Shown: piece after piece, positions 1 to 64,000 of the stretch
Layout of the letters: every line of letters starts with the position of its first letter
Numbering within the stretch: position 1 is the stretch's first letter
Assembly: GCA_025782575.1 (NCBI GenBank)
Contig: JALGYY010000035.1
Span: 20,670 to 84,669, forward strand
Source of the DNA: a bacterium
GTDB taxonomy: Bacteria > Orphanbacterota > Orphanbacteria > Orphanbacterales > Orphanbacteraceae
Reading direction: 5' to 3'
DNA: 64,000 nucleotides
Position numbers and translations under genes: made by a program
Notes under the pieces: model-generated
What the model saw: the letters and a program-made list of their open reading frames with translations, nothing else
What the model was told of the DNA's origin: nothing
Databases searched by the model: none

Positions 1-1
1 C

Positions 2-547
2 GGATTGACCCTCGGATTCATAGTCGCACTGTTCCTGGGATCCGCCCAGTTCGCCGGCAAGCTCGCCGGCGTGCATATCGGTTTCGGCCTGGCCACCGTT
101 CTCGATCCGATCACGGAGGAGCAGGGAACCCTGATCGATCAGCTGCACGGGCTGATGGTGCTCGTTCTCTTTCTGACTCTCGGCGGCCACCGTTTTCTCT
201 TGCTCGCCCTCGGGACGAGCTTTGATCTCATACCCCTCGGAACCGCTGTTCTTCCCCCATCGATCGGTGAAGGCATTCTCAGATTGTTCGTGGAGGTCGT
301 GATTCTCGGCATTCAGATCGCCGTTCCGGTCATGGCCAGCGTATTCCTGACAGAAGCGACGATCGGAATCCTGTCTCGCGGCGCTCCCCAGTTCAACATC
401 TTTTCGATCGGGCTGCCTCTCCGGATCGGGGTAGGCTCCATCGTGCTCGCGTCCACCATGCCGGTTACGATGAAACTCATGCGGAATTTCATTCTTCGAC
501 TACCTGACGAGCTGAGCAGCCTGCTGTATCAGCTTTCGGCCATGTAG
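2..547 (+). CDS. fliR: Flagellar biosynthesis protein FliR, C-terminal part (5' truncated by window edge)
   Basis: Polytopic hydrophobic protein immediately upstream of flhB. Conserved gene order fliR-flhB-flhA. The reading frame is open to the window start. Confidence 0.7.
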   Translation, partial: GLTLGFIVALFLGSAQFAGKLAGVHIGFGLATVLDPITEEQGTLIDQLHGLMVLVLFLTLGGHRFLLLALGTSFDLIPLGTAVLPPSIGEGILRLFVEVVILGIQIAVPVMASVFLTEATIGILSRGAPQFNIFSIGLPLRIGVGSIVLASTMPVTMKLMRNFILRLPDELSSLLYQLSAM

Positions 548-559
548 GGGGAACGTAAA

Positions 560-1657
560 ATGGCCGAATCAGATCATGAAAAATCAGAACAGCCAACACA
601 CCGAAAGAAGACGAAAGCCCGAAGTAAGGGCGATGTCGTCAAGAGTACGGAGCTCAAGTCGGCCATCATAATCTTGTCGAGCGCACTCATCATGAAATCG
701 GCCGGCCCCTGGATGAAAGTTCAATTCATGGAACAGGTCACTCTCGCATTTGCGAATTCCACCACACTTCCGGTTACCGAGGATACCGTTCCCGGCATCG
801 CGGCGGAATGGGTCCTCTGGGCAGGTCACCTTCTGGGACCGCTCTTCCTTGCATTTGCGGCAGTCGCGATTGTCACTACGGCAGCCCTGCAAGGCGGTTT
901 CGTATTCACCACTCAGAAGCTGGCGGTCAATATCGGACGGCTGAACCCGATTTCCGGGGCCAAACAACTTTTCTCCAGCCGGATGATATTCAATCTTCTG
1001 CGAGACCTCGTCAAAGTCATCCTGTTGGCGATGGTCTCTTATTCAATCGTGCGGAGTGCAGTCGACCTCTTCCTGAACATTCCCGACAACGACCTGGGGC
1101 GTACGCTTACAAACGTAGGCGGTCTCGTCACCGATCTTCTCTGGCGAACCGGTCTCGTTCTCCTGGTGATCGGCATGGCCGACTACGCTTTTCAACGCCG
1201 GAAGCACAACAAAGATCTGATGATGTCGAAGCGAGAGGTGAAGGACGAGATGAAGGAATCGGACGGCGACCCTCTAGTAAAGGGGAGGATTCGAGCCGCG
1301 CAGAAGGAACTCGCCCGGAAACGGATGATGCTTGCCGTTCCCGACGCCGACGTCGTCCTTACGAACCCGACCGAGTACGCGGTGGCACTCAAGTACGATC
1401 CTGCGGAGATGTCAGCACCGACCGTCGTCGCCAAGGGACGCCGCCTGATCGCTCAGAAAATCAAAGAGATCGCTATCGAGGCCGGTGTTCCGATTGTTGA
1501 AAACAAAGCCCTTGCTCGCTCGCTCTGGAAGCTTGTGCCGGTAGACGGCATCGTGCCTGGGGAACTCTACCGTGCGGTCGCCGAGGTTCTCTCCTTCGTT
1601 TACAAACAGAAGAACCGAGTCAAGGATTTCACTCAACCCATAGGACGGGACTCCTGA
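560..1657 (+). CDS. flhB: Flagellar export apparatus protein FlhB
   Basis: 365 aa with an N-terminal TM region. C-terminal domain carries an NPTE (NPTH-like) autocleavage motif and an 'AVALKYD...APTVVAKG' signature. Followed directly by flhA. Confidence 0.9.
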   Translation: MAESDHEKSEQPTHRKKTKARSKGDVVKSTELKSAIIILSSALIMKSAGPWMKVQFMEQVTLAFANSTTLPVTEDTVPGIAAEWVLWAGHLLGPLFLAFAAVAIVTTAALQGGFVFTTQKLAVNIGRLNPISGAKQLFSSRMIFNLLRDLVKVILLAMVSYSIVRSAVDLFLNIPDNDLGRTLTNVGGLVTDLLWRTGLVLLVIGMADYAFQRRKHNKDLMMSKREVKDEMKESDGDPLVKGRIRAAQKELARKRMMLAVPDADVVLTNPTEYAVALKYDPAEMSAPTVVAKGRRLIAQKIKEIAIEAGVPIVENKALARSLWKLVPVDGIVPGELYRAVAEVLSFVYKQKNRVKDFTQPIGRDS

Positions 1658-1658
1658 T

Positions 1659-3773
1659 ATGAGCGCCAATCCAGCCGTCTTGCCGAATAAACAGAGAAGG
1701 GTGCCGAGCGCGGACATCGTCCTCGTAGTCGGCGTAATTTCCATCATCGGCATCATGATCGTTCCCCTACCCACCTGGATTCTAGACATCCTGCTGACGT
1801 TCAATATTGCCTTCTCACTGGTAATACTCGCGAACTCGCTTTTCGTGAGCGCCCCGCTTCAGATATCCGTCTTTCCGTCACTCATGCTGATCGTGACTCT
1901 CTTTCGCCTGTCGCTGAACGTCGCATCCACACGACTCATCTTGGGCCAGGCCTACGCAGGGGACGTCATCTCCGCCTTCGGTTCGTTCGTCATTCGAGAC
2001 AACTACATCGTCGGTTTCGTGATCTTTATTATCCTGGTGGCGATCCAGTTCTTCGTGATCGTCCGTGGTACGGAACGAAACGCAGAGGTGGGAGCACGAT
2101 TTACGTTGGATGCGATGCCCGGAAAACAGATGGCCATCGACGCCGATCTGAGTGCGGGGTTGATCAACGAAGAAGAAGCCCGGCAGCGCCGTGATGACAT
2201 TTCGCGGGAGGCGAACTTCTACGGCTCAATGGACGGCGCCGCCAAATTCGTCAAAGGGGATGCGGTAGCCGGTATTATTATCACCCTCGTCAATATACTC
2301 GCCGGATTCATCGTCGGGATGGTACAGCTCGGCATGGCTCCCGATGAATCGCTCAGGGTCTACACGCGGCTTACAATCGGTGATGGTCTCGTCAGTCAGA
2401 TTCCGGCCCTCCTCGTTTCGACTGCGGCCGGTATCGTGGTCAGCCGGGCCGCTGCGGCCGGGAACCTCGGCACCGAGATCAAAGACCAGCTGTTCAGCAA
2501 TCGCAAACCACTCACTATTGTAGCAGGAGCGCTCGTCTGCCTGGCAATCGTGCCGGGGATTCCTGCGGTTCCGCTCATCGTTCTTGCCGGGGGACTCCTC
2601 CTCGTTGCCCGATCAGCAACGGCCGCCCGGTCTACCGAGAAAGCAGATGAAAAGCCGGAAGAGACCGAGGAGAAACCGGAGGAGACTCCCGAGGATTACC
2701 TGCGGATCGACCGGCTGGAGTTGGCGATCGGATACGGCCTCATCCCGATGATGGACGCCGAAGGGGGGAGCGACTTTCTGGACCGGGTCGTCGCTCTCCG
2801 CCGTCAGGTGGCAAGCGACGTCGGGATCATCGTCCCCCGCATTCGGGTACGTGACGATATCCGGCTCCAGCCTGACGAATACGAGATTCGTATCAAGAGC
2901 CATCGTGTGGCGGGCGGGACCGTCCGTGCCGGACACTTCCTCGCAATGGGAGCCGAAAGCGGGCTGAACAAGATCGAGGGAATCGAAACGAAGGAACCGG
3001 CGTTCGGCCTTCGTGCCAAGTGGGTCAATTCCGCGCAGAAAAGCGCCGCAGAGGACCAGGGTCTTACCGTAGTCGGAACGAGCGTCGTCCTCGCGACTCA
3101 CCTAACCGAGATGATCAAGAAGCATGCATGGGAAGTTCTTTCCCGACAGGATGTCCAGAGTCTTCTCGATGAAATCAACAAGGAGAATCCGGCACTGATC
3201 AAAGATGTAATCCCGGACCAGGTGAGCCTCGGAACGATTCACCGGGTTCTTCAAAGTCTACTGAAGGAGCGAGTGCCCATAAGAGATCTGGGGTCGATCC
3301 TCGAGACCATCATCGATTATTCATCAACCGTCAAGGATATCGATCTTCTTACGGAATACGTCCGCGCCGGTCTCAGTCGGGCCATCTGCAACGACCATAT
3401 GGGGAAGAATCGGCAGCTTCCGGTGATCACGATTGATCCCGCGTTGGAACAGGAATTTACGCAGGCGCTTCGGGATGGAGGGGGGCAGCTCGTAACAGCT
3501 CTGGCTCCCGTCAAGGTCCAAAGAATCCTGGACAACCTCAAATCCATGATCAAGGGAGCCCTTGATCGAGGAGAACGGCCGGCGATCATATGTTCCCCGC
3601 AGATCCGTCTAGGGATACGCAGGCTCACGGAGGCCTCTTTCCCGAATCAGCCGGTGCTCTCCTATCATGAAATTGCACCAGATGTCGATCTTTCGTCAGT
3701 AGGGGTCCTGAGTGCCGATGCACCGGCTCCACCGGAACCGGTTGGCGCACTGGCAGGAGCAACGACGGAGTGA
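1659..3773 (+). CDS. flhA: Flagellar export apparatus protein FlhA
   Basis: 704 aa with 8 TM N-terminal region. 'FHG..DGAAKFVKGDAVAGIII' FHIPEP signature. Large cytoplasmic C-terminal domain. Confidence 0.92.
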   Translation: MSANPAVLPNKQRRVPSADIVLVVGVISIIGIMIVPLPTWILDILLTFNIAFSLVILANSLFVSAPLQISVFPSLMLIVTLFRLSLNVASTRLILGQAYAGDVISAFGSFVIRDNYIVGFVIFIILVAIQFFVIVRGTERNAEVGARFTLDAMPGKQMAIDADLSAGLINEEEARQRRDDISREANFYGSMDGAAKFVKGDAVAGIIITLVNILAGFIVGMVQLGMAPDESLRVYTRLTIGDGLVSQIPALLVSTAAGIVVSRAAAAGNLGTEIKDQLFSNRKPLTIVAGALVCLAIVPGIPAVPLIVLAGGLLLVARSATAARSTEKADEKPEETEEKPEETPEDYLRIDRLELAIGYGLIPMMDAEGGSDFLDRVVALRRQVASDVGIIVPRIRVRDDIRLQPDEYEIRIKSHRVAGGTVRAGHFLAMGAESGLNKIEGIETKEPAFGLRAKWVNSAQKSAAEDQGLTVVGTSVVLATHLTEMIKKHAWEVLSRQDVQSLLDEINKENPALIKDVIPDQVSLGTIHRVLQSLLKERVPIRDLGSILETIIDYSSTVKDIDLLTEYVRAGLSRAICNDHMGKNRQLPVITIDPALEQEFTQALRDGGGQLVTALAPVKVQRILDNLKSMIKGALDRGERPAIICSPQIRLGIRRLTEASFPNQPVLSYHEIAPDVDLSSVGVLSADAPAPPEPVGALAGATTE

Positions 3774-3783
3774 TCGATCATTC

Positions 3784-4527
3784 ATGGGTGAATCACCTGG
3801 AACAGAAGTTTATCGGGACGCCACTTTCGAACGTCGAGAAAGATCGATACTCGACGGGATGTCTCTCGTAAAGAAAATTGCGAGGGGGATTGCCGGAAAG
3901 GTCCCCAACACGGTCGATCCTCTCGACCTGGAAAGTGCCGGCACGATCGGATTGATCCGCGCGGTCGATCTATTCGACCCTGACCGGGGTGTCCCGTTCG
4001 AAGCGTTCGCCTCCCACTATGTCCGAGGAGCGGTTCTCGACCATCTTCGTGCTCTCGACCCTCTTCCGTACTCGACACGATCGAGAATCCGAAAGATCGA
4101 AAAATCCTACATCGATCTCGAGAGGGAGACCGGCCGAACACCTTCAGATGAAGAGGTTTCCCGACACACCGGAATTGACGAGAGGGATATCTCACGACTT
4201 CTTGGAGAAGCGGCCAACCTTACTATTCGGTCGCTACAGGACGATCAGGACTCTGCCACGCCTGATATTCCGGACAAGGGGGAGGCGGCCGCCAAGATCT
4301 ATGAGCAAGTGGAAAACCAGCAGCTCGCTGAAATCCTTGTCGGTTTTCTGGGGCACCTCCCGGAAAGAGATCGCCTCATTCTCTCGCTCTACTATTTTGA
4401 TGAACTCAAAATGAAGGAGATTGCCGAGCTGTTCGAGCTTACGGAATCTCGTGTTTCTCAGCTCCACAGCAGGGCCATTACAATCCTTCGAGCCCGAATG
4501 AGAACCGTTCTCGAGGAGAAGTCATGA
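3784..4527 (+). CDS. fliA: Flagellar sigma factor FliA (sigma-28)
   Basis: Sigma-70 family regions 2-4: 'DLESAGTIGLIRAVDLFDPDRGVPFEAFASHYVRGAV' and a C-terminal HTH 'MKEIAELFELTESRVSQLHSRA'. The ORF-track start at 3712 overlaps flhA, so the internal ATG at 3784 is preferred. Confidence 0.85.
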   Translation: MGESPGTEVYRDATFERRERSILDGMSLVKKIARGIAGKVPNTVDPLDLESAGTIGLIRAVDLFDPDRGVPFEAFASHYVRGAVLDHLRALDPLPYSTRSRIRKIEKSYIDLERETGRTPSDEEVSRHTGIDERDISRLLGEAANLTIRSLQDDQDSATPDIPDKGEAAAKIYEQVENQQLAEILVGFLGHLPERDRLILSLYYFDELKMKEIAELFELTESRVSQLHSRAITILRARMRTVLEEKS

Positions 4528-4766
4528 TCTCCTCTCCCGAACATGTCGAGCTGCCCCGAAAGCCGACACCGCCGCCACCGTTCGAGCGGATCAATCCCCA
4601 GGTCCGCACGGAAAAGAAAGGGGATCGCAAGAAGAAAGAGGCGGCTGAGGAAAAGCGAGACGATGAGGATCACGCGACCGGAGCCGCGGGGCCCCACTCG
4701 AAGAAGAGTCCCCAACCTCCCGGCAAGAATCCCTCGCGAGGCAAGCGGCTCGATTTGCTGGTCTAG
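4524..4766 (+). CDS. Small hypothetical protein (80 aa, Pro/Lys/Glu-rich, low complexity)
   Basis: ORF overlaps the fliA stop (ATGA) and fills the fliA-downstream gap. No recognisable domain. An alternative frame (4543..4815) is also open, so the coding status is uncertain. Confidence 0.25.
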   Translation: MISSPEHVELPRKPTPPPPFERINPQVRTEKKGDRKKKEAAEEKRDDEDHATGAAGPHSKKSPQPPGKNPSRGKRLDLLV

Positions 4767-4811
4767 CATTTCATTGGTTGGAGAAGCAGGCGGTACACCC
4801 TTGAGGTTTCT

Positions 4812-6026
4812 ATGAGAGCACTTGAGCCCGGAAGAGAATACCCGGCAACAGTCGCCGGATTCCTGCCCGGAAGAAGGGTGATTCTTGATATCGGTGGAGA
4901 CACGTATCTTGCGTGGACCGATCTTCCGCTCATCCGGGGTTCCCGAATTCGTACCAGGGCGGAGCGGGCGAAGGGCGGGATCTGTCTCAAACTGCTTGAC
5001 CAGGAAGATCACTCAGGCGACAGAGACCATTCCTCCCACGCTGGTGCAGATGAGTTGGATCGCCTGATCGAAGCCGTTGCGACCGAAGGGGGTCGAAAGC
5101 CGGCCGCCGAAGTCGTCAACCAGATCCGGTATTGCCTGAGGTGGGCCGATTCCCGGCTCGACAATGAGGCAGTCCCTCTCACCAAGATCGAGAAAACCGT
5201 TCACACTGTCGTGACGCTGTTCCAGCGCCGGGTACCTGTCCGGCCCCGCACATTGAGGGCGCTCGAGACCTGCGAGGAAGCGAGGCTCGGCACCACCCTG
5301 GCCCATCTGGAATCGAGCCTCCTGCAGACGGCCGATTCGATTGAGGGCCCGCGAGCGATCACTATGGAAAACCTGGCCAGGGAAGCGGCTCGGTTCTTCC
5401 ATCCGATCCGGTCGGACCGGGCGACGTTTTGTCTGGAGCCTATCGTGCGTAAGGCGGGCTACTTGCTCGAGTCTGATCTCACAGCCCTCGGCAGGCATGA
5501 CTGGCGATCGGTCGAAGACTTTCGCGAACGGAGTCTGAAGGCGTTTCTGCTTCTCTCCCGATCGGAGCTGACTGTTTTCCGGTCCTGCACATCTCCCGGA
5601 CTCGGAGAGAAGGGGAGAAGGATTCTGGAACGAGCCGTAGCCTGGTGTAATCGATCACTGGAAGTTCTCGAGGGTCTCCAGATTCTGAACCTCCCCACAA
5701 CCGACGGCAGTAAAGTCACGCCTACCTATCAGATCCCCGCGACGTTGAACGGGCGGCGCGCGACTCTTCATCTGATCGTCTCCCCGGAACGCTATCGCTT
5801 CTGGCTCGACCGTGGATCGAAGGATCCCGTGGGTGCGCAGGTCGAACTCAACGGGAATCATTTCGCCGTCCAGGTTTTCGGAGAGGCTGAATCGGCCTGG
5901 GAGCTGGAAGCTACAAAGTCGAGCCATCGCTTTGATGCCACTGTCACGGTGGAATCAGCCGGCGAGGAGTCTTTTATCGACCTTGGCCGGAGCTTGCCGG
6001 ATCGGAGGCTGAATCTTGAAGTCTGA
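4812..6026 (+). CDS. Hypothetical protein, possible divergent hook-length control (FliK-like) protein
   Basis: 404 aa with no NTP-binding motifs, so it is not FlhF or FlhG. N-terminal motif 'ATVAGFLPGRRVILDIGGDTYLAWTDLPLIRGSRI' and C-terminal 'ATLHLIVSPERYRF...AQVELNG' loosely resemble FliK-type segments. It sits between fliA and the rod genes. Confidence 0.5.
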   Translation: MRALEPGREYPATVAGFLPGRRVILDIGGDTYLAWTDLPLIRGSRIRTRAERAKGGICLKLLDQEDHSGDRDHSSHAGADELDRLIEAVATEGGRKPAAEVVNQIRYCLRWADSRLDNEAVPLTKIEKTVHTVVTLFQRRVPVRPRTLRALETCEEARLGTTLAHLESSLLQTADSIEGPRAITMENLAREAARFFHPIRSDRATFCLEPIVRKAGYLLESDLTALGRHDWRSVEDFRERSLKAFLLLSRSELTVFRSCTSPGLGEKGRRILERAVAWCNRSLEVLEGLQILNLPTTDGSKVTPTYQIPATLNGRRATLHLIVSPERYRFWLDRGSKDPVGAQVELNGNHFAVQVFGEAESAWELEATKSSHRFDATVTVESAGEESFIDLGRSLPDRRLNLEV

Positions 6027-6360
6027 TCGCATACGAGGCCTGGCCAACATCCGGCCCATCAAGATTATCGATCGAGACCGGCCTCCGACTTCCACACCCG
6101 ATCCTTTCTTCGCCTGCCTGGCCCGTTCCGGTTGTCCGCCGGAAGAGGCCGCAGGCCCGAAGAGCATGGCCATGCTTCTCTCCGATCTCCTGGATGCTCT
6201 CGCGATCGCAGCCGAATCAGAAAAAACTTCTTTCCTCTAGGGAATATCTTTCCTCCTTACTCGTCCGATTTCCATAAGAAATGTCGCTCGGGCCATCGCT
6301 GATCGCCACGAATCCGGCTCTATATGGCCCCTCCGTCCTGTTTCACCGGCGCAGACCGCG

Positions 6361-6376
6361 TGGCACGCGCTTTGCA
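6361..6376 (+). promoter_or_regulatory. Sigma-54 (RpoN) -24/-12 promoter TGGCACGcgctTTGCA driving flgF operon
   Basis: Exact match to the TGGCACG-N4-TTGCW consensus. It lies 55 bp upstream of the flgF ATG, which has RBS GAGGAGAGAGG. Confidence 0.7.
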
Positions 6377-6430
6377 ATTGCCCTGACCGAACAAGAACCA
6401 CCAATCCGTCCGTTTGAGTGAGGAGAGAGG

Positions 6431-7147
6431 ATGAGCGACGAAATCTATCTTGCCGGCGCTTCGTTGGTTTCGCGACAGTACCGCCAGGAGGCGCTCGTCA
6501 ATAATATTGCGAACGGTTCCACACCCGGATACAAGGCCGCTCGCGTTTTTGCCGAGGTCCTTACGGAAGTCTCCAGTTTCGCTGATCTCCAGGCAATCGG
6601 GCGGAGCCAGAAGCAATACCTCGATCTCTCGCAGGGTAACATCCGTCCCACCGGCCGGCCCCTCGATTTCGCCCTCGACGGCGATGGTTACTTCGTAGTC
6701 CTCGCTCCCGAGGGGGAGCGCTATACCAGAAACGGCAATTTCTCCATCGATGGTGAAGGGACACTGGTCACCCAGAACGGCCATCCGGTTTCAGGAGACG
6801 GGGGGCCGATCACAATCGAGGGAAGCCGGATTGAAGTGAGCGCCGACGGTGAGATCCTCGTGGACGGGGAATCACTAGGCAAACTCAAGGTGACTAATTT
6901 CACCAATCCCCAGAGCCTAGCCCGCAAGGGGGGAAGCCTCTTCGGTCCCCGTGAGGGGGAGAACCTGCGTAGTGCGGAGCCTACAGCCGTGGTCTGCCAG
7001 AACTGTCTCGAAGAATCCAACGTAAAGACATCAGAAGAAATGATGCGAGTTCTCGCTCAGTTGCGGCAGTTCGAAGCATCTCAGAAGAACCTCACGCTCC
7101 AGAGCGAGACCTTGAGGCGTGTGGGCAACGAACTACTCAACGGTTAG
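6431..7147 (+). CDS. flgF: Flagellar basal-body rod protein FlgF
   Basis: N-terminal rod/hook signature 'LVNNIANGSTPGYKA'. 238 aa. Immediately precedes flgG. Confidence 0.85.
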   Translation: MSDEIYLAGASLVSRQYRQEALVNNIANGSTPGYKAARVFAEVLTEVSSFADLQAIGRSQKQYLDLSQGNIRPTGRPLDFALDGDGYFVVLAPEGERYTRNGNFSIDGEGTLVTQNGHPVSGDGGPITIEGSRIEVSADGEILVDGESLGKLKVTNFTNPQSLARKGGSLFGPREGENLRSAEPTAVVCQNCLEESNVKTSEEMMRVLAQLRQFEASQKNLTLQSETLRRVGNELLNG

Positions 7148-7165
7148 CGCCGGGAGGAAGAAACT

Positions 7166-7954
7166 ATGATACGAGCGATGCGAACTGCCGCCACGGGAAT
7201 GAAAGCGCAGCAGCTGAACGTGGACAACATCGCAAACAATCTCGCCAATGTGAATACTACCGGCTTCAAGAAGAGCCGAGTGGAATTTCAGGATCTGTTT
7301 TATCAACTGACCCGCGTGGCGGGTAACCCGACAGCATCGGGAGCAGTTTCGCCGTCATCGCTGGAAATCGGGTATGGCGCCACGCCGGTTTCTACGCAGA
7401 GGATGTTCACGCAGGGTGATCTCGTCTCCACGGGGAATCCGACAGATCTGGCGGTCAAAGGGGACGGCTTTTTCCGCATTCTCCTTCCAGAAGGGGGCGA
7501 AGCCTATACCAGAGACGGCAGTTTTAAAGTCTCGGCGGAAGGTCAGCTCATGACGTCCGACGGCTATCTTCTGGATCCCGAAATCACGATTCCGGCGGAA
7601 ACATCTCACATCAGCTTCTCACCGGACGGAGTGGTTTCCGTGACACTCGGGAATGAAAATGAATCACAGATCGTCGGTCAGATCGAGTTGATGCGATTCG
7701 TCAATCCATCAGGGCTTCGCGCCATCGGTCAGAATCTCTTTACCGAGACACCGGTTTCGGGTGAATCCATTCCCGGTACGCCGGGATCGGACGGGCTCGG
7801 ACGGCTCTCCCAGGGATTTCTAGAAGTATCGAACGTTGATATTGTCGAGGAAATGATCGCGCTTATCGCCGCCCAACGTGCTTATGAAATCAATTCCAAA
7901 GCGATCAAGGCGTCGGAGGACATGATGTCCATGGCGAATAATCTAACCAGGTAA
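7166..7954 (+). CDS. flgG: Flagellar distal rod protein FlgG
   Basis: 'MIRAMRTAATGMKAQQLNVDNIANNLANVNTTGFK' N-terminus and conserved C-terminal 'IAAQRAYEINSKAIKASEDMM'. Confidence 0.9.
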   Translation: MIRAMRTAATGMKAQQLNVDNIANNLANVNTTGFKKSRVEFQDLFYQLTRVAGNPTASGAVSPSSLEIGYGATPVSTQRMFTQGDLVSTGNPTDLAVKGDGFFRILLPEGGEAYTRDGSFKVSAEGQLMTSDGYLLDPEITIPAETSHISFSPDGVVSVTLGNENESQIVGQIELMRFVNPSGLRAIGQNLFTETPVSGESIPGTPGSDGLGRLSQGFLEVSNVDIVEEMIALIAAQRAYEINSKAIKASEDMMSMANNLTR

Positions 7955-7980
7955 ACGACAACCAATAGGGGCGTTCAGGG

Positions 7981-8730
7981 ATGACACCCGTAAGAATCGA
8001 AAGCTCGAACATAATCCGAAGACTGCACTGGCTCATCTGGTTTCCATTTCTTGCGGCCGGCATGGCGAGTGGGTCAACGATTACGCCCGACGCCGTCCGG
8101 GAAGAAGCGAACAGGTTCCTGGAGCGGTCTTTTCAAGGGCAGGGGGAGATCCGAATCCAATTGGGTGACCTCCCGGACCTCGGCGATCTTGCCGGTCAGG
8201 ATCGGGAGATTCGCTTCCGGCCCATGCGTCCTCTCGACCGGCGAGGCCCCGTTTCTCTTTCAGTCGAATTCTACGCTGACGGCAATCGTACTGACCGTCG
8301 ATCGTTGACAGCCGATGTCCAGGTGTTTCGCGCGATACCGATCTCCACTCGCCGGATCGACCGGCATCAAATGATACGAGAAGAGGACCTCGCTCTCGAG
8401 ATCCGCGACGTTCGGACCATCCCCGGGGCGCTTCACACTCTGGAAGAGGCGCTCGGTATGCGAGCTGTTCGCCTTCTTCCGGAAGGCAAACCGATTACGG
8501 AAGACCGTATCGAGCCTGTTCCCGTTGTTTCCCGAGGAGAGAAGGTCATGGTGAGTCTCCGTCTCGGATCGATCGCCATCACCGCTTCAGCCATCGCTCT
8601 CGGCGATGGCGCGGTGGGTGAACAGATCGACGTCCGGAACGAACGAAGCGGGAAGCGGGTCACGGCGACAGTCGTTCGCGCCGGTCTCGTTCGTATTGAA
8701 TTGATCGACGGAGCGGGGGGTTGGTCATGA
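7981..8730 (+). CDS. flgA: Flagellar P-ring assembly chaperone FlgA
   Basis: Signal peptide. C-terminal SAF-like segment 'GEQIDVRNERSGKRVTATVVRAGLVRIE'. Position between flgG and flgH. Confidence 0.8.
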   Translation: MTPVRIESSNIIRRLHWLIWFPFLAAGMASGSTITPDAVREEANRFLERSFQGQGEIRIQLGDLPDLGDLAGQDREIRFRPMRPLDRRGPVSLSVEFYADGNRTDRRSLTADVQVFRAIPISTRRIDRHQMIREEDLALEIRDVRTIPGALHTLEEALGMRAVRLLPEGKPITEDRIEPVPVVSRGEKVMVSLRLGSIAITASAIALGDGAVGEQIDVRNERSGKRVTATVVRAGLVRIELIDGAGGWS

Positions 8731-9314
8731 ATCGAATCGCCATTCTCGCAATCGTCCTCCTGATCACCCTCGGAAGTGCGGTGGCCGGCGGCAGAAATGT
8801 CACCACCGTGCGCCAGGTTTCCCTCTACGCCGATGTCAAAGCACGCGCTGTCGGCGATATCGTGACCGTCATGATCATTGAGAAGATGAGCGGCAGCAAT
8901 TCGACCAAACTCTCGACCAAGCGGAAAGACAAATTCGCTCATAGTGGAAATGAGGGGACGGGCCTCTTTGATTTCGTTCCTGACTTCGGGCTTTCCGCCA
9001 GTTTCGACAAAAGTCTCGAAGGAACCGGGCAGCAATCCCGCCAGGGAAGGCTCACCGCGCAGATGGCAGCTACCGTGTCAGACATTCTACCGAACGGCGA
9101 TCTTGTAATCCGCGGTGAGAAAGAAGTGGAGGTAAACGGCGAAACCGAAATCCTGTCATTGTCGGGAACGGTACGCCCGGCTGACATCAGTGCGGGCAAC
9201 GTCGTCTTTTCCACCAATATCGCAGGCGCCAAAATCGCATACAAGGGGAAGGGAGTCGTCTCCAAGGGGACGAGCCCGAGTCTGTTCTCGAGGGTCCTGT
9301 CATGGATCTTCTGA
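8721..9314 (+). CDS. flgH: Flagellar L-ring protein FlgH
   Basis: Signal peptide. 'DIVTVMIIEKMSGSNS' and 'ILPNGDLVIRGEKEVEVNGETEILSLSGTVRPADI' FlgH signatures. Confidence 0.88.
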   Translation: MVMNRIAILAIVLLITLGSAVAGGRNVTTVRQVSLYADVKARAVGDIVTVMIIEKMSGSNSTKLSTKRKDKFAHSGNEGTGLFDFVPDFGLSASFDKSLEGTGQQSRQGRLTAQMAATVSDILPNGDLVIRGEKEVEVNGETEILSLSGTVRPADISAGNVVFSTNIAGAKIAYKGKGVVSKGTSPSLFSRVLSWIF

Positions 9315-10468
9315 CCAGGAACTTCAGGCCTGTCCGATTGCTTCGGCCAGACGGGGAGCTCCCTCCGAGATGGAGTCGTGCCGGCCTCGCGCTGCTTTCT
9401 CTCGCCTGTCTGATCAGTTCGGTCCAGGCGGGTCCTCGCCTGAAGGACATAGCCCACATTGACGTAGGTGGGGATCTTCAGCTCATCGGTTATGGACTTG
9501 TGGTCGGCCTGGACGGATCAGGGGACTCCAAATCTTCTCTGTTCACCATGCAGTCCATGGCAAACATGCTGAATCGGCTCGGGGTGACAGTCCCTGCGAA
9601 CAAGATCAAGACGAAGAACGCAGCGGCTGTGATGGCCGTCGCCCGGCTCAGCCGGCACCACCGGAAGGGAGCCACCATGGACGTCACGATCTCCTCGATC
9701 GGTGACGCCGGAAGCCTCGAAGGAGGGACTCTCCTTCTCACCCCCCTTGCGACGCCTGACGGACAGGTTTATGCCACGGCACAGGGACCGCTCTCGGTCG
9801 GGGGATTCTCCGTATCCGGAAGCGGAAGCGAAGAGGTGAGCCAGAATTACGTTCTTGTCGGTCGTGTGCCGGGAGGGGCGATAGTGGAACGGCAGTGGAC
9901 CGACGGGAAAGTATCGGAGACTGTGACGATCCTGCTGTATGAGGCGGACTTCACAACCGCCCGGCGCGTCGTGGATGCGATCAACCGTGAGCTGGGAGTC
10001 GAAGCCGCGCGCGCACTCGATGCGGGAACGATCTCGCTCGACCCGGCAATCGCCGGAGGCAGCACCGATCGAGTCACTCTGCTCTCTCGTATTGAGAGAG
10101 TGGAGGTCGATCCGGACGCCGCGGCACGGATCGTCGTGAATGAGCGGACAGGGACGATCGTCGCCGGTCAGAATGTAACGATCTCCAGCGTAGCAATCGC
10201 CCACGGCAATCTCACCGTCCAGATCCGAAGCGAGCCCGTAATCTCCCAACCCGCTCCCTTCTCCGAGGGCGAGACAATCCAGACCGAGAGGTCACATGTG
10301 ACCGTCAACCAGGAGAGCACAGGACTGATCCCCCTTACCGAGTCCGCCAATGTGGGCGATCTCGCCCGGGCACTGAACGCTCTTGGAGTAACTCCGCGAG
10401 ACATGATCGCCATTTTTCAGGCCTTAAAAGAAGCCGGCGCCCTGCGGGCCGAGCTGCGGATACTTTAG
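9302..10468 (+). CDS. flgI: Flagellar P-ring protein FlgI
   Basis: 'RLKDIAHIDVGGDLQLIGYGLVVGLDGSGD' and C-terminal 'LARALNALGVTPRDMIAIFQALKEAGAL'. Confidence 0.9.
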   Translation: MDLLTRNFRPVRLLRPDGELPPRWSRAGLALLSLACLISSVQAGPRLKDIAHIDVGGDLQLIGYGLVVGLDGSGDSKSSLFTMQSMANMLNRLGVTVPANKIKTKNAAAVMAVARLSRHHRKGATMDVTISSIGDAGSLEGGTLLLTPLATPDGQVYATAQGPLSVGGFSVSGSGSEEVSQNYVLVGRVPGGAIVERQWTDGKVSETVTILLYEADFTTARRVVDAINRELGVEAARALDAGTISLDPAIAGGSTDRVTLLSRIERVEVDPDAAARIVVNERTGTIVAGQNVTISSVAIAHGNLTVQIRSEPVISQPAPFSEGETIQTERSHVTVNQESTGLIPLTESANVGDLARALNALGVTPRDMIAIFQALKEAGALRAELRIL

Positions 10469-10470
10469 AC

Positions 10471-11319
10471 ATGCCCACCGAGTCGATCACACTGCAGACG
10501 AATCTGATCCCCCTCGAACGGAAGCATTCCGGCCGATCATACAAGCTTGGTGATGATGCCCTTCCACCGGAGCGGGAGGGAGAGGGTCTCCGTCGGGTAG
10601 CGCAGGAGTTCGAAGCGCTGTTTCTAACGAAGCTCATCCGTTCCATGCGCTCCGCCTCCGAGATCCTCTCGAGCGATGACGAGGCGGCGGGGGCGGGCAT
10701 GATGCGGGAGATGATGGACGAGCATCTGGCCAGGGAACTGAGCGCCCAAGGAGGAATCGGTCTCTCCAGACTGTTTGAGGATCGTTACGGCGACCCGGCC
10801 GGGCAGATCAGGCGGATTGGGAGAGGATCATTGGAACCCCCCGTACGGATTGCATTTGAATCCTATGAAAAGGTCCGATCAGGGGAAACTCAGGGAAAGG
10901 GTGGTCTCGATCGATACAGTGCAATCATTGACCGGGTGGCTAAAGAAAACGATCTCAGCCCCGATTTGCTTCGTGCAGTCATTCTGCAGGAATCAGGGGG
11001 CAATGCGAGGGCGATCTCGTCAGCCGGAGCCAAAGGACTGATGCAATTGATGGATACAACTGCAACGGACATGGGTGTACGAAGGCCGTTCGACCCGGCC
11101 GAAAACATTGCCGGTGGAGCGCGGTATCTCCGGCTCCAGCTCGATCGATGGGAAGGGGATCTCAAGAAGGCTCTCGCCGCCTACAACGCCGGCCCCGGAA
11201 CAGTCGAGCGATACGGTGGCATCCCCCCCTATCCCGAAACACAAGAATACGTGCGGAACGTGATGGGTTACTACGAAGGCCTGGAACGGCTCGGTCAACC
11301 CGGCACTACGGAGGATTAA
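10471..11319 (+). CDS. flgJ: FlgJ-like rod-assembly protein: N-terminal rod-binding domain fused to C-terminal lytic transglycosylase (SLT) domain
   Basis: Rod-binding motif 'AQEFEALFLTKLIRSMRSAS'. SLT catalytic motifs 'ILQESGGNARAISSAGAKGLMQLM' and 'AYNAGPGTVERYGG'. Confidence 0.8.
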   Translation: MPTESITLQTNLIPLERKHSGRSYKLGDDALPPEREGEGLRRVAQEFEALFLTKLIRSMRSASEILSSDDEAAGAGMMREMMDEHLARELSAQGGIGLSRLFEDRYGDPAGQIRRIGRGSLEPPVRIAFESYEKVRSGETQGKGGLDRYSAIIDRVAKENDLSPDLLRAVILQESGGNARAISSAGAKGLMQLMDTTATDMGVRRPFDPAENIAGGARYLRLQLDRWEGDLKKALAAYNAGPGTVERYGGIPPYPETQEYVRNVMGYYEGLERLGQPGTTED

Positions 11320-11322
11320 TCG

Positions 11323-11820
11323 TTGGAGAACCTCATGCACGATCTGGGTGCCCTTCTGAATGAACAGGTGGGAGCCCTCCAACTCCTCGAGGAGGTCATC
11401 CGCAGGCAAAGGAAATTCCTGAGAGGACGGGATGTCCCCGGAATCATCGAGACCGTATCCGATCAAGGCCGCTGCCTGGAGAAGGTACACAGACTCGACC
11501 GTGAGAGGGCCCGGATCGTCCGCTCTCTCTCCGCCGATCTCGGCCTTCCGGGTGATTCTACTCTGACAACGGTTGCGAACCGGATGGACGGTGCCGCCGG
11601 TGAGGAGATTCGAGCGCTCGGTGTTGCCATGCGATCGACGCTCGAGAATATCGAGCGAGTCAACCGGGACAACCGGAGAGTGCTGCAACAATCCCTGAAA
11701 CTCGTGCAGGAAATGATGAGCGCCGCGGTGGGGTCGAAATCGACAGCCACCACATACGGTGACTCCGGAGCAATCGAACCCCAGCGGCAGTCGAGAACGC
11801 TCGTCGACCGAACTACCTGA
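11323..11820 (+). CDS. flgN: Probable flagellar export chaperone FlgN
   Basis: 165-aa helical protein directly upstream of flgK, with Leu heptads. FlgM is excluded because a clear FlgM is found at 25510. Confidence 0.5.
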   Translation: MENLMHDLGALLNEQVGALQLLEEVIRRQRKFLRGRDVPGIIETVSDQGRCLEKVHRLDRERARIVRSLSADLGLPGDSTLTTVANRMDGAAGEEIRALGVAMRSTLENIERVNRDNRRVLQQSLKLVQEMMSAAVGSKSTATTYGDSGAIEPQRQSRTLVDRTT

Positions 11821-11829
11821 GGTGTTGAG

Positions 11830-13209
11830 ATGGTCAGTCTACACGCCAGTCTAGAAATCGCCCGTCGGGCGCTGCAAACCCATCAGCTCGCGATGAGCGT
11901 CATCGGATCGAACATCGCGAACGTAAACACTCCGGGCTACTCCCGCCGGACTACCGTGATTCGTCAAACCACCGATTTCGATACACGGGCGGGCATGGTC
12001 GGTACAGGTGTGGAAGCGATCGACGTCCGGCGAGGCCGCGACATCGTTCTCGACGGTCTCTTCAGGCGTCAAAACTCCAATGTCGGTCGCTGGGACGCCC
12101 AATCCAGTTATTTGCGCCGAGTGGAAACCATATTGAGCGAGCCGGGCGAGGGTGGACTCAGCAGCTCCATGGCACGGTTCTGGGAATCGTGGCATGAGCT
12201 TGCCAAGGAACCGGATAACCTTGCACTCCGTGGCCAGGTCATTGCGCGTGCTAATGCACTGGCCGATACGTTTCACGGGCTCGACTCTCATCTCACGTCG
12301 CTTCAGGGAAGTCTGACAAATGATATTACGGGCGAGATAGACCAGATCAACCGGATTTCGGACCAGATCGCGACAATCAACAAGTCGATTGTCGAAGGAG
12401 AAGTGGAAGGGCACGAAGCGAATGCTCTCCGTGACCAGCGGGACCTTCTTATCGATCAGCTTTCTGAAATCGTCGACGTTCAGGTAACGGAGCAGGCAGC
12501 CGGATCCGTTCTCGTCCAGATCGGCTCCCAGGTTCTCGTCCAGGACGGCACGAGTCGCAATCTGGAGCTCGAAACCGGAACCGGGAACACAACGTGGTCC
12601 TCCCGCCTTGTATGGAAGGGGGGCACCACCGAGGCTGTCGTCACCGGAGGCAGGCTCCGCGGTTACCTGGTAGCCAGAGATGAAGCGATCGCGAGCTACC
12701 GCAATGATCTCGATGCGCTCGCCTCGACATTCGTGAGCCAGGTGAACGCCACGCATGCGGCCGGTACCGCTCTGGACGGCTCAACCGGCAATCTATTCTT
12801 TGATCCCACCGGCACGACTGCAAAGGACATCAGCATCAGCGATGCCGTCGCGGCCAATCTTGATTTGATCGCTGCTTCGGCAGGCGGGCAGGTCGGCGAC
12901 GGTGACCAGGCCCTGGCAATTGCCAATCTGCAAACCGGCCTTACCATGTCAGGCGGATCCGCTACTTTCGACAGTTTCTATAACACACTGACAGGGAGAA
13001 TCGGCCTGGAAGCCCAGGAGTCAAACTCGCTCCTGGACATGGAAGAAGTTCTACGACTTGATATCGAGAATCAACGACTCCAGGTGAGCGGTGTTTCCCT
13101 CGACGAGGAGATGTCGCTCCTCATATCCCATCAGCATGCTTACCAAGCAATGGTCCGGGTCACCGCCACCATCGACGAAATGATGTCGACGCTGATCAGC
13201 GCCATCTAA
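11830..13209 (+). CDS. flgK: Hook-associated protein 1 FlgK
   Basis: N-terminal 'SNIANVNTPGYSRRT' axial-family motif. C-terminal heptad region. 459 aa. Confidence 0.85.
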   Translation: MVSLHASLEIARRALQTHQLAMSVIGSNIANVNTPGYSRRTTVIRQTTDFDTRAGMVGTGVEAIDVRRGRDIVLDGLFRRQNSNVGRWDAQSSYLRRVETILSEPGEGGLSSSMARFWESWHELAKEPDNLALRGQVIARANALADTFHGLDSHLTSLQGSLTNDITGEIDQINRISDQIATINKSIVEGEVEGHEANALRDQRDLLIDQLSEIVDVQVTEQAAGSVLVQIGSQVLVQDGTSRNLELETGTGNTTWSSRLVWKGGTTEAVVTGGRLRGYLVARDEAIASYRNDLDALASTFVSQVNATHAAGTALDGSTGNLFFDPTGTTAKDISISDAVAANLDLIAASAGGQVGDGDQALAIANLQTGLTMSGGSATFDSFYNTLTGRIGLEAQESNSLLDMEEVLRLDIENQRLQVSGVSLDEEMSLLISHQHAYQAMVRVTATIDEMMSTLISAI

Positions 13210-13220
13210 AGGAGGATCCC

Positions 13221-14330
13221 GTGCGTATTCCGTCAAACTCCTTGCAGCTGAACATGACTTTCACGCTGAACCGGACCCTGGAACGCATTCAGCAGCAACA
13301 GATCCGTCTTGCCACCGGGAGGAGGATCCAGCGCCCCTCCGACGATCCCGGCGGAGTCATGCGGGCTCTCTCTCTCCGAAGGCAGATCAATGAGAACAGG
13401 CAATATCAAAGCAATATTCAGGACGGGCTGACATGGGTCACGGGTACGGAAGGGCCGCTGAACAACATAGTGGACCTTTTGAACGAACTGAAAGAAACCG
13501 CGATCCGGGCGGCGGATGACTCAGCGGATGATCGGGCACCGTTCGGCACGATCGTAGACGATCTCCTGAACGCGATGCTGGGGGAAAGCCGCGCCAAAGT
13601 GAACGGGCGTTATGTCTTTTCTGGTTTTCAGACAGACACTCCGCCGTTCATTACCAATAGTTCCATCAGCGATGAAGTATTAACAGCCGGGGCCACCGGG
13701 ACAGCCGTCAATCTGATCAACGCACGAATTGAATCGGGCACCGTCGTCCTTACCGATCTCTCCGGTGCAACGACCTACACCGAAGGGGTAGACTACTCCG
13801 TCGATTACGACGTGGGGACGATCACCCCCCTTTCCGGAGGGGCCCTCGCGAGCGGCACCGATTATCTCGCATCCTATGACACACAGAACACCAGTTCCGT
13901 AACTCCGATCGCCGATCTCGGGGGAGATGTTGTCAGGCAGATCGACTCGGACAGGACCATTCAGGTCAATCTCCTTGGCACTGATTTGTTCCAGGGGTCC
14001 GTGGACGTCTTCCAATTGACGATTGACTTGAAGAACGCACTTTGGAAGAACGATTCCGATGCTGTACGCGGCCTGCTCGATTCGATCGATCAAGCAATCG
14101 ATCACACCACAGAACAATTGGGAGTCATCGGCACTCGGGCCGCCTCCCTGCAACGAAACAATCAAATGCTGGCCTCCACCGAAATCGGGTTGGAGGAGTA
14201 TCTATCCTTGGTCGAGCATACCGATCTCGCCGAAGCGGTAATTCAGCTTCAGACCGAACAGGCCGCCTATGAGTCGGCTCTGGCCGCCACGGCCCGATTG
14301 ATGCAGGTCAACATGTTGAGCTTCCTGTAG
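13221..14330 (+). CDS. flgL: Hook-associated protein 3 FlgL
   Basis: Flagellin-like N-terminus 'RLATGRRIQRPSDDPGGV' and C-terminal 'EQAAYESALAATARLMQ'. GTG start after RBS AAAGGAGGA. Confidence 0.8.
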   Translation: MRIPSNSLQLNMTFTLNRTLERIQQQQIRLATGRRIQRPSDDPGGVMRALSLRRQINENRQYQSNIQDGLTWVTGTEGPLNNIVDLLNELKETAIRAADDSADDRAPFGTIVDDLLNAMLGESRAKVNGRYVFSGFQTDTPPFITNSSISDEVLTAGATGTAVNLINARIESGTVVLTDLSGATTYTEGVDYSVDYDVGTITPLSGGALASGTDYLASYDTQNTSSVTPIADLGGDVVRQIDSDRTIQVNLLGTDLFQGSVDVFQLTIDLKNALWKNDSDAVRGLLDSIDQAIDHTTEQLGVIGTRAASLQRNNQMLASTEIGLEEYLSLVEHTDLAEAVIQLQTEQAAYESALAATARLMQVNMLSFL

Positions 14331-14340
14331 GAGAATCAGA

Positions 14341-14811
14341 GTGAATGACAATCACCAGATGATCTCCACATCCCGCTTCGGAACGATTCAGGTATCCCCG
14401 GACAATCTCTACGAATTCCCCGGCGGTCTTTTTGGCTTTCCTGATTGCCGGCGGGTCGTGCTGATCGACCGGGATTCGGATGCACCGTTCCTTTGGCTCC
14501 AGTCGGTCGATGACGGGAATCTGGCCTTCGTCCTCATCGACCCGACCCTCTTTGATTCAAGCTACGCCCCGCCCGAGTCGCCGGAGGTTCTTACTTCGCT
14601 CGAGTGTCCTGATATCACCGAACTCGTAACTCTCGCGATCGTGGGAATCCCTGATGACGTAAGCGGTATGACCGCCAATCTCAAAGGCCCGATTCTGCTG
14701 AATCCGACGTCCCATCTGGGTAGGCAGATCATTCACAGCGGCGACTATTCTTCGCGGGTCCACATTCTTGACGCCATTCAATCCGGGTGCCGGGCATCCG
14801 GAAGCACCTAG
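14341..14811 (+). CDS. fliW: Flagellar assembly factor FliW
   Basis: 'FGTIQVSPDNLYEFPGGLFGFPDCRRVVLI...PFLWLQSVDDGNLAFVLIDP' matches the FliW family. Followed by csrA. Confidence 0.85.
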   Translation: MNDNHQMISTSRFGTIQVSPDNLYEFPGGLFGFPDCRRVVLIDRDSDAPFLWLQSVDDGNLAFVLIDPTLFDSSYAPPESPEVLTSLECPDITELVTLAIVGIPDDVSGMTANLKGPILLNPTSHLGRQIIHSGDYSSRVHILDAIQSGCRASGST

Positions 14812-14822
14812 CGAGAAGACCC

Positions 14823-15014
14823 ATGTTGCTCATCACAAGAAGATCAGGCCAGTCGATCCGAATCGGCGAAGACATCGTCATCACGATCCGGACCGTCCGA
14901 GGCAAGCAGGTTCAGGTTGCGATAGAAGCGCCACTCGACATCATCGTCGTTCGCACCGAGCTCCCCCCGAAGGAAATCGCCGGCGGGGCGGAGGAACCGG
15001 CCCATGATCGTTGA
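14823..15014 (+). CDS. csrA: Carbon storage regulator CsrA
   Basis: 'MLLITRRSGQSIRIGEDIVITIRTVRGKQVQVAIEAPLDIIVVRTEL' is a near-canonical CsrA. The ORF-track start at 14787 is an N-terminal over-extension. Confidence 0.88.
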   Translation: MLLITRRSGQSIRIGEDIVITIRTVRGKQVQVAIEAPLDIIVVRTELPPKEIAGGAEEPAHDR

Positions 15015-16143
15015 TCTCGATTGCCGCCATTTCCCCGGCGACAGGCCGTGCGTCCATCACAAGACTTCCGGGGCTATCTGTGAAACCTGTAAACATGGCG
15101 AGAAGGTCGGATTCCGAGTCCTGATTATTAAGCTCGATGCCCTGGGCGATGTCCTTCGGACCACGTGCATCCTTCCGGCAATCAGGAGCGAGTGGCCCAG
15201 GTGTCAGATCACATGGATTACCTCGCCTGAGGCGATCCCCCTGCTCTCCGGCAATCCACTGATCGATGAGCGCTGCTCACTGCATGATGCGCCTGCCCGC
15301 CTGGCCGCAGAGCATTTTGACCTTGTCCTCAATCCCGATGCCTCCAAACGAAGCGCCGCCCTGGCGTCGATGGCGAGTGCGAATGAGAAGCGAGGTTATC
15401 TGCTTCGCCCAGACGGCCAGGTCGTCCCCGCGAACGACGAAGCGGCTGACTGGCTCGTGCTGGGGGCGAGGGATGACATGAAGAAGGCCAACCGTGAAAC
15501 TTATCAGTCCCACATTCATCGGCAGCTATGCCTTGATCCGTCCGAGCAGCAAATCTCACTGATTTTGACAGCCTCCGAACGTGAAGACGCGCGCCGGCTT
15601 CTCGCTAAGTCAGGTGTATCGGAGCGACCGATGGTCGGATTGAACACCGGATCCAGCAAGAGATGGAAACACAAGAGCTGGATACCGGAGAGATTCGCGG
15701 AACTGGCTAGACTTCTTGCAGGAGAAAAGTGCGGACCGGTTGTTCTTATCGGCGGACCTGCGGAGCAGGATCAGAACCGCTGGATTGAAAAAGCGAGCGG
15801 TGGGTCGGCAGTGGCGATCGACACGGGGTCCGGCCTCAGAGCGTATGCGGCTCTCGTAGGATCGTGCGGCGTGCTCGTTACCGGCGACACCCTGGGACTC
15901 CACGTTGCGATCGCTCTTGAGCGGCGGGTGGTGGCGCTTTTCGGACCGACATCATCGTCGGAGATCGATCTATACGGCTGCGGAATCCGCGTGGTTCCCG
16001 ACCTGGATTGTATTTGCTGTTATCAAGGAGACTGCGATGTCTCTCCCCATTGCATGGAATCCATTTCTGTTGAATCGGTCCTTTCAAAAATTCTCGATCA
16101 GGCCGGCCTCGTCCCTGAGGGGATGCTCGCCCAAACCATCTGA
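15004..16143 (+). CDS. GT9-family glycosyltransferase (heptosyltransferase-like) with N- and C-terminal Cys clusters
   Basis: 'RVLIIKLDALGDVLRTTCILPAIRSEWP' is a GT9 N-domain signature. 'GPVVLIGGPAEQD' and 'GVLVTGDTLGLHVAIAL' are C-domain signatures. Cys motifs are C-x9-C-x9-C-x2-C (N-terminal) and C-x-CC-x4-C-x5-C (C-terminal). It overlaps the csrA stop by 11 nt. Confidence 0.75.
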   Translation: MIVDLDCRHFPGDRPCVHHKTSGAICETCKHGEKVGFRVLIIKLDALGDVLRTTCILPAIRSEWPRCQITWITSPEAIPLLSGNPLIDERCSLHDAPARLAAEHFDLVLNPDASKRSAALASMASANEKRGYLLRPDGQVVPANDEAADWLVLGARDDMKKANRETYQSHIHRQLCLDPSEQQISLILTASEREDARRLLAKSGVSERPMVGLNTGSSKRWKHKSWIPERFAELARLLAGEKCGPVVLIGGPAEQDQNRWIEKASGGSAVAIDTGSGLRAYAALVGSCGVLVTGDTLGLHVAIALERRVVALFGPTSSSEIDLYGCGIRVVPDLDCICCYQGDCDVSPHCMESISVESVLSKILDQAGLVPEGMLAQTI

Positions 16144-16151
16144 AGGAGGAA

Positions 16152-17162
16152 GTGAAGAAAATGGAGTTTACCGGCGAGCGACTCGTTCCCACGGCGGATG
16201 GCTGGGACGACCTCTTCTTCGAGCACATCACTCGCTATCGGTTCGCGGCGTCATTGGTGAAAGGCAAGCACGTTCTCGACGCGGGATCAGGGTGCGGTTA
16301 CGGCGCCTGTCACATGGCACGTCGCGGCGCTCAATCTGTTTCCGGGATCGATATCGCGTCGGAAGCGGTGAATTACGCACGTGAGCACTTCAAAGAGGAT
16401 GGTCTCCGGTTCGATACCGCCGACGTGCTCGACACCGGCCTCGAGACGGGGAGCTTTGATCGCATCGTCTCTTTCGAGGTTTTTGAGCATGTGGAGCGGC
16501 CCGATCGATTTCTGAACGAGATGAAACGTCTGCTCGCTCCAGGCGGCCTCTTTCTGGTTTCCACTCCCAACGTGCATACATATGTGGCCGGGGGCAAGGA
16601 CGGTGAGAATCCATTTCATGTAAAGGAATATTCCCCGGATGAATTCCAGGAGCTGCTGGAAGCGAGCTTCTCTGTTATTGAACTCTACGCTCAGACAGGG
16701 ACTGCCGGTATCGGAATCATTCCCTGTCACACAGGCGAAGACCGAAGCCCGGAATGCCACGCCCGTCTCGGGCTCGTTTTCCCACCCTCCGAATCTCCGT
16801 GGGGCGAACCGGCTCCCCCACGTGTCGACATCGACACATGCTCCTACATGATTGCGATCTGCGCCATGGAGCCGATCCCCGCCGACCTTCTTCCCTCGCC
16901 GGAATGGTACGTGCTCGGGGAGTCACTTTCCGGCAGGGATGCCGATTATCAGTCCGTTCAAGAGCTTCAGGAAAACCTGATCTCTCGCACGCGGTGGGTA
17001 GAAGAGTTGCAGCGAGAAATCGATCACCGTGATCAGACGATTCGCACACTCCAGGCAGAATTTGATGACCGATCCAGATGGGCGCTCGAACTCGATGCGA
17101 AAGTCAGGGAGCTGACCAGCCAGATCGGCAAGCTTAAGAACCGGGCGGGAATCAGCCCGTGA
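16152..17162 (+). CDS. Class I SAM-dependent methyltransferase with C-terminal coiled coil
   Basis: Motif I 'VLDAGSGCGYGA'. Post-I acidic 'GIDIA'. Motif II/III 'IVSFEVFEHV...LAPGGLFLVSTPN'. C-terminal heptad region 'WVEELQREIDHRDQTIRTLQAEFDDRSRWALELDAKVRELTSQIGKLKN'. Confidence 0.8.
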   Translation: MKKMEFTGERLVPTADGWDDLFFEHITRYRFAASLVKGKHVLDAGSGCGYGACHMARRGAQSVSGIDIASEAVNYAREHFKEDGLRFDTADVLDTGLETGSFDRIVSFEVFEHVERPDRFLNEMKRLLAPGGLFLVSTPNVHTYVAGGKDGENPFHVKEYSPDEFQELLEASFSVIELYAQTGTAGIGIIPCHTGEDRSPECHARLGLVFPPSESPWGEPAPPRVDIDTCSYMIAICAMEPIPADLLPSPEWYVLGESLSGRDADYQSVQELQENLISRTRWVEELQREIDHRDQTIRTLQAEFDDRSRWALELDAKVRELTSQIGKLKNRAGISP

Positions 17163-17184
17163 ACTCCAGGGAAGGAGCTTCGTC

Positions 17185-20100
17185 ATGAAGACAGTGTCAA
17201 AGGGACCGAAACGAGCGCCGGTCATCGCCATCTTGAGTTATAATCGGGTGAAACTGCTCCGAAAGTGCATCGAGAGCATTTTCGCCAACACGAGCGCCGA
17301 CTACCGAATCTGCGTGGTGGACCAGGCTTCCACCGACGGTACGCGAAACTATCTGAAGAAACTGGGTGACCGGATCGATCATATGGCCACCGACGAGAAT
17401 CACGGCTTCGTCGATGGAAACAATCTCGTCATGGAGGAGTACGCCGAAAGCGACGTCGTACTCCTGAACAATGACACGGAAGTTCAGCCCGGCTGGCTCA
17501 CGGCTCTGGTCGATCGTGCCTATTCTGATCCGACGATCGGAGTGGTCGGGGCTAAACTGATCTATCCGGACGGGCTCCTGCAGGCAGCCGGATGTGAGAT
17601 CTTTTCTGACGCTTCGGGTCGGGAAATCGGCAAGTACGACGATCCCTCTCGTTTTATTTACAACCAGACCGCCGACGTTGACTACTGTTCGGGTGCTTGC
17701 TTGTACGTGAAGCGTGAGACTCTGAATCAAACAGGGTTCTTCGACACACAATACGCGCCGGCCTACTGGGAGGATACCGACCTCTGCTTCGCCGCTCGTG
17801 ACGCGGGCTATCGGGTGGTCTACGAACCACAGTCGGTCGTCGTTCATCACGAGGGGGGGAGCTTCGGCTCGGCCCATGCCCAATCCCGTTCAAGCGAACT
17901 TCAAGATCGAAACAGACCGAAATTCATCAAGAAATGGTCCAGCGCGCTTGCTGCGCAACGAGACAGTATCTATCGCATCCCCGGGCAGGAAGGGAAGGAG
18001 AAGATCCTCGTCATCCTGCCGTTCCTCCCGCTTTACGATCGAGCTGCGGGAGAGATGCGCTGGTTCCATACTCTGAAACTGTTAACGAAACGCTATCAGG
18101 TCGTCTTCCTTGCACGAAACGGGCAGGACGGCATCAAGTACATCAATCCCCTCGAGAAGATGGGCATTACCGTATTCCATACCGATCAGGAGCGGCTCCG
18201 CCAGCTCGGGACTGAAATGACAGGGCCCGTCTGGATCGATTTTCCCGCCTTGCTGCAAGCGAATGATTTCAAGGCGGTAATCGTCGGCTTCTATCATGTG
18301 GCCGCCCAGTACTACAAGGATATCAGGCAGTTTTCTCCTGAAGCGAAACTGATTGTCGATTCATTCGATGTAGCCTTCCTGCGCGAAAGGCGCCGGGCGG
18401 AGATCACAGGCAAGGACGAGGACCTCTGGCATGCGGAGGAAGTGCGGCGGATTGAACTGGGATGGTACGAAAAGTTCGACATGGTTCTCACGGTTACCGA
18501 AGAAGACCGAGACATTCTTCTAAAGGAGAACCGGTCCCTGGCAATCGGTATCTCGACAGATATTCATCCCGTTCCGGAAGGAGAATGGACACCGGGGCGG
18601 CATGATCTCGTTTACATCGGAAACTTCAAGCATCAGCCCAACGAAGATGCCGTCCTCTATTTTGCTGAAGAGGTCCTCCCGAAGATTCACGAGGAGATCC
18701 CGGACGCCCGGTTTCTCATTGTCGGCAATGCGCCGACCAAGAAGATCAAAGCATTGGCAGGCGACCGCGTTGTGGTTACCGGATTCGTCCCCGATATCGT
18801 TCCCTACCTCCGGCGGGCGGCTGTCTGTGTCGTCCCTCTTCGATACGGAGCCGGGCTGAAAGGCAAGGTCGGCCAGGCGATGGCAGCGGGCTGTCCCCAG
18901 GTCATGACTTCGATCGGTGCAGAGGGGATGGGCATCGTCCACGAAAGAGACGCTCTGATCGCCAATGGTGCGAATGAATTTGCTCGAGAGACGATTCGAC
19001 TCTATCAGGATCCCGCCATGCAGGAGAAGATCGCCCGGAATGCCAGACAACTGGTGGCCGATCGATACAGCTATGAGAAAGCGGCGGAGTATTGGGAGGA
19101 AGTGTTCGAGTTCATCGAGAACAAGACACCGCCGGAAATTAGCAGGCTGGAGGAGAAAAAGATATCCGGAACAGGATATCTCCGCCTGGCGGAGAGCCGG
19201 TCGATCGTCCCCCGGGTAAGTATCATCATTCCCGTACTCGACAATCTCTCCCTCACTACGAGCTGCTGGACGAGTATTCGCAAGAACACGCGAATTCCGT
19301 ATGAGCTCTTGATCATCGACAACGGCTCCACAGAACCCATCGCTCTCGATGCAACCCTGAACAACTATCGTTGCATTCGAAACGATACGAATCTCGGGTT
19401 CGCCGCGGCGATCAATCAGGGTATTCGAAACAGCCAGGGAGAGTACGTCGTTCTCCTGAATAACGACACGGTCGTCACGCCCGGTTGGCTGGAGAGCATG
19501 ATCAAACACATCGACAGGGATTCGACGATCGGCATCGTCGCCCCCCTCACCAACTACGCCAATACGGAGCAACGAATTCCGGTTGACTACCATGACGAGA
19601 AGGAGCTTTACCGGTTCAGCAGCAAACTGGCCAAACGGAACCGTGGACAGAGCAGACAGCTTCGGAAGGTGATCGGGATGTGTATGGTAATTCCGCGGCG
19701 GGTGATCGAAGAAATCGGGCTCTTCGATGAGCGCTTCGGTATCGGGAATTTCGAGGATGATGATTTTTGCCTCCGGGCCCGGTTGGCGGGATACAAAGTA
19801 GTCTGTGCGCAGGATTCCTATATCCATCATGAGGGAGGCAAGACCTTCGAAAGAATCGATTTGGACTATGCGGCTCTTCTCAAGACCAACTCAGAAATCT
19901 ATATGAAGAAATGGGCTCCCGTTCTTTCCAGAAGCTCGAACCAGGAGGAGCCCGAGGTTGCGCCACTTACGACGATTCTCTATCAGGATAATGGATCATT
20001 GGTACCTGAGGAGATTCAGTCCACCCTGGAGGATCTCCCCGCCGGTACGGATCTCAGAATTCTCTGCACGGATGAGTCGAAGTTCTCCGTCTTTCAAGAC

Positions 20101-21090
20101 AGCAAGATCCCGATCGACAACGTCCCCGCGGGAGATTTCTATGGCCGCCTCGACGAGATCATCCGATCGTGCCGGTCCCCGTTTATTATGCTGCTTTCTA
20201 CTTCAATCAAAGGTGAGAAGGGATGGTTCGACCAGATGCTCGAACTGGCCGAGGCACGGCAATCCTTCGGTATGATCCTCCCGAAGACGGATGACTTCGA
20301 AGGACACTGTCTCCTGATCAAGAGAAGCGATTATCTCACGGCAGGCGGATTCTCAACTCTCTTCCATTCTGCGGCCGGGTGGGCCGATCTCGCGGGTCGC
20401 ATGGAAGCCGGGGGATCACCCACGAGCATCGCTCGCGGAGCGAAGGTTGCGTATACCGGCGGTCCCGACGGGTTCTCACGGATCGATGGCCGGGAGCGCA
20501 AGGCGGTAACCCGTCTGCATGAGGCTGCGGGCCATTTCGCATCGGGAGACAACGCGAGCGCGGAAAGCTGCATACGTGAATCGCTCGCCTTCAAGCCGGA
20601 CTACACGTCCGCTCTCCATCTTCGGGCCGCTCTTCATATAGCGGCATCCGAACCGGGCCTCGCCGAGTCCGATCTCGCCGAGATACTCAGGATCGAGCCG
20701 AATGACTGCCGTGCCCTTAACGCCCTCGGTTGTCTCGCCTTCAATCAGGGGAGTACAGGTGAAGCCGAGAAGCGCTTCCTGGAAGCCTTGGTGCATGAAC
20801 CGAAGAACAGCGACGTTCTGCGGAACCTGGCCGATATTTACTTCGGACGTGGAGCGATCGTCCAGGCGATGACGCTATACGGCCGTCTGGTCGAACAGGA
20901 TCCCGACAATACGGAAACGTATCTGGCCCTCGGCGCCTGGTTCGAGGAGTTGGGGGAGTGGGAGGGAGCGGCAGACTGGTACAGGCAGGCTCTTCGCGTA
21001 GATGAGACGTGCGACGGGGCGAGCGAGCGACTCGCGGCGATCACCGCCGCGGGTGCAGGCAGCAACACCGGCTCGAGCCATGTCCACTAG
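17185..21090 (+). CDS. 1301-aa multidomain glycosyltransferase: GT2 - GT4 (GT-B) - GT2 - unknown domain - TPR repeats
   Basis: GT2 domain 1: 'AILSYNRVKLL...VVDQASTDGT...VLLNNDTEV'. GT4: 'VYIGNFKHQPNEDAV...FLIVGN...VCVVPLRYGAGLKGKVGQAMAAGCPQVMTSIGAEG'. GT2 domain 2: 'VSIIIPVLDN...LLIIDNGSTEP...VVLLNNDTVV'. C-terminal TPR-like repeats (aa ~1110-1270). Confidence 0.8.
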   Translation: MKTVSKGPKRAPVIAILSYNRVKLLRKCIESIFANTSADYRICVVDQASTDGTRNYLKKLGDRIDHMATDENHGFVDGNNLVMEEYAESDVVLLNNDTEVQPGWLTALVDRAYSDPTIGVVGAKLIYPDGLLQAAGCEIFSDASGREIGKYDDPSRFIYNQTADVDYCSGACLYVKRETLNQTGFFDTQYAPAYWEDTDLCFAARDAGYRVVYEPQSVVVHHEGGSFGSAHAQSRSSELQDRNRPKFIKKWSSALAAQRDSIYRIPGQEGKEKILVILPFLPLYDRAAGEMRWFHTLKLLTKRYQVVFLARNGQDGIKYINPLEKMGITVFHTDQERLRQLGTEMTGPVWIDFPALLQANDFKAVIVGFYHVAAQYYKDIRQFSPEAKLIVDSFDVAFLRERRRAEITGKDEDLWHAEEVRRIELGWYEKFDMVLTVTEEDRDILLKENRSLAIGISTDIHPVPEGEWTPGRHDLVYIGNFKHQPNEDAVLYFAEEVLPKIHEEIPDARFLIVGNAPTKKIKALAGDRVVVTGFVPDIVPYLRRAAVCVVPLRYGAGLKGKVGQAMAAGCPQVMTSIGAEGMGIVHERDALIANGANEFARETIRLYQDPAMQEKIARNARQLVADRYSYEKAAEYWEEVFEFIENKTPPEISRLEEKKISGTGYLRLAESRSIVPRVSIIIPVLDNLSLTTSCWTSIRKNTRIPYELLIIDNGSTEPIALDATLNNYRCIRNDTNLGFAAAINQGIRNSQGEYVVLLNNDTVVTPGWLESMIKHIDRDSTIGIVAPLTNYANTEQRIPVDYHDEKELYRFSSKLAKRNRGQSRQLRKVIGMCMVIPRRVIEEIGLFDERFGIGNFEDDDFCLRARLAGYKVVCAQDSYIHHEGGKTFERIDLDYAALLKTNSEIYMKKWAPVLSRSSNQEEPEVAPLTTILYQDNGSLVPEEIQSTLEDLPAGTDLRILCTDESKFSVFQDSKIPIDNVPAGDFYGRLDEIIRSCRSPFIMLLSTSIKGEKGWFDQMLELAEARQSFGMILPKTDDFEGHCLLIKRSDYLTAGGFSTLFHSAAGWADLAGRMEAGGSPTSIARGAKVAYTGGPDGFSRIDGRERKAVTRLHEAAGHFASGDNASAESCIRESLAFKPDYTSALHLRAALHIAASEPGLAESDLAEILRIEPNDCRALNALGCLAFNQGSTGEAEKRFLEALVHEPKNSDVLRNLADIYFGRGAIVQAMTLYGRLVEQDPDNTETYLALGAWFEELGEWEGAADWYRQALRVDETCDGASERLAAITAAGAGSNTGSSHVH

Positions 21091-22585
21091 GCACTCGCTC
21101 TCTGTCTGCTATATCGCGAAGAATGAATCGGACAACCTCGCTCGATCGATCGCCTCGATTGCCTCGGTCGCCGATGAGATTATCGTCGCCGACACAGGAT
21201 CGTGCGACGGAACACAGGATCTTGCCCGCAGTCTTGGAGCGAGGTTGATCGATATTCAGTGGACGGATGACTTTTCCCAGGCGAGAAACGCGTCACTCGA
21301 AGCGGCGAGCGGCGACTGGGTACTTTGCCTGGACGGAGACGAACGATTTGAAACAGGGCAGAACAAAACTCTCCGACGTCTGATCCGTCCGGGGGGGGGA
21401 GGGGGAGGAGACGCCTACACCGTCTGTCTCGTGAGCCGACTGGCAGGTGATCAGACCGGACAGGTCTACGAACATCTTTATCCCCGCCTGTTTCGAAACC
21501 GTCCTTCTTATCGATTCCGGGGCCGGGTTCATGAGCAGATCGGTCCTTCCATCATGCAGGCGGGAGGCAAAATCAAGCCGTCCGGACTTCGCATCGATCA
21601 TACAGGCTACACTCTTCAAGGTGACGCCCGTCTTGCGAAATCAAGAAGAAACCTAACTCTTCTTCTTCTCGATGAGAATGACAATCCCCATGACGGCCTC
21701 ATTCAATATCATTTAGGGGAGACCTATTCCGTTCTCTCCGACAACGTCCGCGCGGTCCTTGCCTATGAAAATGCGATACGGTCCGGCGAACTGAGTATGA
21801 ATCACATGTCGTTCGCCCATCAGAATCTGGCAGCAGCCGAGAACAAGTTGGGAAACCATCGGGAAGCGGAGGAACACGCTCGCCAGGCGATTCGCATCGA
21901 CCGGACAGCCGGCCCCGCCTACCTGATCCTTGCTTCCGCCCTCATTCGCCTCGGAAGCTATGATGAAGCGGTCCGCGCCGCCGATCGCCACCTGAAAGTG
22001 AAGCCCGGCGCGCATGCAGCCGTTCGCTTCCGTCCGGATCCTGCCAAGGCCTGGTTTCTTAAAGGGGAGGCTCTTCTCCGCGGAAAGCGGGTCGACGAGG
22101 CACTCGAATCGGCCGAAAAATCGGTTCACGCCGCTCCCGGGCTTGCGGCGGGGTACCGGCTTCGAGCAAGGGTCCATATTGCAACTGGAGAGGCTCTGAG
22201 GGCAGAGGCCGACTGGAAGAAGGCCCTCTCTATCGATCCGCGTGATCCGACCACGTGGCAGGCGCTCCTGACCCTCCAGACAAGAAGCGGCACACCGGCC
22301 GCCCTTCTTTCAACAGCCGATCGAGCGGTCGCGGCCACCGGCCATCCGTCGCTTTTCGAGATTCAGGCCTCGCTCCGGCTTCAATCGGGCGATCAGACAG
22401 GTGCGATTCAGAGTTTCGAGTCCGCGCTCCGCGGATCGTCCGACCCGGCCCGGATCCACAGGCTTCTTGCCGGGCTTCACCACCGGAACGGCCACGCGGA
22501 ACGCGCCCGCTATCATTTCGATCAGATCAACCAGATTGTCTCCTCTACGGTCATCCCTTCCCACGAGCATCAAAAAACTCCGTAA
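21080..22585 (+). CDS. GT2-family glycosyltransferase with C-terminal TPR repeats
   Basis: 'LSVCYIAKNESDNLARSIASIASVADEIIVADTGSCDGT' is a WaaE/KdtX-like GT2 N-terminus with a 'DGDE' motif. A TPR region follows (aa ~230-500). The internal ATG at 21080 is used; the 21002 start overlaps the preceding gene. Confidence 0.75.
   Translation: MSTRHSLSVCYIAKNESDNLARSIASIASVADEIIVADTGSCDGTQDLARSLGARLIDIQWTDDFSQARNASLEAASGDWVLCLDGDERFETGQNKTLRRLIRPGGGGGGDAYTVCLVSRLAGDQTGQVYEHLYPRLFRNRPSYRFRGRVHEQIGPSIMQAGGKIKPSGLRIDHTGYTLQGDARLAKSRRNLTLLLLDENDNPHDGLIQYHLGETYSVLSDNVRAVLAYENAIRSGELSMNHMSFAHQNLAAAENKLGNHREAEEHARQAIRIDRTAGPAYLILASALIRLGSYDEAVRAADRHLKVKPGAHAAVRFRPDPAKAWFLKGEALLRGKRVDEALESAEKSVHAAPGLAAGYRLRARVHIATGEALRAEADWKKALSIDPRDPTTWQALLTLQTRSGTPAALLSTADRAVAATGHPSLFEIQASLRLQSGDQTGAIQSFESALRGSSDPARIHRLLAGLHHRNGHAERARYHFDQINQIVSSTVIPSHEHQKTP
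21391..21405 (+). repeat. Homopolymeric tract G9-A-G5 inside GT2-TPR coding sequence (encodes Gly6)
   Basis: Direct reading: ccg ggg ggg gga ggg gga gga gives 'PGGGGGG'. Confidence 0.8.
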
Positions 22586-22600
22586 ACCACGCGCCAGGGG

Positions 22601-22628
22601 TCAAGTTCTCCCTCTCTCTTGCGATTAG
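22601..22628 (+). promoter_or_regulatory. Candidate sigma-28 (FliA) promoter for flagellin: TCAAGTTC-N11-TGCGATTA
   Basis: 6/8 match to the TAAAGTTT -35 and a CGAT-core -10 with 11-nt spacing. It lies about 115 nt upstream of the fliC ATG. Confidence 0.4.
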
Positions 22629-22743
22629 ATCTACAGAAGAAGATTCATAGGGAATCACCGGTTGCTCACGGATGAATAACCGACACAGTGCGGCAGGGAC
22701 GCCAAGAGAACTTCGTGAGATTTCACGAAAGGAGAATGCGGAA

Positions 22744-23586
22744 ATGGCCGGTGCCGATCTTTCTAGGATTAACACAAACGTAGCCGCCCTGAATGCGCTG
22801 AAAGCCCTCCGGGACACTAACCAGAAACTTGCTATCCACCAGCTGCGCCTCGCGACCGGTAAGCGTATCAACAGCGCCGGCGAGGATCCGGCGGGTCTCG
22901 TCTTCGCCAAGCGTCTCGAGTCACGTGCCCGCGGCCTTGCCGTTGCACGGGACAACGTAGGTGATGTTCAGAATCTGCTTTCCACCGCTGAAGGCGGCGC
23001 GCAGAGCATCAGCGAGATTCTTCTCACAATGAAAGAGAAGATCCTGCAGGCAGCGAATGATACGCTGGGAACTGAAGAGCGGGCCGCGGTCGAATCGCAG
23101 CTCGATGACCTCGCCGCGGAAATTGACGATATTGTCGGCGCCACACTCTGGGGGGGCCAGCAGCTCCTGGACGGCTCCTTCACCGGGAAGCAGTTCCAGG
23201 TCGGTGAGCGGGCAGCCGATACGATGAGCTTCGGTGTCACCCAGAACCACGGTGCTGCGACGCTCGCCGTCGCCGACTCTGATCTCGACGTCAGCAGCGC
23301 GGCGACTTCGTCGACCGCTCTCTCCAATGTCAATACCGCAATCAACACGATCAACACGAGCCTCCAGAATCTGGGGTCGACCCAGCTCCGTGTGGGGATC
23401 AAAGAGGCGAACATCTCCGTGTCGATCAACAACCAGCTTGCGGCTCATAACCGGATCTTTAACGCCGATATGGCCGCCGAGCAGATCGAGCTCTTGAAAA
23501 ACTCCCTCCTGCAGCAGTCGGCGACCGCGATGCTCTCCCAGGCAAACCTCGCGCCGCAATCGGTGTTGCAGCTGATTCTGGGATAA
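22744..23586 (+). CDS. fliC: Flagellin
   Basis: N-terminal D0/D1 'INTNVAALNALKAL...LRLATGKRINSAGEDPAG'. C-terminal 'AEQIELLKNSLLQQSATAMLSQANLAPQSVLQLI'. RBS AAAGGAGAA then ATG at 22744. The ORF-track start at 22672 is an over-extension. Confidence 0.9.
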   Translation: MAGADLSRINTNVAALNALKALRDTNQKLAIHQLRLATGKRINSAGEDPAGLVFAKRLESRARGLAVARDNVGDVQNLLSTAEGGAQSISEILLTMKEKILQAANDTLGTEERAAVESQLDDLAAEIDDIVGATLWGGQQLLDGSFTGKQFQVGERAADTMSFGVTQNHGAATLAVADSDLDVSSAATSSTALSNVNTAINTINTSLQNLGSTQLRVGIKEANISVSINNQLAAHNRIFNADMAAEQIELLKNSLLQQSATAMLSQANLAPQSVLQLILG

Positions 23587-23602
23587 TTAGCCGGATAGTC
23601 CG

Positions 23603-23628
23603 CCCGGAGGGGGTTTTCCCCCTCCGGG
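23603..23628 (+). terminator. GC-rich hairpin (11-bp stem CCCGGAGGGGG/CCCCCTCCGGG, TTTT loop) 17 nt after fliC stop
   Basis: Perfect inverted repeat. The downstream U-tract is weak (GGGUUCCCCCUU), so this may be a terminator or an RNA-stabilising stem-loop. Confidence 0.45.
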
Positions 23629-23655
23629 TTCCCCCTTATCTCGAGCGACATAAAG

Positions 23656-23663
23656 GCCGATAT
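23656..23663 (+). promoter_or_regulatory. Candidate sigma-28 -10 element GCCGATAT upstream of fliS
   Basis: 7/8 match to GCCGATAA. It sits 19 nt upstream of the fliS ATG, just 5' of RBS AAGGAG. The -35 is weak. Confidence 0.35.
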
Positions 23664-23681
23664 AAGGAGTAGGTGCAGACC

Positions 23682-24053
23682 ATGAAAGAGGGACCGATGA
23701 CATTACAAGGAAACGTATTGCCAGGTGAGGCGGCCGAAGCCTACGGCACTTCCGCGATTGAAGGGGCCACGCCCGGCCGGCTCGTACTCCAGACGTACGA
23801 CCATATTATCAAGTGCTGCCGGAAAAAGGACGTCGGGAGAGGAAAGAAAGGTCTGGTCGAGCTGCAGAGCGCGCTGAACCTGGACTACCTCGAAATCTCC
23901 GGCCCTCTCTATCGCATCTATGAATACTGCACCGACCGCCTGCGAGATGAAAAATTCGCAGAAGTGGCACAAGTAATGACCGACCTTCGCTCATCCTGGT
24001 CCAAGATCGTGAGGATCTCCGAGAGGGGTGGCGGGGGGAACAGCGAAGGCTGA
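23682..24053 (+). CDS. fliS: Flagellin-specific export chaperone FliS
   Basis: 'AYGTSAIEGATPGRLVLQTYDHIIKC' and 'LDYLEISGPLYRIYEYCTDRL' match the FliS family. ATG at 23682 with an RBS is preferred over the GTG at 23673. Confidence 0.8.
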   Translation: MKEGPMTLQGNVLPGEAAEAYGTSAIEGATPGRLVLQTYDHIIKCCRKKDVGRGKKGLVELQSALNLDYLEISGPLYRIYEYCTDRLRDEKFAEVAQVMTDLRSSWSKIVRISERGGGGNSEG

Positions 24054-24058
24054 CCGGG

Positions 24059-25477
24059 ATGATTGAATTTCAATCCATACGATCTGCTGAACTGAACCAG
24101 TTCCTGGAAGTCTTTCAGGCACGGTCGACGTTTCAGCTGGATTCGGTCAAGAGCCTTCGAGACGCGCTGGAACTGAAGACCACGATCTATAACGATCTGA
24201 AGACCAAGCTCAAGGCCCTGAAAAAAATGACGGACGACTTCTCCCAGACGGGTAGTCTTTCCGCATTCGGGGCGAAGACCGTATCGGTGAGCGACGAGTC
24301 GATCCTGCGGATCTCCGCGGGCGGCGGTTCCTCGGCATTGTCTCACTCGATTCACGTCGATCAGCTCGCAAGGGCTCACTCCGTACTCTCTGACCGATAC
24401 ACACAGACCGGTACAGAGTTGAGCGCGGCTCATGCCGGCACCAAGAATTTCTCGATCACAGTAGATGGAACACAGTACGACGTCAGCGTGGTCATCAATT
24501 CGGGCGACGACAATCAGACTGTTCTGAAATCCGTCGTCGACGCGATCAATGCCGTGGACGACATCGAAGCGGTCGGATCCAGCATCAACGACACCGATAC
24601 GACGACGAAATTGTCCATCACGAGTGAGGAGACCGGGACGAAGAATAAAATGACGTTCACGGACACCGACGGCCTTCTCGCTTCACTCGGAGTGACCAAT
24701 ACATCGGCCGCGACGGATACGGCCGGTGGGTACATCTACCAGGACTCCGGCGGAAGCGAGTTGGACGCCAAGCTCACCGTGGACGGCATCAATATCGTTC
24801 GCTCGAGCAACACCCTGACCGATGTGGTCGCAGGGGCGACTCTGGAGCTTCTCGGAGCCCAGGAGGCGACAGACCCTGACGTATCGGTAAGTATTGCGGT
24901 CGACACTGAAGCGATTACCGCCAAAGTGCAGGAATTCCTTGATGCATTTAATGATGCCCATGGATATATCACAGCCAAAGTCAACGTCGATCCGACCACT
25001 TATGCACGCGGCGACCTTGCCGGAGACTCTCCTTACGTTAATCTCTGGCAGAATCTCCGCTCATCCATGGCGAATTCAGTCCCGAGCTCCTCGAGCGAGG
25101 TTTTCTCGGCCCTTTCCCAGATCGGGATCACCTCCGGAGCGACCGGGAATTTTTCGATTACCAATACGTCCAATTTCGATGATGCCCTGAACGAGAATCT
25201 GGACGCCGTTGAAGCACTGTTCAACGCATCTGACGGCATCGCTGTCCGACTCGAAGAGCTCCTGGATAACTACACGGATGTCAGCGGGATCATCGACTCG
25301 AGTAAGAATTCCGTAACCGACAGGGTCGATCTTCTGGACAATAAGATCGACCGGCTTGAGCGACTCCAGGCAATGGAGGAGAAGCGCCTGATCGAACAGT
25401 ATGGCGCGATCCAGGAGGCCACGATTTTGAATCAGTCGATTCTCCAGATGGTGAATAGCCTGTATTCAGGATTCTAA
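24059..25477 (+). CDS. fliD: Flagellar filament cap protein FliD
   Basis: 472 aa. N-terminal helical region, central S/T-rich beta region, C-terminal coiled coil 'DRVDLLDNKIDRLERLQAMEEKRLIEQYGAI'. Position after fliS. Confidence 0.7.
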   Translation: MIEFQSIRSAELNQFLEVFQARSTFQLDSVKSLRDALELKTTIYNDLKTKLKALKKMTDDFSQTGSLSAFGAKTVSVSDESILRISAGGGSSALSHSIHVDQLARAHSVLSDRYTQTGTELSAAHAGTKNFSITVDGTQYDVSVVINSGDDNQTVLKSVVDAINAVDDIEAVGSSINDTDTTTKLSITSEETGTKNKMTFTDTDGLLASLGVTNTSAATDTAGGYIYQDSGGSELDAKLTVDGINIVRSSNTLTDVVAGATLELLGAQEATDPDVSVSIAVDTEAITAKVQEFLDAFNDAHGYITAKVNVDPTTYARGDLAGDSPYVNLWQNLRSSMANSVPSSSSEVFSALSQIGITSGATGNFSITNTSNFDDALNENLDAVEALFNASDGIAVRLEELLDNYTDVSGIIDSSKNSVTDRVDLLDNKIDRLERLQAMEEKRLIEQYGAIQEATILNQSILQMVNSLYSGF

Positions 25478-25509
25478 CGTGGCCATGCGAAAGGAGAAGG
25501 GGGGGTGAC

Positions 25510-25812
25510 ATGAGAATCGAATCAGGAGCACCCATCCAACCCTCGGGAAGAGGGGACAAAGCGACGAACGATCGAAAGGTCGAGAAGCGCGCCGAGAAGA
25601 AGAGTGATCGTGACTCGGTCCAGATCTCGCCTGAAGCGCGAAGCCTGCATGATGGGAGCATCATCAGCAAGAGTGCGGCGCGCGTTTCCGATTCCGCTCT
25701 TGACGAGAGCAGAATCTCCGAGATCAGAGAGCGCCTGGAATCGGGTTACTACGATTCCAAAGAGGTTCTGCTGACCGTGGCCGTCCGTGTCCTCGAAGTC
25801 TTCGGCATTTGA
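25510..25812 (+). CDS. flgM: Anti-sigma-28 factor FlgM
   Basis: 100 aa. C-terminal 'ESRISEIRERLESGYYDSKEVLLTVAVRVLEVF' is the FlgM sigma-28-binding signature. Confidence 0.75.
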   Translation: MRIESGAPIQPSGRGDKATNDRKVEKRAEKKSDRDSVQISPEARSLHDGSIISKSAARVSDSALDESRISEIRERLESGYYDSKEVLLTVAVRVLEVFGI

Positions 25813-25845
25813 CGCACCGGACGACTTAAAAGTTTCCGGTCGTCC

Positions 25846-25861
25846 TGGACATCGGTTTGCC
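25846..25861 (+). promoter_or_regulatory. Weak sigma-54-like element CTGGACATCGGTTTGCC upstream of flbD-motA
   Basis: GG-N10-GC spacing with a TTGC -12. The -24 is a 4/6 match. A TAAAAGTTT motif sits 11 nt upstream. Confidence 0.3.
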
Positions 25862-25887
25862 ATCCGGCAAGGAGGCCACGCTGATAC

Positions 25888-26085
25888 ATGATCGTTCTTA
25901 CACATCTCAACGGAAATAAGATCGTGCTTAACGCCGATCTCATCGAGAGCCTCGAGGCGACTCCCGACACGTTGATCACCTTGACCAACGGGAAAAAATT
26001 CCTGGTCAAGGAATCGGTAAATGAGGTTACCGAGAGGATTGAAGCGTATGCGCTGAGAATCCATTGCCACTCCCATGAAGCCTGA
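25888..26085 (+). CDS. flbD: Flagellar protein FlbD
   Basis: 'MIVLTHLNGNKIVLNADLIESLEATPDTLITLTNGKKFLVKESVNEV' is a near-consensus FlbD family sequence. Confidence 0.8.
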   Translation: MIVLTHLNGNKIVLNADLIESLEATPDTLITLTNGKKFLVKESVNEVTERIEAYALRIHCHSHEA

Positions 26086-26119
26086 ATCCGGCAATTGCCG
26101 ATCCGGAAAGGACTAGAAA

Positions 26120-26896
26120 GTGGATCTGGGAACCGTTATCGGCATTGTCGCCGGCTCGGCTCTTCTTATCGGTTCCATTCTCATGGGGGGGAGTCTCGGC
26201 GCCTTCATCAACGTCCCCTCGCTCCTGATCGTGATCGGGGGAAGCATGGCCGCTACCCTGATCAATTACCCTCTCCCGGACTTCTTGGGGGTTATGAAGG
26301 TGGTCAAGAACGCCTTCATGAACAAATCGGTCAGCGCCGAAGATACGATCCGCACTCTCACCGGCTTCGCAGAAACCGCCAGGCGGGAAGGCCTTCTCGC
26401 CCTCGAAGAACAGCTGAAATCCGTGGAGGACAAGTTTCTCCGGGGAGGAATGGAATTGGCCATCGACGGAATGGACCTCGAACGGATCGACGGTCTTCTA
26501 TCGATGGAAATCTCTCTGCTCGGTGACCGTCACAAGCGGGGCCAGGACATGTTCAAGCAGATGGCGAAATACGCCCCCGCATTCGGCATGATGGGCACTC
26601 TTATCGGTCTGATTCAGATGCTCAAAAATGTGAACGATCCCTCCAGCATCGGTCCTGGTATGGCCGTCGCTCTTCTGACGACCTTTTACGGTACTTTGAT
26701 GGCCAACCTGATCTGTCTTCCCCTTGCGGGGAAGCTGGAGACGATTTCAGAGAACGAGAAACTCGTCAAAGAACTGACCCTCGAGGGAATCAAAGCGATT
26801 CAGTCGGGCGACAACCCGAAGCTCGTCGAGAAGAAGCTCATGACCTTCTTGCCACCGGCGATCCGAGAGGGAGTCGAGAGCGAGAAAGCAGCGTAA
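26120..26896 (+). CDS. motA: Flagellar motor stator protein MotA
   Basis: MotA/TolQ/ExbB topology. 'PAFGMMGTLIGLIQML' and 'GPGMAVALLTTFYGTLMAN' are channel helices. Confidence 0.88.
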   Translation: MDLGTVIGIVAGSALLIGSILMGGSLGAFINVPSLLIVIGGSMAATLINYPLPDFLGVMKVVKNAFMNKSVSAEDTIRTLTGFAETARREGLLALEEQLKSVEDKFLRGGMELAIDGMDLERIDGLLSMEISLLGDRHKRGQDMFKQMAKYAPAFGMMGTLIGLIQMLKNVNDPSSIGPGMAVALLTTFYGTLMANLICLPLAGKLETISENEKLVKELTLEGIKAIQSGDNPKLVEKKLMTFLPPAIREGVESEKAA

Positions 26897-27643
26897 GTGG
26901 CGAAGGAAAAGCGGGAGGTAATACAGGAAGAAAACGCTTCCTGGCTCGCGACATTCGGTGATCTCGCCACACTGCTATTCACGTTCTATTGCCTGATCTA
27001 CGCATCCTGCACTTATCGGCCCGGGGATTGGGAGACAGCCAAGAGCGCCGCCCTCGAGAAGATGCTCTCCGTGCTTGCCGGCGGTTCGAAGATGAGTCTC
27101 GTGGAAGGTCAGGGAGACGGCCCGATGACCGGCCAAAACGGGGTGATCCCGCTGTTCGCCTCCGGATCGGAGATGGCGGAGGAAGAGCGTAGCCGGATGT
27201 CCGATCGGATCGAAGAGGCGAGCGCCCTCATGCCGGAAAAGGGGGGCATCGAATTGGAGGGAACCGAAAGCGGCATCGTGTTTCGGATCGGAGACGCCAT
27301 CGTGTTTCCATCGGGGAGCGTCACGCCGGCGCCGAGAACGATGCCCTTCCTCGCGGCGGTGGCAGCGCTGATCCGTGTCAGACCGGCTGAAGTGACCGTC
27401 GTCGGTCATACCTGTGACCTCCCCACATACAGCTTGCGCTACCCGTCCAACTGGGAGTTATCCGGATTCCGGGCGGCTGCAGTCGCGCGAGAACTCATCC
27501 GAGAGGGGCTCGGAGATTCCAGTCTTAAGATCCGAGCCGCCGGTGAGCATTATAGCCGAGTGCCGAACCTCGATGAGGAGAGCCGCAGGCTGAACAGGCG
27601 AGTCGAGATCCGAGTCGATTTCCCCGAACTTATCGGAGAGTAG
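26897..27643 (+). CDS. motB: Flagellar motor stator protein MotB (OmpA-like)
   Basis: GTG start. TM 'WLATFGDLATLLFTFY' with the conserved Asp. C-terminal OmpA/MotB peptidoglycan-binding domain 'NWELSGFRAAAVAREL...LNRRVEIRV'. Confidence 0.8.
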   Translation: MAKEKREVIQEENASWLATFGDLATLLFTFYCLIYASCTYRPGDWETAKSAALEKMLSVLAGGSKMSLVEGQGDGPMTGQNGVIPLFASGSEMAEEERSRMSDRIEEASALMPEKGGIELEGTESGIVFRIGDAIVFPSGSVTPAPRTMPFLAAVAALIRVRPAEVTVVGHTCDLPTYSLRYPSNWELSGFRAAAVARELIREGLGDSSLKIRAAGEHYSRVPNLDEESRRLNRRVEIRVDFPELIGE

Positions 27644-27645
27644 AC

Positions 27646-28371
27646 ATGGCGGGCAAGAAGCTGAAGCCGCTAATTATCCCGGCAGATGAGTCATTCGAAA
27701 TGACTTATATTGCGCTCATGCTCCTCCTGCTTTGCTTCATGGTCATCATGGTCTCACTCGCCCAGATCGATGATCCCCGATTCAAAGAGGCTATCGGTTC
27801 CGTTCGAGGCGCGTTCTCCTTTCTTTCCAACAAACAGGAAAGCAGCATGATCGCGAGTGGAGGCCCGGGTGTCCTGTACCACATGAAGGGTGAGGAATCC
27901 AAAAAGCATAGAGTAGAGAGGCTGAGGGAGACTCTGGAGGCGAAGCTGGGTGACGACTTTAAGAGCCTCGTCAGGATCGAGGAGACCGAGCACGGCATCC
28001 AGGTAACACTCGGCGGCCTGATTCTCTTCGACCCGGGCGCAGCGAATACGCGGACGAATGCAGCTCCGGTTCTCGATGAAATCGCCGCCATCGCCCAGGA
28101 ATGGACCGCTCGTGTGATCGTCAGCGGCCACACCGATGACCTCCCGATCCGAAGTCCTGTCTATGCGTCGAACTGGGAACTGTCGGTCAGCCGTGCGGCG
28201 ACCGTCGTCCGGTATCTCGAAAACAAGGGTGTGCCGGGTACCGACCTTACCGCTCTAGGATTGGCCCATACAAGACCACTGGTTCCCAACAATTCAATTG
28301 TCCACCGACTATTGAATCGACGTGTGGAGATCTCTATTGAGTACGATGATCCCTCGTCCGATCTGTTGTAG
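27646..28371 (+). CDS. Second MotB-like OmpA-domain protein lacking the conserved TM aspartate
   Basis: TM 'EMTYIALMLLLLCF' has Asp replaced by Ala. C-terminal OmpA-like 'NWELSVSRAATVVRYL...LNRRVEISIEY'. Confidence 0.65.
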   Translation: MAGKKLKPLIIPADESFEMTYIALMLLLLCFMVIMVSLAQIDDPRFKEAIGSVRGAFSFLSNKQESSMIASGGPGVLYHMKGEESKKHRVERLRETLEAKLGDDFKSLVRIEETEHGIQVTLGGLILFDPGAANTRTNAAPVLDEIAAIAQEWTARVIVSGHTDDLPIRSPVYASNWELSVSRAATVVRYLENKGVPGTDLTALGLAHTRPLVPNNSIVHRLLNRRVEISIEYDDPSSDLL

Positions 28372-28400
28372 AGAGGAATGACTACCGGGAGAAGCGTCAT

Positions 28401-29273
28401 ATGCTGACAAAGATCGAGATCAATTCGAAAGACTTTCTTCATGGTCATTGTTCCTTGCCTCCTCTGCCTGAGGTGGTCGGCAAGGTTCAGTCGATGATCA
28501 ATGACGATAACGTAGAAATCACAAAAGTAGCCGACGTTATCAGTTCAGATCCGGCCATGCTCGCCCAGGTTCTCAAAGTGGTGAATTCCGCTTACTATGG
28601 CCTGCCGCGGGAGATCACAAAGGCGCGCTACGCGATCACGTTTCTAGGCTACAATGAAATCTATCGAATGGTCCTCTCCCTCTCGGTAATCAAGACGATC
28701 GGAGTCAAGGACAAGAAAGCAATCTCCGACTACTGGCGCCATTCGTTCTACACGGCGATCTGCGCTCGCCACCTGGCGGTTGTACACGCCCCGACACTCT
28801 CGCTCGAGGAGTTATGGTCGGCTGCAATCCTCCACGATATCGGCAAGCTTGTTTACCTGAAGTTCTTCCCCGAGCACTACGAAGAGATCTCTAAGCTCGC
28901 GGAGAAGGACGGGCTCCTCTTCAGCGATGCCGAGTCCGCGCTTGAACAGCCCCCGAGCTCCGAGATGGGCTCTTTACTCTGCGGGAACTGGCGACTGCCC
29001 GATACCATACGGGTAGCGTGTGAATGCCATTCTCTTCAGTCCCTGAAGGATCTCAAATCAACTGATGACGATTATGACTTCAAGCGAATGATCTGCCTCG
29101 CCAATCTTCTGGCAGCCCTCTCAGCCAGTCCGCTTTCCGTAGAAAGCCGTGAACTTGTCTATGATGCTGTGTCTGGGGCTCTGGCGCTCGACGAAACCGA
29201 ATTCCTTCTGCTGATGGCGGATATCCGCGATCTGCAGACCGAAGTGGACGGTTTCATGGCCCAATTTTCCTGA
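28401..29273 (+). CDS. HDOD domain signalling protein
   Basis: 'LPPLPEVVGKVQSMINDDNVEITKVADVISSDPAMLAQVLKVVNSAYYGL' and 'AAILHDIGKLV' match HDOD (HD-related output domain). Confidence 0.8.
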   Translation: MLTKIEINSKDFLHGHCSLPPLPEVVGKVQSMINDDNVEITKVADVISSDPAMLAQVLKVVNSAYYGLPREITKARYAITFLGYNEIYRMVLSLSVIKTIGVKDKKAISDYWRHSFYTAICARHLAVVHAPTLSLEELWSAAILHDIGKLVYLKFFPEHYEEISKLAEKDGLLFSDAESALEQPPSSEMGSLLCGNWRLPDTIRVACECHSLQSLKDLKSTDDDYDFKRMICLANLLAALSASPLSVESRELVYDAVSGALALDETEFLLLMADIRDLQTEVDGFMAQFS

Positions 29274-29403
29274 GACCCACTCTGCCTGAAACTGAAGATA
29301 CGATGATACGGAGGGCCGGTAGGTAGGCTTTGATTCCGGGTAATTCGTATTCCGCGCGACAACCAACTCGACGAAATTACCGCCGTCTATCTGAGTACTT
29401 AGG

Positions 29404-29994
29404 CTAAATCAATTCGTCGAATAGAGTCTGAGAAGAGTCGTCTGAATAGGGGCTTTCTACCGAGGCAGGTCCGGAAAATTTTCCCTCCCCATGATCGGCA
29501 CCCGTCTCCGGAACCGTCTCCTGGTCCGCATTCGTCGCTTCAGCCTCACGGGTCAGCTCCGCGCGCGCCTCGGATTCCAGGCTGGCGGCTTCAGCAGCCG
29601 CACGACGATCAGCAGTGGATGGGTCAGCCGGGGCCAGCGCGGCTCCTCTGATCGTCTGTGCCTTCTTGATCGTCTCCCGGGGGGTACTCGCCTCACTCAG
29701 ATCGATGGGAACTTCACCACCTACGGCATATCTCTTCCCGTCGGGCCCCGTCGTGTAGTCGAAACTGGCGGGCCCTGTCCTGTAAGGGCCGAGCGCGCTC
29801 AAGTGAGCCTGTTCGTGGGATTTGACCTGCTGATCTCTCTTGCGGAGCTCCACCACCTCCCGCTTTTCCTCGGGAGAAAGTTCCTGGGTTCCCTTTGCCG
29901 CCGTTTCGGGATGCTGCTCGCGCTCTCTCGATTGAACGGTCGGAGTGTACGGAACGGGCGTGGCGGTAGTGGATGAGATAGGACCAACTGACAC
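29404..29994 (-). CDS. SprA-related family putative metalloprotease (HExxH)
   Basis: 'ELRKRDQQVKSHEQAHLSALGPYRTGPASFDYTTGPDGKRYAVGGEVPIDLS...TIKKAQTIRGAALAPADPSTADRRAAAEA' matches the PF12118-type conserved core. Confidence 0.6.
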   Translation of the reverse strand: MSVGPISSTTATPVPYTPTVQSREREQHPETAAKGTQELSPEEKREVVELRKRDQQVKSHEQAHLSALGPYRTGPASFDYTTGPDGKRYAVGGEVPIDLSEASTPRETIKKAQTIRGAALAPADPSTADRRAAAEAASLESEARAELTREAEATNADQETVPETGADHGEGKFSGPASVESPYSDDSSQTLFDELI

Positions 29995-30195
29995 TGAACA
30001 CCTCCGGGATAATGCCTATTCTATCCAATCGTTGATTTCCCGTAAAACTTGAGGGCCGGCGAGCGTTTTCTTTACGCTTTTCACAATGGTACCGGAAGGA
30101 CTCCAGCGGAATGGGAGGGCCTGAATGGGAATCCGAAGGACCGGTGTGGCTTCTGGTAGTTCACAGAGGCCCGGATCACACATGGGGAAAGTTCG

Positions 30196-30268
30196 TGAGC
30201 CGTGCAGGGATCGAACCTGCGACAGCCTGCTTAAAAGGCAGGTGCTCTACCGACTGAGCTAACGGCCC
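30196..30268 (-). tRNA. tRNA-Lys (anticodon UUU)
   Basis: Reverse complement is GGGCCGTTAGCTCAGTCGGTAGAGCACCTGCCTTTTAAGCAGG...GGTTCGATCCCTGCACGGCTCA. Cloverleaf with anticodon loop CUUUUAA. Confidence 0.85.
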
Positions 30269-30312
30269 TACGAATGGACTCTATTTTATGACCGGGTACG
30301 GTATAACGCAAC

Positions 30313-31608
30313 TCACGATTGTGGTTTTTGCGGAAGAACCTCGCAGCGGATCGTAGCCGAACGCTCCGGACCGATCGAAATGAGCCTGATCGGAGTTTTC
30401 AGTTGATCCGCGACGCCCTGTACATAGCGCCTCGCTTCTTCCGGGAGCTTCTCGAAAGATGTAATCCCATCGAGACTCCGGCTCCACCCAGGCCAGATCT
30501 CGTAGACCGGCTCGACACGGTCAAGATCGTTAGGAAGATGGGGAAGATGATCGAGCGGTTCGCCGTCCAGCTCGTAACCGGTCGCCACCGGGATCTCATC
30601 ACGGCCGGTCAGCACATCCAGCTTCGTGAGAGCGATTTTGCTCAGCCCGTTCCAGAGAACGGACGACCGAAGAAGGGGTAGATCAAGCCAGCCACATCGA
30701 CGAGGCCTTCCTGTGGTCGTACCGAATTCGCGGCCCCGCTCCCGGAGCCATTCACCGTCCTCCCCTTCTAATTCAGTGGGAAACGGACCGTTTCCTACCC
30801 GCGTCGTATACGCCTTGGCGACGCCCACCACCGAATCGATCCGGAGAGGGCCGATTCCGATACCCGTACAGGCCGAGCCGGCGAGGGTACTGGATGAAGT
30901 CACGAAGGGGTAGGTCCCTCCATAGATATCCAGGTGCGTCCCTTGCGCCCCTTCAAGAAGCACGTTTTCGCCGGCCAGGATCGCCTCGTTCACCTCTTTC
31001 GCACAATCTCCGAGCAGGGGACCGATGATCTCCGCCCAGCGACGCCACTCTTTCAGCGTTACGGCCCACTCGAGCCCCCGCTCTCCTGCCTGAGCCAGCT
31101 TTCTTATCCCCTGATCATGGGCTGCCTTCAGCCGTTCTTCTCCATTCTTGTCGAGCAGGGCGGACAGGAGAAGCGTGGTTCGTGCGGTCCGATCCTCATA
31201 CGCCGGCCCGATGCCTCTCCCCGTGGTTCCAAGAGCGGCGTTCGGCCTTCTACTCTCCTCCAGATTGTCTCGCGCCACATGATGGGGCAGGACAAATGCG
31301 GCGCGGGGACTGATGATGAGCCTCGAACGGATGTCGATGCCCCGCTCTTCCAGTCCCTCGATCTCCAGGATCAGCTGATCCGGATCGATCACCATTCCCC
31401 AGCCCAGGCCGCATCGGACTCCCGGCCTCACGGCGCCGGAAGGGAGGAGGTGAAGGGCAAACTCCTCCTTCGCTGTCTTCACGGTGTGACCGGCGTTCGC
31501 CCCCCCCTGGAACCGCACGGTCCAGGTAGCATCTCCGGCAAGAAGGTCGATGACCTTTCCCTTACCCTCGTCACCCCACTGCGTACCGAGAACGATACTG
31601 GTGGACAT
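30313..31608 (-). CDS. purA: Adenylosuccinate synthetase
   Basis: 'LGTQWGDEGKGKVID...GGANAGHTV' P-loop. Full-length, 431 aa. Confidence 0.92.
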   Translation of the reverse strand: MSTSIVLGTQWGDEGKGKVIDLLAGDATWTVRFQGGANAGHTVKTAKEEFALHLLPSGAVRPGVRCGLGWGMVIDPDQLILEIEGLEERGIDIRSRLIISPRAAFVLPHHVARDNLEESRRPNAALGTTGRGIGPAYEDRTARTTLLLSALLDKNGEERLKAAHDQGIRKLAQAGERGLEWAVTLKEWRRWAEIIGPLLGDCAKEVNEAILAGENVLLEGAQGTHLDIYGGTYPFVTSSSTLAGSACTGIGIGPLRIDSVVGVAKAYTTRVGNGPFPTELEGEDGEWLRERGREFGTTTGRPRRCGWLDLPLLRSSVLWNGLSKIALTKLDVLTGRDEIPVATGYELDGEPLDHLPHLPNDLDRVEPVYEIWPGWSRSLDGITSFEKLPEEARRYVQGVADQLKTPIRLISIGPERSATIRCEVLPQKPQS

Positions 31609-31610
31609 CC

Positions 31611-32738
31611 CTATTCTCCACTCTCTTGAGCGGCGGCCACGCCCGCCCCACGGGGGAAGGTGTGGCCCAACTCGGCGAGTACTGATTCGAGTGCTCCAAG
31701 TACGGCCAGAATATCAACATGATCGTAGTAGCCCATGTGGCCGATTCGGAAGATCTTCCCCTTGAGCTCCGCCTGTCCGCCGGCAACCCGGATACCGTGT
31801 CGCTCGGCGAGGAGGGATCGGATCTTCTCGGCATCGATTCCCTTCGGGCCCAGGATCGCCGTAAGTCCGTTGGAGGGGTGCTTGCTGAAGAGCTCGAGTC
31901 CAATCGCTTGGACACCGGCCCGCGTAGCTCGGCCGAGCCCGGCATGGCGCTCGACAATCGCCTCGATCCCCTCTTCACGGATCCGCCTGAGCGATACCGC
32001 CATCGCGACAAAGAGAGGAACGGCCGGCGTGTAGGGTGTGAGGTCCTTCGCCTGTGATTCCCGCGCTTTCTGGGCCGAGAAGTAGTACTTGGGAAGATCA
32101 GACCTCTCCGCAGCTTCCCATGCGCGATCTGAGAATGAAAGAAACGCCAGGCCGGGGGGGCACATGAACGCCTTCTGCGAGCCGCTGACAACAGCATCGA
32201 GACCCCAGTCATCCGGCTTCAGATCGTGAACACCGAGCGAGGTAATTGCGTCGACAACGATCAGCGGATCGAGATCACTTACTTCACTTACAATGCGACG
32301 CACATCTTGAATGGTCCCGGTAGAGGTCTCACTATGGGTCAGGAAGAGTCCGCGGACATTCCCCTGATCACCCAGCCACTGCCTGAGTACCGCCGGATCC
32401 GGCGCATCGCCCCACTCCACATCGTACACGCGAACATCCAGCCCATATACCAGACCGATGTCCCGCCAGCGCTCCCCGAATTTACCGGCAACGACAACCG
32501 CTACGGTGTCTCCGCAGGAGAACAGGTTGGCTACGGTCATCTCCATCGCCCCTGATCCTGAAGCGGTCAGGATCAGCGGCTCCTGGGCTGTCTGAAAAGT
32601 GTATGTCAGGTTGTCGGTCACTTCTCGGAAGAGAGCCTTGAACTCATCCGTCCTGTGATGAAGGGGGGCCTCACCGAGGGCGGTCAAGACGTCGTGGGGC
32701 ACCTCGGTCGGTCCGGGGGTGTACAGGCGGTTCTTCAT
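31611..32738 (-). CDS. Class V aminotransferase (serine-pyruvate / alanine-glyoxylate type)
   Basis: 'LYTPGPTEVPHDVL' N-terminus. 'SGSQKAFMCPPGLAFLS' PLP-lysine region. 375 aa. Confidence 0.8.
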   Translation of the reverse strand: MKNRLYTPGPTEVPHDVLTALGEAPLHHRTDEFKALFREVTDNLTYTFQTAQEPLILTASGSGAMEMTVANLFSCGDTVAVVVAGKFGERWRDIGLVYGLDVRVYDVEWGDAPDPAVLRQWLGDQGNVRGLFLTHSETSTGTIQDVRRIVSEVSDLDPLIVVDAITSLGVHDLKPDDWGLDAVVSGSQKAFMCPPGLAFLSFSDRAWEAAERSDLPKYYFSAQKARESQAKDLTPYTPAVPLFVAMAVSLRRIREEGIEAIVERHAGLGRATRAGVQAIGLELFSKHPSNGLTAILGPKGIDAEKIRSLLAERHGIRVAGGQAELKGKIFRIGHMGYYDHVDILAVLGALESVLAELGHTFPRGAGVAAAQESGE

Positions 32739-32741
32739 AGG

Positions 32742-33323
32742 TCAGGCTTTCCCCTGGGTCTCGATCCAGCGTATGAGTTCCTTCTTCCCGTCACCAGTCT
32801 TAGCTGAAAACGGGAGCACGGAAAAGCTGTCCAGTTCGAGGACGGATTGGATCTTATGGAGGGACCGGGCGACCTTGCCCCGGCCGAGCTTATCTGATTT
32901 GGTTGCCACCGCGAGAACCTTTATCCCTCGCCGAACGAGCCACCGGCTCATGATGATGTCCAGCTCAGACGGATCATGACGAATATCCAGAATGTGAACA
33001 CCGGCAACGAGCGATTCCCGGCGGGTGAGATAGCCCTCGATCAATCCCTTCCAGGTACGACGTACCGAATCCGGAACCTTGGCGTACCCATATCCGGGAA
33101 GGTCGACAATTATATAATTCTTGGCGTTATAGAAATTAAGAGCCTGCGTCCGACCGGGCGTTTTACTCGTTCTCGCGAGCCCCTCTCGCCCGGCAACGCA
33201 ATTCAAGAGAGACGATTTTCCCACGTTGGAACGGCCAAGAAGCGCAATCTCAGGCCGTAACGGGCTGGGCAATCCGCTCAGCTTGACAACGGACAGATCA
33301 AATGTAAGAGCGAGTGGTTTCAA
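32742..33323 (-). CDS. engB: Ribosome biogenesis GTP-binding protein YihA/EngB
   Basis: G1 'GRSNVGKSSL'. G3 'DLPGYGYA'. G4 'ATKSDK'. Conserved position upstream of lon. Confidence 0.85.
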   Translation of the reverse strand: MKPLALTFDLSVVKLSGLPSPLRPEIALLGRSNVGKSSLLNCVAGREGLARTSKTPGRTQALNFYNAKNYIIVDLPGYGYAKVPDSVRRTWKGLIEGYLTRRESLVAGVHILDIRHDPSELDIIMSRWLVRRGIKVLAVATKSDKLGRGKVARSLHKIQSVLELDSFSVLPFSAKTGDGKKELIRWIETQGKA

Positions 33324-33336
33324 GTGTTCGGAATTT

Positions 33337-35751
33337 CTAGTGGGTGTAGTAACCGGTCGCCTGAGACCGCGCCCCCCCCCTCGCCAGGAGAGGGATCGAT
33401 TTTTTTGCCTGCTCGACCATCACGAGTGGGAGGACCTGATCCATCCGCTCCACCGTATAAATCGTAAGACCTTTCTTTGCCTCTTCCGGTATCTCGACGA
33501 GGTCCTTCTCGTTTTCTTTCGGGAGAATGACCGTCCGCACACCCGCTCTTAGAGCGGCGACCAGCTTCTCGTTCAAGCCGCCGATAGGGAGGACGTGTCC
33601 CCGAAGAGTAATTTCACCCGTTAGCGCCGTGTCCCGCCTGAGGGCGATGCCGGTAAGTGATGATATGAGAGCGGCCGCGATCGAGATCCCGGCGGACGGA
33701 CCGTCCTTGGGTATTGCTCCTTCCGGGATGTGTACATGGAGATCGATCGTCTCGTAAAAATTCTTGTCCAAACCGAGCGCTTCCGCTCGCGACCGGATGT
33801 AGGTCAACGCCGCCCGCGCCGATTCCCGCATGACATCACCGAGAGTACCGGTAAGAATGAGATTCCCCTTCCCGGGAATTGTCGAGACCTCAATATGAAG
33901 CGTTTCCCCCCCCGTTGACGTCCAGGCCAGGCCGGTCGCCACACCGATCCAGTTTTTCTTATCCACCCGCTTCGTCGAGAACCGAGGAACCCCGAGAAAA
34001 TCGTCCAGATTCCGGCCGTTTACAGAAATCTTCTTTCTCTTCTTGCTCCCGACGACCTTGCGGGCCACTTTTCTGCAGACCCGGGCGATTTCCCGTTCGA
34101 GATTACGAACACCCGCCTCTCTCGTGTAGCCGCGAATGATCGAGCGCAGTGCTTCATTGGTAACTGTAATATCTCTCTTCGAGAGACCGTGCTCTTCCAC
34201 CTGGTGGGGAACCAGAAACCCCTTGGCGATTTCAACTTTCTCAGGTTCCAGATATCCGGGAAGTCTGATGAGTTCCATCCGGTCGAGGAGGGGGGGAGGA
34301 ATACCGTGCAGCGTATTCGCCGTGGTCAGGAACATGACGCGCGAAAGATCGCATTCCACTTCCAGGTAGTGATCACTGAACGTGTGGTTCTGCTCGGGAT
34401 CAAGTACTTCCAATAAGGCAGACGCCGGATCGCCGTGGAAGTCCTTGCTCATTTTGTCCACTTCGTCGAGCAAGAAAACGGGGTTCATGGTGCCCGCTTT
34501 CTTGAGTGACTGAATAATACGACCTGGAAGCGCACCGATGTAAGTCCGCCTGTGACCTCTGATCTCCGCCTCATCCCTCACTCCGCCGAGTGAAACACGA
34601 ATAAACTCGCGGCCGAGGGCTCGGGCGATCGACTTCCCCAGCGATGTTTTTCCAACACCCGGCGGTCCGACGAAGCAGAGGATCGGCCCGCGGATCTTAC
34701 GCGCCAGTTGAATGACAGCGACATATTCGACAATTCGCTGTTTCACTTTTTCGAGTCCAAAATGATCCTCATCAAGAATGCGCATCACATCGTTCAGGTC
34801 GCCCGTATCATCGGACTCCACTCCCCATGGCACGTTAAGAAGCCAATCGATGTAGTTCCTCGCCACGGTCGCCTCCGGTGAGAGGGGGGGCATCTTCCCC
34901 AGCTTCTCGATCTCCTTCAACGCCTTGTCAGCTACCAGATCAGGCATATTCGATTCGGCCACCGCCTCGGCCAGTTCGCCGACTTCGGAGCCCCCTTCCG
35001 TCCCGGCACCCAGTTCCTTCCTGATCGCCTTCAACTGCTCGTTCAGGTAGAACTCTTTCTGATTCTTCTGAACCTGGGAGCGGACCTCGCCTTCGATTTT
35101 CTTTTCGATGCGAAGTATTTCGAGTTCGTTGGAGAGGATTCGAGATAGCTCCTGAAAGCGGGCTTTGGTCGTCCCCTTGTCGAGCACACTCTGTTTGGTT
35201 GCCAGCGAAACCGACAGATGAGCCCCGATCATCTCTACCAGGTGATCCCGGTCGGTCACATTACCGATCGAGATCAGGATCTCCTCGGGAATCTTCTTGT
35301 GGAGCTTGACGTACTCTTCAAACTGTCCTTCCACGGAGCGGACAAGAGCTGACAGCTCGGAACCGGCCCTGGAAGCTTTTCCGTAACCGGAAATACCGAC
35401 CGTCACGTGGGGCTGCGTCTTGACATACTCGCCGAGTTCTACGCGCCCGAGGCCCTCGACCAGAACCTTGATCGTGTTGTCGGGGAGGCGTAGGAGCTGA
35501 AGCACACGAACCACTGTGCCCACACTATGGAGATCTTTCCGCTTGGGCTCGGCGATCTCCGCGCGCCTCTGTGCGGCCACGACAAGCAGGCGATCCTTGT
35601 CAACTGCGGCTGTGAGAGCCGCAACCGATTTCGGCCGCCCCACAAGAAGCGGAATGATCATATAGGGAAACACGACGACGTCCCGGAGAGGGAGCAGTGC
35701 TAATTCCTCCGGGACCCGAATGGTCTCATCTTCGCGCCGAATCTTGATCAT
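33337..35751 (-). CDS. lon: ATP-dependent Lon protease
   Basis: N-terminal LON domain. Walker A 'GPPGVGKTS'. C-terminal Ser-Lys protease 'DGPSAGISIAAALIS'. 804 aa. Confidence 0.93.
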   Translation of the reverse strand: MIKIRREDETIRVPEELALLPLRDVVVFPYMIIPLLVGRPKSVAALTAAVDKDRLLVVAAQRRAEIAEPKRKDLHSVGTVVRVLQLLRLPDNTIKVLVEGLGRVELGEYVKTQPHVTVGISGYGKASRAGSELSALVRSVEGQFEEYVKLHKKIPEEILISIGNVTDRDHLVEMIGAHLSVSLATKQSVLDKGTTKARFQELSRILSNELEILRIEKKIEGEVRSQVQKNQKEFYLNEQLKAIRKELGAGTEGGSEVGELAEAVAESNMPDLVADKALKEIEKLGKMPPLSPEATVARNYIDWLLNVPWGVESDDTGDLNDVMRILDEDHFGLEKVKQRIVEYVAVIQLARKIRGPILCFVGPPGVGKTSLGKSIARALGREFIRVSLGGVRDEAEIRGHRRTYIGALPGRIIQSLKKAGTMNPVFLLDEVDKMSKDFHGDPASALLEVLDPEQNHTFSDHYLEVECDLSRVMFLTTANTLHGIPPPLLDRMELIRLPGYLEPEKVEIAKGFLVPHQVEEHGLSKRDITVTNEALRSIIRGYTREAGVRNLEREIARVCRKVARKVVGSKKRKKISVNGRNLDDFLGVPRFSTKRVDKKNWIGVATGLAWTSTGGETLHIEVSTIPGKGNLILTGTLGDVMRESARAALTYIRSRAEALGLDKNFYETIDLHVHIPEGAIPKDGPSAGISIAAALISSLTGIALRRDTALTGEITLRGHVLPIGGLNEKLVAALRAGVRTVILPKENEKDLVEIPEEAKKGLTIYTVERMDQVLPLVMVEQAKKSIPLLARGGARSQATGYYTH

Positions 35752-35758
35752 GTGATGC

Positions 35759-37024
35759 TCACGATGCCTTGCCGCCGCTCTTTCGTTTCTTCTTCCGGCC
35801 GTAAGTCATGAGGGGGGCATCTCCCCGATCAATCACGCCATCGGTGATCACACATTCCGAAACATCGGTCATGGAGGGGAGATCGTACATGACATCGAGA
35901 AGCGCCTCTTCAAGAATGGCGCGCAGCCCGCGAGCACCGGTCTTTCGGCCCATCGCTTTTATTGCGGTCGCACGAAGGGCCTCTTCGGTGAAATCGAGGG
36001 CGATATTCTCCATCTCAAACAGGACCTGATACTGACGACAGAGGGCGTTTTTCGGCTTTGTCAAAACCTCGACGAGAGCGTCTTCATCGAGGTCACCAAG
36101 CGTACAGAGCGAAGGAAGCCGTCCGACGAGCTCCGGTATGAGCCCGTACTTCAGTAGATCTTCCGGCTCCGCCTTACTGAGAATCGCACTGCTCTGGCGC
36201 TCCGCCTTCGTACGGATCTTGGCGTTGAAACCCATCACCTTCTCGCCGATCCGCTTCGAGATAATCTGGTCCAGGCCCTCGAAAGCGCCGCCACAGATAA
36301 ACAGGATGTTTCTCGTGTTCACTTCGATATACTTCTGCTGCGGGTGCTTTCGCCCCCCCTGGGGCGGCACGTTCGCCGTTGTCCCCTCGAGAATCTTGAG
36401 GAGCGCCTGCTGAACACCTTCCCCCGATACATCCCTCGTGATCGACGGATTGTCCGACTTACGGGCCACTTTGTCGATTTCATCGATATAAACAATGCCC
36501 CGCTCGGCACTCGGAACATCGAAGTCCGCGTTCTGAAGTAGTTTGACCAGGATGTTTTCCACGTCCTCACCGACATAGCCGGCCTCGGTCAACGTTGTCG
36601 CATCGACAATCGCGAACGGTACGTTCAGCAACTTCGCCAATGTCTGTGCGAGAAGCGTCTTTCCTGTTCCCGTCGGACCGAGCAACAGGATATTCGCTTT
36701 TTCAAGCTCCACATCGTCGGTGCTCGATTCGAAGTGAATGCGCTTGTAGTGATTATAGACCGCTACGGAGAGAACCTTTTTGGCGTACTCCTGGCTCACC
36801 ACATACTGATCGAGAAAACTATGAACCTCGGACGGCTTCGGAATCTCCGCCTCGGTGTACACCAGCTCCCGCCCCATCTCCTCGCGGAGAATGTCGTTAC
36901 AGAGCTTGATGCATTCGTTACAGATGTAGACAGACGGCCCCGAGATCAGTTTGGTGACCTCTTCTTGGCCCCGCCCGCAGAACGAGCAGCGAATGGGGTG
37001 GGGGGATCCGATCCGTTTCTTCAC
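35759..37024 (-). CDS. clpX: ATP-dependent Clp protease ATP-binding subunit ClpX
   Basis: Zn-finger '[26 protein letters not shown]'. Walker A '[15 protein letters not shown]'. Confidence 0.93.
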
Positions 37025-37055
37025 AAGCTAACCTCCGAGATTCCGAATTCGACAC

Positions 37056-37640
37056 TCAGTCGCGGTGAGTAATCACCTCATCAACAATACCGTACTTCCT
37101 GGCCTCTTCCGCGGACATGAAGTGATTCCTGTCCGTATCTTTACCGATCCGAGCGGGAGTCTGGTTGCAATGTTTCGATAGAATGCCGTTCAGGGTCTCC
37201 CTGACCTTCAGCAATTCCTTGGCGTAGATCTCCACGTCCGAAGCCTGGCCCTCACTTCCTCCGAGAGGCTGGTGAATCATGACCCGGGCATTCGGAAGGA
37301 TCGAGCGCTTCCCTTTTGTACCGGCCGCAAGAAGCACAGCGCCCATACTGGCCGCCTGGCCCATGCAGATCGTCATCACATCGGGCTTGATATACTGCAT
37401 CGTGTCATAGATCGCAAGCCCTGCCGTTACGACGCCACCCGGTGTGTTGATGTAAAGGTAGATATCCCGCTCGGGATCATCCGCCTCACAAAATAACATC
37501 TGTGCAATCGCGAGATTCGCTACGTTATCGTCGATCGCCGTACCAAGAAAGATAATACGATCCTTAAGCAGTCTCGAATAGATGTCGTACGCCCGCTCAC
37601 CGCGGCCGGTCTGCTCCACGACCATTGGTATCAGACCCAT
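37056..37640 (-). CDS. clpP: ATP-dependent Clp protease proteolytic subunit ClpP
   Basis: '[17 protein letters not shown]' (active Ser) and 'IHQPLGG' (His). 194 aa. Confidence 0.93.
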
Positions 37641-37644
37641 TGCC

Positions 37645-38961
37645 CTAACCCTCGCTCAAGTTGGAGTGTTCCTTGACCCACCGGAAGACCTTGTCCTCCC
37701 GAATGGCCCGCCGCATCTCGCTTCGGGCGCTCTCCTCCTCTTCCTTCCGCTCATCCCGCGAAAGGTGGGAGAGATCCTTACGGGCCAATATGGCCTGGAC
37801 AGCCCGGTCAATTTCCCGATCCGACGGTTCGAGATCCTCTTTCTTACTAATTTCGGTCACTATGGCAAGTTTCTGAATCGCCCGGGTCGATCCTTTTCGC
37901 CGTTCTTCTGTAATTGAGGCCCGCTGTTTGGCTGCTTCCTCCCGTTTATCCTCCGGAATCTGATCCTCCGGGATGAAATCGGGCATGGAAGACTGTGAGA
38001 CCCGGTCGATGATCCTGGACGAAAGATCGACTTTATTATGCTTCAGAAGCTCGTCAAACAGATGAGCCTGGAGCTCCCTGTCCGCCTCTTCTTCGGCCAT
38101 TCTGGTCAATTCCGCTCGAATCTCATCTTTCAGGCTGTCGAGCGTGCCGTCCTCTTTCCCCATGACCCGTGCGGCAAATGAGTCGTCCACAACAGGAAGG
38201 GCCTTCTCCAGAATCTCGTGGACGTCGATTCTGAACTCGACTTTACTTCCCGCGAGTGAGCGGGCGGGGTGATCCTCCGGAAAATCGATGACGATAGACT
38301 TCTGATCGTCCACCTCGGCACCGATCAGCCCTTCCGTCAATGTGAGGGGAACGACATCGCTCCCGGGAGGGGCGTCGAGAATCATCTCCACGTCGGTCAC
38401 CCGCTTGCCGAACGCCCGGCCGTCTTCCATGAATCTCTGATAGGAGAGTTTGATCTTATCCCCCTTCATTGACTCCCGTTTGACCGGAATGAAATCCAGA
38501 TTGTGGTTCTGCAGGCCGGTTAGCTCCCGATCGATATCATCGTCACCCACAGGTTTCACACGGCGAGAGAGCTTGAGGTCCCGGTAATTCGAAAGTTCCA
38601 CCACCGGCCATTCGTCTACTGTCACGCGGAACCGGATCGGCTCTCCGTCAGGAGCCTTCAGATCGCCGATTTCGGGATCGAAGAACGGCACGACATCAGC
38701 CTCTCGAAGGGACTTCCAGGCCGCGTCCGATACGATTCTCTCGAGCGCTTCGCTTCGAACGGCGTCTTTATATTTCGCTTCCAGGATCGAACGGGGCGCC
38801 TTCCCCTTCCGAAATCCCGGAATATTGACCTTTTTACCGAGCCGGTTGAATTCCATATCCATCTGCCCGGTCAGGGAATTGAGCGCTACTTCGATGGAGA
38901 AGATCTTATGCCCCGGCTCCGGTTCCTCGATCTCGACGGTTTTGCAATCGGGGCCCTTCAC
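37645..38961 (-). CDS. tig: Trigger factor
   Basis: N-terminal ribosome-binding 'GFRKGKAP'. 438 aa. Conserved tig-clpP-clpX-lon order. Confidence 0.88.
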
Positions 38962-38998
38962 GCTTGGTTCGCCTCACTTTTCTTGCTGTTTGATGGGG

Positions 38999-39080
<82 letters not shown>

Positions 39081-39218
39081 AAGGATCTGGAGTCCCCACA
39101 GGGGAACCCATCCGCTCACAATCCTTAGCAGCAGGCTGCCTAGATGTATACCAGCGAGTAGGGGGGTCGTCAAGGACTGGGAACGCTAATTGCTTAATAT
39201 GCGGGGGCTTGCAGGGGC

Positions 39219-40031
39219 CTACTGAGCACCCTTCCCGGTGAGGACAACGACGACCGTTCGGAGCAGAATCCTGAAATCCTGCAGCCAGCCCTTGCGGGAT
39301 ACGTAGTCCAGATCGTACTCCAGTTTGACTTTGACATCATCGAGACACGTGTCGTACTGGTGCTCCACCTGGGCGAGTCCCGTAATGCCCGGTTTGACGC
39401 GGAGTCGCAACGCATAATCGGGCATTTCCCCGATCAGATCCCTCACGAAGGTCGGGCGCTCGGGCCTCGGCCCGACAAGGCTCATATCCCCTCTCAGCAC
39501 ATTGAAGAACTGTGGCGTCTCATCGATCCTCAGGTGACGCAGGATCTTACCCAGAAACGTGATACGCGGATCATTCCTCGTAGCCCAGATAGGGCCGACA
39601 CGATTCTCCGCACCGTCCACCATGGTTCGGAATTTATAGATGATAAACGGCTTTCCCGGAAGGTCGAGGGTCCGTCGATCGTATACATCATAGAAACTAT
39701 TGGACGCCGATGTGACGGGGAGGGGGCTCCGCCGATTCAAACCGATTCTGACCTGCCTGTAGATGATCGGCCCCGGCGAAGTCAGACGCACGAGAAAACC
39801 GACCAGACTGTAGAGAGGCAGCAGGCAGATCACGGCGAGTAGAGCGAGAAAGCGATCGGTGATCTCCTGGAGAAACGGGGGGTGGATCGGACCGTTGTCG
39901 AGGTGAGGCAGGGCGCCGGCAGTCACCTTGGAGAGGTCGATTACCTTGAGATCCGCTCTCGTCAAGCCGCTCTTCTCCCGCGACCGATCGCGCGCCGCCC
40001 CTCGTGTTAGTCCGTTACGTCTCTTCATCAC
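39219..40031 (-). CDS. Polyprenyl-phosphate sugar phosphotransferase (bacterial sugar transferase, WbaP/EpsB C-terminal-type)
   Basis: 'IYRQVRIG...PFIIYKFRTM...VGPRPERP...KPGITGLAQV' are Bac_transf signatures. Confidence 0.85.
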   Translation of the reverse strand: MMKRRNGLTRGAARDRSREKSGLTRADLKVIDLSKVTAGALPHLDNGPIHPPFLQEITDRFLALLAVICLLPLYSLVGFLVRLTSPGPIIYRQVRIGLNRRSPLPVTSASNSFYDVYDRRTLDLPGKPFIIYKFRTMVDGAENRVGPIWATRNDPRITFLGKILRHLRIDETPQFFNVLRGDMSLVGPRPERPTFVRDLIGEMPDYALRLRVKPGITGLAQVEHQYDTCLDDVKVKLEYDLDYVSRKGWLQDFRILLRTVVVVLTGKGAQ

Positions 40032-40117
40032 TCTTCCGGACTTCCGCCCGCTATGTCACTTTTCGGCTTCCCATGCCGATCAGTTGCCCCCAAAAATGCC
40101 GAAATCGCCCGTATTGC

Positions 40118-40147
40118 AAAAAAAATGCCTGTCCGAGTTCCGACAGG
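40118..40147 (-). terminator. Intrinsic terminator-like hairpin + U8 within 5' leader of sugar transferase gene (minus strand)
   Basis: Minus-strand RNA reads CCUGUCGGAACUCGGACAGG-CAUUUUUUUU, about 90 nt upstream of the ATG at 40031. Confidence 0.5.
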
Positions 40148-40204
40148 AGCCGGGGACGAACCGGTTTGCATACGGCCGATCAAGGGAACGGCTTTGAGAT
40201 TAGG

Positions 40205-40234
40205 ATTATATCGCAGAAATTGGGATATAGTCAA
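40205..40234 (-). promoter_or_regulatory. Sigma-70-type promoter (minus strand) TTGACT-N18-TATAAT upstream of sugar transferase leader
   Basis: Consensus hexamers read on the minus strand. The predicted TSS is about 165 nt upstream of the ATG. Confidence 0.55.
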
Positions 40235-40468
40235 GGCGAACTAACCGCCTTAACAGTTTGAAACTGCGGGTTTTCCCTCATAGCTGCCCCCCGAAAGGTT
40301 TACCGGGGTTCCTGTCCAACGTGCCAGGACTTACCGGGGGCGTCATAGTAAGAGCCGACGGGGCTCGTAGAAAGGAGTATACATCGCCTGATGAAAGTGT
40401 CGAGGAAATCAGGCGGGCGCTCTTGATGCCCTCGGACCTCAGACAGGCGATATCATACCGGAGGGGCC

Positions 40469-42631
40469 TCAGGGAGCCGAAAGAATGTCCTGTGTCGTGA
40501 ATGAAAGTACGTCGCTGAAGTTTGATACGTTCCTGACGTCAGTCACCGTGATCTGATAGAAATACTCCGTATTCGCCACCAGGCTCTCCAGTTCAAGAAT
40601 ATGGGCAATCTGCTGGGTACGGCTCTCGTCTGACCCGACATCCAGAGTTGTTGGCGAGAGACCCCAGCGGACGGATGCCTCGGTCGGCACATCGGTTCGA
40701 ACAAGGATAACGGCGGAAGTCTCGCCTGCAGTCACAGCGATACTTGCAATTGTCGGTAGTCCCGCATCGGAAAAGACCGCCTGAACGATATTGCTCGCAG
40801 TTCTGTTCCCGCCGCGATCGACAGCTTCAATGAAGTATTGCACGTAAAACGGCGTCTCCACCACTTCCGGGTAGTCAGCATAGGTCGTGGCCACCTGGCT
40901 GTTCAGCGTATCGATCCTAGTGAACGACCCCGGGGAAGGAGTGGTCTGCTTGTCATCCGTATGCCTGTAAATCACGTACGACGCAAAATCAGGATCGGGA
41001 TTCTGCTGCCAGCTGAGCGAGACATTCTGATTAATGAGATCGACATTCGGATTTCCGAGAGAGACGAATGTCGGATCGAGATCGGTAGTAAGAACCGACA
41101 CGACCTCGGAACCGGACGCGAGACCACCCTCGTCGACCACGTAGAGCCGGTAAAAATAGTTCGTCGCCTGATCAGAGGTTTCATCCGTAAGGGTTCTTGT
41201 GAAAATCTCTGCTGAAATCGTTGTCACCAGATCGGAGAGACGACTGACTGCCTCGTCTGTCGATCGCCGAAGCTCATAAGCGGCGAAATCGTGAACGGTA
41301 GACGGATCGACCGCCGACCAGGTGAGAGTCACATCCGTCGAGGGGGAATCGGCCGCGGCCGCTTCGAACAGAGTAACGGCGACGGGTGCTACGTTCTCAG
41401 TCGTGCCGGCCACTTCGTTTGAGCGGGCGATCCTGCCGTCCCTGTCTTCGACGAAGACCCTGTAGTAGTAAGTAGTCGCATCGAGCAGACCGCTCGAGTC
41501 GACCAGGGTCGTCACATGGCGATCGGTGATCACGCCGATCACGCGGTCCTCCGCTTCCACGCTCGGAACTGTCCCCCGAAAGACGCGATAACGCGCGAAA
41601 TCGAGGTCGCCGTTTACGCTCCAAGAGAGGGCGATCCAGTCGGGACCGATCTCGGTAGGCGCGGAAAGCAGAACTGCCTCCGGATCGCCACCGGTCTCTG
41701 CTATCGTAACGCCCGTTTCGGTAGTCACGTCACTCGCGATATTTCCCGCACGATCGACAAACTCGCCGATGAGTACGGTCGTGTCTACTTCGACTCCGGG
41801 CCGGATCACGAAATCAGTACGATAGGTCGCCGAGGCTTCGTCGTAGAGGAGAGGCTCACTCACTAGCACGCCGGGAAGCGTGAACGATGCCGTGCCACCA
41901 GGTTCACCGGTTTTCATCACCAGACTCAATGTGTCACCCGGCTCCAGAATCGCCCCACCCGAAGATTCCGTGAACGAGAGGATCTTCGCCTCGGTATCCA
42001 GCATGATTTCATCGGTAAAGACATCGGTCAGCGTACCCGAAGCCGTTCGGAACTGGACGTAGACCGTTTTTGTTCCGTCCCCCTCTTCGAGGAGCCATCC
42101 CCTCGATGACGTGAAGGCTTCAAAAAAGCTCCCCGTGAAATCGGAATCATTGGCGACCATGATCGAGGCTGCGTCGCCGGGAGTGGTGAATACCAGATTG
42201 ACTGTTCGAGTCGCCGTAAACTCCGCGCGGTCATTGATTACAAGACCGAACGTGCCCGGCGTCACCAGAATGGCGGCGGAGAGATTCGACTCGATCCTGT
42301 TATCGCCGATCGAGGTCACTTGATAGCTGTAGGTACGGCCCGGTACGAGCCCGTCGTCCTGATAGGCCGTGGTCGCGGATGTGTCGACCAGAACCGTATC
42401 GATACTCGCATTGTCGGCGCGATAGACTCCGAAACCGGCCACACCACCCAGGCTTGCGATCTCCCAGGTAAGAGAGACGCCATCCTCACCGAGGACGGCA
42501 CCGAGATCAGTCGGGACGGGGGGGGCGCGAAGGGGGTCGGGAATCGTGGTCGGAGCATCGTCGCCACCACAACCGGATAGTCCGATCAGGAGGACCACTC
42601 CCATCGTGAAAGGAATTCGATTCAGCCTCAT
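40469..42631 (-). CDS. Lipoprotein with tandem fibronectin type III-like domains
   Basis: Lipobox 'LLIGLSGCGG'. About 6 repeats, each ending in a 'Y.Y(R/Q)V...D..G' motif (RTYSYQVTSI, TYYYRVFVEDRDG, TNYFYRLYVVDEGG, ...). Confidence 0.6.
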   Translation of the reverse strand: MRLNRIPFTMGVVLLIGLSGCGGDDAPTTIPDPLRAPPVPTDLGAVLGEDGVSLTWEIASLGGVAGFGVYRADNASIDTVLVDTSATTAYQDDGLVPGRTYSYQVTSIGDNRIESNLSAAILVTPGTFGLVINDRAEFTATRTVNLVFTTPGDAASIMVANDSDFTGSFFEAFTSSRGWLLEEGDGTKTVYVQFRTASGTLTDVFTDEIMLDTEAKILSFTESSGGAILEPGDTLSLVMKTGEPGGTASFTLPGVLVSEPLLYDEASATYRTDFVIRPGVEVDTTVLIGEFVDRAGNIASDVTTETGVTIAETGGDPEAVLLSAPTEIGPDWIALSWSVNGDLDFARYRVFRGTVPSVEAEDRVIGVITDRHVTTLVDSSGLLDATTYYYRVFVEDRDGRIARSNEVAGTTENVAPVAVTLFEAAAADSPSTDVTLTWSAVDPSTVHDFAAYELRRSTDEAVSRLSDLVTTISAEIFTRTLTDETSDQATNYFYRLYVVDEGGLASGSEVVSVLTTDLDPTFVSLGNPNVDLINQNVSLSWQQNPDPDFASYVIYRHTDDKQTTPSPGSFTRIDTLNSQVATTYADYPEVVETPFYVQYFIEAVDRGGNRTASNIVQAVFSDAGLPTIASIAVTAGETSAVILVRTDVPTEASVRWGLSPTTLDVGSDESRTQQIAHILELESLVANTEYFYQITVTDVRNVSNFSDVLSFTTQDILSAP

Positions 42632-42643
42632 TCCCCAATCCTC

Positions 42644-43786
42644 CTAAAACCGGTAAGAAATAGCGACGCCGGGAGCATGTGTAGCCGGCGTATGAACCAT
42701 GCCGAGTTCCGTGGTCGATTCAGGACGGGCGGAATCCCTCGGGCCGGTGAAGATCGCGTCGATCACCGAAGCCGCCCATACACCTGCGGCGGCAATCGCC
42801 CAGGCGTTACGTCGGTCTTCCACGTCATCTCGATCGCCGATCGCAACGCCTCTTCGAGCCTCGACCTGATTGAAGAACGCCGCCTCTTCTTCCGAATTCG
42901 GTGCAAGCACCGCCAGCTCTCTATCCAGCGCGTCCAGCCGATCTCTCTCTTCTTCCAGATTGAGATGGGCTTCGAGGGCCTGATATCCTACGAACACCGC
43001 AGAGGCCGCGTACACCAGACCACGAAGCGAGTAGCCGGCATAGTCCTGGCCGAGCCCCGGAAAGAGCGCGGATCGAATGGCGCGACGGAAACGGTTCTTC
43101 TCGCGAAGTGAAATCTGTAATAGATTGCCCGATCCCTCTTGGAGATCGAGTGATTGATGGAAGAAGAGGGCGTCAATGAGATTCCCAGCCCAGAACGCCC
43201 CCATGGTCATGAGAGCAAAGTCACGGTTTCTCTTGGCGGCATCCCGGAGAACTTCGAGTTCCAGTGTGGCGTCGAGTACGAGGGGATCCACGTCGCCCGA
43301 CGACAATGACTGCTGCAGAACGACATTGGACAGATCGTAAAGAGACCGGGCGTCATCGTAGTCACCATCCAGCCTCCAGGTTGTGATTCCCGATACCGCC
43401 CACATGCCGCCCCAGATAGAACCAGCTGTGCGCCGTCCCTCGAAGAACTGTCCGCTCCCCGGGAGCGTGGCGGACCGGAAGAATCGGCCGAGCCTGAGGC
43501 TCCTCACTTCGGGCATCAAGAGAAGACGATCGTTCCTGGTACGGAGACGAATGATCCCGCGCGATTCCTGGTACCCGTCCAGCCGGGCCCGCACGTAGTA
43601 TTCACCGTCCATCCGGTTATCCAATGGGAACGGGCTTACCCCCCTGACCGCCGTATTCCCCGTAAGTTCGACAAATGCGCCGAGGGGATGGGTCCAGACA
43701 GTCAGATCATCAGCAGAAACAGTTGATACGGGAACGAGAGAAAGCAGAAGGATCAGGGAGATCCATGGAGTGGTTCGTCTACTCAT
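42644..43786 (-). CDS. Secreted hypothetical protein with PEGA-like N-terminal domain and repeated (L/F)PG(S/L)GQ motifs
   Basis: Signal peptide. 'GEYYVRARLDGYQESRGIIRL'. Two 'LPGSGQFFEG...' / 'LFPGLGQDYAG...' motifs. Confidence 0.45.
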   Translation of the reverse strand: MSRRTTPWISLILLLSLVPVSTVSADDLTVWTHPLGAFVELTGNTAVRGVSPFPLDNRMDGEYYVRARLDGYQESRGIIRLRTRNDRLLLMPEVRSLRLGRFFRSATLPGSGQFFEGRRTAGSIWGGMWAVSGITTWRLDGDYDDARSLYDLSNVVLQQSLSSGDVDPLVLDATLELEVLRDAAKRNRDFALMTMGAFWAGNLIDALFFHQSLDLQEGSGNLLQISLREKNRFRRAIRSALFPGLGQDYAGYSLRGLVYAASAVFVGYQALEAHLNLEEERDRLDALDRELAVLAPNSEEEAAFFNQVEARRGVAIGDRDDVEDRRNAWAIAAAGVWAASVIDAIFTGPRDSARPESTTELGMVHTPATHAPGVAISYRF

Positions 43787-43903
43787 CTGAGTCAGATTCC
43801 TTCCTCTCGCGAATCGCAGTTAAGCCTGCCGCAGTATAAGGACGCCCCAATGAGGTGTCAAGACTCCAAGTCCCTTCATCTACAGAGGTTCGACATACGG
43901 GTT

Positions 43904-44794
43904 TCAATCTTGATCGAATGATTCCATCTCGTACAGGGGAAGTTCTCGCGATCGAATCGCCTCCCGGATCGGTCCGAAGGCTCCCTCGCCGATCAGTCTA
44001 CCCAGCCTCTCCTCCACTCGGCCGATTCCGCTGTAATGCCGGATGCGGGAGAGGAGTGGCATCGGAATTCTCGGCTGGTCCGAATCAATTTCCCAGGGAT
44101 GGGTGTAGAGGTTGATGAAGCCCCCCCGTTTCCGTACCGACCGAAAGCCCTGACGGATCAATGGGAAGGGGAGAAGCCTGAGATATCCCCCTCCAGAAAC
44201 CGGAAAAGCGACCGGCCCCAATGGGAAGGTCGTCATCGGGACTTCAATAATCTCAGCCCCGCCCGTTTGGAGCCGAACCGGGTCGGCCGGAAATCCGGGA
44301 ATGCCGTATCGATCATGATGGATCGGAAATATACTTGAGTCGTACTCAAACCCGAGTTCCTCGAGAATCGGGATCGCCCACAGTGTCTTTCTGGTGATGG
44401 AGAATGTCGGTGCCCGATACCCGGTCACCCGGGCCCCGATCATATCCTCGAGGAGAGACTTCGCGGCACCGACGTCTTCTCGAAACTGCTCCTCCGATAG
44501 ATTATGAATCAGTTCATGACGGCCGCCGTGACATCCCACTTCGTGGCCCGCTTCGTGGATTCGACGTATGAGAGGGCGGTTTCTTTCGGCGAACCATCCT
44601 AGAACGAAGAAGGTCGCGCACACTCCCCACTGGTCGAACCGTTCGAGCAGGCGCTCGACGGCAGGAGCGCTTCTCCCCTGGCGTTCTTCCCATTCGTGTT
44701 CGCTGATTCTGCCGTCAAATATCGTGGCATGGAAGTACTCTTCCACGTCTACACTCAACCCGTCCCGAATTTTTGGCGAACCGTTTTCAGTCAT
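43904..44794 (-). CDS. Polysaccharide deacetylase family protein (PEP-CTERM/EPS-locus subfamily with DUF3473-like C-terminus)
   Basis: 'LSVDVEEYFH', 'HEVGCHGGRHE' and 'GYRAPTFS' are NodB-type motifs. The C-terminal extension is typical of EPS-locus deacetylases. Confidence 0.8.
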   Translation of the reverse strand: MTENGSPKIRDGLSVDVEEYFHATIFDGRISEHEWEERQGRSAPAVERLLERFDQWGVCATFFVLGWFAERNRPLIRRIHEAGHEVGCHGGRHELIHNLSEEQFREDVGAAKSLLEDMIGARVTGYRAPTFSITRKTLWAIPILEELGFEYDSSIFPIHHDRYGIPGFPADPVRLQTGGAEIIEVPMTTFPLGPVAFPVSGGGYLRLLPFPLIRQGFRSVRKRGGFINLYTHPWEIDSDQPRIPMPLLSRIRHYSGIGRVEERLGRLIGEGAFGPIREAIRSRELPLYEMESFDQD

Positions 44795-45124
44795 GACGCT
44801 TACCTGCCGGGGCGGTCGATTCCCGGAATGAAGAGAAGTCCCCTTGCGGTCTCCGGGAGACCTGACTATGCTGGGGCTTTCCCGGTTCGTCTAGCATTTT
44901 ACCGGTAACCTGAATCCCCGGCTTGACGAAAGGAAGGATCCATTCGCGCTTTCAGTACGATATTCGTCTTTGTCGCGCTTCTCTTAAGTTCTTCCTGCGG
45001 AGGGGGAGAGAAGACTGCGAACAACGGGAATGAAGGGCCGGACGGCGGCACACTGATTGTCGGCGTCGATATCGATGCGGATGCGCTCACGCCGCTCGTT
45101 TCCCGCACCGCTTCCGGCAGCCAG

Positions 45125-46549
45125 GTGCACGCCCAGATTTTTGCTTCCCTGGCGAGAACGAATCCTGACATGGCGACCTATTCTCCCTGGCTGGCCGAGT
45201 CATGGAAATTTTCCAAGGATCATAAGTCACTCACATTTCTGCTTCGAAACGATGTGACATGGCATGACGGTGTCCGCTTTTCCGCGTATGACGTCGAGTT
45301 TGCCGCGCCTCTCTACAAGGAACCGTCGATCGCCTCTTCGGTGGTTCGCTGGCAGGATCACATCACGAATGTTGTCGCTCTTGATTCATTCAGAGTTCGT
45401 TTCGATTTTGATGCGGTCTATCCGTATCAGTTTACCGACGCCAATGTGGCGAAGCCGCTTCCCCGGCATATTCTGGAGGGGCTGACTCCTGAGGAGATTC
45501 GGGATTCCCCGTTTCACCGCTCGCCGATCGGTACGGGACCGTTTCAATTCGATAGCTGGACTGCACAGCAATCGATCGTGCTCACTGCCTACGAAGAATA
45601 CTTTGAAGGACGGCCCCATCTTGATCGCGTGGTCTTCAAGATCGTGCCAGACCGCGTGAATCTACTGACTCAGCTTCGAACCGGTGAGATTGATTTTTAT
45701 CCCAAGCTTCCCCCGCACGCTCTTCAGGAGCTGGAAGAAAACGATGCGCTGGAAGTAATCGAGGTTCCGAGCCGGGTCTATTATTACCTGGGCTGGCAGA
45801 ATGATTTTCCATTGTTTGCCGATCGAAAAGTCAGGCGGGCGCTCACGATGGCGATCGATCGGGAGACGATTGTCAGCACGCTGCTCTACGGAAAGGGAGG
45901 GGTGATTCATGGACCGATCCTTCCGTTCTTGTGGGCCTACACTTCCGACGTCCCGACGATTCCCTACAATCAGGATGAGGCAAAGCGGCTCTTCGCCGAA
46001 ACAGGATGGGTGGATAGTGACGGAGACGGGTGGCTCGACAAAGACGGTGAAAAATTCGAGTTCACCATGAAGACTAACGAGAACAACGATCTTCGGAAAG
46101 ATGTAGTGGTAATCGTGCAGGAGATGCTGGCCAAGGTCGGCGTCAAACTCCATCCGGAGACTGTCGAGTGGACCGTGTTCGCCGAACAGGTGAGAGGACG
46201 CCAGTTCGAGGCGAGTTGCTACGGCTGGAGCCAGGGTGTCAAAGTCGATCTGACGAGCATCTGGCATTCCCGGTCGATCGAGTCCTCCTATAATATGGTG
46301 AGCTATCGTAATGACGATGTCGACCGGCTGATCGATCAAGCCGTGCTTGAACTGGACCGGGGAAAGGCGAAAAGGCTGTGGGCAGAGACGCAGCGAGTCA
46401 TCGCAGGCGACGTGCCCTACACGTTTCTCTTTTACCTCGACGATCTGTACGCCATCGACAAACGGTTCGAGAATGTAAACATCATCACGTACGCCTGGCA
46501 CTACAATCTTCATCAGTGGTACGTGCCGCCGGGAAAGAGGAAGTACTGA
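45125..46549 (+). CDS. ABC transporter substrate-binding protein, family 5 (peptide/nickel type). True start probably upstream (~44942).
   Basis: SBP_bac_5 features are present. The in-frame upstream region encodes the lipoprotein signal 'IRAFSTIFVFVALLLSSSCGGGEK' with no canonical start codon between the stop at 44924 and the GTG at 45125. Confidence 0.8.
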   Translation: MHAQIFASLARTNPDMATYSPWLAESWKFSKDHKSLTFLLRNDVTWHDGVRFSAYDVEFAAPLYKEPSIASSVVRWQDHITNVVALDSFRVRFDFDAVYPYQFTDANVAKPLPRHILEGLTPEEIRDSPFHRSPIGTGPFQFDSWTAQQSIVLTAYEEYFEGRPHLDRVVFKIVPDRVNLLTQLRTGEIDFYPKLPPHALQELEENDALEVIEVPSRVYYYLGWQNDFPLFADRKVRRALTMAIDRETIVSTLLYGKGGVIHGPILPFLWAYTSDVPTIPYNQDEAKRLFAETGWVDSDGDGWLDKDGEKFEFTMKTNENNDLRKDVVVIVQEMLAKVGVKLHPETVEWTVFAEQVRGRQFEASCYGWSQGVKVDLTSIWHSRSIESSYNMVSYRNDDVDRLIDQAVLELDRGKAKRLWAETQRVIAGDVPYTFLFYLDDLYAIDKRFENVNIITYAWHYNLHQWYVPPGKRKY

Positions 46550-46574
46550 TCGGTCATTGCAAAGGGAGTGCTGA

Positions 46575-47561
46575 TTGATCGCTTACCTGATCCGGCGCCT
46601 TCTCGGCGCGATTCCTCTTCTCTTCGGGATTTCCACGCTAATCTTTTTCGTCGTTCATCTCGCACCGGGCGACCCGACGTCGCTCTACTTCAGCGAGGAT
46701 TCCGATCCCGAGATCGCCGAACTCATGCGCCACAATTTCGGCCTCGACCGGCCGCTCCCTGAGCAGTACGGAATCTGGATTTTCCGTTTCTTCCGGGGAG
46801 AGTTCGGGTGGTCCTACGGGCATCATCGCCCGGTCGCCGACGTTCTCCGGGAGGCTGTGCCCAACACATTACTTCTCTCTTCGGTCGCCCTGGTTCTGAT
46901 TTTCGTCCTCGGCGTGGCGACCGGCATGCTCTCCGCGGTAAAGCATCACTCCACTCTCGACAAGATCATCACGCTGGTTACGTTCTTCTTCTATTCCATG
47001 CCGGGCTTCTGGTTTGCACTCATGCTGTTACTTCTATTTTCGTATCAGCTCGGCTGGTTTCCGTCGTCTCACATGAGATCGATGGAATTTATCTATGAAG
47101 GACTTACGCCTCTCGGCCGTTTGGCTGACAGGCTGCACCATATCGCTCTCCCGGCGATCGCGCTCGGCCTCGGTTCGTACGCCACAGTCGCCCGCTACAC
47201 CCGCGCGAGCATGCTGGAAGTCATTCGTTCGGACTATGTCCGGACCGCCCGTGCGAAGGGATTACCTGAGCGAACTGTCCTGTTCCGTCACGCCCTTCGG
47301 AACGCCCTTCTGCCTGTGATCACGTTGCTCGGACTTCACATCCCGTTTCTCATAAGCGGCGCCGTACTGATCGAGACGATCTTCGGCTGGCCCGGCATGG
47401 GACGGGTCATCGTGACGGGAATCTTCCAGAGGGATTACCCGCTCATCATGGCGAGCACATTTCTCGCGGCGTCTATGGTAGTCGCCGGGAATCTTCTCGC
47501 GGATATCGCTTACGGGTTCGTCGATCCCCGAATCCGTCACGCCGGCGAGGAGGAACGATGA
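46575..47561 (+). CDS. ABC transporter permease (DppB/OppB-like)
   Basis: BPD_transp_1 topology. 'YVRTARAKGLPE' EAA-loop motif. Confidence 0.88.
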   Translation: MIAYLIRRLLGAIPLLFGISTLIFFVVHLAPGDPTSLYFSEDSDPEIAELMRHNFGLDRPLPEQYGIWIFRFFRGEFGWSYGHHRPVADVLREAVPNTLLLSSVALVLIFVLGVATGMLSAVKHHSTLDKIITLVTFFFYSMPGFWFALMLLLLFSYQLGWFPSSHMRSMEFIYEGLTPLGRLADRLHHIALPAIALGLGSYATVARYTRASMLEVIRSDYVRTARAKGLPERTVLFRHALRNALLPVITLLGLHIPFLISGAVLIETIFGWPGMGRVIVTGIFQRDYPLIMASTFLAASMVVAGNLLADIAYGFVDPRIRHAGEEER

Positions 47562-48394
47562 AGAGGCCTTCTTTTGCCAGGCGCTTCCGGGCGAGCCATC
47601 TCGGTGTGGCGGGAGCGGTCGGCATGCTCATTCTATATTTTGCCGCGTTTCTCGCTCCGGTTCTCTCCCCTTATCCACCCCAGGAGCAGAACCTGCAGGC
47701 CGGCTACACGGCACCAGGAGAGGATCATCTTCTCGGTACCGACAAGTTCGGGCGGGATATTCTGAGCCGGGTACTGCACGGCTCCCGAATCTCTCTCTCC
47801 ATCGGCTTCGTGGCGGTTGCACTGTCGATTTCGCTCGGCACGATTATCGGGATGCTGGCCGGTTACTTTCGCGGCTGGGTCGATACGATTCTCATGCGGA
47901 CCGTCGATGTTCTGCTCTCTTTCCCAAGACTGATCCTGCTGCTTGCCGTGATTGCTCTCTTTCGTCCGTCCATTTATCTTCTCGTGGTCATGCTCGGGGT
48001 TACCGGATGGATGGGAACGGCCCGGATCGTACGCGGGGAAGTGCTCTCTCTCCGGGAGCGGGAATTCGTTCTAGCAGCGCGTGCGCTCGGGTTCAGCACC
48101 CCCCGTATTCTCTTCCGTCATATTCTGCCCAACATCCTCGCCCCAGTGATCGTCGCTGCCACGCTGAATATCGGAAACACGATTCTGCTGGAAGCGTCGC
48201 TCTCTTTTCTGGGGCTCGGCGTTCAGCCACCTGCCGCGAGTTGGGGAAGCGTGATCAATGATGGACGGGAAGCGCTCACTCACGCCTGGTGGATCGCCAC
48301 ATTCCCGGGCCTCGCCATACTCTTCACGGTCATCTGCTTCAATCTTGTCGGCGACGGGCTCCGGGATGCTCTCGATCCCCGCCTGGAGCGCTGA
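47558..48394 (+). CDS. ABC transporter permease (DppC/OppC-like)
   Basis: 'FVLAARALGFS' EAA-loop motif. Overlaps the upstream permease by 4 nt. Confidence 0.88.
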   Translation: MKRPSFARRFRASHLGVAGAVGMLILYFAAFLAPVLSPYPPQEQNLQAGYTAPGEDHLLGTDKFGRDILSRVLHGSRISLSIGFVAVALSISLGTIIGMLAGYFRGWVDTILMRTVDVLLSFPRLILLLAVIALFRPSIYLLVVMLGVTGWMGTARIVRGEVLSLREREFVLAARALGFSTPRILFRHILPNILAPVIVAATLNIGNTILLEASLSFLGLGVQPPAASWGSVINDGREALTHAWWIATFPGLAILFTVICFNLVGDGLRDALDPRLER

Positions 48395-48578
48395 CTACGC
48401 TCAACCGACTCCCCGACCTCCTGGGGAAGAGGATCGCCCGGCTCGGACGGGGGGGGCAGCCCGACCCGCGAGAATTGACGTCGGATTTCGATGGGGGTAT
48501 GGTTTCCCAGTCAGTTAACTAACATTTAGAAACGTTCGTCGGCCTGCCCGATTCGGGCGGCGACTTTGGAATGATCCG

Positions 48579-50333
48579 ATGGGGGTTCATGGAATGAGAA
48601 GATTCAAGGGATTCGGAAGTCTGCTGATCGTTTGCGCGATCGGAGTCTTCGGATGCGGTGATGACAACAACGATCCGCCGCCGACCGCCCCGGATGGTTC
48701 GGACCAGATCGTGCTCACACTCGCCAACTTCGGCGAGGCTTCCCCATCTCATTACGCACTTTGGGCCAACGGGAGTGGGGGGGCGGAGCTGCTGCTACGA
48801 TTCTCCGTCGTCGATGACGCACCGATCGGTCTTGACGGCGAGCCCGCTTCAGCGACCGACCAGTCCCGTGCCCTCGCGGGATCGAGCGGTTTTACCATTA
48901 CTCTCGAGGACGACACCACTCTTTCTGCTCCGGCAGGTCCCGCTCTCGTAGCCGGAACGCTGAGTGATCTCTCTGCAATCCTCACTGTGGAAAACGGCGG
49001 CGCCCTCGGCGTCGATCTGACCGGTGCAGCCGGGAGCATGTTGCTGGATGCTCCGACGACCACCGATCCCCATGATTGCGAGCGGGGCATCTGGTTCACC
49101 GATGGAGCAGGAGCGCCGAGCCTGGCACTCCCGACACTCTCTTCCGGCTGGCGGTATGAAAGCTGGGTGATCGACCGGACGTCAGATATGGTCTACTCTA
49201 CCGGGCGCTTCGCCGGAGCCACCGGAATGGATAGCGACGGCGCCGGCTCTACAAGCGGAGACGAGCAGGCAGGTTATAATTTCCCGGGGCAGGACTTTGC
49301 TGTGGAAGCGGGAGGGATTCCTCCACTCGATCTCGATAACGGCCTTTTTGGAGTGAGCATTACGGTCGAGCCCGATCCTGATAACTCCCCCGATCCTTTT
49401 TCATTTACCATTCTGGGGAGAAACGTCGCCACAGGTACGGTCGAATTCGATTTCTCCAATCTCCCGCCGCTGGTCGAGGGGTCGGGTGCTTTCTACGAGG
49501 CGTGGGTCGCATACGATGATGACTCACTGCTGACACTCGGGGCCTTCTACTGGACAGGTATGCGAATGATCGACCCCGCTACGGGCAAGGACATTCTCGG
49601 CCTTCCCGCCCGCTGTTCCATGGAAGGTGCTTCCGGTGTTCGTGTCTCAGTCGAACGGGAAGGTGATGACGATCCGAGGCCGAGCGGAAGTTTTATTCTT
49701 GCAGGTGATCTTCAGGTCGGATCTGTAGCTCTCTCCCACAAGCACAAAGATGCGTTCGGCGACTCGATCGGTCCACCCTGGATCTCCTACATTCTGGAAG
49801 GGGCTACCACGATCGACACATCGGATTTCGAGAGCGGAATCTGGTTCTATGTAGTTGACGAGTTCGGAGATTCCCTCTCGACGCTTAATCTACCTCCCGC
49901 CCCGAGCGGATGGGTTTATCAGGGCTGGATCGATGTAGGCGGTATCGACGGATGGATTTCCCTTGGAACATTTGCGAATTCGCTCGGCGCTGATTCGGAC
50001 AGTTCCGGCCCGTGGGCGGCTGACAGCATCGAGTATCTGCCCGCGTTTCCCGGCCAGGATTTCATAGCAGGGGATGGGGCACGCAATCTGGTAGATGGCA
50101 GCACCGAGGCTGTGGTGACGATCGAGCCGGCAGACGACCATGCTCCTGACGACCCGTTCATCGAGCTTTACAGGGACAGGATCAACACGCGGAACAGGAA
50201 CGAAACCCAGGACATGGACGGGATACTCGACCTGCTCCCCGTATCACCGACGACGTTCGACGCGACCAGGGTCTACGCTCTCCAGTCTAACGGGGACAGG
50301 CTCCCCCAGGCGACCGTTCACATCGCGCGGTAG
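48579..50333 (+). CDS. Lipoprotein of unknown function with an internal ~90-aa duplication
   Basis: Signal/lipobox 'LLIVCAIGVFGCG'. Two copies of the motif 'GIWF...LP...SGW.Y..W.....G.F....G.DSD..G....P.FPGQDF'. Confidence 0.5.
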   Translation: MGVHGMRRFKGFGSLLIVCAIGVFGCGDDNNDPPPTAPDGSDQIVLTLANFGEASPSHYALWANGSGGAELLLRFSVVDDAPIGLDGEPASATDQSRALAGSSGFTITLEDDTTLSAPAGPALVAGTLSDLSAILTVENGGALGVDLTGAAGSMLLDAPTTTDPHDCERGIWFTDGAGAPSLALPTLSSGWRYESWVIDRTSDMVYSTGRFAGATGMDSDGAGSTSGDEQAGYNFPGQDFAVEAGGIPPLDLDNGLFGVSITVEPDPDNSPDPFSFTILGRNVATGTVEFDFSNLPPLVEGSGAFYEAWVAYDDDSLLTLGAFYWTGMRMIDPATGKDILGLPARCSMEGASGVRVSVEREGDDDPRPSGSFILAGDLQVGSVALSHKHKDAFGDSIGPPWISYILEGATTIDTSDFESGIWFYVVDEFGDSLSTLNLPPAPSGWVYQGWIDVGGIDGWISLGTFANSLGADSDSSGPWAADSIEYLPAFPGQDFIAGDGARNLVDGSTEAVVTIEPADDHAPDDPFIELYRDRINTRNRNETQDMDGILDLLPVSPTTFDATRVYALQSNGDRLPQATVHIAR

Positions 50334-50375
50334 AAAGCTGCCGGACCGGATTGCGGTATCAAGTCGGGAGGGGGG

Positions 50376-50741
50376 TTATCGGCGCCTTCCTCGTCCCGCG
50401 CCCACGCCCGGAGGCTGAGTGCCGGCCGGGTAGACGACCATGAGGTCAACGTAGTAGGGTCGATAGGGGATGGAGACCTTACGGTCGTAGTCAATCCAGA
50501 TTCGCAGGTTCCCGTTCTGCCTCCACACACGGAGATCGCGCAGTTCGAGCGGGATTCTCTTGTCCGACGCATAGCCGAGTATCTCATTCTGCACGTACTG
50601 CTCTGACCTCAGGTGGTTCTCTCGCGCGATCTCTTTCACCTTCATCGAGAGAAGCCTGTTTGCAATATGCGGAGTGGCCATGGTGAGCCCTATGTGGATC
50701 AACCCAACAAGCAGAGCGAGTTTCAGAATCCCCCTTAGCAT
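50376..50741 (-). CDS. Hypothetical membrane-anchored protein
   Basis: N-terminal anchor 'MLRGILKLALLVGLIHIGL'. Start chosen at the internal ATG. No recognisable domain. Confidence 0.35.
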   Translation of the reverse strand: MLRGILKLALLVGLIHIGLTMATPHIANRLLSMKVKEIARENHLRSEQYVQNEILGYASDKRIPLELRDLRVWRQNGNLRIWIDYDRKVSIPYRPYYVDLMVVYPAGTQPPGVGAGRGRRR

Positions 50742-50870
50742 GGCAGACTTCCTCCCTGTACCGGTTATCGGCCTCCCGGGCAGGGATATGAGCCGCCCCT
50801 GATCAATACCCCCATCTGACAAAACCCCGCGGGGTGGCGGGGCTCTGTCTTCAATCATGGGAAGAAACGA

Positions 50871-51512
50871 TCAATATTCGGTAATCTGCACCTTTTGGGC
50901 GAATTTGTCCTCACTCAGCTTGCCCGAGGTGAAGGCGCTGATCTCCTTCATCTGAACGCGAAGCACTAGCCTGTGGTAGCCGTCGTCCCCCCAGGAAGTG
51001 TGAAGAGGAGAGGCGAATACCGTGAACCACTCGTTAGGCTTTGCTTTGGCTATTGTGTCACCATAGTCACGCATCACCTCGATGATCTCATCTTTTACTT
51101 TTCCATACTTTTCCTCATCACCCATCACATCTTCATTGTCGGCTTTTTTACCCTTCTTGCTCCCTGAGCGAATGGTAATGACCTTCTCGCCATCCTCATC
51201 TTCCTCTGTGATGATCGAGAAATCCTTGCCTAGATTCGACCAGATCGATCCGCCGAACCATCCCTCGGAATCGACGAGGCCGACTTCCAGTGTAAACACG
51301 GGGCCGTAGTCTTCGATATAAACGCCGTGGGTAGGATGGGTAGAGCGAACGAGAGCGAAACGGCTTTCCACCAGCGCCTCGTCCAGGATTTTCTCCATAA
51401 TGGAAATCTGCTTCGAGATCCGTTTGTTATCACCTGCTGTTGCATCGACACTTGTCATGAGCAGCAGGGGACCGAAAAGAACTGCCATGGTGATGGCTGA
51501 TCTGATCTTCAT
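50871..51512 (-). CDS. Hypothetical secreted protein
   Basis: Signal peptide 'MKIRSAITMAVLFGPLLLMTSVDA'. Acidic/Lys-rich. No recognisable domain. Confidence 0.4.
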   Translation of the reverse strand: MKIRSAITMAVLFGPLLLMTSVDATAGDNKRISKQISIMEKILDEALVESRFALVRSTHPTHGVYIEDYGPVFTLEVGLVDSEGWFGGSIWSNLGKDFSIITEEDEDGEKVITIRSGSKKGKKADNEDVMGDEEKYGKVKDEIIEVMRDYGDTIAKAKPNEWFTVFASPLHTSWGDDGYHRLVLRVQMKEISAFTSGKLSEDKFAQKVQITEY

Positions 51513-51673
51513 TCTCAGCATTTCATTTGCCTCCAGATGAGCGAGAAGTACCAACTTCACCCCAAAGACGGAGATCAGGAGGCAGAGTGCTTAAACTAAT
51601 TGGGGGGAAGCTGGTAGACTTCTGGACCCGAGCGACCCACGAGGTGCGGAGCACCAGCCGGAAAAGAGCGAGG

Positions 51674-53449
51674 ATGATCATGTCGGGAGGTGAGGAAATG
51701 GCCGCGTGGGGGACCGGCTGCCGTGCCAGGCGGCTCCGGGGCATCGAAAGCGGTCGGCCTGCCGGTTCGGGGGCGCTTCTCCTCCTGCTCCTTTTCATCG
51801 CCATCTTCCCGCGGTCCACCTGCGCCGTCGAATCGGACAGCCTCACCAGCAACCCCTCTCCGGTCCGGTTCGGAGAGATCCTGATCCTCAGGAAGGACGT
51901 CTTCAATCCGTCAGTTCCCGGATTGGATCGTTTCCCATTCCGCATTCTGAACAAGCTCCACGTTGTAACCAAGGACAATGTGATTCGCGAGCAGCTTCTC
52001 ATCCGCGACGGAGATATCTTTGATCAGTCCCTTCTGGATGAATCCGAGCGAGTTCTCCGCCGCCTCAGCTTTATCGGGGCAGCGTCTGCCGTCGCCCTGG
52101 ATGAAAAGGACGGCTCACGCCGTGTGGTTGTGGAGACTCAGGATCAGTGGTCTACGAATCTCGAGCTGGAAATCGATCGATTCAAGGACTCCGACGAGGG
52201 GGATACGCGCGACGAGAACGGGTTTGAAGTAACTCTCAGTGAAGACAACTTTCTAGGATGGGGAAAGAAGATCCGGTTCCGCGCCCGGCACGAGTTCTCA
52301 GAAACACAGCTCGGCTATCTTTATGAGGATCCGAACCTGCTTGACACACGATGGATCATGAAGGGGGCGTTTCAGGATCGCTCCCGCGGCAAAGAGTGGG
52401 AGGGATTGATCCTGAGGCCTTTTTACTCGCTCGGAACGAGATGGAGTCTCGGCTGGCAATCGGTCTTCGAGGCGGAAGAGAATCTCGTTTTCCGCGACGG
52501 GATCGAAGAAGCCGTGTTTTTTCAGGAGATTCGAAATGACGAGATTTTCGTAGGGCGCATGTTCGGGCCGCGGTATCGGCGGAAGGTTCTCCTGCGCGTC
52601 TCCGCCGCCCACCGTGATCAGTCCTTTTCTGATCTCGCCTCCCCGGATGGCCAAGCGGAGATGCCCGACTTTATCCCGCCCGCCAGCCTACTTCCCGAGG
52701 GGGAGCGAGGCCCTTCCCTTATGAGCTCACTCCGGTTCGGCAGCTTCCGATTCAAAGAAGAGCGCCGCCTCGACAACTTCATCCGTGTAGAAGATGTGGA
52801 ACTCGGCGGTTTCATCGGTGTGGAGGCGGGAAGAATCGCTACCAACAGGAGCCGGTGGCGCCTGGGCGCTCAAGCCGCCTGGGGAGGAAGCTGGGGAACA
52901 GGCCGCTACTATTCGCTCTTCGGCCAGCTCATCTCACACCGACGGCGGGACAGATGGATCGAAACGGAGCTGAGCTCCGCGCTTCAGGCCTACGCTCATC
53001 TGGGAGGCTGGAACACTCTCGCCGGAAGAATCGCCCTCGACAGAGGATGGAAAATGCTGCCGGGGGATGAGTTCTTTCTGGGAGAGAACAACGGACTTCG
53101 CGGCTTCCCGGCGCGGAGTTCAGCGGGACCGAATCGGCTCCTGCTGAATGTCGAGGATCGGCTGTTCTCGGATCTCGTCCTCTATACCGTGGCTATCGGC
53201 GGCGCTCTGTTCGTCGATGGTGGAGCGGTGTGGGAAGATGGCACCGGGATTTCCTGGAACGACCTCGATGCCGGCGCGGGATTCGGTCTTCGATTCGGTT
53301 TGACCAAGTCCCGGTCATCGCCTGTGATCCGGATTGACCTGGCCCGGAATCTTACGAATGGTTCCTATCGATTCAGCGTCATATCAGGACACATATTCGC
53401 GCTCCTCCGACCTTTCCGCGAATTCACCCTCCGGCAGGAAGATCGCTGA
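51674..53449 (+). CDS. Omp85/BamA-TamA family outer-membrane protein (one POTRA-like domain plus beta-barrel)
   Basis: C-terminal 'ALFVDGGAVWEDG...DAGAGFGLRFGLTKSRSSPVIRIDLARNL' is an Omp85 barrel signature. N-terminal POTRA-like 'VRFGEILILRKDVFNP...DIFD'. Confidence 0.6.
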   Translation: MIMSGGEEMAAWGTGCRARRLRGIESGRPAGSGALLLLLLFIAIFPRSTCAVESDSLTSNPSPVRFGEILILRKDVFNPSVPGLDRFPFRILNKLHVVTKDNVIREQLLIRDGDIFDQSLLDESERVLRRLSFIGAASAVALDEKDGSRRVVVETQDQWSTNLELEIDRFKDSDEGDTRDENGFEVTLSEDNFLGWGKKIRFRARHEFSETQLGYLYEDPNLLDTRWIMKGAFQDRSRGKEWEGLILRPFYSLGTRWSLGWQSVFEAEENLVFRDGIEEAVFFQEIRNDEIFVGRMFGPRYRRKVLLRVSAAHRDQSFSDLASPDGQAEMPDFIPPASLLPEGERGPSLMSSLRFGSFRFKEERRLDNFIRVEDVELGGFIGVEAGRIATNRSRWRLGAQAAWGGSWGTGRYYSLFGQLISHRRRDRWIETELSSALQAYAHLGGWNTLAGRIALDRGWKMLPGDEFFLGENNGLRGFPARSSAGPNRLLLNVEDRLFSDLVLYTVAIGGALFVDGGAVWEDGTGISWNDLDAGAGFGLRFGLTKSRSSPVIRIDLARNLTNGSYRFSVISGHIFALLRPFREFTLRQEDR

Positions 53450-53531
53450 CCTGAATATTTGATTTGGAGGTCCCGCGCCCCGTCCCTATCCTATATTATG
53501 GAAGCCGGTGCCCTTCGGGGGGAGAGTATTC

Positions 53532-54359
53532 ATGCATCAGTTCATCGAGGTAACCAATGCCGCCCTGCCGGTACTCTACGGCATCCTCTTTGCCGCCTAC
53601 CTCTCCGCGTTCCTGGGCAAAGGGGAGGTCTGGGTAAGACGGGTCACCAGTTTTCTCCCGTTCTTGGTTGTGCTCCATGGTGCCTACCTGGCAGGTCGTA
53701 CGATCCACCTGGGCCACATTCCGCTACTGTCACGCAGCGAGGCGATGAGCACCGTAGGGTTCTGCCTCGCGGTAATCTACCTGATCCAGGAACGGCAGGT
53801 GCGGGTGCGCGAGGTGGGAGTTTTCGTCCTCGGTCCCGCCTGGGCATTGCAGCTGTTCAGTTCGTTCCATATCCAGCATATCGTCCTGACGCAGGATCCC
53901 CAGTTTCAAGGCGCCCTCTTCCGGTTTCATGTGTTCACGTCCATACTCGCCTATGTGGGATTTGCCGTGGCGGCCTTTTACGGCGTCCTCTTCCTGCTTC
54001 TCCTCAGAGAAATCGAATCGCGAAGGCTCGGCTTCATGTTCTCACGTCTCCCCGCACTTGAAACGCTCTCCCGGATGAATTACAGGACGGTACTTCTCGC
54101 GTTCGTTCTTTTCACACTCGGTGTCATCACAGGTACGGTCTGGGCAATCCGCGTACTCGAGGATCATTCGGCCGTCGATCCCAAAATGATCGGCTCGGTC
54201 GTGATCTGGCTGATCTACGCCTCTTTTCTCGGCTTGAGCGCATTGCGGCGATGGCAAGGGCGGAGCGGCGCATTGCTCTCCCTATTCGGGTTCGCGGCCG
54301 TGCTGACCGTATTCGTGGCGCTGAACTTCCTTCTTCCTTCATTCCACGACTTCCTTTGA
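53532..54359 (+). CDS. CcsA/HemX-like cytochrome c assembly family membrane protein
   Basis: Polytopic. 'GTVWAIRVLEDHSAVDPKMIGSVVIWLIYA' resembles the CcsA/ResC W-rich region. Immediately upstream of hemA. Confidence 0.55.
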   Translation: MHQFIEVTNAALPVLYGILFAAYLSAFLGKGEVWVRRVTSFLPFLVVLHGAYLAGRTIHLGHIPLLSRSEAMSTVGFCLAVIYLIQERQVRVREVGVFVLGPAWALQLFSSFHIQHIVLTQDPQFQGALFRFHVFTSILAYVGFAVAAFYGVLFLLLLREIESRRLGFMFSRLPALETLSRMNYRTVLLAFVLFTLGVITGTVWAIRVLEDHSAVDPKMIGSVVIWLIYASFLGLSALRRWQGRSGALLSLFGFAAVLTVFVALNFLLPSFHDFL

Positions 54360-54360
54360 T

Positions 54361-55662
54361 ATGGGCCATTCGGAGAATCAATCGAATCGGGAACGCCGTC
54401 ACCTGGTCATGGCCGGCCAGAACTATCGATCCACGCCTGTCGATCTCCGAGAACAGCTCGCGTTCGACGAGGAGACCACGAAACTGGCTATCTCCTCGTT
54501 GCTCGGAAACGGAGAGATCAGCGAGTGCGCCGTGCTGTCCACGTGCAATCGGAGCGAAGTTTATGTAGTGGCGGAATCAGTGGAGTCCGGCCTCTCCCGC
54601 ATACGTGAAACGTATACGAATCTGTTTCAGATTCCTCTGGCGACGATCGACCCCATACTCTACAAGCATCAAGGATCGAAAGCGGTGCACCAGCTGTTTG
54701 CTGTCGCCGCCGGGATCGACTCCATGGTGATCGGCGAACCTCAGATTCTCGGGCAGGTGAAAGACGCGTTCGCAGTGGCATCCCAGTCGAAAGCAACCCG
54801 CCTGATTCTGAACCGTCTGTTTTCCCAGGCGATCGAAGTGGGAAAGAAGGTGCGGACAGAGACATCGATCGGGAGCGGTGCTGTCTCGATCCCGTTCGCT
54901 GCTGTTGAAATCGTTAAGAACATCTTCGATAAGCTGGGAAATCGCTCAGCTCTCGTTGTCGGCGCAGGCGAAACGGGCGTACTCGCCGCACGGCATCTGA
55001 AAAACGCCGGTTTCGGTTCGATCGTGCTCACCAATCGGACGTTTTCCAAAGCGGCCCGTCTGGCTGAGGAGATCGGTGGATCGGCGAGACGCTTCGAGGA
55101 CCTCACCGAATGTCTTGTCGCGTCAGACGTAGTGTTGTGCGCCACATCATCCCCCGAACCGATTCTCAAGGCGGCCACGATTGCGGAGGTGGCGCGGGAC
55201 AGGAAGATGCCGTTCTTCCTGGTCGATCTCGCTGTTCCGAGGGATATCGACCCTGCGGTGCGAAAAATCTCGGGCGCCATTCTTTACGATCTCGATGATC
55301 TGAAAGTCATCGTCGATCGGAATCAGAAACAGCGCATCAAAGAAGCAGAACGAGGTCGCTCCATTCTCGAGGAAGAAGTCGGGCGATTCGGCCGCTGGAT
55401 GGACGCCCTTGATTCTACCCTGACCATCAGGCTCCTCCGGTCCAAGCTCGAGCGCATCAGCGGAGCCGAGCTCGAGCGTCACGGAAAGGGGCTCTCCCCC
55501 GAGGAGAAAAAACATCTCCAGCGATTCGCTCATGGCCTGCTTAACAAGATCCTTCACACGCCCACATTGCGCCTCAAGTCGATGAACGGCTCCAGTGCAA
55601 GCTCGGAGGAGCAGCGTATTGTGAAAGATCTGTTCGCGCTGGAAGAGGAGGATGGGGAATGA
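54361..55662 (+). CDS. hemA: Glutamyl-tRNA reductase
   Basis: 'AVLSTCNRSEVYVV' (active Cys). 'GEPQILGQVKDAF'. NADPH fold 'VVGAGETGVLAARHL'. Confidence 0.9.
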   Translation: MGHSENQSNRERRHLVMAGQNYRSTPVDLREQLAFDEETTKLAISSLLGNGEISECAVLSTCNRSEVYVVAESVESGLSRIRETYTNLFQIPLATIDPILYKHQGSKAVHQLFAVAAGIDSMVIGEPQILGQVKDAFAVASQSKATRLILNRLFSQAIEVGKKVRTETSIGSGAVSIPFAAVEIVKNIFDKLGNRSALVVGAGETGVLAARHLKNAGFGSIVLTNRTFSKAARLAEEIGGSARRFEDLTECLVASDVVLCATSSPEPILKAATIAEVARDRKMPFFLVDLAVPRDIDPAVRKISGAILYDLDDLKVIVDRNQKQRIKEAERGRSILEEEVGRFGRWMDALDSTLTIRLLRSKLERISGAELERHGKGLSPEEKKHLQRFAHGLLNKILHTPTLRLKSMNGSSASSEEQRIVKDLFALEEEDGE

Positions 55663-56600
55663 ATCGATCTCTCCGTCTCGGTACACGAGGGAGCCCGCTC
55701 GCCCTCTGGCAGGCCGATCGCGTACAGAACGACCTGCGGAAGATCTACCCGGATCATTCCGTTGAGGTGGTAATCCTCAAAACGACAGGCGACAAGAACC
55801 AGACGAGCCCACTGGCCGAGATCGGTACAAGCGCGCTCTTCACCGCCGAGATCGATCGCGCTCTACTTTCGGGAGAAGTAGATTTCGGGGTTCACAGCCT
55901 GAAAGACTGCGAATCCGTACTGGAGTCGGGGATCTATCTCGCGGCCGTCCTTGAGCGAGGATCTCCGTTCGATTCATTCGTTCCTGCAGAGGGAGTCGAA
56001 TCCGTCGGTTTTTCTTCTCTTCTCGAGGGCTCATCGATTGCCACGGGGAGCTTGAGGCGGCGGGCACAAATCCTGGCCGCCCGTCCCGATCTCGTCGTGG
56101 AGGAGCTCCGTGGAAACATCGACACCCGTCTGGAGCAGCGTAACAGGCCGGGTCTTGCCGGCGTCCTCATGGCCGAGGCGGCGCTGCTTCGACTGGGTCG
56201 TCATGTAAAGCGCGAGGTACTTCCCGCTGAAATCATGTTGCCGGCGGTCTGCCAGGGGATTGTCGGAATCACCACCAGGGAAGGGGATGAGGAGATCGCC
56301 ACGTTCGTCCGGGCCATCAACTGTGAGGAGACGATGAGCCGAGCCCTCGCCGAGCGGGCTATGCTTCGCGTACTGGAGGGGGGGTGCCGAGTCCCGGCGG
56401 GCGCCTTCGCTGTGAGAAACGGAGACACGATTCATCTGCGGGCACTGATTGCAGCGGTCGATGGAAGCCGGGTGGTCACCAGGGAGGGCTCCGCTGACGT
56501 GTACCAAGGCGAAAGCCTCGGCCGCCGACTGGGAGAGGAGATCCTCGCCGCCGGAGGAGCCGAGATCCTTAACGACATTCGCTTCGAGGATCTCCCTTGA
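55659..56600 (+). CDS. hemC: Hydroxymethylbilane synthase (porphobilinogen deaminase)
   Basis: 'LRLGTRGSPLALWQA' and 'GGCRVPAGAFAV' (cofactor Cys). Confidence 0.9.
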   Translation: MNRSLRLGTRGSPLALWQADRVQNDLRKIYPDHSVEVVILKTTGDKNQTSPLAEIGTSALFTAEIDRALLSGEVDFGVHSLKDCESVLESGIYLAAVLERGSPFDSFVPAEGVESVGFSSLLEGSSIATGSLRRRAQILAARPDLVVEELRGNIDTRLEQRNRPGLAGVLMAEAALLRLGRHVKREVLPAEIMLPAVCQGIVGITTREGDEEIATFVRAINCEETMSRALAERAMLRVLEGGCRVPAGAFAVRNGDTIHLRALIAAVDGSRVVTREGSADVYQGESLGRRLGEEILAAGGAEILNDIRFEDLP

Positions 56601-57418
56601 ACGACCGTCCTTCATCGACCGGTGGCGGAGGGCCGCTCGCCGGAATACGGGTTGTTCTCACCAGGCCACGCGACCTCGCACCAGAATGGAAAGAAGCTCT
56701 CCGTTCATCGGGAGCGGAAGTGCTCCTGTTTCCCACGATTCGAATCCGACCGATTCCGAGTTCACTGAAACCGTCTCTCGCCCGGCTCGATGAATTCGAC
56801 TGGATCATATTCACGAGCCGTAACGCCGTGCGCCTTTTTGCCCAGGCGATTCCACCAGGCAGCACGATGGCGAAATTTCTCGCTCCGGTAAATGCCAGGG
56901 TAGCGGCCGTCGGAAGGGGAACAGGAGAGGAACTGGAAACCAGGGGAGTCGCCGGTGCATTGGTATCCGAGAGGGGTGACGGCCTCTCCCTCGCTGAAGA
57001 CATTATCAGACAGTTTAACTCCCCCGGTCCGAAAGTGCTGCTCCCTCGATCAGCCGCCGGTCTTTCGGAATTGCCGGATCGACTCGCAGCGGCAGGTGCT
57101 GTGGTTACCGATATTTCAATCTATGAGACTGTCCGGGAAGAGAGGCATTCAGCTGAGATTCTCGGAAAGATCCGGAGCAACCGGTTCGATGTCGTGCTAT
57201 TTTCGAGCCCGAGCAGCCTGGATAGTTTTCTGGAACTGGCCGGTAGAGAAAGCCTGTCCGATCGAGCCATTGCGATCGGCGTCATCGGCAAAGTGACTGC
57301 GGGAGCGCTCCGGAAAACGGGCCGTGAACCTGATTTCATCATGGCGGCGCCGACTACGAGCGCGATGATCGATTCGATGACACTCTGGCGCCAATCGCGC
57401 CGAACCAGGAGCAATTGA
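56597..57418 (+). CDS. hemD: Uroporphyrinogen-III synthase
   Basis: HEM4 fold '[10 protein letters not shown]...FTSRNAV'. Position between hemC and hemB. Confidence 0.8.
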
Positions 57419-57419
57419 T

Positions 57420-58391
57420 ATGGAGTTTCCACTCTCCCGCATGCGGCGCCTGCGCGCGAACCCGACGATCAGGCGGATGGTCCGCGAAACACGTCTCACC
57501 CCCGATCACCTTATCTATCCACTGTTCGTAATTCATGGGGAGGGACTGGAAAGGCCGATCGCTTCCATGCCGGGTGTCTTCCAATATTCGATCGACCGGA
57601 TGATCGAAGAGGCCCGTGCCGCTCATGCCGACGGAATTCCCGCCGTGATTCTATTCGGTCTCCCCGCGCAGAAAGACGCGGCCGGAACCGAAGCATACGC
57701 GGAAGACGGCATCATCCAGAGAGCGGTAACAGCATTGAAGAACGAGATTCCAACTCTGCTTGTCATTACCGATGTCTGTCTCTGCGAGTACACCGATCAT
57801 GGACATTGCGGTCTTCTCGATGGTGAGAAAATTGATAATGACACCACTCTTCCTCTCCTCGCTCGAGAAGCGGTCTCCCACGCCCTTGCGGGTGCCGACA
57901 TGGTCGCCCCTTCTGACATGATGGATGGGCGCGTTGCTGCGATCAGGCATGCCCTCGACGGCAAGGGGTTCGCTGACACGCCGATTCTCTCGTACGCAGC
58001 CAAGTTCTCGTCAGCTTTCTACGGTCCGTTTCGTAATGCGGCCGATTCAGCTCCTCAGTTCGGAGACCGCAAGAGCTATCAGATGGACCCGGCCAACAGG
58101 AGACAGGCCCTTCGGGAGGTCGAACTTGACATAGTAGAAGGAGCCGATCTGATCATGGTCAAACCCGCGCTTTCTTACCTCGATGTGATCCGTGAAGTCC
58201 GCAACAGTTTCGATTTACCGGTAGTGGCATACAACGTCAGTGGTGAATACTCGATGGTCCACGCAGCGGCCGAAAGGGGTTGGGTCGACGGGGAAGCGCT
58301 TGCCCTGGAAATTCTTCTATCCATACGAAGGGCGGGAGCGGATCTGATCATCACGTACCACGCCCGAGAAGCCTGCCGGTGGTTTGCGTAG
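57420..58391 (+). CDS. hemB: Porphobilinogen synthase (delta-aminolevulinic acid dehydratase)
   Basis: '[16 protein letters not shown]', '[14 protein letters not shown]' (Zn site) and '[11 protein letters not shown]' (Schiff-base Lys). Confidence 0.92.
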
Positions 58392-58613
58392 CCTACCGGT
58401 TAAATGACCGGCCCTCCAGGTCCTTCCAGTCCTTCCCTTTCCCTTCAGGGGCGATCCCGCCGCCCAATCGTCATCATTCCTGAGCATCCGTACCAAACTC
58501 GCTAAGAACAGATCTAAAGATCACCGATCTTCCATCCGAAACGGAGATTGAGGGATCGCAGGGTAATCCCTCTGCCGTTTGTCGATTTGTGACGCAATTG
58601 CGCGGATACAAAC

Positions 58614-60293
58614 ATGGAAGATGAAAAAATTATAGATAGCGCAGAAGATCGGCCGCTCCCCCCCCGTCTGACCGAAGATGAGTTGCGGGAGCGGGCAACG
58701 CGACTCGATCTCCCCTACGTTCGTCCGGATACGGCGACCGTCGATCAGATCGTGATCGAACAGGTCCCGGAAAGCACCGCACGCAGGCTTCGTGCCTTGC
58801 CCCTTTTCCTCGTTGAGGCTTCCCTTTCGGTCGCCATGACCGATCCTACCGATGTTCTCGCGTTGGACGAACTCCGGCGAATCACCGGCTACGCCATTCT
58901 CCCGGCGCTCTGTGGAGAAGAGTTTCTGCAAGATGCTTTCGATCGCTATTACCGAGTGGATTCCACGATTCGAGTGGTCCTCGAGCGTATGAAAGATACG
59001 AAAAAGGAGATCGAGGAAGACGAATCGGTCCGGCATCGAATCGATGACGTAGAGAGCGGCCATGACATCGTCGATCTCGTGAACATGATCCTTCTGCAGG
59101 CCGTTCGTGATGGGGCGAGTGACATACACGTGGAGCCGGATGATCACCTCTTCCGAATCCGCTATCGGGTGGACGGTGTGCTTCGGGAAGCACACTCAGC
59201 CGCGATGGGAATCCATCCGGCGTTCACTTCCCGCCTGAAAACGATGTCCAACATGGATATTACCGAGAAGCGCCTTCCCCAGGACGGCCGCATGCTCGTT
59301 CGAACCGGCGGCAAGGAGATTGATTTCCGAGTGAGTTCGCTCCCCACTGTGCAAGGTGAGAAAGTAGTGCTCCGGATTCTTGACCAGGAGGCCTTGCGAC
59401 TCGACCTCGATCACCTCGGGTTCCCGGACGGCGTCAAGCAGGCCTGGCTGAAACTGATCAATCATCCGGACGGAATGATCCTTGTGACCGGCCCCACGGG
59501 AAGCGGGAAGACATCAACCCTCTATTCCACACTGCAGAAGCTCAATTCCATCGATCGCAATATCATCACCGTGGAGGATCCGGTGGAGTACAACTTCCCG
59601 GTGATCAATCAGGTGCAGGTGAACGACAAGGCCGGCCTCGTTTTCTCGAGCGTACTGCGCAGCATCCTTCGACAGGATCCCGACATTGTAATGGTCGGCG
59701 AAATACGCGACAGGACGACTGCTGAAATCGGCATTCGTGCGGCCCTTACCGGTCATCTCGTCCTCAGTACTTTGCATACGAATGATTCGGTAAGCGCGGT
59801 AACACGTCTCGTCGATATGGGGATTCCCCCGTTTCTGGTAGCGACTACCATTCGAGGCATTCTGGCGCAGCGTCTCATCCGGATGATCTGCAGCAAGTGC
59901 CGAGCCCGGACCGAACCGGAAGGGGAGCTCCTCCACCTCGCCGGTCTGTCACCGAGCGATGCCCGGTCAATGGAGTTCTACAAAGGGAATGGCTGCCGGG
60001 CCTGCTCCAACACCGGATACCGGGGCCGGACGGGAGTGTATGAGGTACTGGTCTTCTCCCACGCCGTGAATCGAGCGATTGTCGCTGAAAAATCAGAATC
60101 CGAGATCGTATCAGCCGCCAGGAAGGAGGGTGCTTTCTGCCGCCTCTGGGATGACGGGATGGACAAGGCGCGCCAGGGGATCACTACGCTCGAAGAGGTG
60201 ATCCGCGTAACCCGGGTCGCCGAGGAGGCCGAAGAAGCAAGGTCTGAAGCTGGTGAGCCCCTCCCGGCCGCACCCGAGGGAGGGGCGGCGTAG
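58614..60293 (+). CDS. gspE: Type II secretion / type IV pilus assembly ATPase (GspE/PilB family)
   Basis: N-terminal GSPII_E_N region. Walker A 'GPTGSGKTSTL'. Asp/His boxes. C-terminal Cys tetrad 'CSKC...CRAC'. Confidence 0.88.
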   Translation: MEDEKIIDSAEDRPLPPRLTEDELRERATRLDLPYVRPDTATVDQIVIEQVPESTARRLRALPLFLVEASLSVAMTDPTDVLALDELRRITGYAILPALCGEEFLQDAFDRYYRVDSTIRVVLERMKDTKKEIEEDESVRHRIDDVESGHDIVDLVNMILLQAVRDGASDIHVEPDDHLFRIRYRVDGVLREAHSAAMGIHPAFTSRLKTMSNMDITEKRLPQDGRMLVRTGGKEIDFRVSSLPTVQGEKVVLRILDQEALRLDLDHLGFPDGVKQAWLKLINHPDGMILVTGPTGSGKTSTLYSTLQKLNSIDRNIITVEDPVEYNFPVINQVQVNDKAGLVFSSVLRSILRQDPDIVMVGEIRDRTTAEIGIRAALTGHLVLSTLHTNDSVSAVTRLVDMGIPPFLVATTIRGILAQRLIRMICSKCRARTEPEGELLHLAGLSPSDARSMEFYKGNGCRACSNTGYRGRTGVYEVLVFSHAVNRAIVAEKSESEIVSAARKEGAFCRLWDDGMDKARQGITTLEEVIRVTRVAEEAEEARSEAGEPLPAAPEGGAA

Positions 60294-61504
60294 TGGGCAT
60301 GTTCGTCTACCGAGCACTTACATCGAACGGCCAGGTTGTTTCCGGCCTCGAAGATGCCACCACAATGCGGGCGGCATCGGAACGGCTTCAGGCGCGCAAT
60401 CTCATGCCCATCGAAGTGAGGGAAGATAAAGAGAAGACATCTATTCTCTCACGAATTCTCCCCCGTCGAATTCCGAGCGAGCTCCGGCTCCAGGCGCTCG
60501 GCCATCTCTCCAGCCTTTTAAACGCCGGACTTTCGCTCACGCTCTGCTTGCGAACGATTGCCGACCAGATCCGACATGACGGACTTCGTCGTGTTCTCAG
60601 GGACATTTCCACGCAGGTGCAGCAGGGAAAGACATTCACCGAATCACTGGAGACCCACGGCGAACTTTTCCCGCCAATCCATCGCTCCATGATCCGGGCC
60701 GGCGAGGAATCGGGCCACCTGTCCGACGTTCTCGATCGCCTGGTCGAGCATACGGAGAGGGAGCAGGTGCTGAAGAGGAAGGTGGTGGAGGCGAGTACCT
60801 ATCCCGTGATCGTTATTTGCATCGCCGTGGTGATTGTCGGGCTTCTCCTCACTTTCGTCGTTCCCAAATTTGTCGAAGTGCTCCAGCAGGGTGATAGGGA
60901 GCTTCCCGGTCCGACAAGAGTACTCATGGCGATTTCGGCCGCGTTCCGTCAGTACGGACTGTTCGGTCTCGGCGTTCTGGTACTGGGGGGACTCGGCATG
61001 CCGGGTCTCCTTCGCCGTCCCGGGTTCCGTCTGAAATGGGATCGCTCGCTCCTACACATTCCCGTGGTAGGCGACCTGTTGAAGAAGGCGGCCATCGCCC
61101 GGTTCGCCCATACATTGGGAACGCTGCTCGAAAGCGGACTCCCCCTTCTCACATCCCTCCGGTTGACAGCGCCCGTCCTCGGCAATCTGGCACTCGAACA
61201 GATCTTGATGAAGACGGTCGCCGCGATCGAGAGCGGGGAAGACCTGACAGCTCCGATAAGAAGGGAGCCCCTCTTTCCCCCCATGGTTGTTCAAATGATC
61301 GCCGTGGGAGAGGCGAGCGGCTCGTTGGAGCTCATGCTCGGAAAGATCGGAAAGATGTACGACAAGGAAGTGGAGGCGGCCGCCCGGCGGCTCATGCTCG
61401 TGCTCGAACCGGCGCTCATCGTCGTACTCGGCGTGATCGTGGCATACGTCGCCCTCGCCCTGCTTCTACCGATGCTCAATGCGGTGAGCGGACTGCGCCG
61501 CTGA
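60293..61504 (+). CDS. gspF: Type II secretion system platform protein (GspF/PilC family)
   Basis: Two T2SSF repeats and 3 TM segments. 403 aa. Confidence 0.88.
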   Translation: MGMFVYRALTSNGQVVSGLEDATTMRAASERLQARNLMPIEVREDKEKTSILSRILPRRIPSELRLQALGHLSSLLNAGLSLTLCLRTIADQIRHDGLRRVLRDISTQVQQGKTFTESLETHGELFPPIHRSMIRAGEESGHLSDVLDRLVEHTEREQVLKRKVVEASTYPVIVICIAVVIVGLLLTFVVPKFVEVLQQGDRELPGPTRVLMAISAAFRQYGLFGLGVLVLGGLGMPGLLRRPGFRLKWDRSLLHIPVVGDLLKKAAIARFAHTLGTLLESGLPLLTSLRLTAPVLGNLALEQILMKTVAAIESGEDLTAPIRREPLFPPMVVQMIAVGEASGSLELMLGKIGKMYDKEVEAAARRLMLVLEPALIVVLGVIVAYVALALLLPMLNAVSGLRR

Positions 61505-61536
61505 TAAGGACAGTTCAGTCCGAAAGGAGATTGGTA

Positions 61537-62064
61537 ATGCGATTCATCCGAAACAGGAGAGGTTTCTCCCTCGCGGAAATTCTCATCGTTCTCGGCATAA
61601 TGGGGATTCTCGCTACAGTTGTGGTGATCAATTTTGCCGGAAGTGATACGGGGGCGAAAGAGGAGACCATGAAGTCGAACGTCGCCGTTTTTCGTGAGGC
61701 GATCGATCTGTACAGAGCCGACCATGGCTGGTATCCGTGCGATCCCGTAAAAGACTGGAACAAGGCGGGGAAGCCGAGTAATTTCCACCGTCAAATGACT
61801 GAGTTCACGGATGTCACCGGCAAGCCGTCAACGAAGAAGACGACGAAATTCAAATACGGACCCTATCTCCGTAAATTCCCCGAGGAATCGGTTACCAAGT
61901 CGACCGCCATCTACGTTGACAAAATCAACGAGCGGATCCAGTCCAAGATGGCAGCCACGGTCGCCAAGGGAACCGGTAGTGGGGGCTGGTACTACGAAGC
62001 GAAGTCAGGAAATGTCTGCGCCAATCTGGGCAAGGCCTATCCCATAGAGTATGCCGGTTACTAG
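61537..62064 (+). CDS. gspG: Type II secretion major pseudopilin GspG-like
   Basis: Prepilin leader and N-methylation site 'RRGFSLAEILIVLGIMGILA'. 'EAIDLYRADHGWYP' GspG signature. RBS GAAAGGAGA. The ORF-track 61036 start is a spurious extension. Confidence 0.8.
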   Translation: MRFIRNRRGFSLAEILIVLGIMGILATVVVINFAGSDTGAKEETMKSNVAVFREAIDLYRADHGWYPCDPVKDWNKAGKPSNFHRQMTEFTDVTGKPSTKKTTKFKYGPYLRKFPEESVTKSTAIYVDKINERIQSKMAATVAKGTGSGGWYYEAKSGNVCANLGKAYPIEYAGY

Positions 62065-62114
62065 AAAAAATCGGATCGGGGGAGCGGCCGGACAGTTCCG
62101 CCGGAGGACTACTG

Positions 62115-63761
62115 ATGCGGAAGCGAGCAAAATTCCTGGTCGGAATCCACGTGGGGGAATCCCGTATGGACGGTGTTCTCTTGCGGGGTGGCAGGAGAGC
62201 GGAGAAGCCGCTACGCCGACTGGCACGGGAATGGGCAAGGGGGGCGGACATACCGCTCGAATCGTTTCTGTCTGAACTCGTGCCGGAGGCGAAACTCCGC
62301 AATCTGGCTGTGGCGTTCCTGCTCGACCGCGTCCAGTTCGCGTTCGAGCGAAGAACATTTCCTTTCATGGATCCGAGTGACTTTCTGAGGGCCACACGGT
62401 GGTACGGGGAGAACAACAGGAGGACCGATCTCGAGAACCCCCATTTCTCCGCCTGGCATCAGCCGGGCGCACCAACGGGGGAGCGTCATGAGGCGATAGA
62501 CTCCCTGCTTCTGGAAACGGATGGCGACGAAGTAGATCGACTGCTGGAAGCGGTCACTCGGGCCGGCATCAAGAAGTACGGCCTGATTCCCGCTCCATTG
62601 GCCTGGCAATCCTTCCTGCCCTCCCGTCTGGAAGAAGACCATGTAGATACAGCCGTGATAGTGGAACTCGGCCGCGAGTCAGGAAACCTGACGGTGTACG
62701 AAGGAAATCGACTCGTGATCCATCGTGAAGTCGATCTCGCGCCCGACCCGTTCGATCTATCTAAGGATGAGCTCGCAATCTCATTGACTCCGGTGGATGA
62801 GACAGTGGCGACTGCGGTGTTGACGAAACCTGAACCCGCCGTTTCCACTTCAAAATTGGTGACCGAACTGCAACGAACGGCGCACTATGTCGAGTCTCGA
62901 TATTCGATCGTTCCGGAAGCGGTCTATCTGACCGGGCCGGATCCCGAGCTAACAGAAGCACTCTCTCATTCCCTTGGATGGAAAACAGGAACTCTCCTGA
63001 CCGGGCAGGAGGCCCTTGTGTCATGGGGAGAGCCATTTGCAGCGTGTGTCGGTTCGGCCATGCGTCTCGGATCGGGCGAATCAGTCGGTCTGATTCCTGA
63101 CAGGGCCCCGCGAACGAGACTCATGCGCGAATTGAACCGTCAGAGGAACTGGCTGGTCAACGGCGCCCTTCGGGGTCTGCTGGGAGCGTTACTCGTGCTC
63201 CTGCTCATCCAGCTGGGATCTTACATTGGTACCAGGAATCGGGACCAGTTGTCGGATCGAGTAGCCCGACTTACAGAATCTTACGAGCTTCCTGAACTTG
63301 AAGCCCGACTTACAGAATGGGAACGCTCCGCACTCACCCTGAATCACTTCCGGTCGATGCAGTTTCTTTGGTCCGAGGTTTTTCGATCGGTAGGGACAGG
63401 CGTACCGGATCGGCTATCACTCTCCCTCGTCAGCGGAGAAGTGCCCGGACTATCGGAAATGGATCTCGAAGCGGTCGATCCGCTGGCCATTCCTGACCCG
63501 CTCGCGGACGTCTGGGATGATGAGTGGGAGGAAGAAGAGGCATCCGTTCCCTGGATGACGTTGCAGGGCACGAGTGTGTCCATGCATCCGATTCGTGAAC
63601 TGATCCGTTCGTTGGAGAAGAGCCCCCCGTTCCGCCAGGTCATTCTGGAATCGGCTGAGTACGATGAAGACAAGAGTGACGGCACTCTCCTGTTCCTCGT
63701 TCGGTGCCGGCCCGCTGTTGATCGAACCACGTGGAGAGAAAGGGAGTCTGGTGATGATTGA
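62115..63761 (+). CDS. GspL / PilM-PilN-like bitopic assembly protein
   Basis: About 340 aa cytoplasmic region, a single TM segment 'ALRGLLGALLVLLLIQLGSYI', and a ~170 aa periplasmic region. Position after the pseudopilin gene. Confidence 0.45.
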   Translation: MRKRAKFLVGIHVGESRMDGVLLRGGRRAEKPLRRLAREWARGADIPLESFLSELVPEAKLRNLAVAFLLDRVQFAFERRTFPFMDPSDFLRATRWYGENNRRTDLENPHFSAWHQPGAPTGERHEAIDSLLLETDGDEVDRLLEAVTRAGIKKYGLIPAPLAWQSFLPSRLEEDHVDTAVIVELGRESGNLTVYEGNRLVIHREVDLAPDPFDLSKDELAISLTPVDETVATAVLTKPEPAVSTSKLVTELQRTAHYVESRYSIVPEAVYLTGPDPELTEALSHSLGWKTGTLLTGQEALVSWGEPFAACVGSAMRLGSGESVGLIPDRAPRTRLMRELNRQRNWLVNGALRGLLGALLVLLLIQLGSYIGTRNRDQLSDRVARLTESYELPELEARLTEWERSALTLNHFRSMQFLWSEVFRSVGTGVPDRLSLSLVSGEVPGLSEMDLEAVDPLAIPDPLADVWDDEWEEEEASVPWMTLQGTSVSMHPIRELIRSLEKSPPFRQVILESAEYDEDKSDGTLLFLVRCRPAVDRTTWRERESGDD

Positions 63762-63763
63762 TC

Positions 63764-64000
63764 GTCTGGGCCAGACCCTTGCGTCCCGAGGAGGACTGGG
63801 CATGCCGCTCATGACCGCCCTCGTCACGGTCATGGTGGCAGCCATATGTCTGTCATTCGTCTGGAAGGGACCAGGGAAGAATCTGGTGCGCCTGCACGAG
63901 GACATTCAGGAACTTCAGATGGAATACAAGCGATCCATGGCGGAGATTTCGGAGAGTCGTAAACGATTCCTGGAAGGAGAAGAAGCGGAGATTCTCAAAT
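63764..64000 (+). CDS. Partial gene, possible GspM/PilO-like bitopic protein (3' truncated)
   Basis: 'MIDRLGQ...' then TM 'PLMTALVTVMVAAICLSFVW', then a helical region. Runs off the window. Confidence 0.3.

Follow-up and report, generated by a model that had tools for sequence, protein, structure and literature searches.

Flagellin glycans influence filament assembly, motility, and phage and immune recognition, and to our knowledge their characterisation has hardly gone beyond pathogens and a few model bacteria. GmaR of Listeria monocytogenes, whose action on flagellin has been proven, is both a flagellin O-GlcNAc transferase and the anti-repressor of MogR, and works in the cytoplasm on a short flagellin of about 280 aa (PMC9638930). 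In the type B system of C. difficile (GT1, GT2, GT3), encoded beside fliC, a HexNAc-initiating GT2 enzyme is followed by an extending glycosyltransferase with a PF08241 methyltransferase domain, which adds methylated sugars (PMC5207246). FlmG of Caulobacter is a cytoplasmic flagellin O-glycosyltransferase, expressed before flagellin secretion, in which an N-terminal TPR domain binds the flagellins and a C-terminal GT-B domain transfers pseudaminic acid (PMC7591256); the TPR domain of Maf-1 also binds flagellin, as cited in PMC13317340. Moreover, GT2+TPR enzymes beside fliC already serve as a marker of flagellin glycosyltransferases (PMC13317340). A GT-A domain joined to a helical repeat domain and acting on a polypeptide is likewise found in SunS and ThuS, which S-glycosylate Cys of small secreted peptides.

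The locus described here belongs to an uncultured Eisenbacteria-like bacterium, known from a metagenome-type assembly alone, and was studied in a window of 64 kb, by which we mean the whole stretch of DNA analysed. An earlier note on this DNA had described four enzyme genes between csrA and fliC, and these are present where it had placed them, with the domains it had named recovered by Pfam and NCBIfam: a GT9 enzyme, a SAM-dependent methyltransferase, a 1301-aa GT2-GT4-GT2-TPR enzyme and a GT2-TPR enzyme, all on the + strand (Table 1). The island is flanked upstream by FliW and CsrA, and downstream by flagellin, FliS and FliD (Pfam). Glycosyltransferase genes thus adjoin the flagellin gene within a flagellar locus, the arrangement by which flagellin glycosylation islands are recognised.

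Table 1. Features of the flagellar region and of the enzyme island, numbered along the window
Feature	Residues	Position (nt)	Strand	Basis or remark
fliA, sigma-28-like		3712-4527
Sigma-54-type -24/-12 promoter element, TGGCACGCGCTTTGC		6361-6375	+	56 nt 5' of flgF
flgF, flgG, flgA, flgH, flgI, flgJ, flgN, flgK, flgL, fliW, csrA		6431-15014	+	Pfam
fliW		14341-14811	+	Pfam
csrA	63 aa	14823-15014	+	Pfam CsrA, E 2e-15
GT9 (heptosyltransferase-family, GT-B) enzyme with two invariant Cys4 clusters		15004-16143	+	PF01075, E 2e-20; ATG start
Class I SAM-dependent methyltransferase		16152-17162	+	Methyltransf_11, E 1e-22
Enzyme with three catalytic domains and TPR	1301 aa	17185-21090	+	Pfam, NCBIfam
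its GT2-a domain	about aa 13-240	17221-17904		Glycos_transf_2
its GT4-type domain	about aa 473-643	18601-19113		Glyco_trans_1_4 match aa 473-609
its GT2-b domain	aa 676-890	19210-19854		Glycos_transf_2
its TPR array	about aa 1102-1290	20488-21054
GmaR/SunS-like GT2-TPR protein glycosyltransferase (predicted)	501 aa	21080-22585	+	GmaR match, AF2 model
Sigma-28-like fliC promoter, TCAAGTT-N12-GCGATT		22601-22626	+	Alignment of related loci
fliC leader		22692-22734	+	CsrA-type GGA hairpin motif GGCAGGGACGCC (22692-22703); GGA-containing Shine-Dalgarno AGGAG (22730-22734)
Flagellin fliC, D0/D1 domains only, predicted acceptor	280 aa	22744-23586	+	Flagellin_N, Flagellin_C; ATG start
S/T-rich surface patch of flagellin	aa 183-215	23290-23388		Composition

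The gap preceding flgF measures 404 nt and contains an exact sigma-54 site, TGGCAC-N5-TTGC, which is the sole zero-mismatch match in the 64 kb (about 0.15 expected by chance). From flgF to the GT2-TPR gene every intergenic gap is of 26 nt or less, and the gene string shows no internal promoter or terminator signal beyond what chance would give. The position of the four genes as the distal end of a sigma-54-type flgF...flgK-flgL-fliW-csrA operon is supported by sequence. Of the sigma-54 rod/hook/HAP operon proposed earlier, the co-transcription is supported, but the word hook is not: no hook gene was found by Pfam between flgF and csrA, the string being one of rod, ring and hook-associated genes. 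The ATG of the GT9 gene overlaps the 3' end of csrA by 11 nt, including the stop codon as had been claimed, and GT9 is translationally coupled to csrA. An overlap of 11 nt also joins the large glycosyltransferase and GT2-TPR genes, the start of the latter being most likely the ATG at 21080, which overlaps the preceding stop (21088-21090) as it does in relatives. A further ORF, at 14768-15007, was considered as csrA and rejected, the Pfam match lying in the frame given in Table 1.

The GT2-TPR enzyme consists of a GT-A domain (aa 3-195) followed by a TPR superhelix (about aa 205-490), detected in Pfam as TPR_1, TPR_2 and TPR_16; in an AF2 model of pLDDT 93.8 an all-helical repeat runs from aa 182 to 490. 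Residues 3-195 match the glycosyltransferase domain of GmaR (22ao_A, residues 10-198) at E 9e-25, with SunS next, so that the catalytic domains are homologous over some 190 residues and the order of domains, N-terminal GT2 and then TPRs, is that of GmaR. The NCBIfam SunS model is also matched (E 4e-15), and the best Foldseek hits are SunS and ThuS, then OGT and consensus-TPR structures; there is no glycocin precursor or transporter at the island. The earlier note had drawn a parallel with FlmG, which holds as a functional analogy but not for the domain architecture: both TPR enzymes of the island carry GT-A domains and then C-terminal TPRs, in an order opposite to that described for FlmG (PMC7591256), and the GmaR and SunS-type enzymes are closer. 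That the protein should be mainly regulatory, in the manner of the GmaR anti-repressor, is extremely unlikely. GmaR is indeed bifunctional (PMC9638930), and the gene is located within the FliW-CsrA-fliC control circuit, but the island protein is shorter than GmaR (501 against 637 aa) and is devoid of the anti-repressor domain: the C-terminal chain of GmaR, which binds MogR, gave no match at E <= 0.01, the glycosyltransferase-domain chain alone being matched. Furthermore, the window showed no MogR-like gene, and acidic and other residues of the catalytic domain are invariant in 42 homologues.

All three catalytic domains of the 1301-aa enzyme have acidic motifs that do not vary among 35 homologues, and its TPRs resemble those of OGT. 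The methyltransferase has its catalytic domain at about aa 30-180 and a C-terminal tail which looks, from its sequence, like a coiled coil. Over residues 1-293 it is 34% identical (E 2e-40) to the N-terminal part of P0101, a protein from another flagellin locus (L017) in which a methyltransferase is fused to GT2-GT4-GT2; methyltransferase domains recur in flagellin loci carrying the large glycosyltransferase. Neither donor nor acceptor can be read from the GT2, GT4 and methyltransferase domains, all of generic type.

Synteny across relatives, a check which the earlier note had named, bears out the association with flagella. The order csrA-GT9-methyltransferase-large glycosyltransferase-GT2-TPR-fliC-fliS-fliD is kept in nine related loci (L001/L002, L003, L004 and L010-L014) from about eight genomes, with protein identities of 45-60%, so that the cassette has retained its position. 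Of 28 species-representative genomes with a homologue of the large glycosyltransferase of 600 bits or more, 23 carry flagellar genes no further than 10 kb from it, and 24 of the 28 a GT2-TPR partner; the remaining five close homologues lack a flagellar gene within that distance. Among distant, TPR-less homologues below 450 bits flagellar genes are nearby in one of 32 (Fisher p 9e-11). The flagella-linked genomes include Calditrichota, Ignavibacteriota, Neomarinimicrobiota, Desulfobacterales, Syntrophales, Bacillota and Verrucomicrobiia, and the pair is an immediate neighbour of fliC in most phyla.

This distribution has to be weighed against the idea that all four enzymes make a product other than a flagellin glycan (LPS, EPS or a sheath-like polymer, for instance), with the operon position reflecting co-regulation only. 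The GT2 and GT4 domains do resemble polysaccharide synthases (chondroitin synthase, EpsD, HpsN), and the distant TPR-less homologues are unlinked to flagella. Nevertheless, the strong link to fliC across phyla, the TPR protein-binding arrays on both large enzymes and the homology of GT2-TPR to the protein- and peptide-directed GmaR and SunS make such a product very unlikely. Neither does the island possess the equipment for it, since none of its four proteins has a membrane segment and it contains no gene for a flippase, ABC exporter, polymerase, ligase or lipid-carrier initiating transferase.

The GT9 enzyme raises a related question. It matches PF01075 with 73.6 bits (cut-off 22), which places it in CAZy family GT9, and in its AF2 model (pLDDT 91.5) the best Foldseek matches are 3TOV, WaaF (1PSW) and WaaC. 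The GT-B fold is shared with WaaC and WaaF, and D49, K224 and D295 align with D13, K192 and D261 of WaaC, which we take to be conserved catalytic and ADP-heptose-binding residues. Unlike these enzymes, the island GT9 has a flagellar genomic context and two extra Cys4 clusters, one N-terminal (C7, C16, C26, C29) and one C-terminal (C336, C339, C344, C350), invariant in 44 homologues and without counterpart in the regions of 3TOV, WaaF and WaaC that align with it; it also falls below the NCBIfam cut-offs of all three LPS heptosyltransferase equivalogs I/II/III (TIGR02201, 76 against 170; TIGR02193, 75 against 185; TIGR02195, 68 against 135). The autotransporter heptosyltransferase TibC is a precedent for a cytoplasmic heptosyltransferase that modifies a protein; the match to it is weak (E 1e-7), the fold being nearer to WaaF and WaaC, and the acceptor of the island GT9 is probably a sugar and not a protein.

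A division of labour could be envisaged, with GT2-TPR and the large enzyme acting on flagellin while GT9 and the methyltransferase serve LPS-core or polysaccharide synthesis and simply ride in the operon. Besides the resemblance to WaaF and WaaC rather than TibC, this would fit the nearest GT9 relatives outside the lineage (45-50% identity), which sit in non-flagellar loci of polysaccharide or LPS type: one (L007) adjoins ADP-heptose genes resembling GmhA and HldE, as well as a Wzx flippase, another (L008) is part of a GT2-GT4-GT9-methyltransferase string near KdsB-like and acyltransferase genes, and a third (L009) lies among GT4s, PMT_2 and Wza/Wzc. We regard this division as unlikely, given the coupling of GT9 to csrA, the constant place of GT9 and the methyltransferase in the cassette of about eight genomes, the homology of the latter to the domain fused to a large glycosyltransferase in a flagellin locus, and the low scores, of about 68-76 bits against cut-offs of 135-185, for LPS heptosyltransferases. 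Moreover, the GT9s of flagellar context group as one clade of their own, and weak GT9-like ORFs immediately precede the large glycosyltransferase in flagellin loci of Ignavibacteria and Melioribacter.

As regards the acceptor, the island flagellin, with 280 aa, is as short as that modified by GmaR. The S/T-rich central segment noted earlier is partly confirmed: there is a short patch, with eight S/T in residues 181-200, whose sequence varies while its S/T-richness is kept in eight orthologues, but the enrichment is modest (15% S/T overall) and is weak evidence for glycosylation. Among the window proteins compared, FliD has the highest S/T content (21%). This, the co-transcription of the island with flgK and flgL, and the loci of Caldithrix, where the pair immediately follows flgK-flgL and no fliC occurs in the stretch of sequence at hand, could suggest that FlgL, FlgK, FliD or several axial proteins are the targets, instead of or besides flagellin. 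We give little credence to this, as the pair directly adjoins fliC in most phyla and the known GT2-TPR enzymes of the GmaR family act on flagellin (PMC9638930).

It is therefore probable, though the reading comes from sequence, that the four soluble cytoplasmic enzymes O-glycosylate flagellin before its export via the flagellar type III system. The multi-sugar and possibly methylated glycan of the original proposal is supported by synteny, GmaR homology, cross-phylum flagellar linkage and the methyltransferase-glycosyltransferase fusion; we infer which molecule is the acceptor, in what order the enzymes act, which sugars are donated and that methyl groups cap the chain. GT2-TPR would dock on flagellin by its TPR superhelix and transfer a first sugar, probably HexNAc, to Ser/Thr of the exposed central patch. 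The 1301-aa enzyme, also tethered to flagellin by TPRs, may then lengthen the chain, forming as many as three kinds of linkage, GT9 would add a heptose-type sugar from an ADP-activated donor, and the methyltransferase would O-methylate the glycan, possibly as a cap. Because GT2-TPR works alongside three further enzymes, an oligosaccharide is expected here and not the single GlcNAc of GmaR. As anticipated, a scan of all but a few of the window's ORFs of 150 aa or longer revealed no nucleotide-sugar synthesis genes (pse, leg, rml or gmh-type), which are common, though not universal, in islands of this sort; nor were nonulosonic-acid genes seen, whereas FlmG transfers pseudaminic acid. The Maf nonulosonic-acid glycosyltransferase domain (MAF_flag10/DUF115) likewise gave no Pfam match at E <= 0.01 in the four proteins.

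The novelty of the enzyme combination had been overstated, since both the GT2+TPR marker (PMC13317340) and the initiator-plus-glycosyltransferase/methyltransferase logic of C. difficile type B (PMC5207246) were already known. The island shares with the latter this logic and the location beside fliC, and differs in its extender of three catalytic domains and TPRs, its separate methyltransferase gene, its GT9, and its position 5' of fliC inside the flgKL-fliW-csrA operon with no adjacent sugar-synthesis genes. On sequence comparison it is most likely a new enzyme mix within an already known kind of system, which leaves the concept of flagellin glycosylation islands unchanged and extends its enzymology and taxonomic range. 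A recurrent two-enzyme core is suggested, formed by a GmaR-like initiator and a GT2-GT4-GT2-TPR extender beside fliC, in Eisenbacteria, Calditrichota, Ignavibacteriota, Neomarinimicrobiota and several other lineages; Caldithrix, Ignavibacterium and Melioribacter are cultured members, and the prediction is therefore testable. GT9, a member of the heptosyltransferase family, is a candidate for recruitment out of polysaccharide synthesis into the making of protein glycans.

A more elaborate scheme is possible though doubtful, in which the two-enzyme module, present in many phyla, builds a defined oligosaccharide or even a short polymer straight onto flagellin, and the Eisenbacteria lineage added to it a GT9 of polysaccharide type, bearing two Cys4 metal sites, together with the coiled-coil methyltransferase, yielding a heptose-containing, methyl-capped glycan. 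If true, this would be the first flagellin heptosylation. The chain length might be set by the methyltransferase, as WbdD does for O-antigen.

Finally, the island genes appear to be wired into the FliW-CsrA flagellin checkpoint, a mechanism described for B. subtilis (PMC13443453). The fliC gene would be expressed from its own sigma-28-like promoter once its CsrA-controlled leader is derepressed, and the enzymes, encoded at the distal end of the sigma-54-type operon, would therefore already be present. Between the end of the GT2-TPR gene and the fliC start, which is preceded by the AGGAG Shine-Dalgarno sequence, there are 158 nt. The promoter within them has no second example on the window's + strand and aligns with CTAAAGTTTT-N11/12-(G/T)CGATA in seven related loci. 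The components of the FliW-CsrA-flagellin partner switch are found together, with fliW and csrA adjacent and GGA sites in the fliC leader, one of them overlapping the Shine-Dalgarno sequence. The GGCA(A/G)GGA-N-GCC columns are invariant across eight otherwise divergent fliC leaders, and in those of L001 and L011 the GGA falls in a hairpin loop.

Flagellin glycosylation islands are well known, and a GT2 domain combined with TPRs beside fliC has already been used to nominate flagellin glycosyltransferases (PMC13317340), so that the potential novelty seen by the earlier note in the four genes between csrA and fliC was overstated. Its reading of these genes as a flagellin glycosylation cassette is supported in silico by synteny, by the homology of one enzyme to GmaR, by flagellar linkage across phyla and by the fusion of a related methyltransferase to glycosyltransferases. 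What appears to be new, judging from sequence, is the enzyme mix (a GT9 enzyme with Cys4 clusters, a separate methyltransferase with a putative coiled coil and an enzyme that joins three catalytic domains to TPRs), the placement of the cassette between csrA and an apparently CsrA-controlled fliC, and the flagellar linkage of the core formed by the two TPR enzymes in many little-studied phyla. No description of such an enzyme combination, placement or core linkage was found in the open-access full-text literature.

The four genes are consecutive, lie on the forward strand and carry the domains attributed to them, as confirmed by Pfam. They are preceded by flhB, flhA, a sigma-28-like fliA, a 404-aa ORF which may encode an undescribed flagellar or regulatory protein, and then by flgF, flgG, flgA, flgH, flgI, flgJ, flgN, flgK, flgL, fliW and csrA. 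The latter string had been described as a rod/hook/HAP operon: flagellar genes do run from flgF to csrA, but no hook gene is found in it. Downstream are the flagellin gene, fliS, fliD, a flgM-like gene, motA, two motB genes in tandem and an HDOD gene, the arrangement from motA to HDOD being also present in the related loci L001, L003 and L004. As previously claimed, none of the ORFs scanned in the 64-kb window was identified as a nucleotide-sugar synthesis gene; the only other glycan-related genes of the window, encoding a Bac_transf protein and a polysaccharide deacetylase, lie far from the cassette.

Coordinates of the cassette, its control elements and other features of the window
Feature	Position	Strand	Remarks
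fliA (sigma-28-like)	3712-4527		longest ORF overlaps flhA (1659-3773) by 62 nt; true start probably further downstream
404-aa ORF between fliA and flgF	4812-6026	+	no Pfam match at E <= 0.001
Sigma-54 -24/-12 site	6361-6375		in 404-nt gap, 56 nt upstream of flgF
csrA	14823-15014	+	corrected frame; overlapped by GT9 ATG by 11 nt
GT9 enzyme	15004-16143	+	PF01075, E 2e-20
Class I SAM methyltransferase	16152-17162	+	Methyltransf_11, E 1e-22
Large glycosyltransferase, 1301 aa	17185-21090	+	two GT2 domains, Glyco_trans_1_4 (GT4-type) at aa 473-609, C-terminal TPR array
GT2-TPR protein	21080 (most likely start)-22585	+	overlaps preceding stop by 11 nt
Sigma-28-type fliC promoter	22601-22626		TCAAGTT-N12-GCGATT
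fliC leader motif	22692-22703		GGCA(A/G)GGA-N-GCC
fliC (flagellin)	22744 (start)	+	280 aa; corrected start
motB-like genes	26897-27643; 27646-28371		tandem, after motA
HDOD gene	28401-29273
Bac_transf gene	39219-40031	-
Polysaccharide deacetylase gene	43904-44794	-

The 15 genes of the string that begins with flgF (6431) and ends with the GT2-TPR gene are packed with gaps of 26 nt or less in all 14 cases, four of them being overlaps, and the proposed overlap of the first cassette gene with the csrA stop holds in the corrected csrA frame. The exact sigma-54 consensus ahead of flgF (TGGCACGCGCTTTGC) is the sole such match in 64 kb, with ~0.15 expected by chance; thus, at the level of sequence signals, both the co-transcription and the sigma-54 drive suggested by the earlier note are supported. 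No gene for a sigma-54 activator was recognised in the window, and a generic scan for sigma-70 promoters and terminators over 6000-25900, the interior of the gene string included, gave nothing above chance. Exact sigma-54 sites also occur before glycosyltransferase genes in the loci L005 (4178-4192) and L027 (6636-6650).

The strict sigma-28 consensus TAAA-N14-16-GCCGATA gave no match, and the fliC promoter was recovered only by aligning the upstream regions of fliC from the window and seven related loci: relatives share a sigma-28-type element, CTAAAGTTTT-N11/12-(G/T)CGATA, with a counterpart in the window. Alignment of the fliC leaders also revealed an invariant motif upstream of an AGGAG Shine-Dalgarno sequence with its own GGA, the GGA of the motif being located in a hairpin loop in two relatives. 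Since the single-sequence fold of the leader is not significantly more stable than shuffled sequences (z -0.95), the assignment of a CsrA site is founded on conservation and not on folding energy. In B. subtilis, CsrA represses hag through such a leader arrangement and FliW relieves the repression (PMC13443453); the leader elements suggest that a similar CsrA/FliW checkpoint may exist in this lineage. For Eisenbacteria, few 'functional' CsrAs were predicted in a machine-learning study of 2026 (PMC13443453). The packing of the operon and the separate promoter and leader of fliC therefore indicate that the four enzymes are most likely made together with the hook-associated and FliW/CsrA proteins, fliC being controlled separately.

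Homologues of the 1301-aa protein (45-61% identity) were found in MAGs, among them some labelled Candidatus Eisenbacteria. The order flgK-flgL-fliW-csrA-GT9-methyltransferase-large GT-GT2-TPR-fliC-fliS-fliD is identical in nine loci (L001/L002, which are one contig in two assemblies, L003, L004 and L010-L014), corresponding to about eight distinct genomes because L010 duplicates L001. Relatives likewise keep the csrA/GT9 junction tight: the two genes overlap by 11 nt or 17 nt, or are 2 nt apart. L001 (14052-15539; ENA) has an intact GT2-TPR gene where L002 (14052-15538; NCBI GCA_030630205.1) has two ORFs, likely an assembly or frameshift difference.

A profile search with the large enzyme in one genome per GTDB species returned 80 loci, against whose six-frame ORFs the flagellar and island proteins of the window were searched; only loci flanked by 4 kb or more entered the counts, flagellar genes being counted within 10 kb. 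Among the 28 homologues scoring at least 600 bits, 23 had flagellar genes, 20 a flagellin gene and 24 the GT2-TPR partner, whereas each of these was found only once among the 32 homologues below 450 bits, which are GT2-GT4-GT2 proteins without TPR from Wenzhouxiangella, Halioglobus, cyanobacteria and others. For flagellar genes the difference gives a Fisher's exact p of 9e-11, the loci not being phylogenetically independent. The flagellum-linked lineages include Calditrichota, Ignavibacteriota/Melioribacter, Neomarinimicrobiota, Desulfobacterales, Syntrophales, Bacillota, Verrucomicrobiia and Nitrospiraceae, and the metagenome contig L005 has six glycosyltransferase genes between csrA and fliC, with its own sigma-54 site ahead. 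Therefore, the association of this pair, the large enzyme with TPRs and its GT2-TPR partner, with flagella extends far outside this lineage.

As regards the partner, its catalytic domain matches the glycosyltransferase domain of GmaR (22ao_A, E about 1e-24) and, more weakly, SunS. SunS and ThuS, which S-glycosylate peptides, are the best structural neighbours of its AF2 model (pLDDT 93.8); next come consensus-TPR structures and the TPRs of OGT. Listeria GmaR transfers GlcNAc to flagellin and has a GT-then-TPR order (PMC9638930), which the protein of the window shares, although it lacks the anti-repressor part. The product of the fourth gene thus belongs with the GmaR/SunS-type GT2-TPR enzymes but has no counterpart of the GmaR regulatory domain. 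Membership of the Maf and FlmG families was rejected on domain content; of the likeness to Caulobacter FlmG previously proposed, the presence of TPR modules in two enzymes stands, but the GT2-TPR protein is not of FlmG type. In the large enzyme, all three catalytic domains are probably active, because their acidic motifs are invariant in 35 homologues. PDB sequence searches with its catalytic part returned generic GT2/GT4 enzymes only, allowing no donor or acceptor assignment.

The GT9 enzyme is genuine by sequence and fold, with 3TOV, WaaF and WaaC as best matches and with D49, K224 and D295 aligning with WaaC D13, K192 and D261. Outside the regions aligned to these three structures, two cysteine clusters (C7, C16, C26 and C29 at the N-terminus; C336, C339, C344 and C350 near the C-terminus) are invariant across several phyla (44 homologues) and probably form two metal sites. 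Membership of the TibC-like protein heptosyltransferases was set aside, the fold match being much weaker than those to WaaF, WaaC and 3TOV. Conservation of the subfamily between phyla is tight (43-57% identity), and all three members examined outside the Eisenbacteria-like group are found in polysaccharide/LPS-type loci: one adjoins GmhA- and HldE-like ADP-heptose genes, another lies within a GT2-GT4-GT9-methyltransferase string near KdsB-like and acyltransferase genes, and the third is among GT4s, PMT_2 and Wza/Wzc. From this setting, the GT9 would be a recruited glycan-building enzyme, its acceptor more likely being a sugar than the flagellin polypeptide. The same setting favours the main alternative, namely that the GT9 and the methyltransferase serve LPS instead of a flagellar glycan, which is nevertheless improbable: all known cassette GT9s form one clade apart from the polysaccharide-context ones (neighbour-joining tree, approximate and midpoint-rooted), the csrA/GT9 coupling is conserved in relatives, weak GT9-like ORFs stand immediately before the gene of the large enzyme in flagellin loci of Ignavibacteria and Melioribacter, and the scores against NCBIfam LPS heptosyltransferase models are far under the equivalog cut-offs.

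Residues 1-293 of the cassette methyltransferase align (34% identity, E 2e-40) with the N-terminus of P0101, a methyltransferase-GT2-GT4-GT2 fusion protein, and this fusion argues that what the large enzyme makes is the substrate of the cassette methyltransferase. The P0101 locus (L017, CAVQBK010000003.1, 8331-18283), from an uncultured bacterium, also has a GT2-TPR gene and another four methyltransferase genes ahead of fliC, which suggests a heavily methylated glycan there. Salmonella FliB is a lysine methyltransferase; such a role was judged less likely here, since the methyltransferase is found fused to glycosyltransferases. PDB sequence searches returned generic class I methyltransferases only, with no donor or acceptor assignment. 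The C-terminal tail (aa about 265-336) has by eye a coiled-coil look, recalling the chain-length-regulating O-antigen terminator WbdD, to which a weak PDB match (E 5e-5) covers the methyltransferase part only.

The putative acceptor, a flagellin with D0/D1 domains only, resembles in its shortness the flagellins that are glycosylated in Listeria, Caulobacter and C. difficile. The S/T-rich central segment ascribed to it amounts to a short patch (aa 183-215), residues 181-200 holding 8 S/T (VSSAATSSTALSNVNT...), the overall S/T content being only 15%. Among eight orthologues the sequence of this stretch changes but remains S/T/A-rich, which fits an exposed acceptor patch, a feature of little weight by itself. 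None of the four cassette proteins has membrane-spanning segments, the MotA and FlhA controls being positive. In the scheme proposed, the enzymes would be produced from the sigma-54-type operon before the CsrA block on flagellin translation is lifted; the GmaR-like enzyme would dock on flagellin through its TPRs, a mode of recognition demonstrated for FlmG (PMC7591256), and place a first sugar, probably a HexNAc, on Ser/Thr; the large enzyme would lengthen the chain, the GT9 would contribute a heptose-type residue and the methyltransferase would methylate the glycan. The modified flagellin would then leave through the flagellar type III system, which would explain an island without flippase or exporter. 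By analogy, this logic of an initiator followed by extension and methylation parallels the type B system of C. difficile, where GT1 adds HexNAc and GT2, bearing a PF08241 methyltransferase domain, adds methyl-rhamnoses (PMC5207246).

Finally, the large-enzyme homologue of Caldithrix abyssi (L006, 2892-8450; 1852 aa), located directly after flgK-flgL, carries an extra sulfotransferase domain, a hint that a cultured organism may sulfate its flagellar glycan.

Follow-up and report, generated by a model that had tools for sequence, protein, structure and literature searches.

Flagellin glycosylation is well studied for the nonulosonic acids of the Maf and FlmG systems and in a few pathogens, and hardly at all in environmental phyla. 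Enzymes with several glycosyltransferase (GT) domains include K4CP, the E. coli K4 chondroitin polymerase a single chain with two GT2 domains that work alternately, and WsaE, an enzyme of S-layer glycan synthesis in Geobacillus, in which a methyltransferase is joined to two rhamnosyltransferase domains and methylation is coupled to chain extension or termination. On the flagellin of C. difficile type B, the enzyme named GT1 adds GlcNAc, and the enzyme named GT2, a fusion with a methyltransferase, adds two (methyl)rhamnoses (PMC5207246). In Listeria monocytogenes, GmaR is both the flagellin O-GlcNAc transferase and the anti-repressor of MogR (PMC9638930). The TPR domain of FlmG is necessary and sufficient for binding flagellin (PMC7591256); the TPR of Maf-1 is described as conferring flagellin specificity, and the GT2-plus-TPR combination as serving as a predictor of flagellin GTs (PMC13317340).

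Here we describe a 1301-aa protein (hereafter mega-GT) encoded on the forward strand at 17185..21090 of the 64-kb window, i.e. of the whole stretch of DNA that was analysed. Its ATG start codon lies 7 nt downstream of the Shine-Dalgarno sequence GGAAGGAG, and its domain order is GT2–GT4–GT2–X–TPR. A sequence-only reading of the locus had proposed three GT domains, an additional domain and a TPR array on a single chain, and on this point the ORF call, Pfam and full-length homologs agree. The homologs (n = 47; 1289-1381 aa; 45-59% identity) come from independent NCBI, JGI, ENA and Logan assemblies of Candidatus Eisenbacteria and relatives, are collinear with mega-GT over 96-99% of its length and keep the identical domain order; the ORF is therefore genuine, and a mis-assembly of separate genes is ruled out. 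GC content is uniform over the region. Pfam matches above the gathering cut-offs comprise two Glycos_transf_2 domains, Glyco_trans_1_4/Glycos_transf_1 and multiple TPR families, while no NCBIfam model reached its cut-off against mega-GT and MAF_flag10 had no Pfam match in mega-GT or in any other gene of the cassette described below. A search for transmembrane segments in mega-GT found none, and the protein is accordingly predicted to be soluble and cytoplasmic.

Both GT2 domains are of the GT-A fold. GT2a (aa 8-262; 17206..17970, forward strand) matches PF00535 with an E-value of 4.7e-20 and GT2b (aa 670-920; 19192..19944, forward strand) with 2e-26; the Glycos_transf_2 matches span aa 14-145/230 and aa 679-889, and the score of 157.7 bits for the whole protein divides over the two stretches, which separately score 72.6 and 93.4 bits (cut-off 23.3). 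In an alignment of the 48 family members (mega-GT and its homologs), the motif columns of GT2a—D46, N95-N96-D97-T98, E196-D197-T-D199 and H221-x-E223-G—are invariant or near-invariant, and those of GT2b are D712-N-G-S, N759-N760-D761-T, E857-D858-D859-D860 and H881-H882. In both domains the NND motif (variant N-N/D-D-T; D97 and D761), which we take to be a functional variant of DxD, and the ED.D motif (196-199 and 857-860) are invariant in 48/48 members. Judged by profile score, DxD-type motif and acidic catalytic base, GT2a and GT2b belong to CAZy GT2/PF00535. They most resemble GT2s that form polysaccharides or oligosaccharides (MftF, EpsD, rhamnosyltransferase and chondroitin polymerase): K4CP is the best PDB sequence match for both, with GalT1 also at the top for GT2b.

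The intervening GT4 domain (aa 269-650; 17989..19134, forward strand) carries its Pfam match (Glyco_trans_1_4/Glycos_transf_1) at aa 473-640, with PF13692 at E 9e-29 and 101 bits against a cut-off of 27. Domain-wise structure prediction, which the earlier reading had called for, gives a complete GT-B fold: the AF2 model has a pLDDT of 93.5 and a pTM of 0.90, and Foldseek aligns it over its full length (~400-436 columns, TM 0.64-0.72) to the retaining GT4 enzymes SPS, ManT, BshA, PglA, MshA and PimA. Profile and modelled two-Rossmann fold together place aa 269-650 in CAZy GT4 (PF13692, PF00534). The canonical EX7E motif is absent from mega-GT. The position of the first Glu is Gly across the whole mega-GT family (RYGAGLKGK); that of the second, which lies within PLRYGAGLKGKVGQAMAAG and aligns with the E of ‘EAMA’ in 6kih, 5i45 and 2jjm, is Glu in 36/48 members and Gln in mega-GT (Q564) and its 11 closest homologs. 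Since the subclade has Gln in place of the second Glu and the family lacks the first, GT4 activity is not guaranteed, and the proposal of three complete catalytic domains holds structurally with the caveat of Q564.

Domain X (aa 926-1095; 19960..20469, forward strand) escapes Pfam, which returned nothing over aa ~926-1095, PF00535 included, even at E ≤ 10. The suggestion that it might be a fourth, degenerate GT2 is nevertheless upheld: hhalign relates it to the GT2b profile with 99% probability (E 4.9e-18) and to GT2a with 97%, and its AF2 model (pLDDT 90.1) is of the GT-A type. The top 50 Foldseek matches in the PDB are all GT-A and nearly all GT2-type, among them 6p61, BcsA, WrtF, TarP, SpsA and K4CP, with top TM values of 0.6-0.69. 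Profile comparison and modelling thus assign X to the GT-A fold of CAZy GT2. Both catalytic motifs are lost. Where NND would stand, mega-GT has S-T-S and the family consensus is S-P/E-G, without a conserved Asp, and ED.D is replaced by W/L-x-D-L; because the DxD-type motif and the catalytic base are gone while the GT-A fold is kept, we classify X as a pseudo-glycosyltransferase. The peptide quoted earlier for a domain of roughly 200 aa was found at aa 927-1059; that length fits the homologs (~200 aa) but not mega-GT itself, where X measures ~170 aa owing to a ~37-aa deletion. X is kept in 48/48 family members.

At the C terminus, the TPR array of some five to six repeats (aa ~1100-1285; 20482..21039, forward strand) is genuine, as had been proposed: it matches TPR_2, TPR_19, TPR_14 and other Pfam TPR families, and its PDB matches are the OGT TPR and consensus TPR proteins. 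Some distant homologs of the GT2-GT4-GT2 core bear TPRs at both ends.

The mega-GT gene sits in a cassette with the order FlgL-FliW-CsrA-GT9-methyltransferase-mega-GT-GT2-TPR-flagellin-FliS-FliD, which is identical in relatives at 45-59% identity; the genes from fliW to fliD are on the forward strand. Upstream lie fliW (14341-14811; Pfam FliW) and csrA (about 14823-15014), a small ORF with a CsrA-like sequence that overlaps the start of the GT9 gene and is called as CsrA in homolog loci. The GT9-family (heptosyltransferase-like) protein (15004..16143; 379 aa, Cys-rich termini) matches PF01075 (E 2e-20) and PDB 3tov (E 1.4e-12), with all NCBIfam heptosyltransferase models under their cut-offs. 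It is followed by a class I SAM-dependent methyltransferase of 336 aa (16152..17162; Pfam Methyltransf_11/25/31); both genes are conserved in position. In five distant homologs (P0097, P0100, P0101, P0109 and P0119) a methyltransferase is fused N-terminally to the core, a Rosetta-stone link, and we propose that the cassette enzyme is a glycan O-methylase. Downstream, a flagellin of the short D0/D1 type (22744..23586; 280 aa from M25, a start supported by its RBS; Pfam Flagellin_N/C) shows, in an alignment with five orthologs, a variable patch rich in Ser/Thr at about aa 183-198, and fliS and fliD lie 3′ of it (23673..25477; Pfam FliS, FliD_N and FliD_C). Sugar-nucleotide biosynthesis genes were found nowhere in the 64-kb window.

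Between mega-GT and flagellin lies a gene for a GmaR/SunS-like GT2-TPR protein (21080..22585, forward strand; ~501 aa from M27; Pfam GT2 and TPR), the start of which overlaps the mega-GT stop by 11 nt, an overlap that recurs identically at homolog locus L001. Over aa 30-224 this neighbour matches the GT domain of GmaR (PDB 22ao, E 2.5e-24), SunS (7msp) follows with E 2.4e-13, and a DGD motif is visible in its translation. Its predicted layout, an N-terminal GT-A domain followed by TPRs, is that of GmaR. It is shorter (~500 aa versus 637), and the linker/anti-repressor part of GmaR (141-637) gave no PDB match to it at E ≤ 0.001.

This pairing extends well beyond the close relatives. In other phyla, a GT2-TPR gene and, after it, flagellin likewise lie downstream of core homologs at 38-40% identity. 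Among the 30 three-domain core loci that had sufficient flanking sequence in a genome scan, a GmaR-like GT2 gene was present at 29, directly downstream on the same strand in 27, and flagellin lay within 8 kb at 19, a lower bound set by flank length. Two-domain GT2a-GT4 relatives, which served as an internal control, had the GmaR-like gene in 3/15 cases and flagellin in 0/15. Besides the GmaR-like gene, flagellin is the sole constant neighbour at the distant loci, and mega-GT shows the conserved linkage to a flagellin gene that marks flagellin-glycosylation islands. Conserved context over several phyla strongly supports flagellin as the probable protein substrate, as the sequence-only reading had supposed.

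In our view mega-GT is probably the cytoplasmic multi-domain GT of a flagellin O-glycosylation cassette that, together with the GT9 protein, the SAM-methyltransferase and the GmaR-like GT2-TPR protein, is inserted between fliW-csrA and flagellin. Its most likely role is that of a TPR-docked elongating enzyme extending flagellin sugar chains. TPR arrays would hold unexported flagellin in the cytoplasm, as in other TPR-bearing flagellin GTs; the GmaR-like enzyme would attach the initial sugar to Ser/Thr in the exposed central patch of flagellin; and mega-GT, docked by its own C-terminal TPR, would use three active sites to extend this sugar (by the CAZy family rule GT2a and GT2b are presumably inverting and GT4 retaining), adding at least three residues and possibly a repeating unit. 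Processive synthesis of a trisaccharide or longer glycan on a TPR-bound protein, as the sequence-only reading had envisaged, and direct binding of flagellin by the TPR are both inferred. The adjacent methyltransferase would then O-methylate, and perhaps cap, the glycan. X, which separates the catalytic domains from the TPR, is most likely non-catalytic and would serve as a scaffold or spacer or bind the acceptor. Because the GmaR-like neighbour is the more likely initiating enzyme, i.e. the predicted flagellin O-glycosyltransferase, we regard mega-GT as an elongase and not as a stand-alone system; this split is drawn solely from the neighbour's homology to GmaR and SunS, and mega-GT with its own TPR could also modify protein directly.

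It is indeed conceivable, if unlikely, that mega-GT is itself the protein O-glycosyltransferase, with one domain initiating on TPR-docked flagellin and the others extending, and that the GmaR-like protein serves other sites, makes another glycan or is mainly regulatory. The TPR array of mega-GT would fit such a role, given that FlmG and Maf-1 recognise flagellin through their TPRs, as would the TPRs at both ends of some core homologs and the second, anti-repressor function of bifunctional GmaR (PMC9638930). However, the GT2 domains of mega-GT are closest to polysaccharide- and oligosaccharide-forming enzymes, resemblance to protein or peptide GTs (GmaR, SunS) is confined to the neighbour, the near-obligate pairing (29/30) suggests a division of labour, and the neighbour has no sequence similarity to the anti-repressor part of GmaR.

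Two further readings change the acceptor. That the product is a glycan not attached to protein (a cytoplasmic methylated oligo- or polysaccharide, or a lipid-linked surface polysaccharide), with the flagellar neighbourhood reflecting co-regulation, seems highly improbable. In its favour, chains that join several GT2/GT4 domains are characteristic of polysaccharide polymerases, MftF and methylmannose-polysaccharide mannosyltransferase are among the best NCBIfam and structural neighbours, and the two-domain GT2a-GT4 relatives of Actinomycetota, Eremiobacterota and Bacteroidota lack a flagellar link. Yet no polyprenyl-phosphate GT, flippase, ABC transporter or polymerase occurs in the cassette, and the linked initiating polyprenyl-phosphate transferase and export genes that go with ABC-transporter- or Wzy-type polysaccharide polymerases (WbdA, K4CP-like) are missing from cassette and flagellar cluster alike; the sole Bac_transf gene (39219-40031) lies 18 kb away on the opposite strand. 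TPRs and a GmaR-like partner are moreover hallmarks of protein-directed GTs, and flagellin remains linked across several phyla although the rest of the flagellar loci is rearranged. The location of the cassette between flgL/fliW and fliC/fliD, and a TPR specificity that cannot be read from sequence, leave room for an acceptor such as FlgL, FliD, hook protein or pilin, an option to which we give very little credence: besides the GmaR-like gene only flagellin is constant at the distant loci, and it is flagellin that bears the exposed Ser/Thr-rich patch of conserved composition.

Extending the preferred reading of mega-GT as the elongase, we tentatively consider that the GT2-GT4-GT2 core and its GmaR-like partner might form an undescribed cross-phylum two-gene system (Eisenbacteria, Ignavibacteriota, Calditrichota, Nitrospirota, Desulfobacterota, Verrucomicrobiota and Bacillota MAGs) that builds a methyl-capped hetero-oligosaccharide or repeating polymer directly on cytoplasmic flagellin. 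In the Eisenbacteria branch X could then be a glycan- or acceptor-binding reader that places the growing chain between the flagellin bound by the TPR and the three catalytic centres, providing processivity or length control. Adjoining flagellin in many uncultured lineages, the gene pair is a recognisable marker: it offers a rule by which hundreds of large proteins now labelled only ‘glycosyltransferase’ could be annotated, and predicts complex, methylated flagellar glycans in the organisms that carry it. A compact chain combining three active sites with a substrate-docking module may be of use in glyco-engineering, and X is a clean case of a pseudoenzyme module within a carbohydrate-active enzyme.

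The type B system of C. difficile (GT1, CDR20291_0241; GT2, CDR20291_0242; GT3; PMC5207246) resembles the present locus, as interpreted here, in that its cluster adjoins fliC, in cytoplasmic glycosylation, in the short flagellin of ~280-290 aa and in pairing a GT2-family initiator with a multifunctional elongase coupled to a SAM-methyltransferase (CDR20291_0242 being compared by its description). The methyltransferase is fused both in C. difficile GT2 and in the distant mega-GT homologs, whereas here it is a separate adjacent gene. Mega-GT differs in uniting GT2-GT4-GT2, a pseudo-GT and TPRs in one chain; a GT9 is also present, and linked sugar-nucleotide genes, rml included, are lacking. The neighbour resembles GmaR in having TPRs after a homologous N-terminal GT-A domain, and mega-GT does so in the principle of catalytic domain plus TPR, but the GT2s of mega-GT belong to another subgroup (LLNNDT/ED.D) without detectable sequence homology. 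In FlmG of Caulobacter (PMC7591256) and in Maf-1 of Shewanella and others (PMC13317340, citing Unay et al.), a GT-fused TPR likewise docks flagellin in the cytoplasm; these enzymes have one catalytic domain (GT-B-like in FlmG, MAF_flag10 in Maf) and add single nonulosonic acids, while in mega-GT four GT-type domains precede the TPR, and Pse/Leg pathway genes and MAF_flag10 are absent from the locus. K4CP and WsaE, like mega-GT, bear several GT domains per chain, but their substrates are free or lipid-linked glycans, they have no TPRs and they are not linked to flagellin genes. On the preferred reading, the mega-GT fusion is thus an uncharacterised but widespread form of a kind of system already known.

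The mega-GT gene (17185..21090, forward strand) starts with an ATG, carries the ribosome-binding site GGAAGGAG 7 nt upstream of it and encodes 1301 aa. At values well over the gathering scores, Pfam assigns two Glycos_transf_2 domains (aa 14-230 and 676-889; GT2a and GT2b), Glyco_trans_1_4/Glycos_transf_1 at aa 473-640 (GT4) and numerous TPR families at aa ~1110-1280; residues ~926-1095, here termed domain X, gave no Pfam match even at E<=10. Since hydrophobic segments are absent (the highest Kyte-Doolittle mean over 19 residues is 1.32), the protein is soluble and cytoplasmic. GC content is even across the region. An antisense ORF of 436 aa (18520-19830, reverse strand) lies wholly within the gene; rather than a gene of its own it is most probably a shadow ORF that stems from the GC-richness of the coding strand.

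The sequence-only reading had described mega-GT as a single polypeptide, a view that mis-assembly of separate genes would refute. A search of 5.8 billion proteins recovered the identical protein from NCBI, on a 599-kb contig, as well as 47 homologs of 1289-1381 aa (45-59% identity, 96-99% query coverage) from independent NCBI, JGI, ENA and Logan assemblies. Domain-profile mapping found the order GT2a-GT4-GT2b-X-TPR in all 47 full-length homologs, which rules out a mis-assembly or frameshift fusion and establishes mega-GT as a single real ORF. The relatives are affiliated to Candidatus Eisenbacteria and Krumholzibacteriia, and the few that are named carry the label 'glycosyltransferase [Candidatus Eisenbacteria]'. 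One homolog of the GT2a-GT4-GT2b core (aa 1-925) comes from a 2-kb contig that was placed in the bin of a Candidatus Aenigmatarchaeota archaeon (L042, JBGPQP010000038.1, 2071 bp), probably a bacterial fragment in the wrong bin.

The same reading held that all three glycosyltransferase domains are complete. GT2a and GT2b are members of the LLNNDT / ED.D subgroup, and their motif columns are invariant in 48 of 48 full-length proteins (N95, D97, T98, E196, D197, D199, H221 and E223 in GT2a; D712, N759, D761, E857, D858, D859, D860, H881 and H882 in GT2b), leaving motif loss in two of the three domains unsupported. Pfam covers the C-terminal half of GT4 only. Domain-wise structure prediction confirmed that GT4 is complete: the AlphaFold2 model, built from a 47-sequence alignment, is fully two-lobed (pLDDT 93.5, pTM 0.90), and its Foldseek alignments to full-length GT4 enzymes of the retaining type span ~400-436 columns at TM 0.64-0.72 (sucrose-phosphate synthase 6kih, methylmannose-polysaccharide mannosyltransferase 7qsg, BshA, PglA, MshA and PimA). 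By the CAZy family rule, the anomeric configuration is inverted by GT2 enzymes and kept by GT4 enzymes, so the three sites of mega-GT can form at least three different linkages.

Across the mega-GT family the GT4 motif reads PLRYGAGLKGK(V/I)G(E/Q)A, in which Gly always stands where canonical EX7E has its first Glu. The column of the second Glu, which aligns with the E of 'EAMA' in 6kih, 5i45 and 2jjm, holds Glu in 36 of 48 homologs and Gln in mega-GT and its 11 closest relatives (Q564; codon 18874-18876, forward strand). Among the 12 closest family members this change from E to Q, which is specific to the clade, co-varies with L566M and I572Q; it may lower or retune the activity of GT4 and may mark an altered donor specificity.

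The guess that X is a degenerate fourth GT2 proved right by profile comparison, structural modelling and structural search. In hhalign, the X profile of 48 homologs matched the GT2b profile at 99% probability (E 4.9e-18, 136 columns) and the GT2a profile at 97% (E 8.7e-11), with no match to the GT4 and TPR profiles. For aa 915-1100, AlphaFold2 gave a confident model (pLDDT 90.1, pTM 0.86), whose top Foldseek PDB matches are GT-A enzymes only, nearly all GT2-type (TM 0.6-0.69, E ~1e-7), among them the Leptospira glycosyltransferase 6p61, BcsA, WrtF, TarP, SpsA and chondroitin polymerase. The GT2b profile match and the GT-A-only structural matches rule out both a fold of a new kind and an extension of the TPR or GT-B parts. 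At the NND position X reads S-T-S in mega-GT and S-P/E-G in the family consensus, with no conserved acidic residue, and the alignment shows the ED.D motif to be absent. X diverges at roughly double the rate of the catalytic domains (32% mean pairwise identity versus 62-68%, with the TPR region at 41%). An X-only search of 1.84 billion cluster representatives, which matched just 4 proteins and gave no hint of function, also indicates fast evolution. Despite this divergence X is kept by every clade member, and the more distant homologs P0054 and P0056 carry a similar degenerate fourth domain ('LSSD', again lacking ED.D). We conclude that the family has conserved X as a pseudo-glycosyltransferase module, whose simplest origin is a tandem duplicate of GT2b that has decayed. 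The mega-GT copy lacks ~37 residues that are present in all 47 homologs (at window position ~20290, aa ~1036-1040); the gap is in frame, matches the TNYA...RGQ...KV stretch of GT2b in position and leaves the model confident.

Mega-GT is embedded in a large flagellar cluster that runs flhB, flhA, fliA, an unknown gene, flgF, flgG, flgA, flgH, flgI, flgJ, flgN, flgK, flgL, fliW, csrA, the glycosylation cassette, flagellin, fliS and fliD, and ends with a possible flgM, motA and two motB genes. Spacing within the cassette is tight: a GT9-family gene (15004-16143, forward strand), its start overlapped by csrA, is followed by a SAM-methyltransferase gene (16152-17162, forward strand), mega-GT and a GT2-TPR gene, whose likely start (M27, 21080, forward strand) creates an 11-nt overlap with the mega-GT stop that recurs in one homologous locus. 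Flagellin (280 aa, true start 22744, forward strand) follows after a 158-nt gap. In loci with mega-GT at 45-59% identity, the order FlgL-FliW-CsrA-GT9-MT-megaGT-GT2TPR-flagellin-FliS-FliD is unchanged. We considered GT9 as a TibC-like protein heptosyltransferase; its sequence matches are to LPS-type GT9 structures only (3tov, E 1e-12). Its Cys-rich termini (N-terminal CRHFPGDRPCVHHKTSGAICETCKH, C-terminal CICCYQGDCDVSPHC) suggest metal-binding clusters. Elsewhere in the window, the tandem MotB paralogs 3' of motA (26897-27643 and 27646-28371, forward strand) are kept in three homologous loci (L001, L003 and L004), a 404-aa ORF between fliA and flgF (4812-6026, forward strand) has no Pfam or NCBIfam match, and an ORF of 548 aa that follows the E and F genes of T2SS/T4P (62115-63761, forward strand) has none in Pfam.

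Residues 30-224 of the GT2-TPR neighbour, which has a DGD motif and its TPR array at aa ~200-500, match the glycosyltransferase domain of GmaR from Listeria as solved by crystallography (22ao, E 2.5e-24); GmaR itself places O-GlcNAc on flagellin (PMC9638930). Matches to the peptide S-glycosyltransferases SunS (E 2.4e-13) and ThuS (E 3.3e-10) followed, with a weak match to the NCBIfam SunS model. For the linker and anti-repressor part of GmaR, the PDB sequence search detected no counterpart in the neighbour. One homologous contig was deposited in both ENA and NCBI (L001 versus L002), and the two copies differ by a frameshift at ~14052-15539, which in the NCBI copy breaks the GmaR-like gene into two parts of 259 aa and 236 aa. 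The discrepancy probably stems from assembly or polishing.

The core is widespread and its fusion partners vary: TPRs, N-terminal methyltransferases, sulfotransferases or extra glycosyltransferase domains. The methyltransferase, a separate gene in the window, forms one chain with the core in P0097, P0100, P0101, P0109 and P0119. Further afield, in other phyla, three homologs at 38-40% identity each have a GT2-TPR gene next, with flagellin after it. Scanning one genome per GTDB species yielded 80 loci, which we classed by tblastn with the window's proteins under a single-HSP criterion; classing by union coverage, which scored 80/80 as three-domain, was discarded because the two GT2 domains cross-match. 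Among loci with adequate flanks, a GmaR-like GT2 gene accompanies 29 of the 30 colinear three-domain cores (27 directly downstream on the same strand), and flagellin lies within 8 kb of 19 of these 30 cores. For GT4-GT2b two-domain relatives the counts are 9 and 6 out of 11, and for GT2a-GT4 relatives (Actinomycetota, Eremiobacterota, Niabella and Pedobacter), our internal control for non-specific GT2 matches, 3 and 0 out of 15. Relatives of Melioribacter, Ignavibacterium or Caldithrix strains have the core together with the GmaR-like gene and flagellin. Among the carriers of the three-domain core are MAGs of Eisenbacteria/Krumholzibacteriia, Ignavibacteriota, Calditrichota, Bacteroidota, Nitrospirota, Desulfobacterota, Verrucomicrobiota, Bacillota, Marinimicrobia and Goldbacteria.

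In the centre of the flagellin itself, a patch (~aa 183-198, DLDVSSAATSSTALS) varies in sequence among orthologs and keeps a Ser/Thr/Ala-rich composition, compatible with an O-glycosylated surface segment. The 5' UTR of flagellin (22690-22743) holds a short hairpin, GGCA(A/G)GGA(N)GCC (GGCAGGGACGCC in the window), which together with a GGAG Shine-Dalgarno is conserved among six loci (the window, L001, L003, L004, L010 and L011). These look like the two sites that CsrA would bind in a partner-switch circuit of FliW, CsrA and flagellin; fliW and csrA are encoded directly 5' of the cassette. Upstream of flagellin, a sigma-28-like promoter candidate (TCAAGTTC-N11-TGCGATTA, 22601-22627) shows no conservation when the corresponding regions of the orthologs are aligned.

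We propose that the GmaR-like enzyme would start the glycan on a flagellin Ser/Thr and that mega-GT, docked through its TPRs, would elongate it; the methyltransferase may then cap or modify the glycan, GT9 may add a further residue, and X would serve as a non-catalytic scaffold or acceptor-binding spacer. That mega-GT itself initiates on flagellin seems to us unlikely. A non-protein glycan as its product is more doubtful still, being disfavoured by the TPR/GmaR-like pairing and by the failure to find lipid-carrier or export genes in the cassette or the flagellar cluster, and we give very little credence to a different flagellar protein as the acceptor. We dropped any assignment of the donor sugar: the NCBIfam matches of mega-GT (MftF, EpsD, rhamnosyltransferase and others) all fall far under the cut-offs, its PDB sequence matches are generic, and no rml, Pse or other sugar-nucleotide genes were found within the 64-kb window.

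The proposed sequence of initiation and elongation draws on direct precedents for TPR docking on flagellin and on one analogous system. The TPR domain of FlmG is necessary and sufficient for binding flagellin in two-hybrid assays (PMC7591256), and in Maf-1 the TPR confers acceptor specificity (PMC13317340). The best analogue for the split between the two steps is C. difficile type B, in which GlcNAc is attached by GT1, encoded beside fliC, and two rhamnoses are attached and methylated by a fusion of GT2 with a methyltransferase (PMC5207246). GT2 plus TPR already serves as a heuristic for flagellin glycosyltransferases (PMC13317340), and both glycosyltransferase-TPR enzymes and multifunctional elongating enzymes are known kinds in flagellin glycosylation islands. 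Our family-model and literature searches found neither a model nor a paper describing the tri-catalytic architecture or the module. What is new with respect to the known systems is the tri-catalytic GT2-GT4-GT2 architecture with a conserved pseudo-glycosyltransferase domain, and the pairing of the core with a GmaR-like partner as a cross-phylum module adjoining flagellin.
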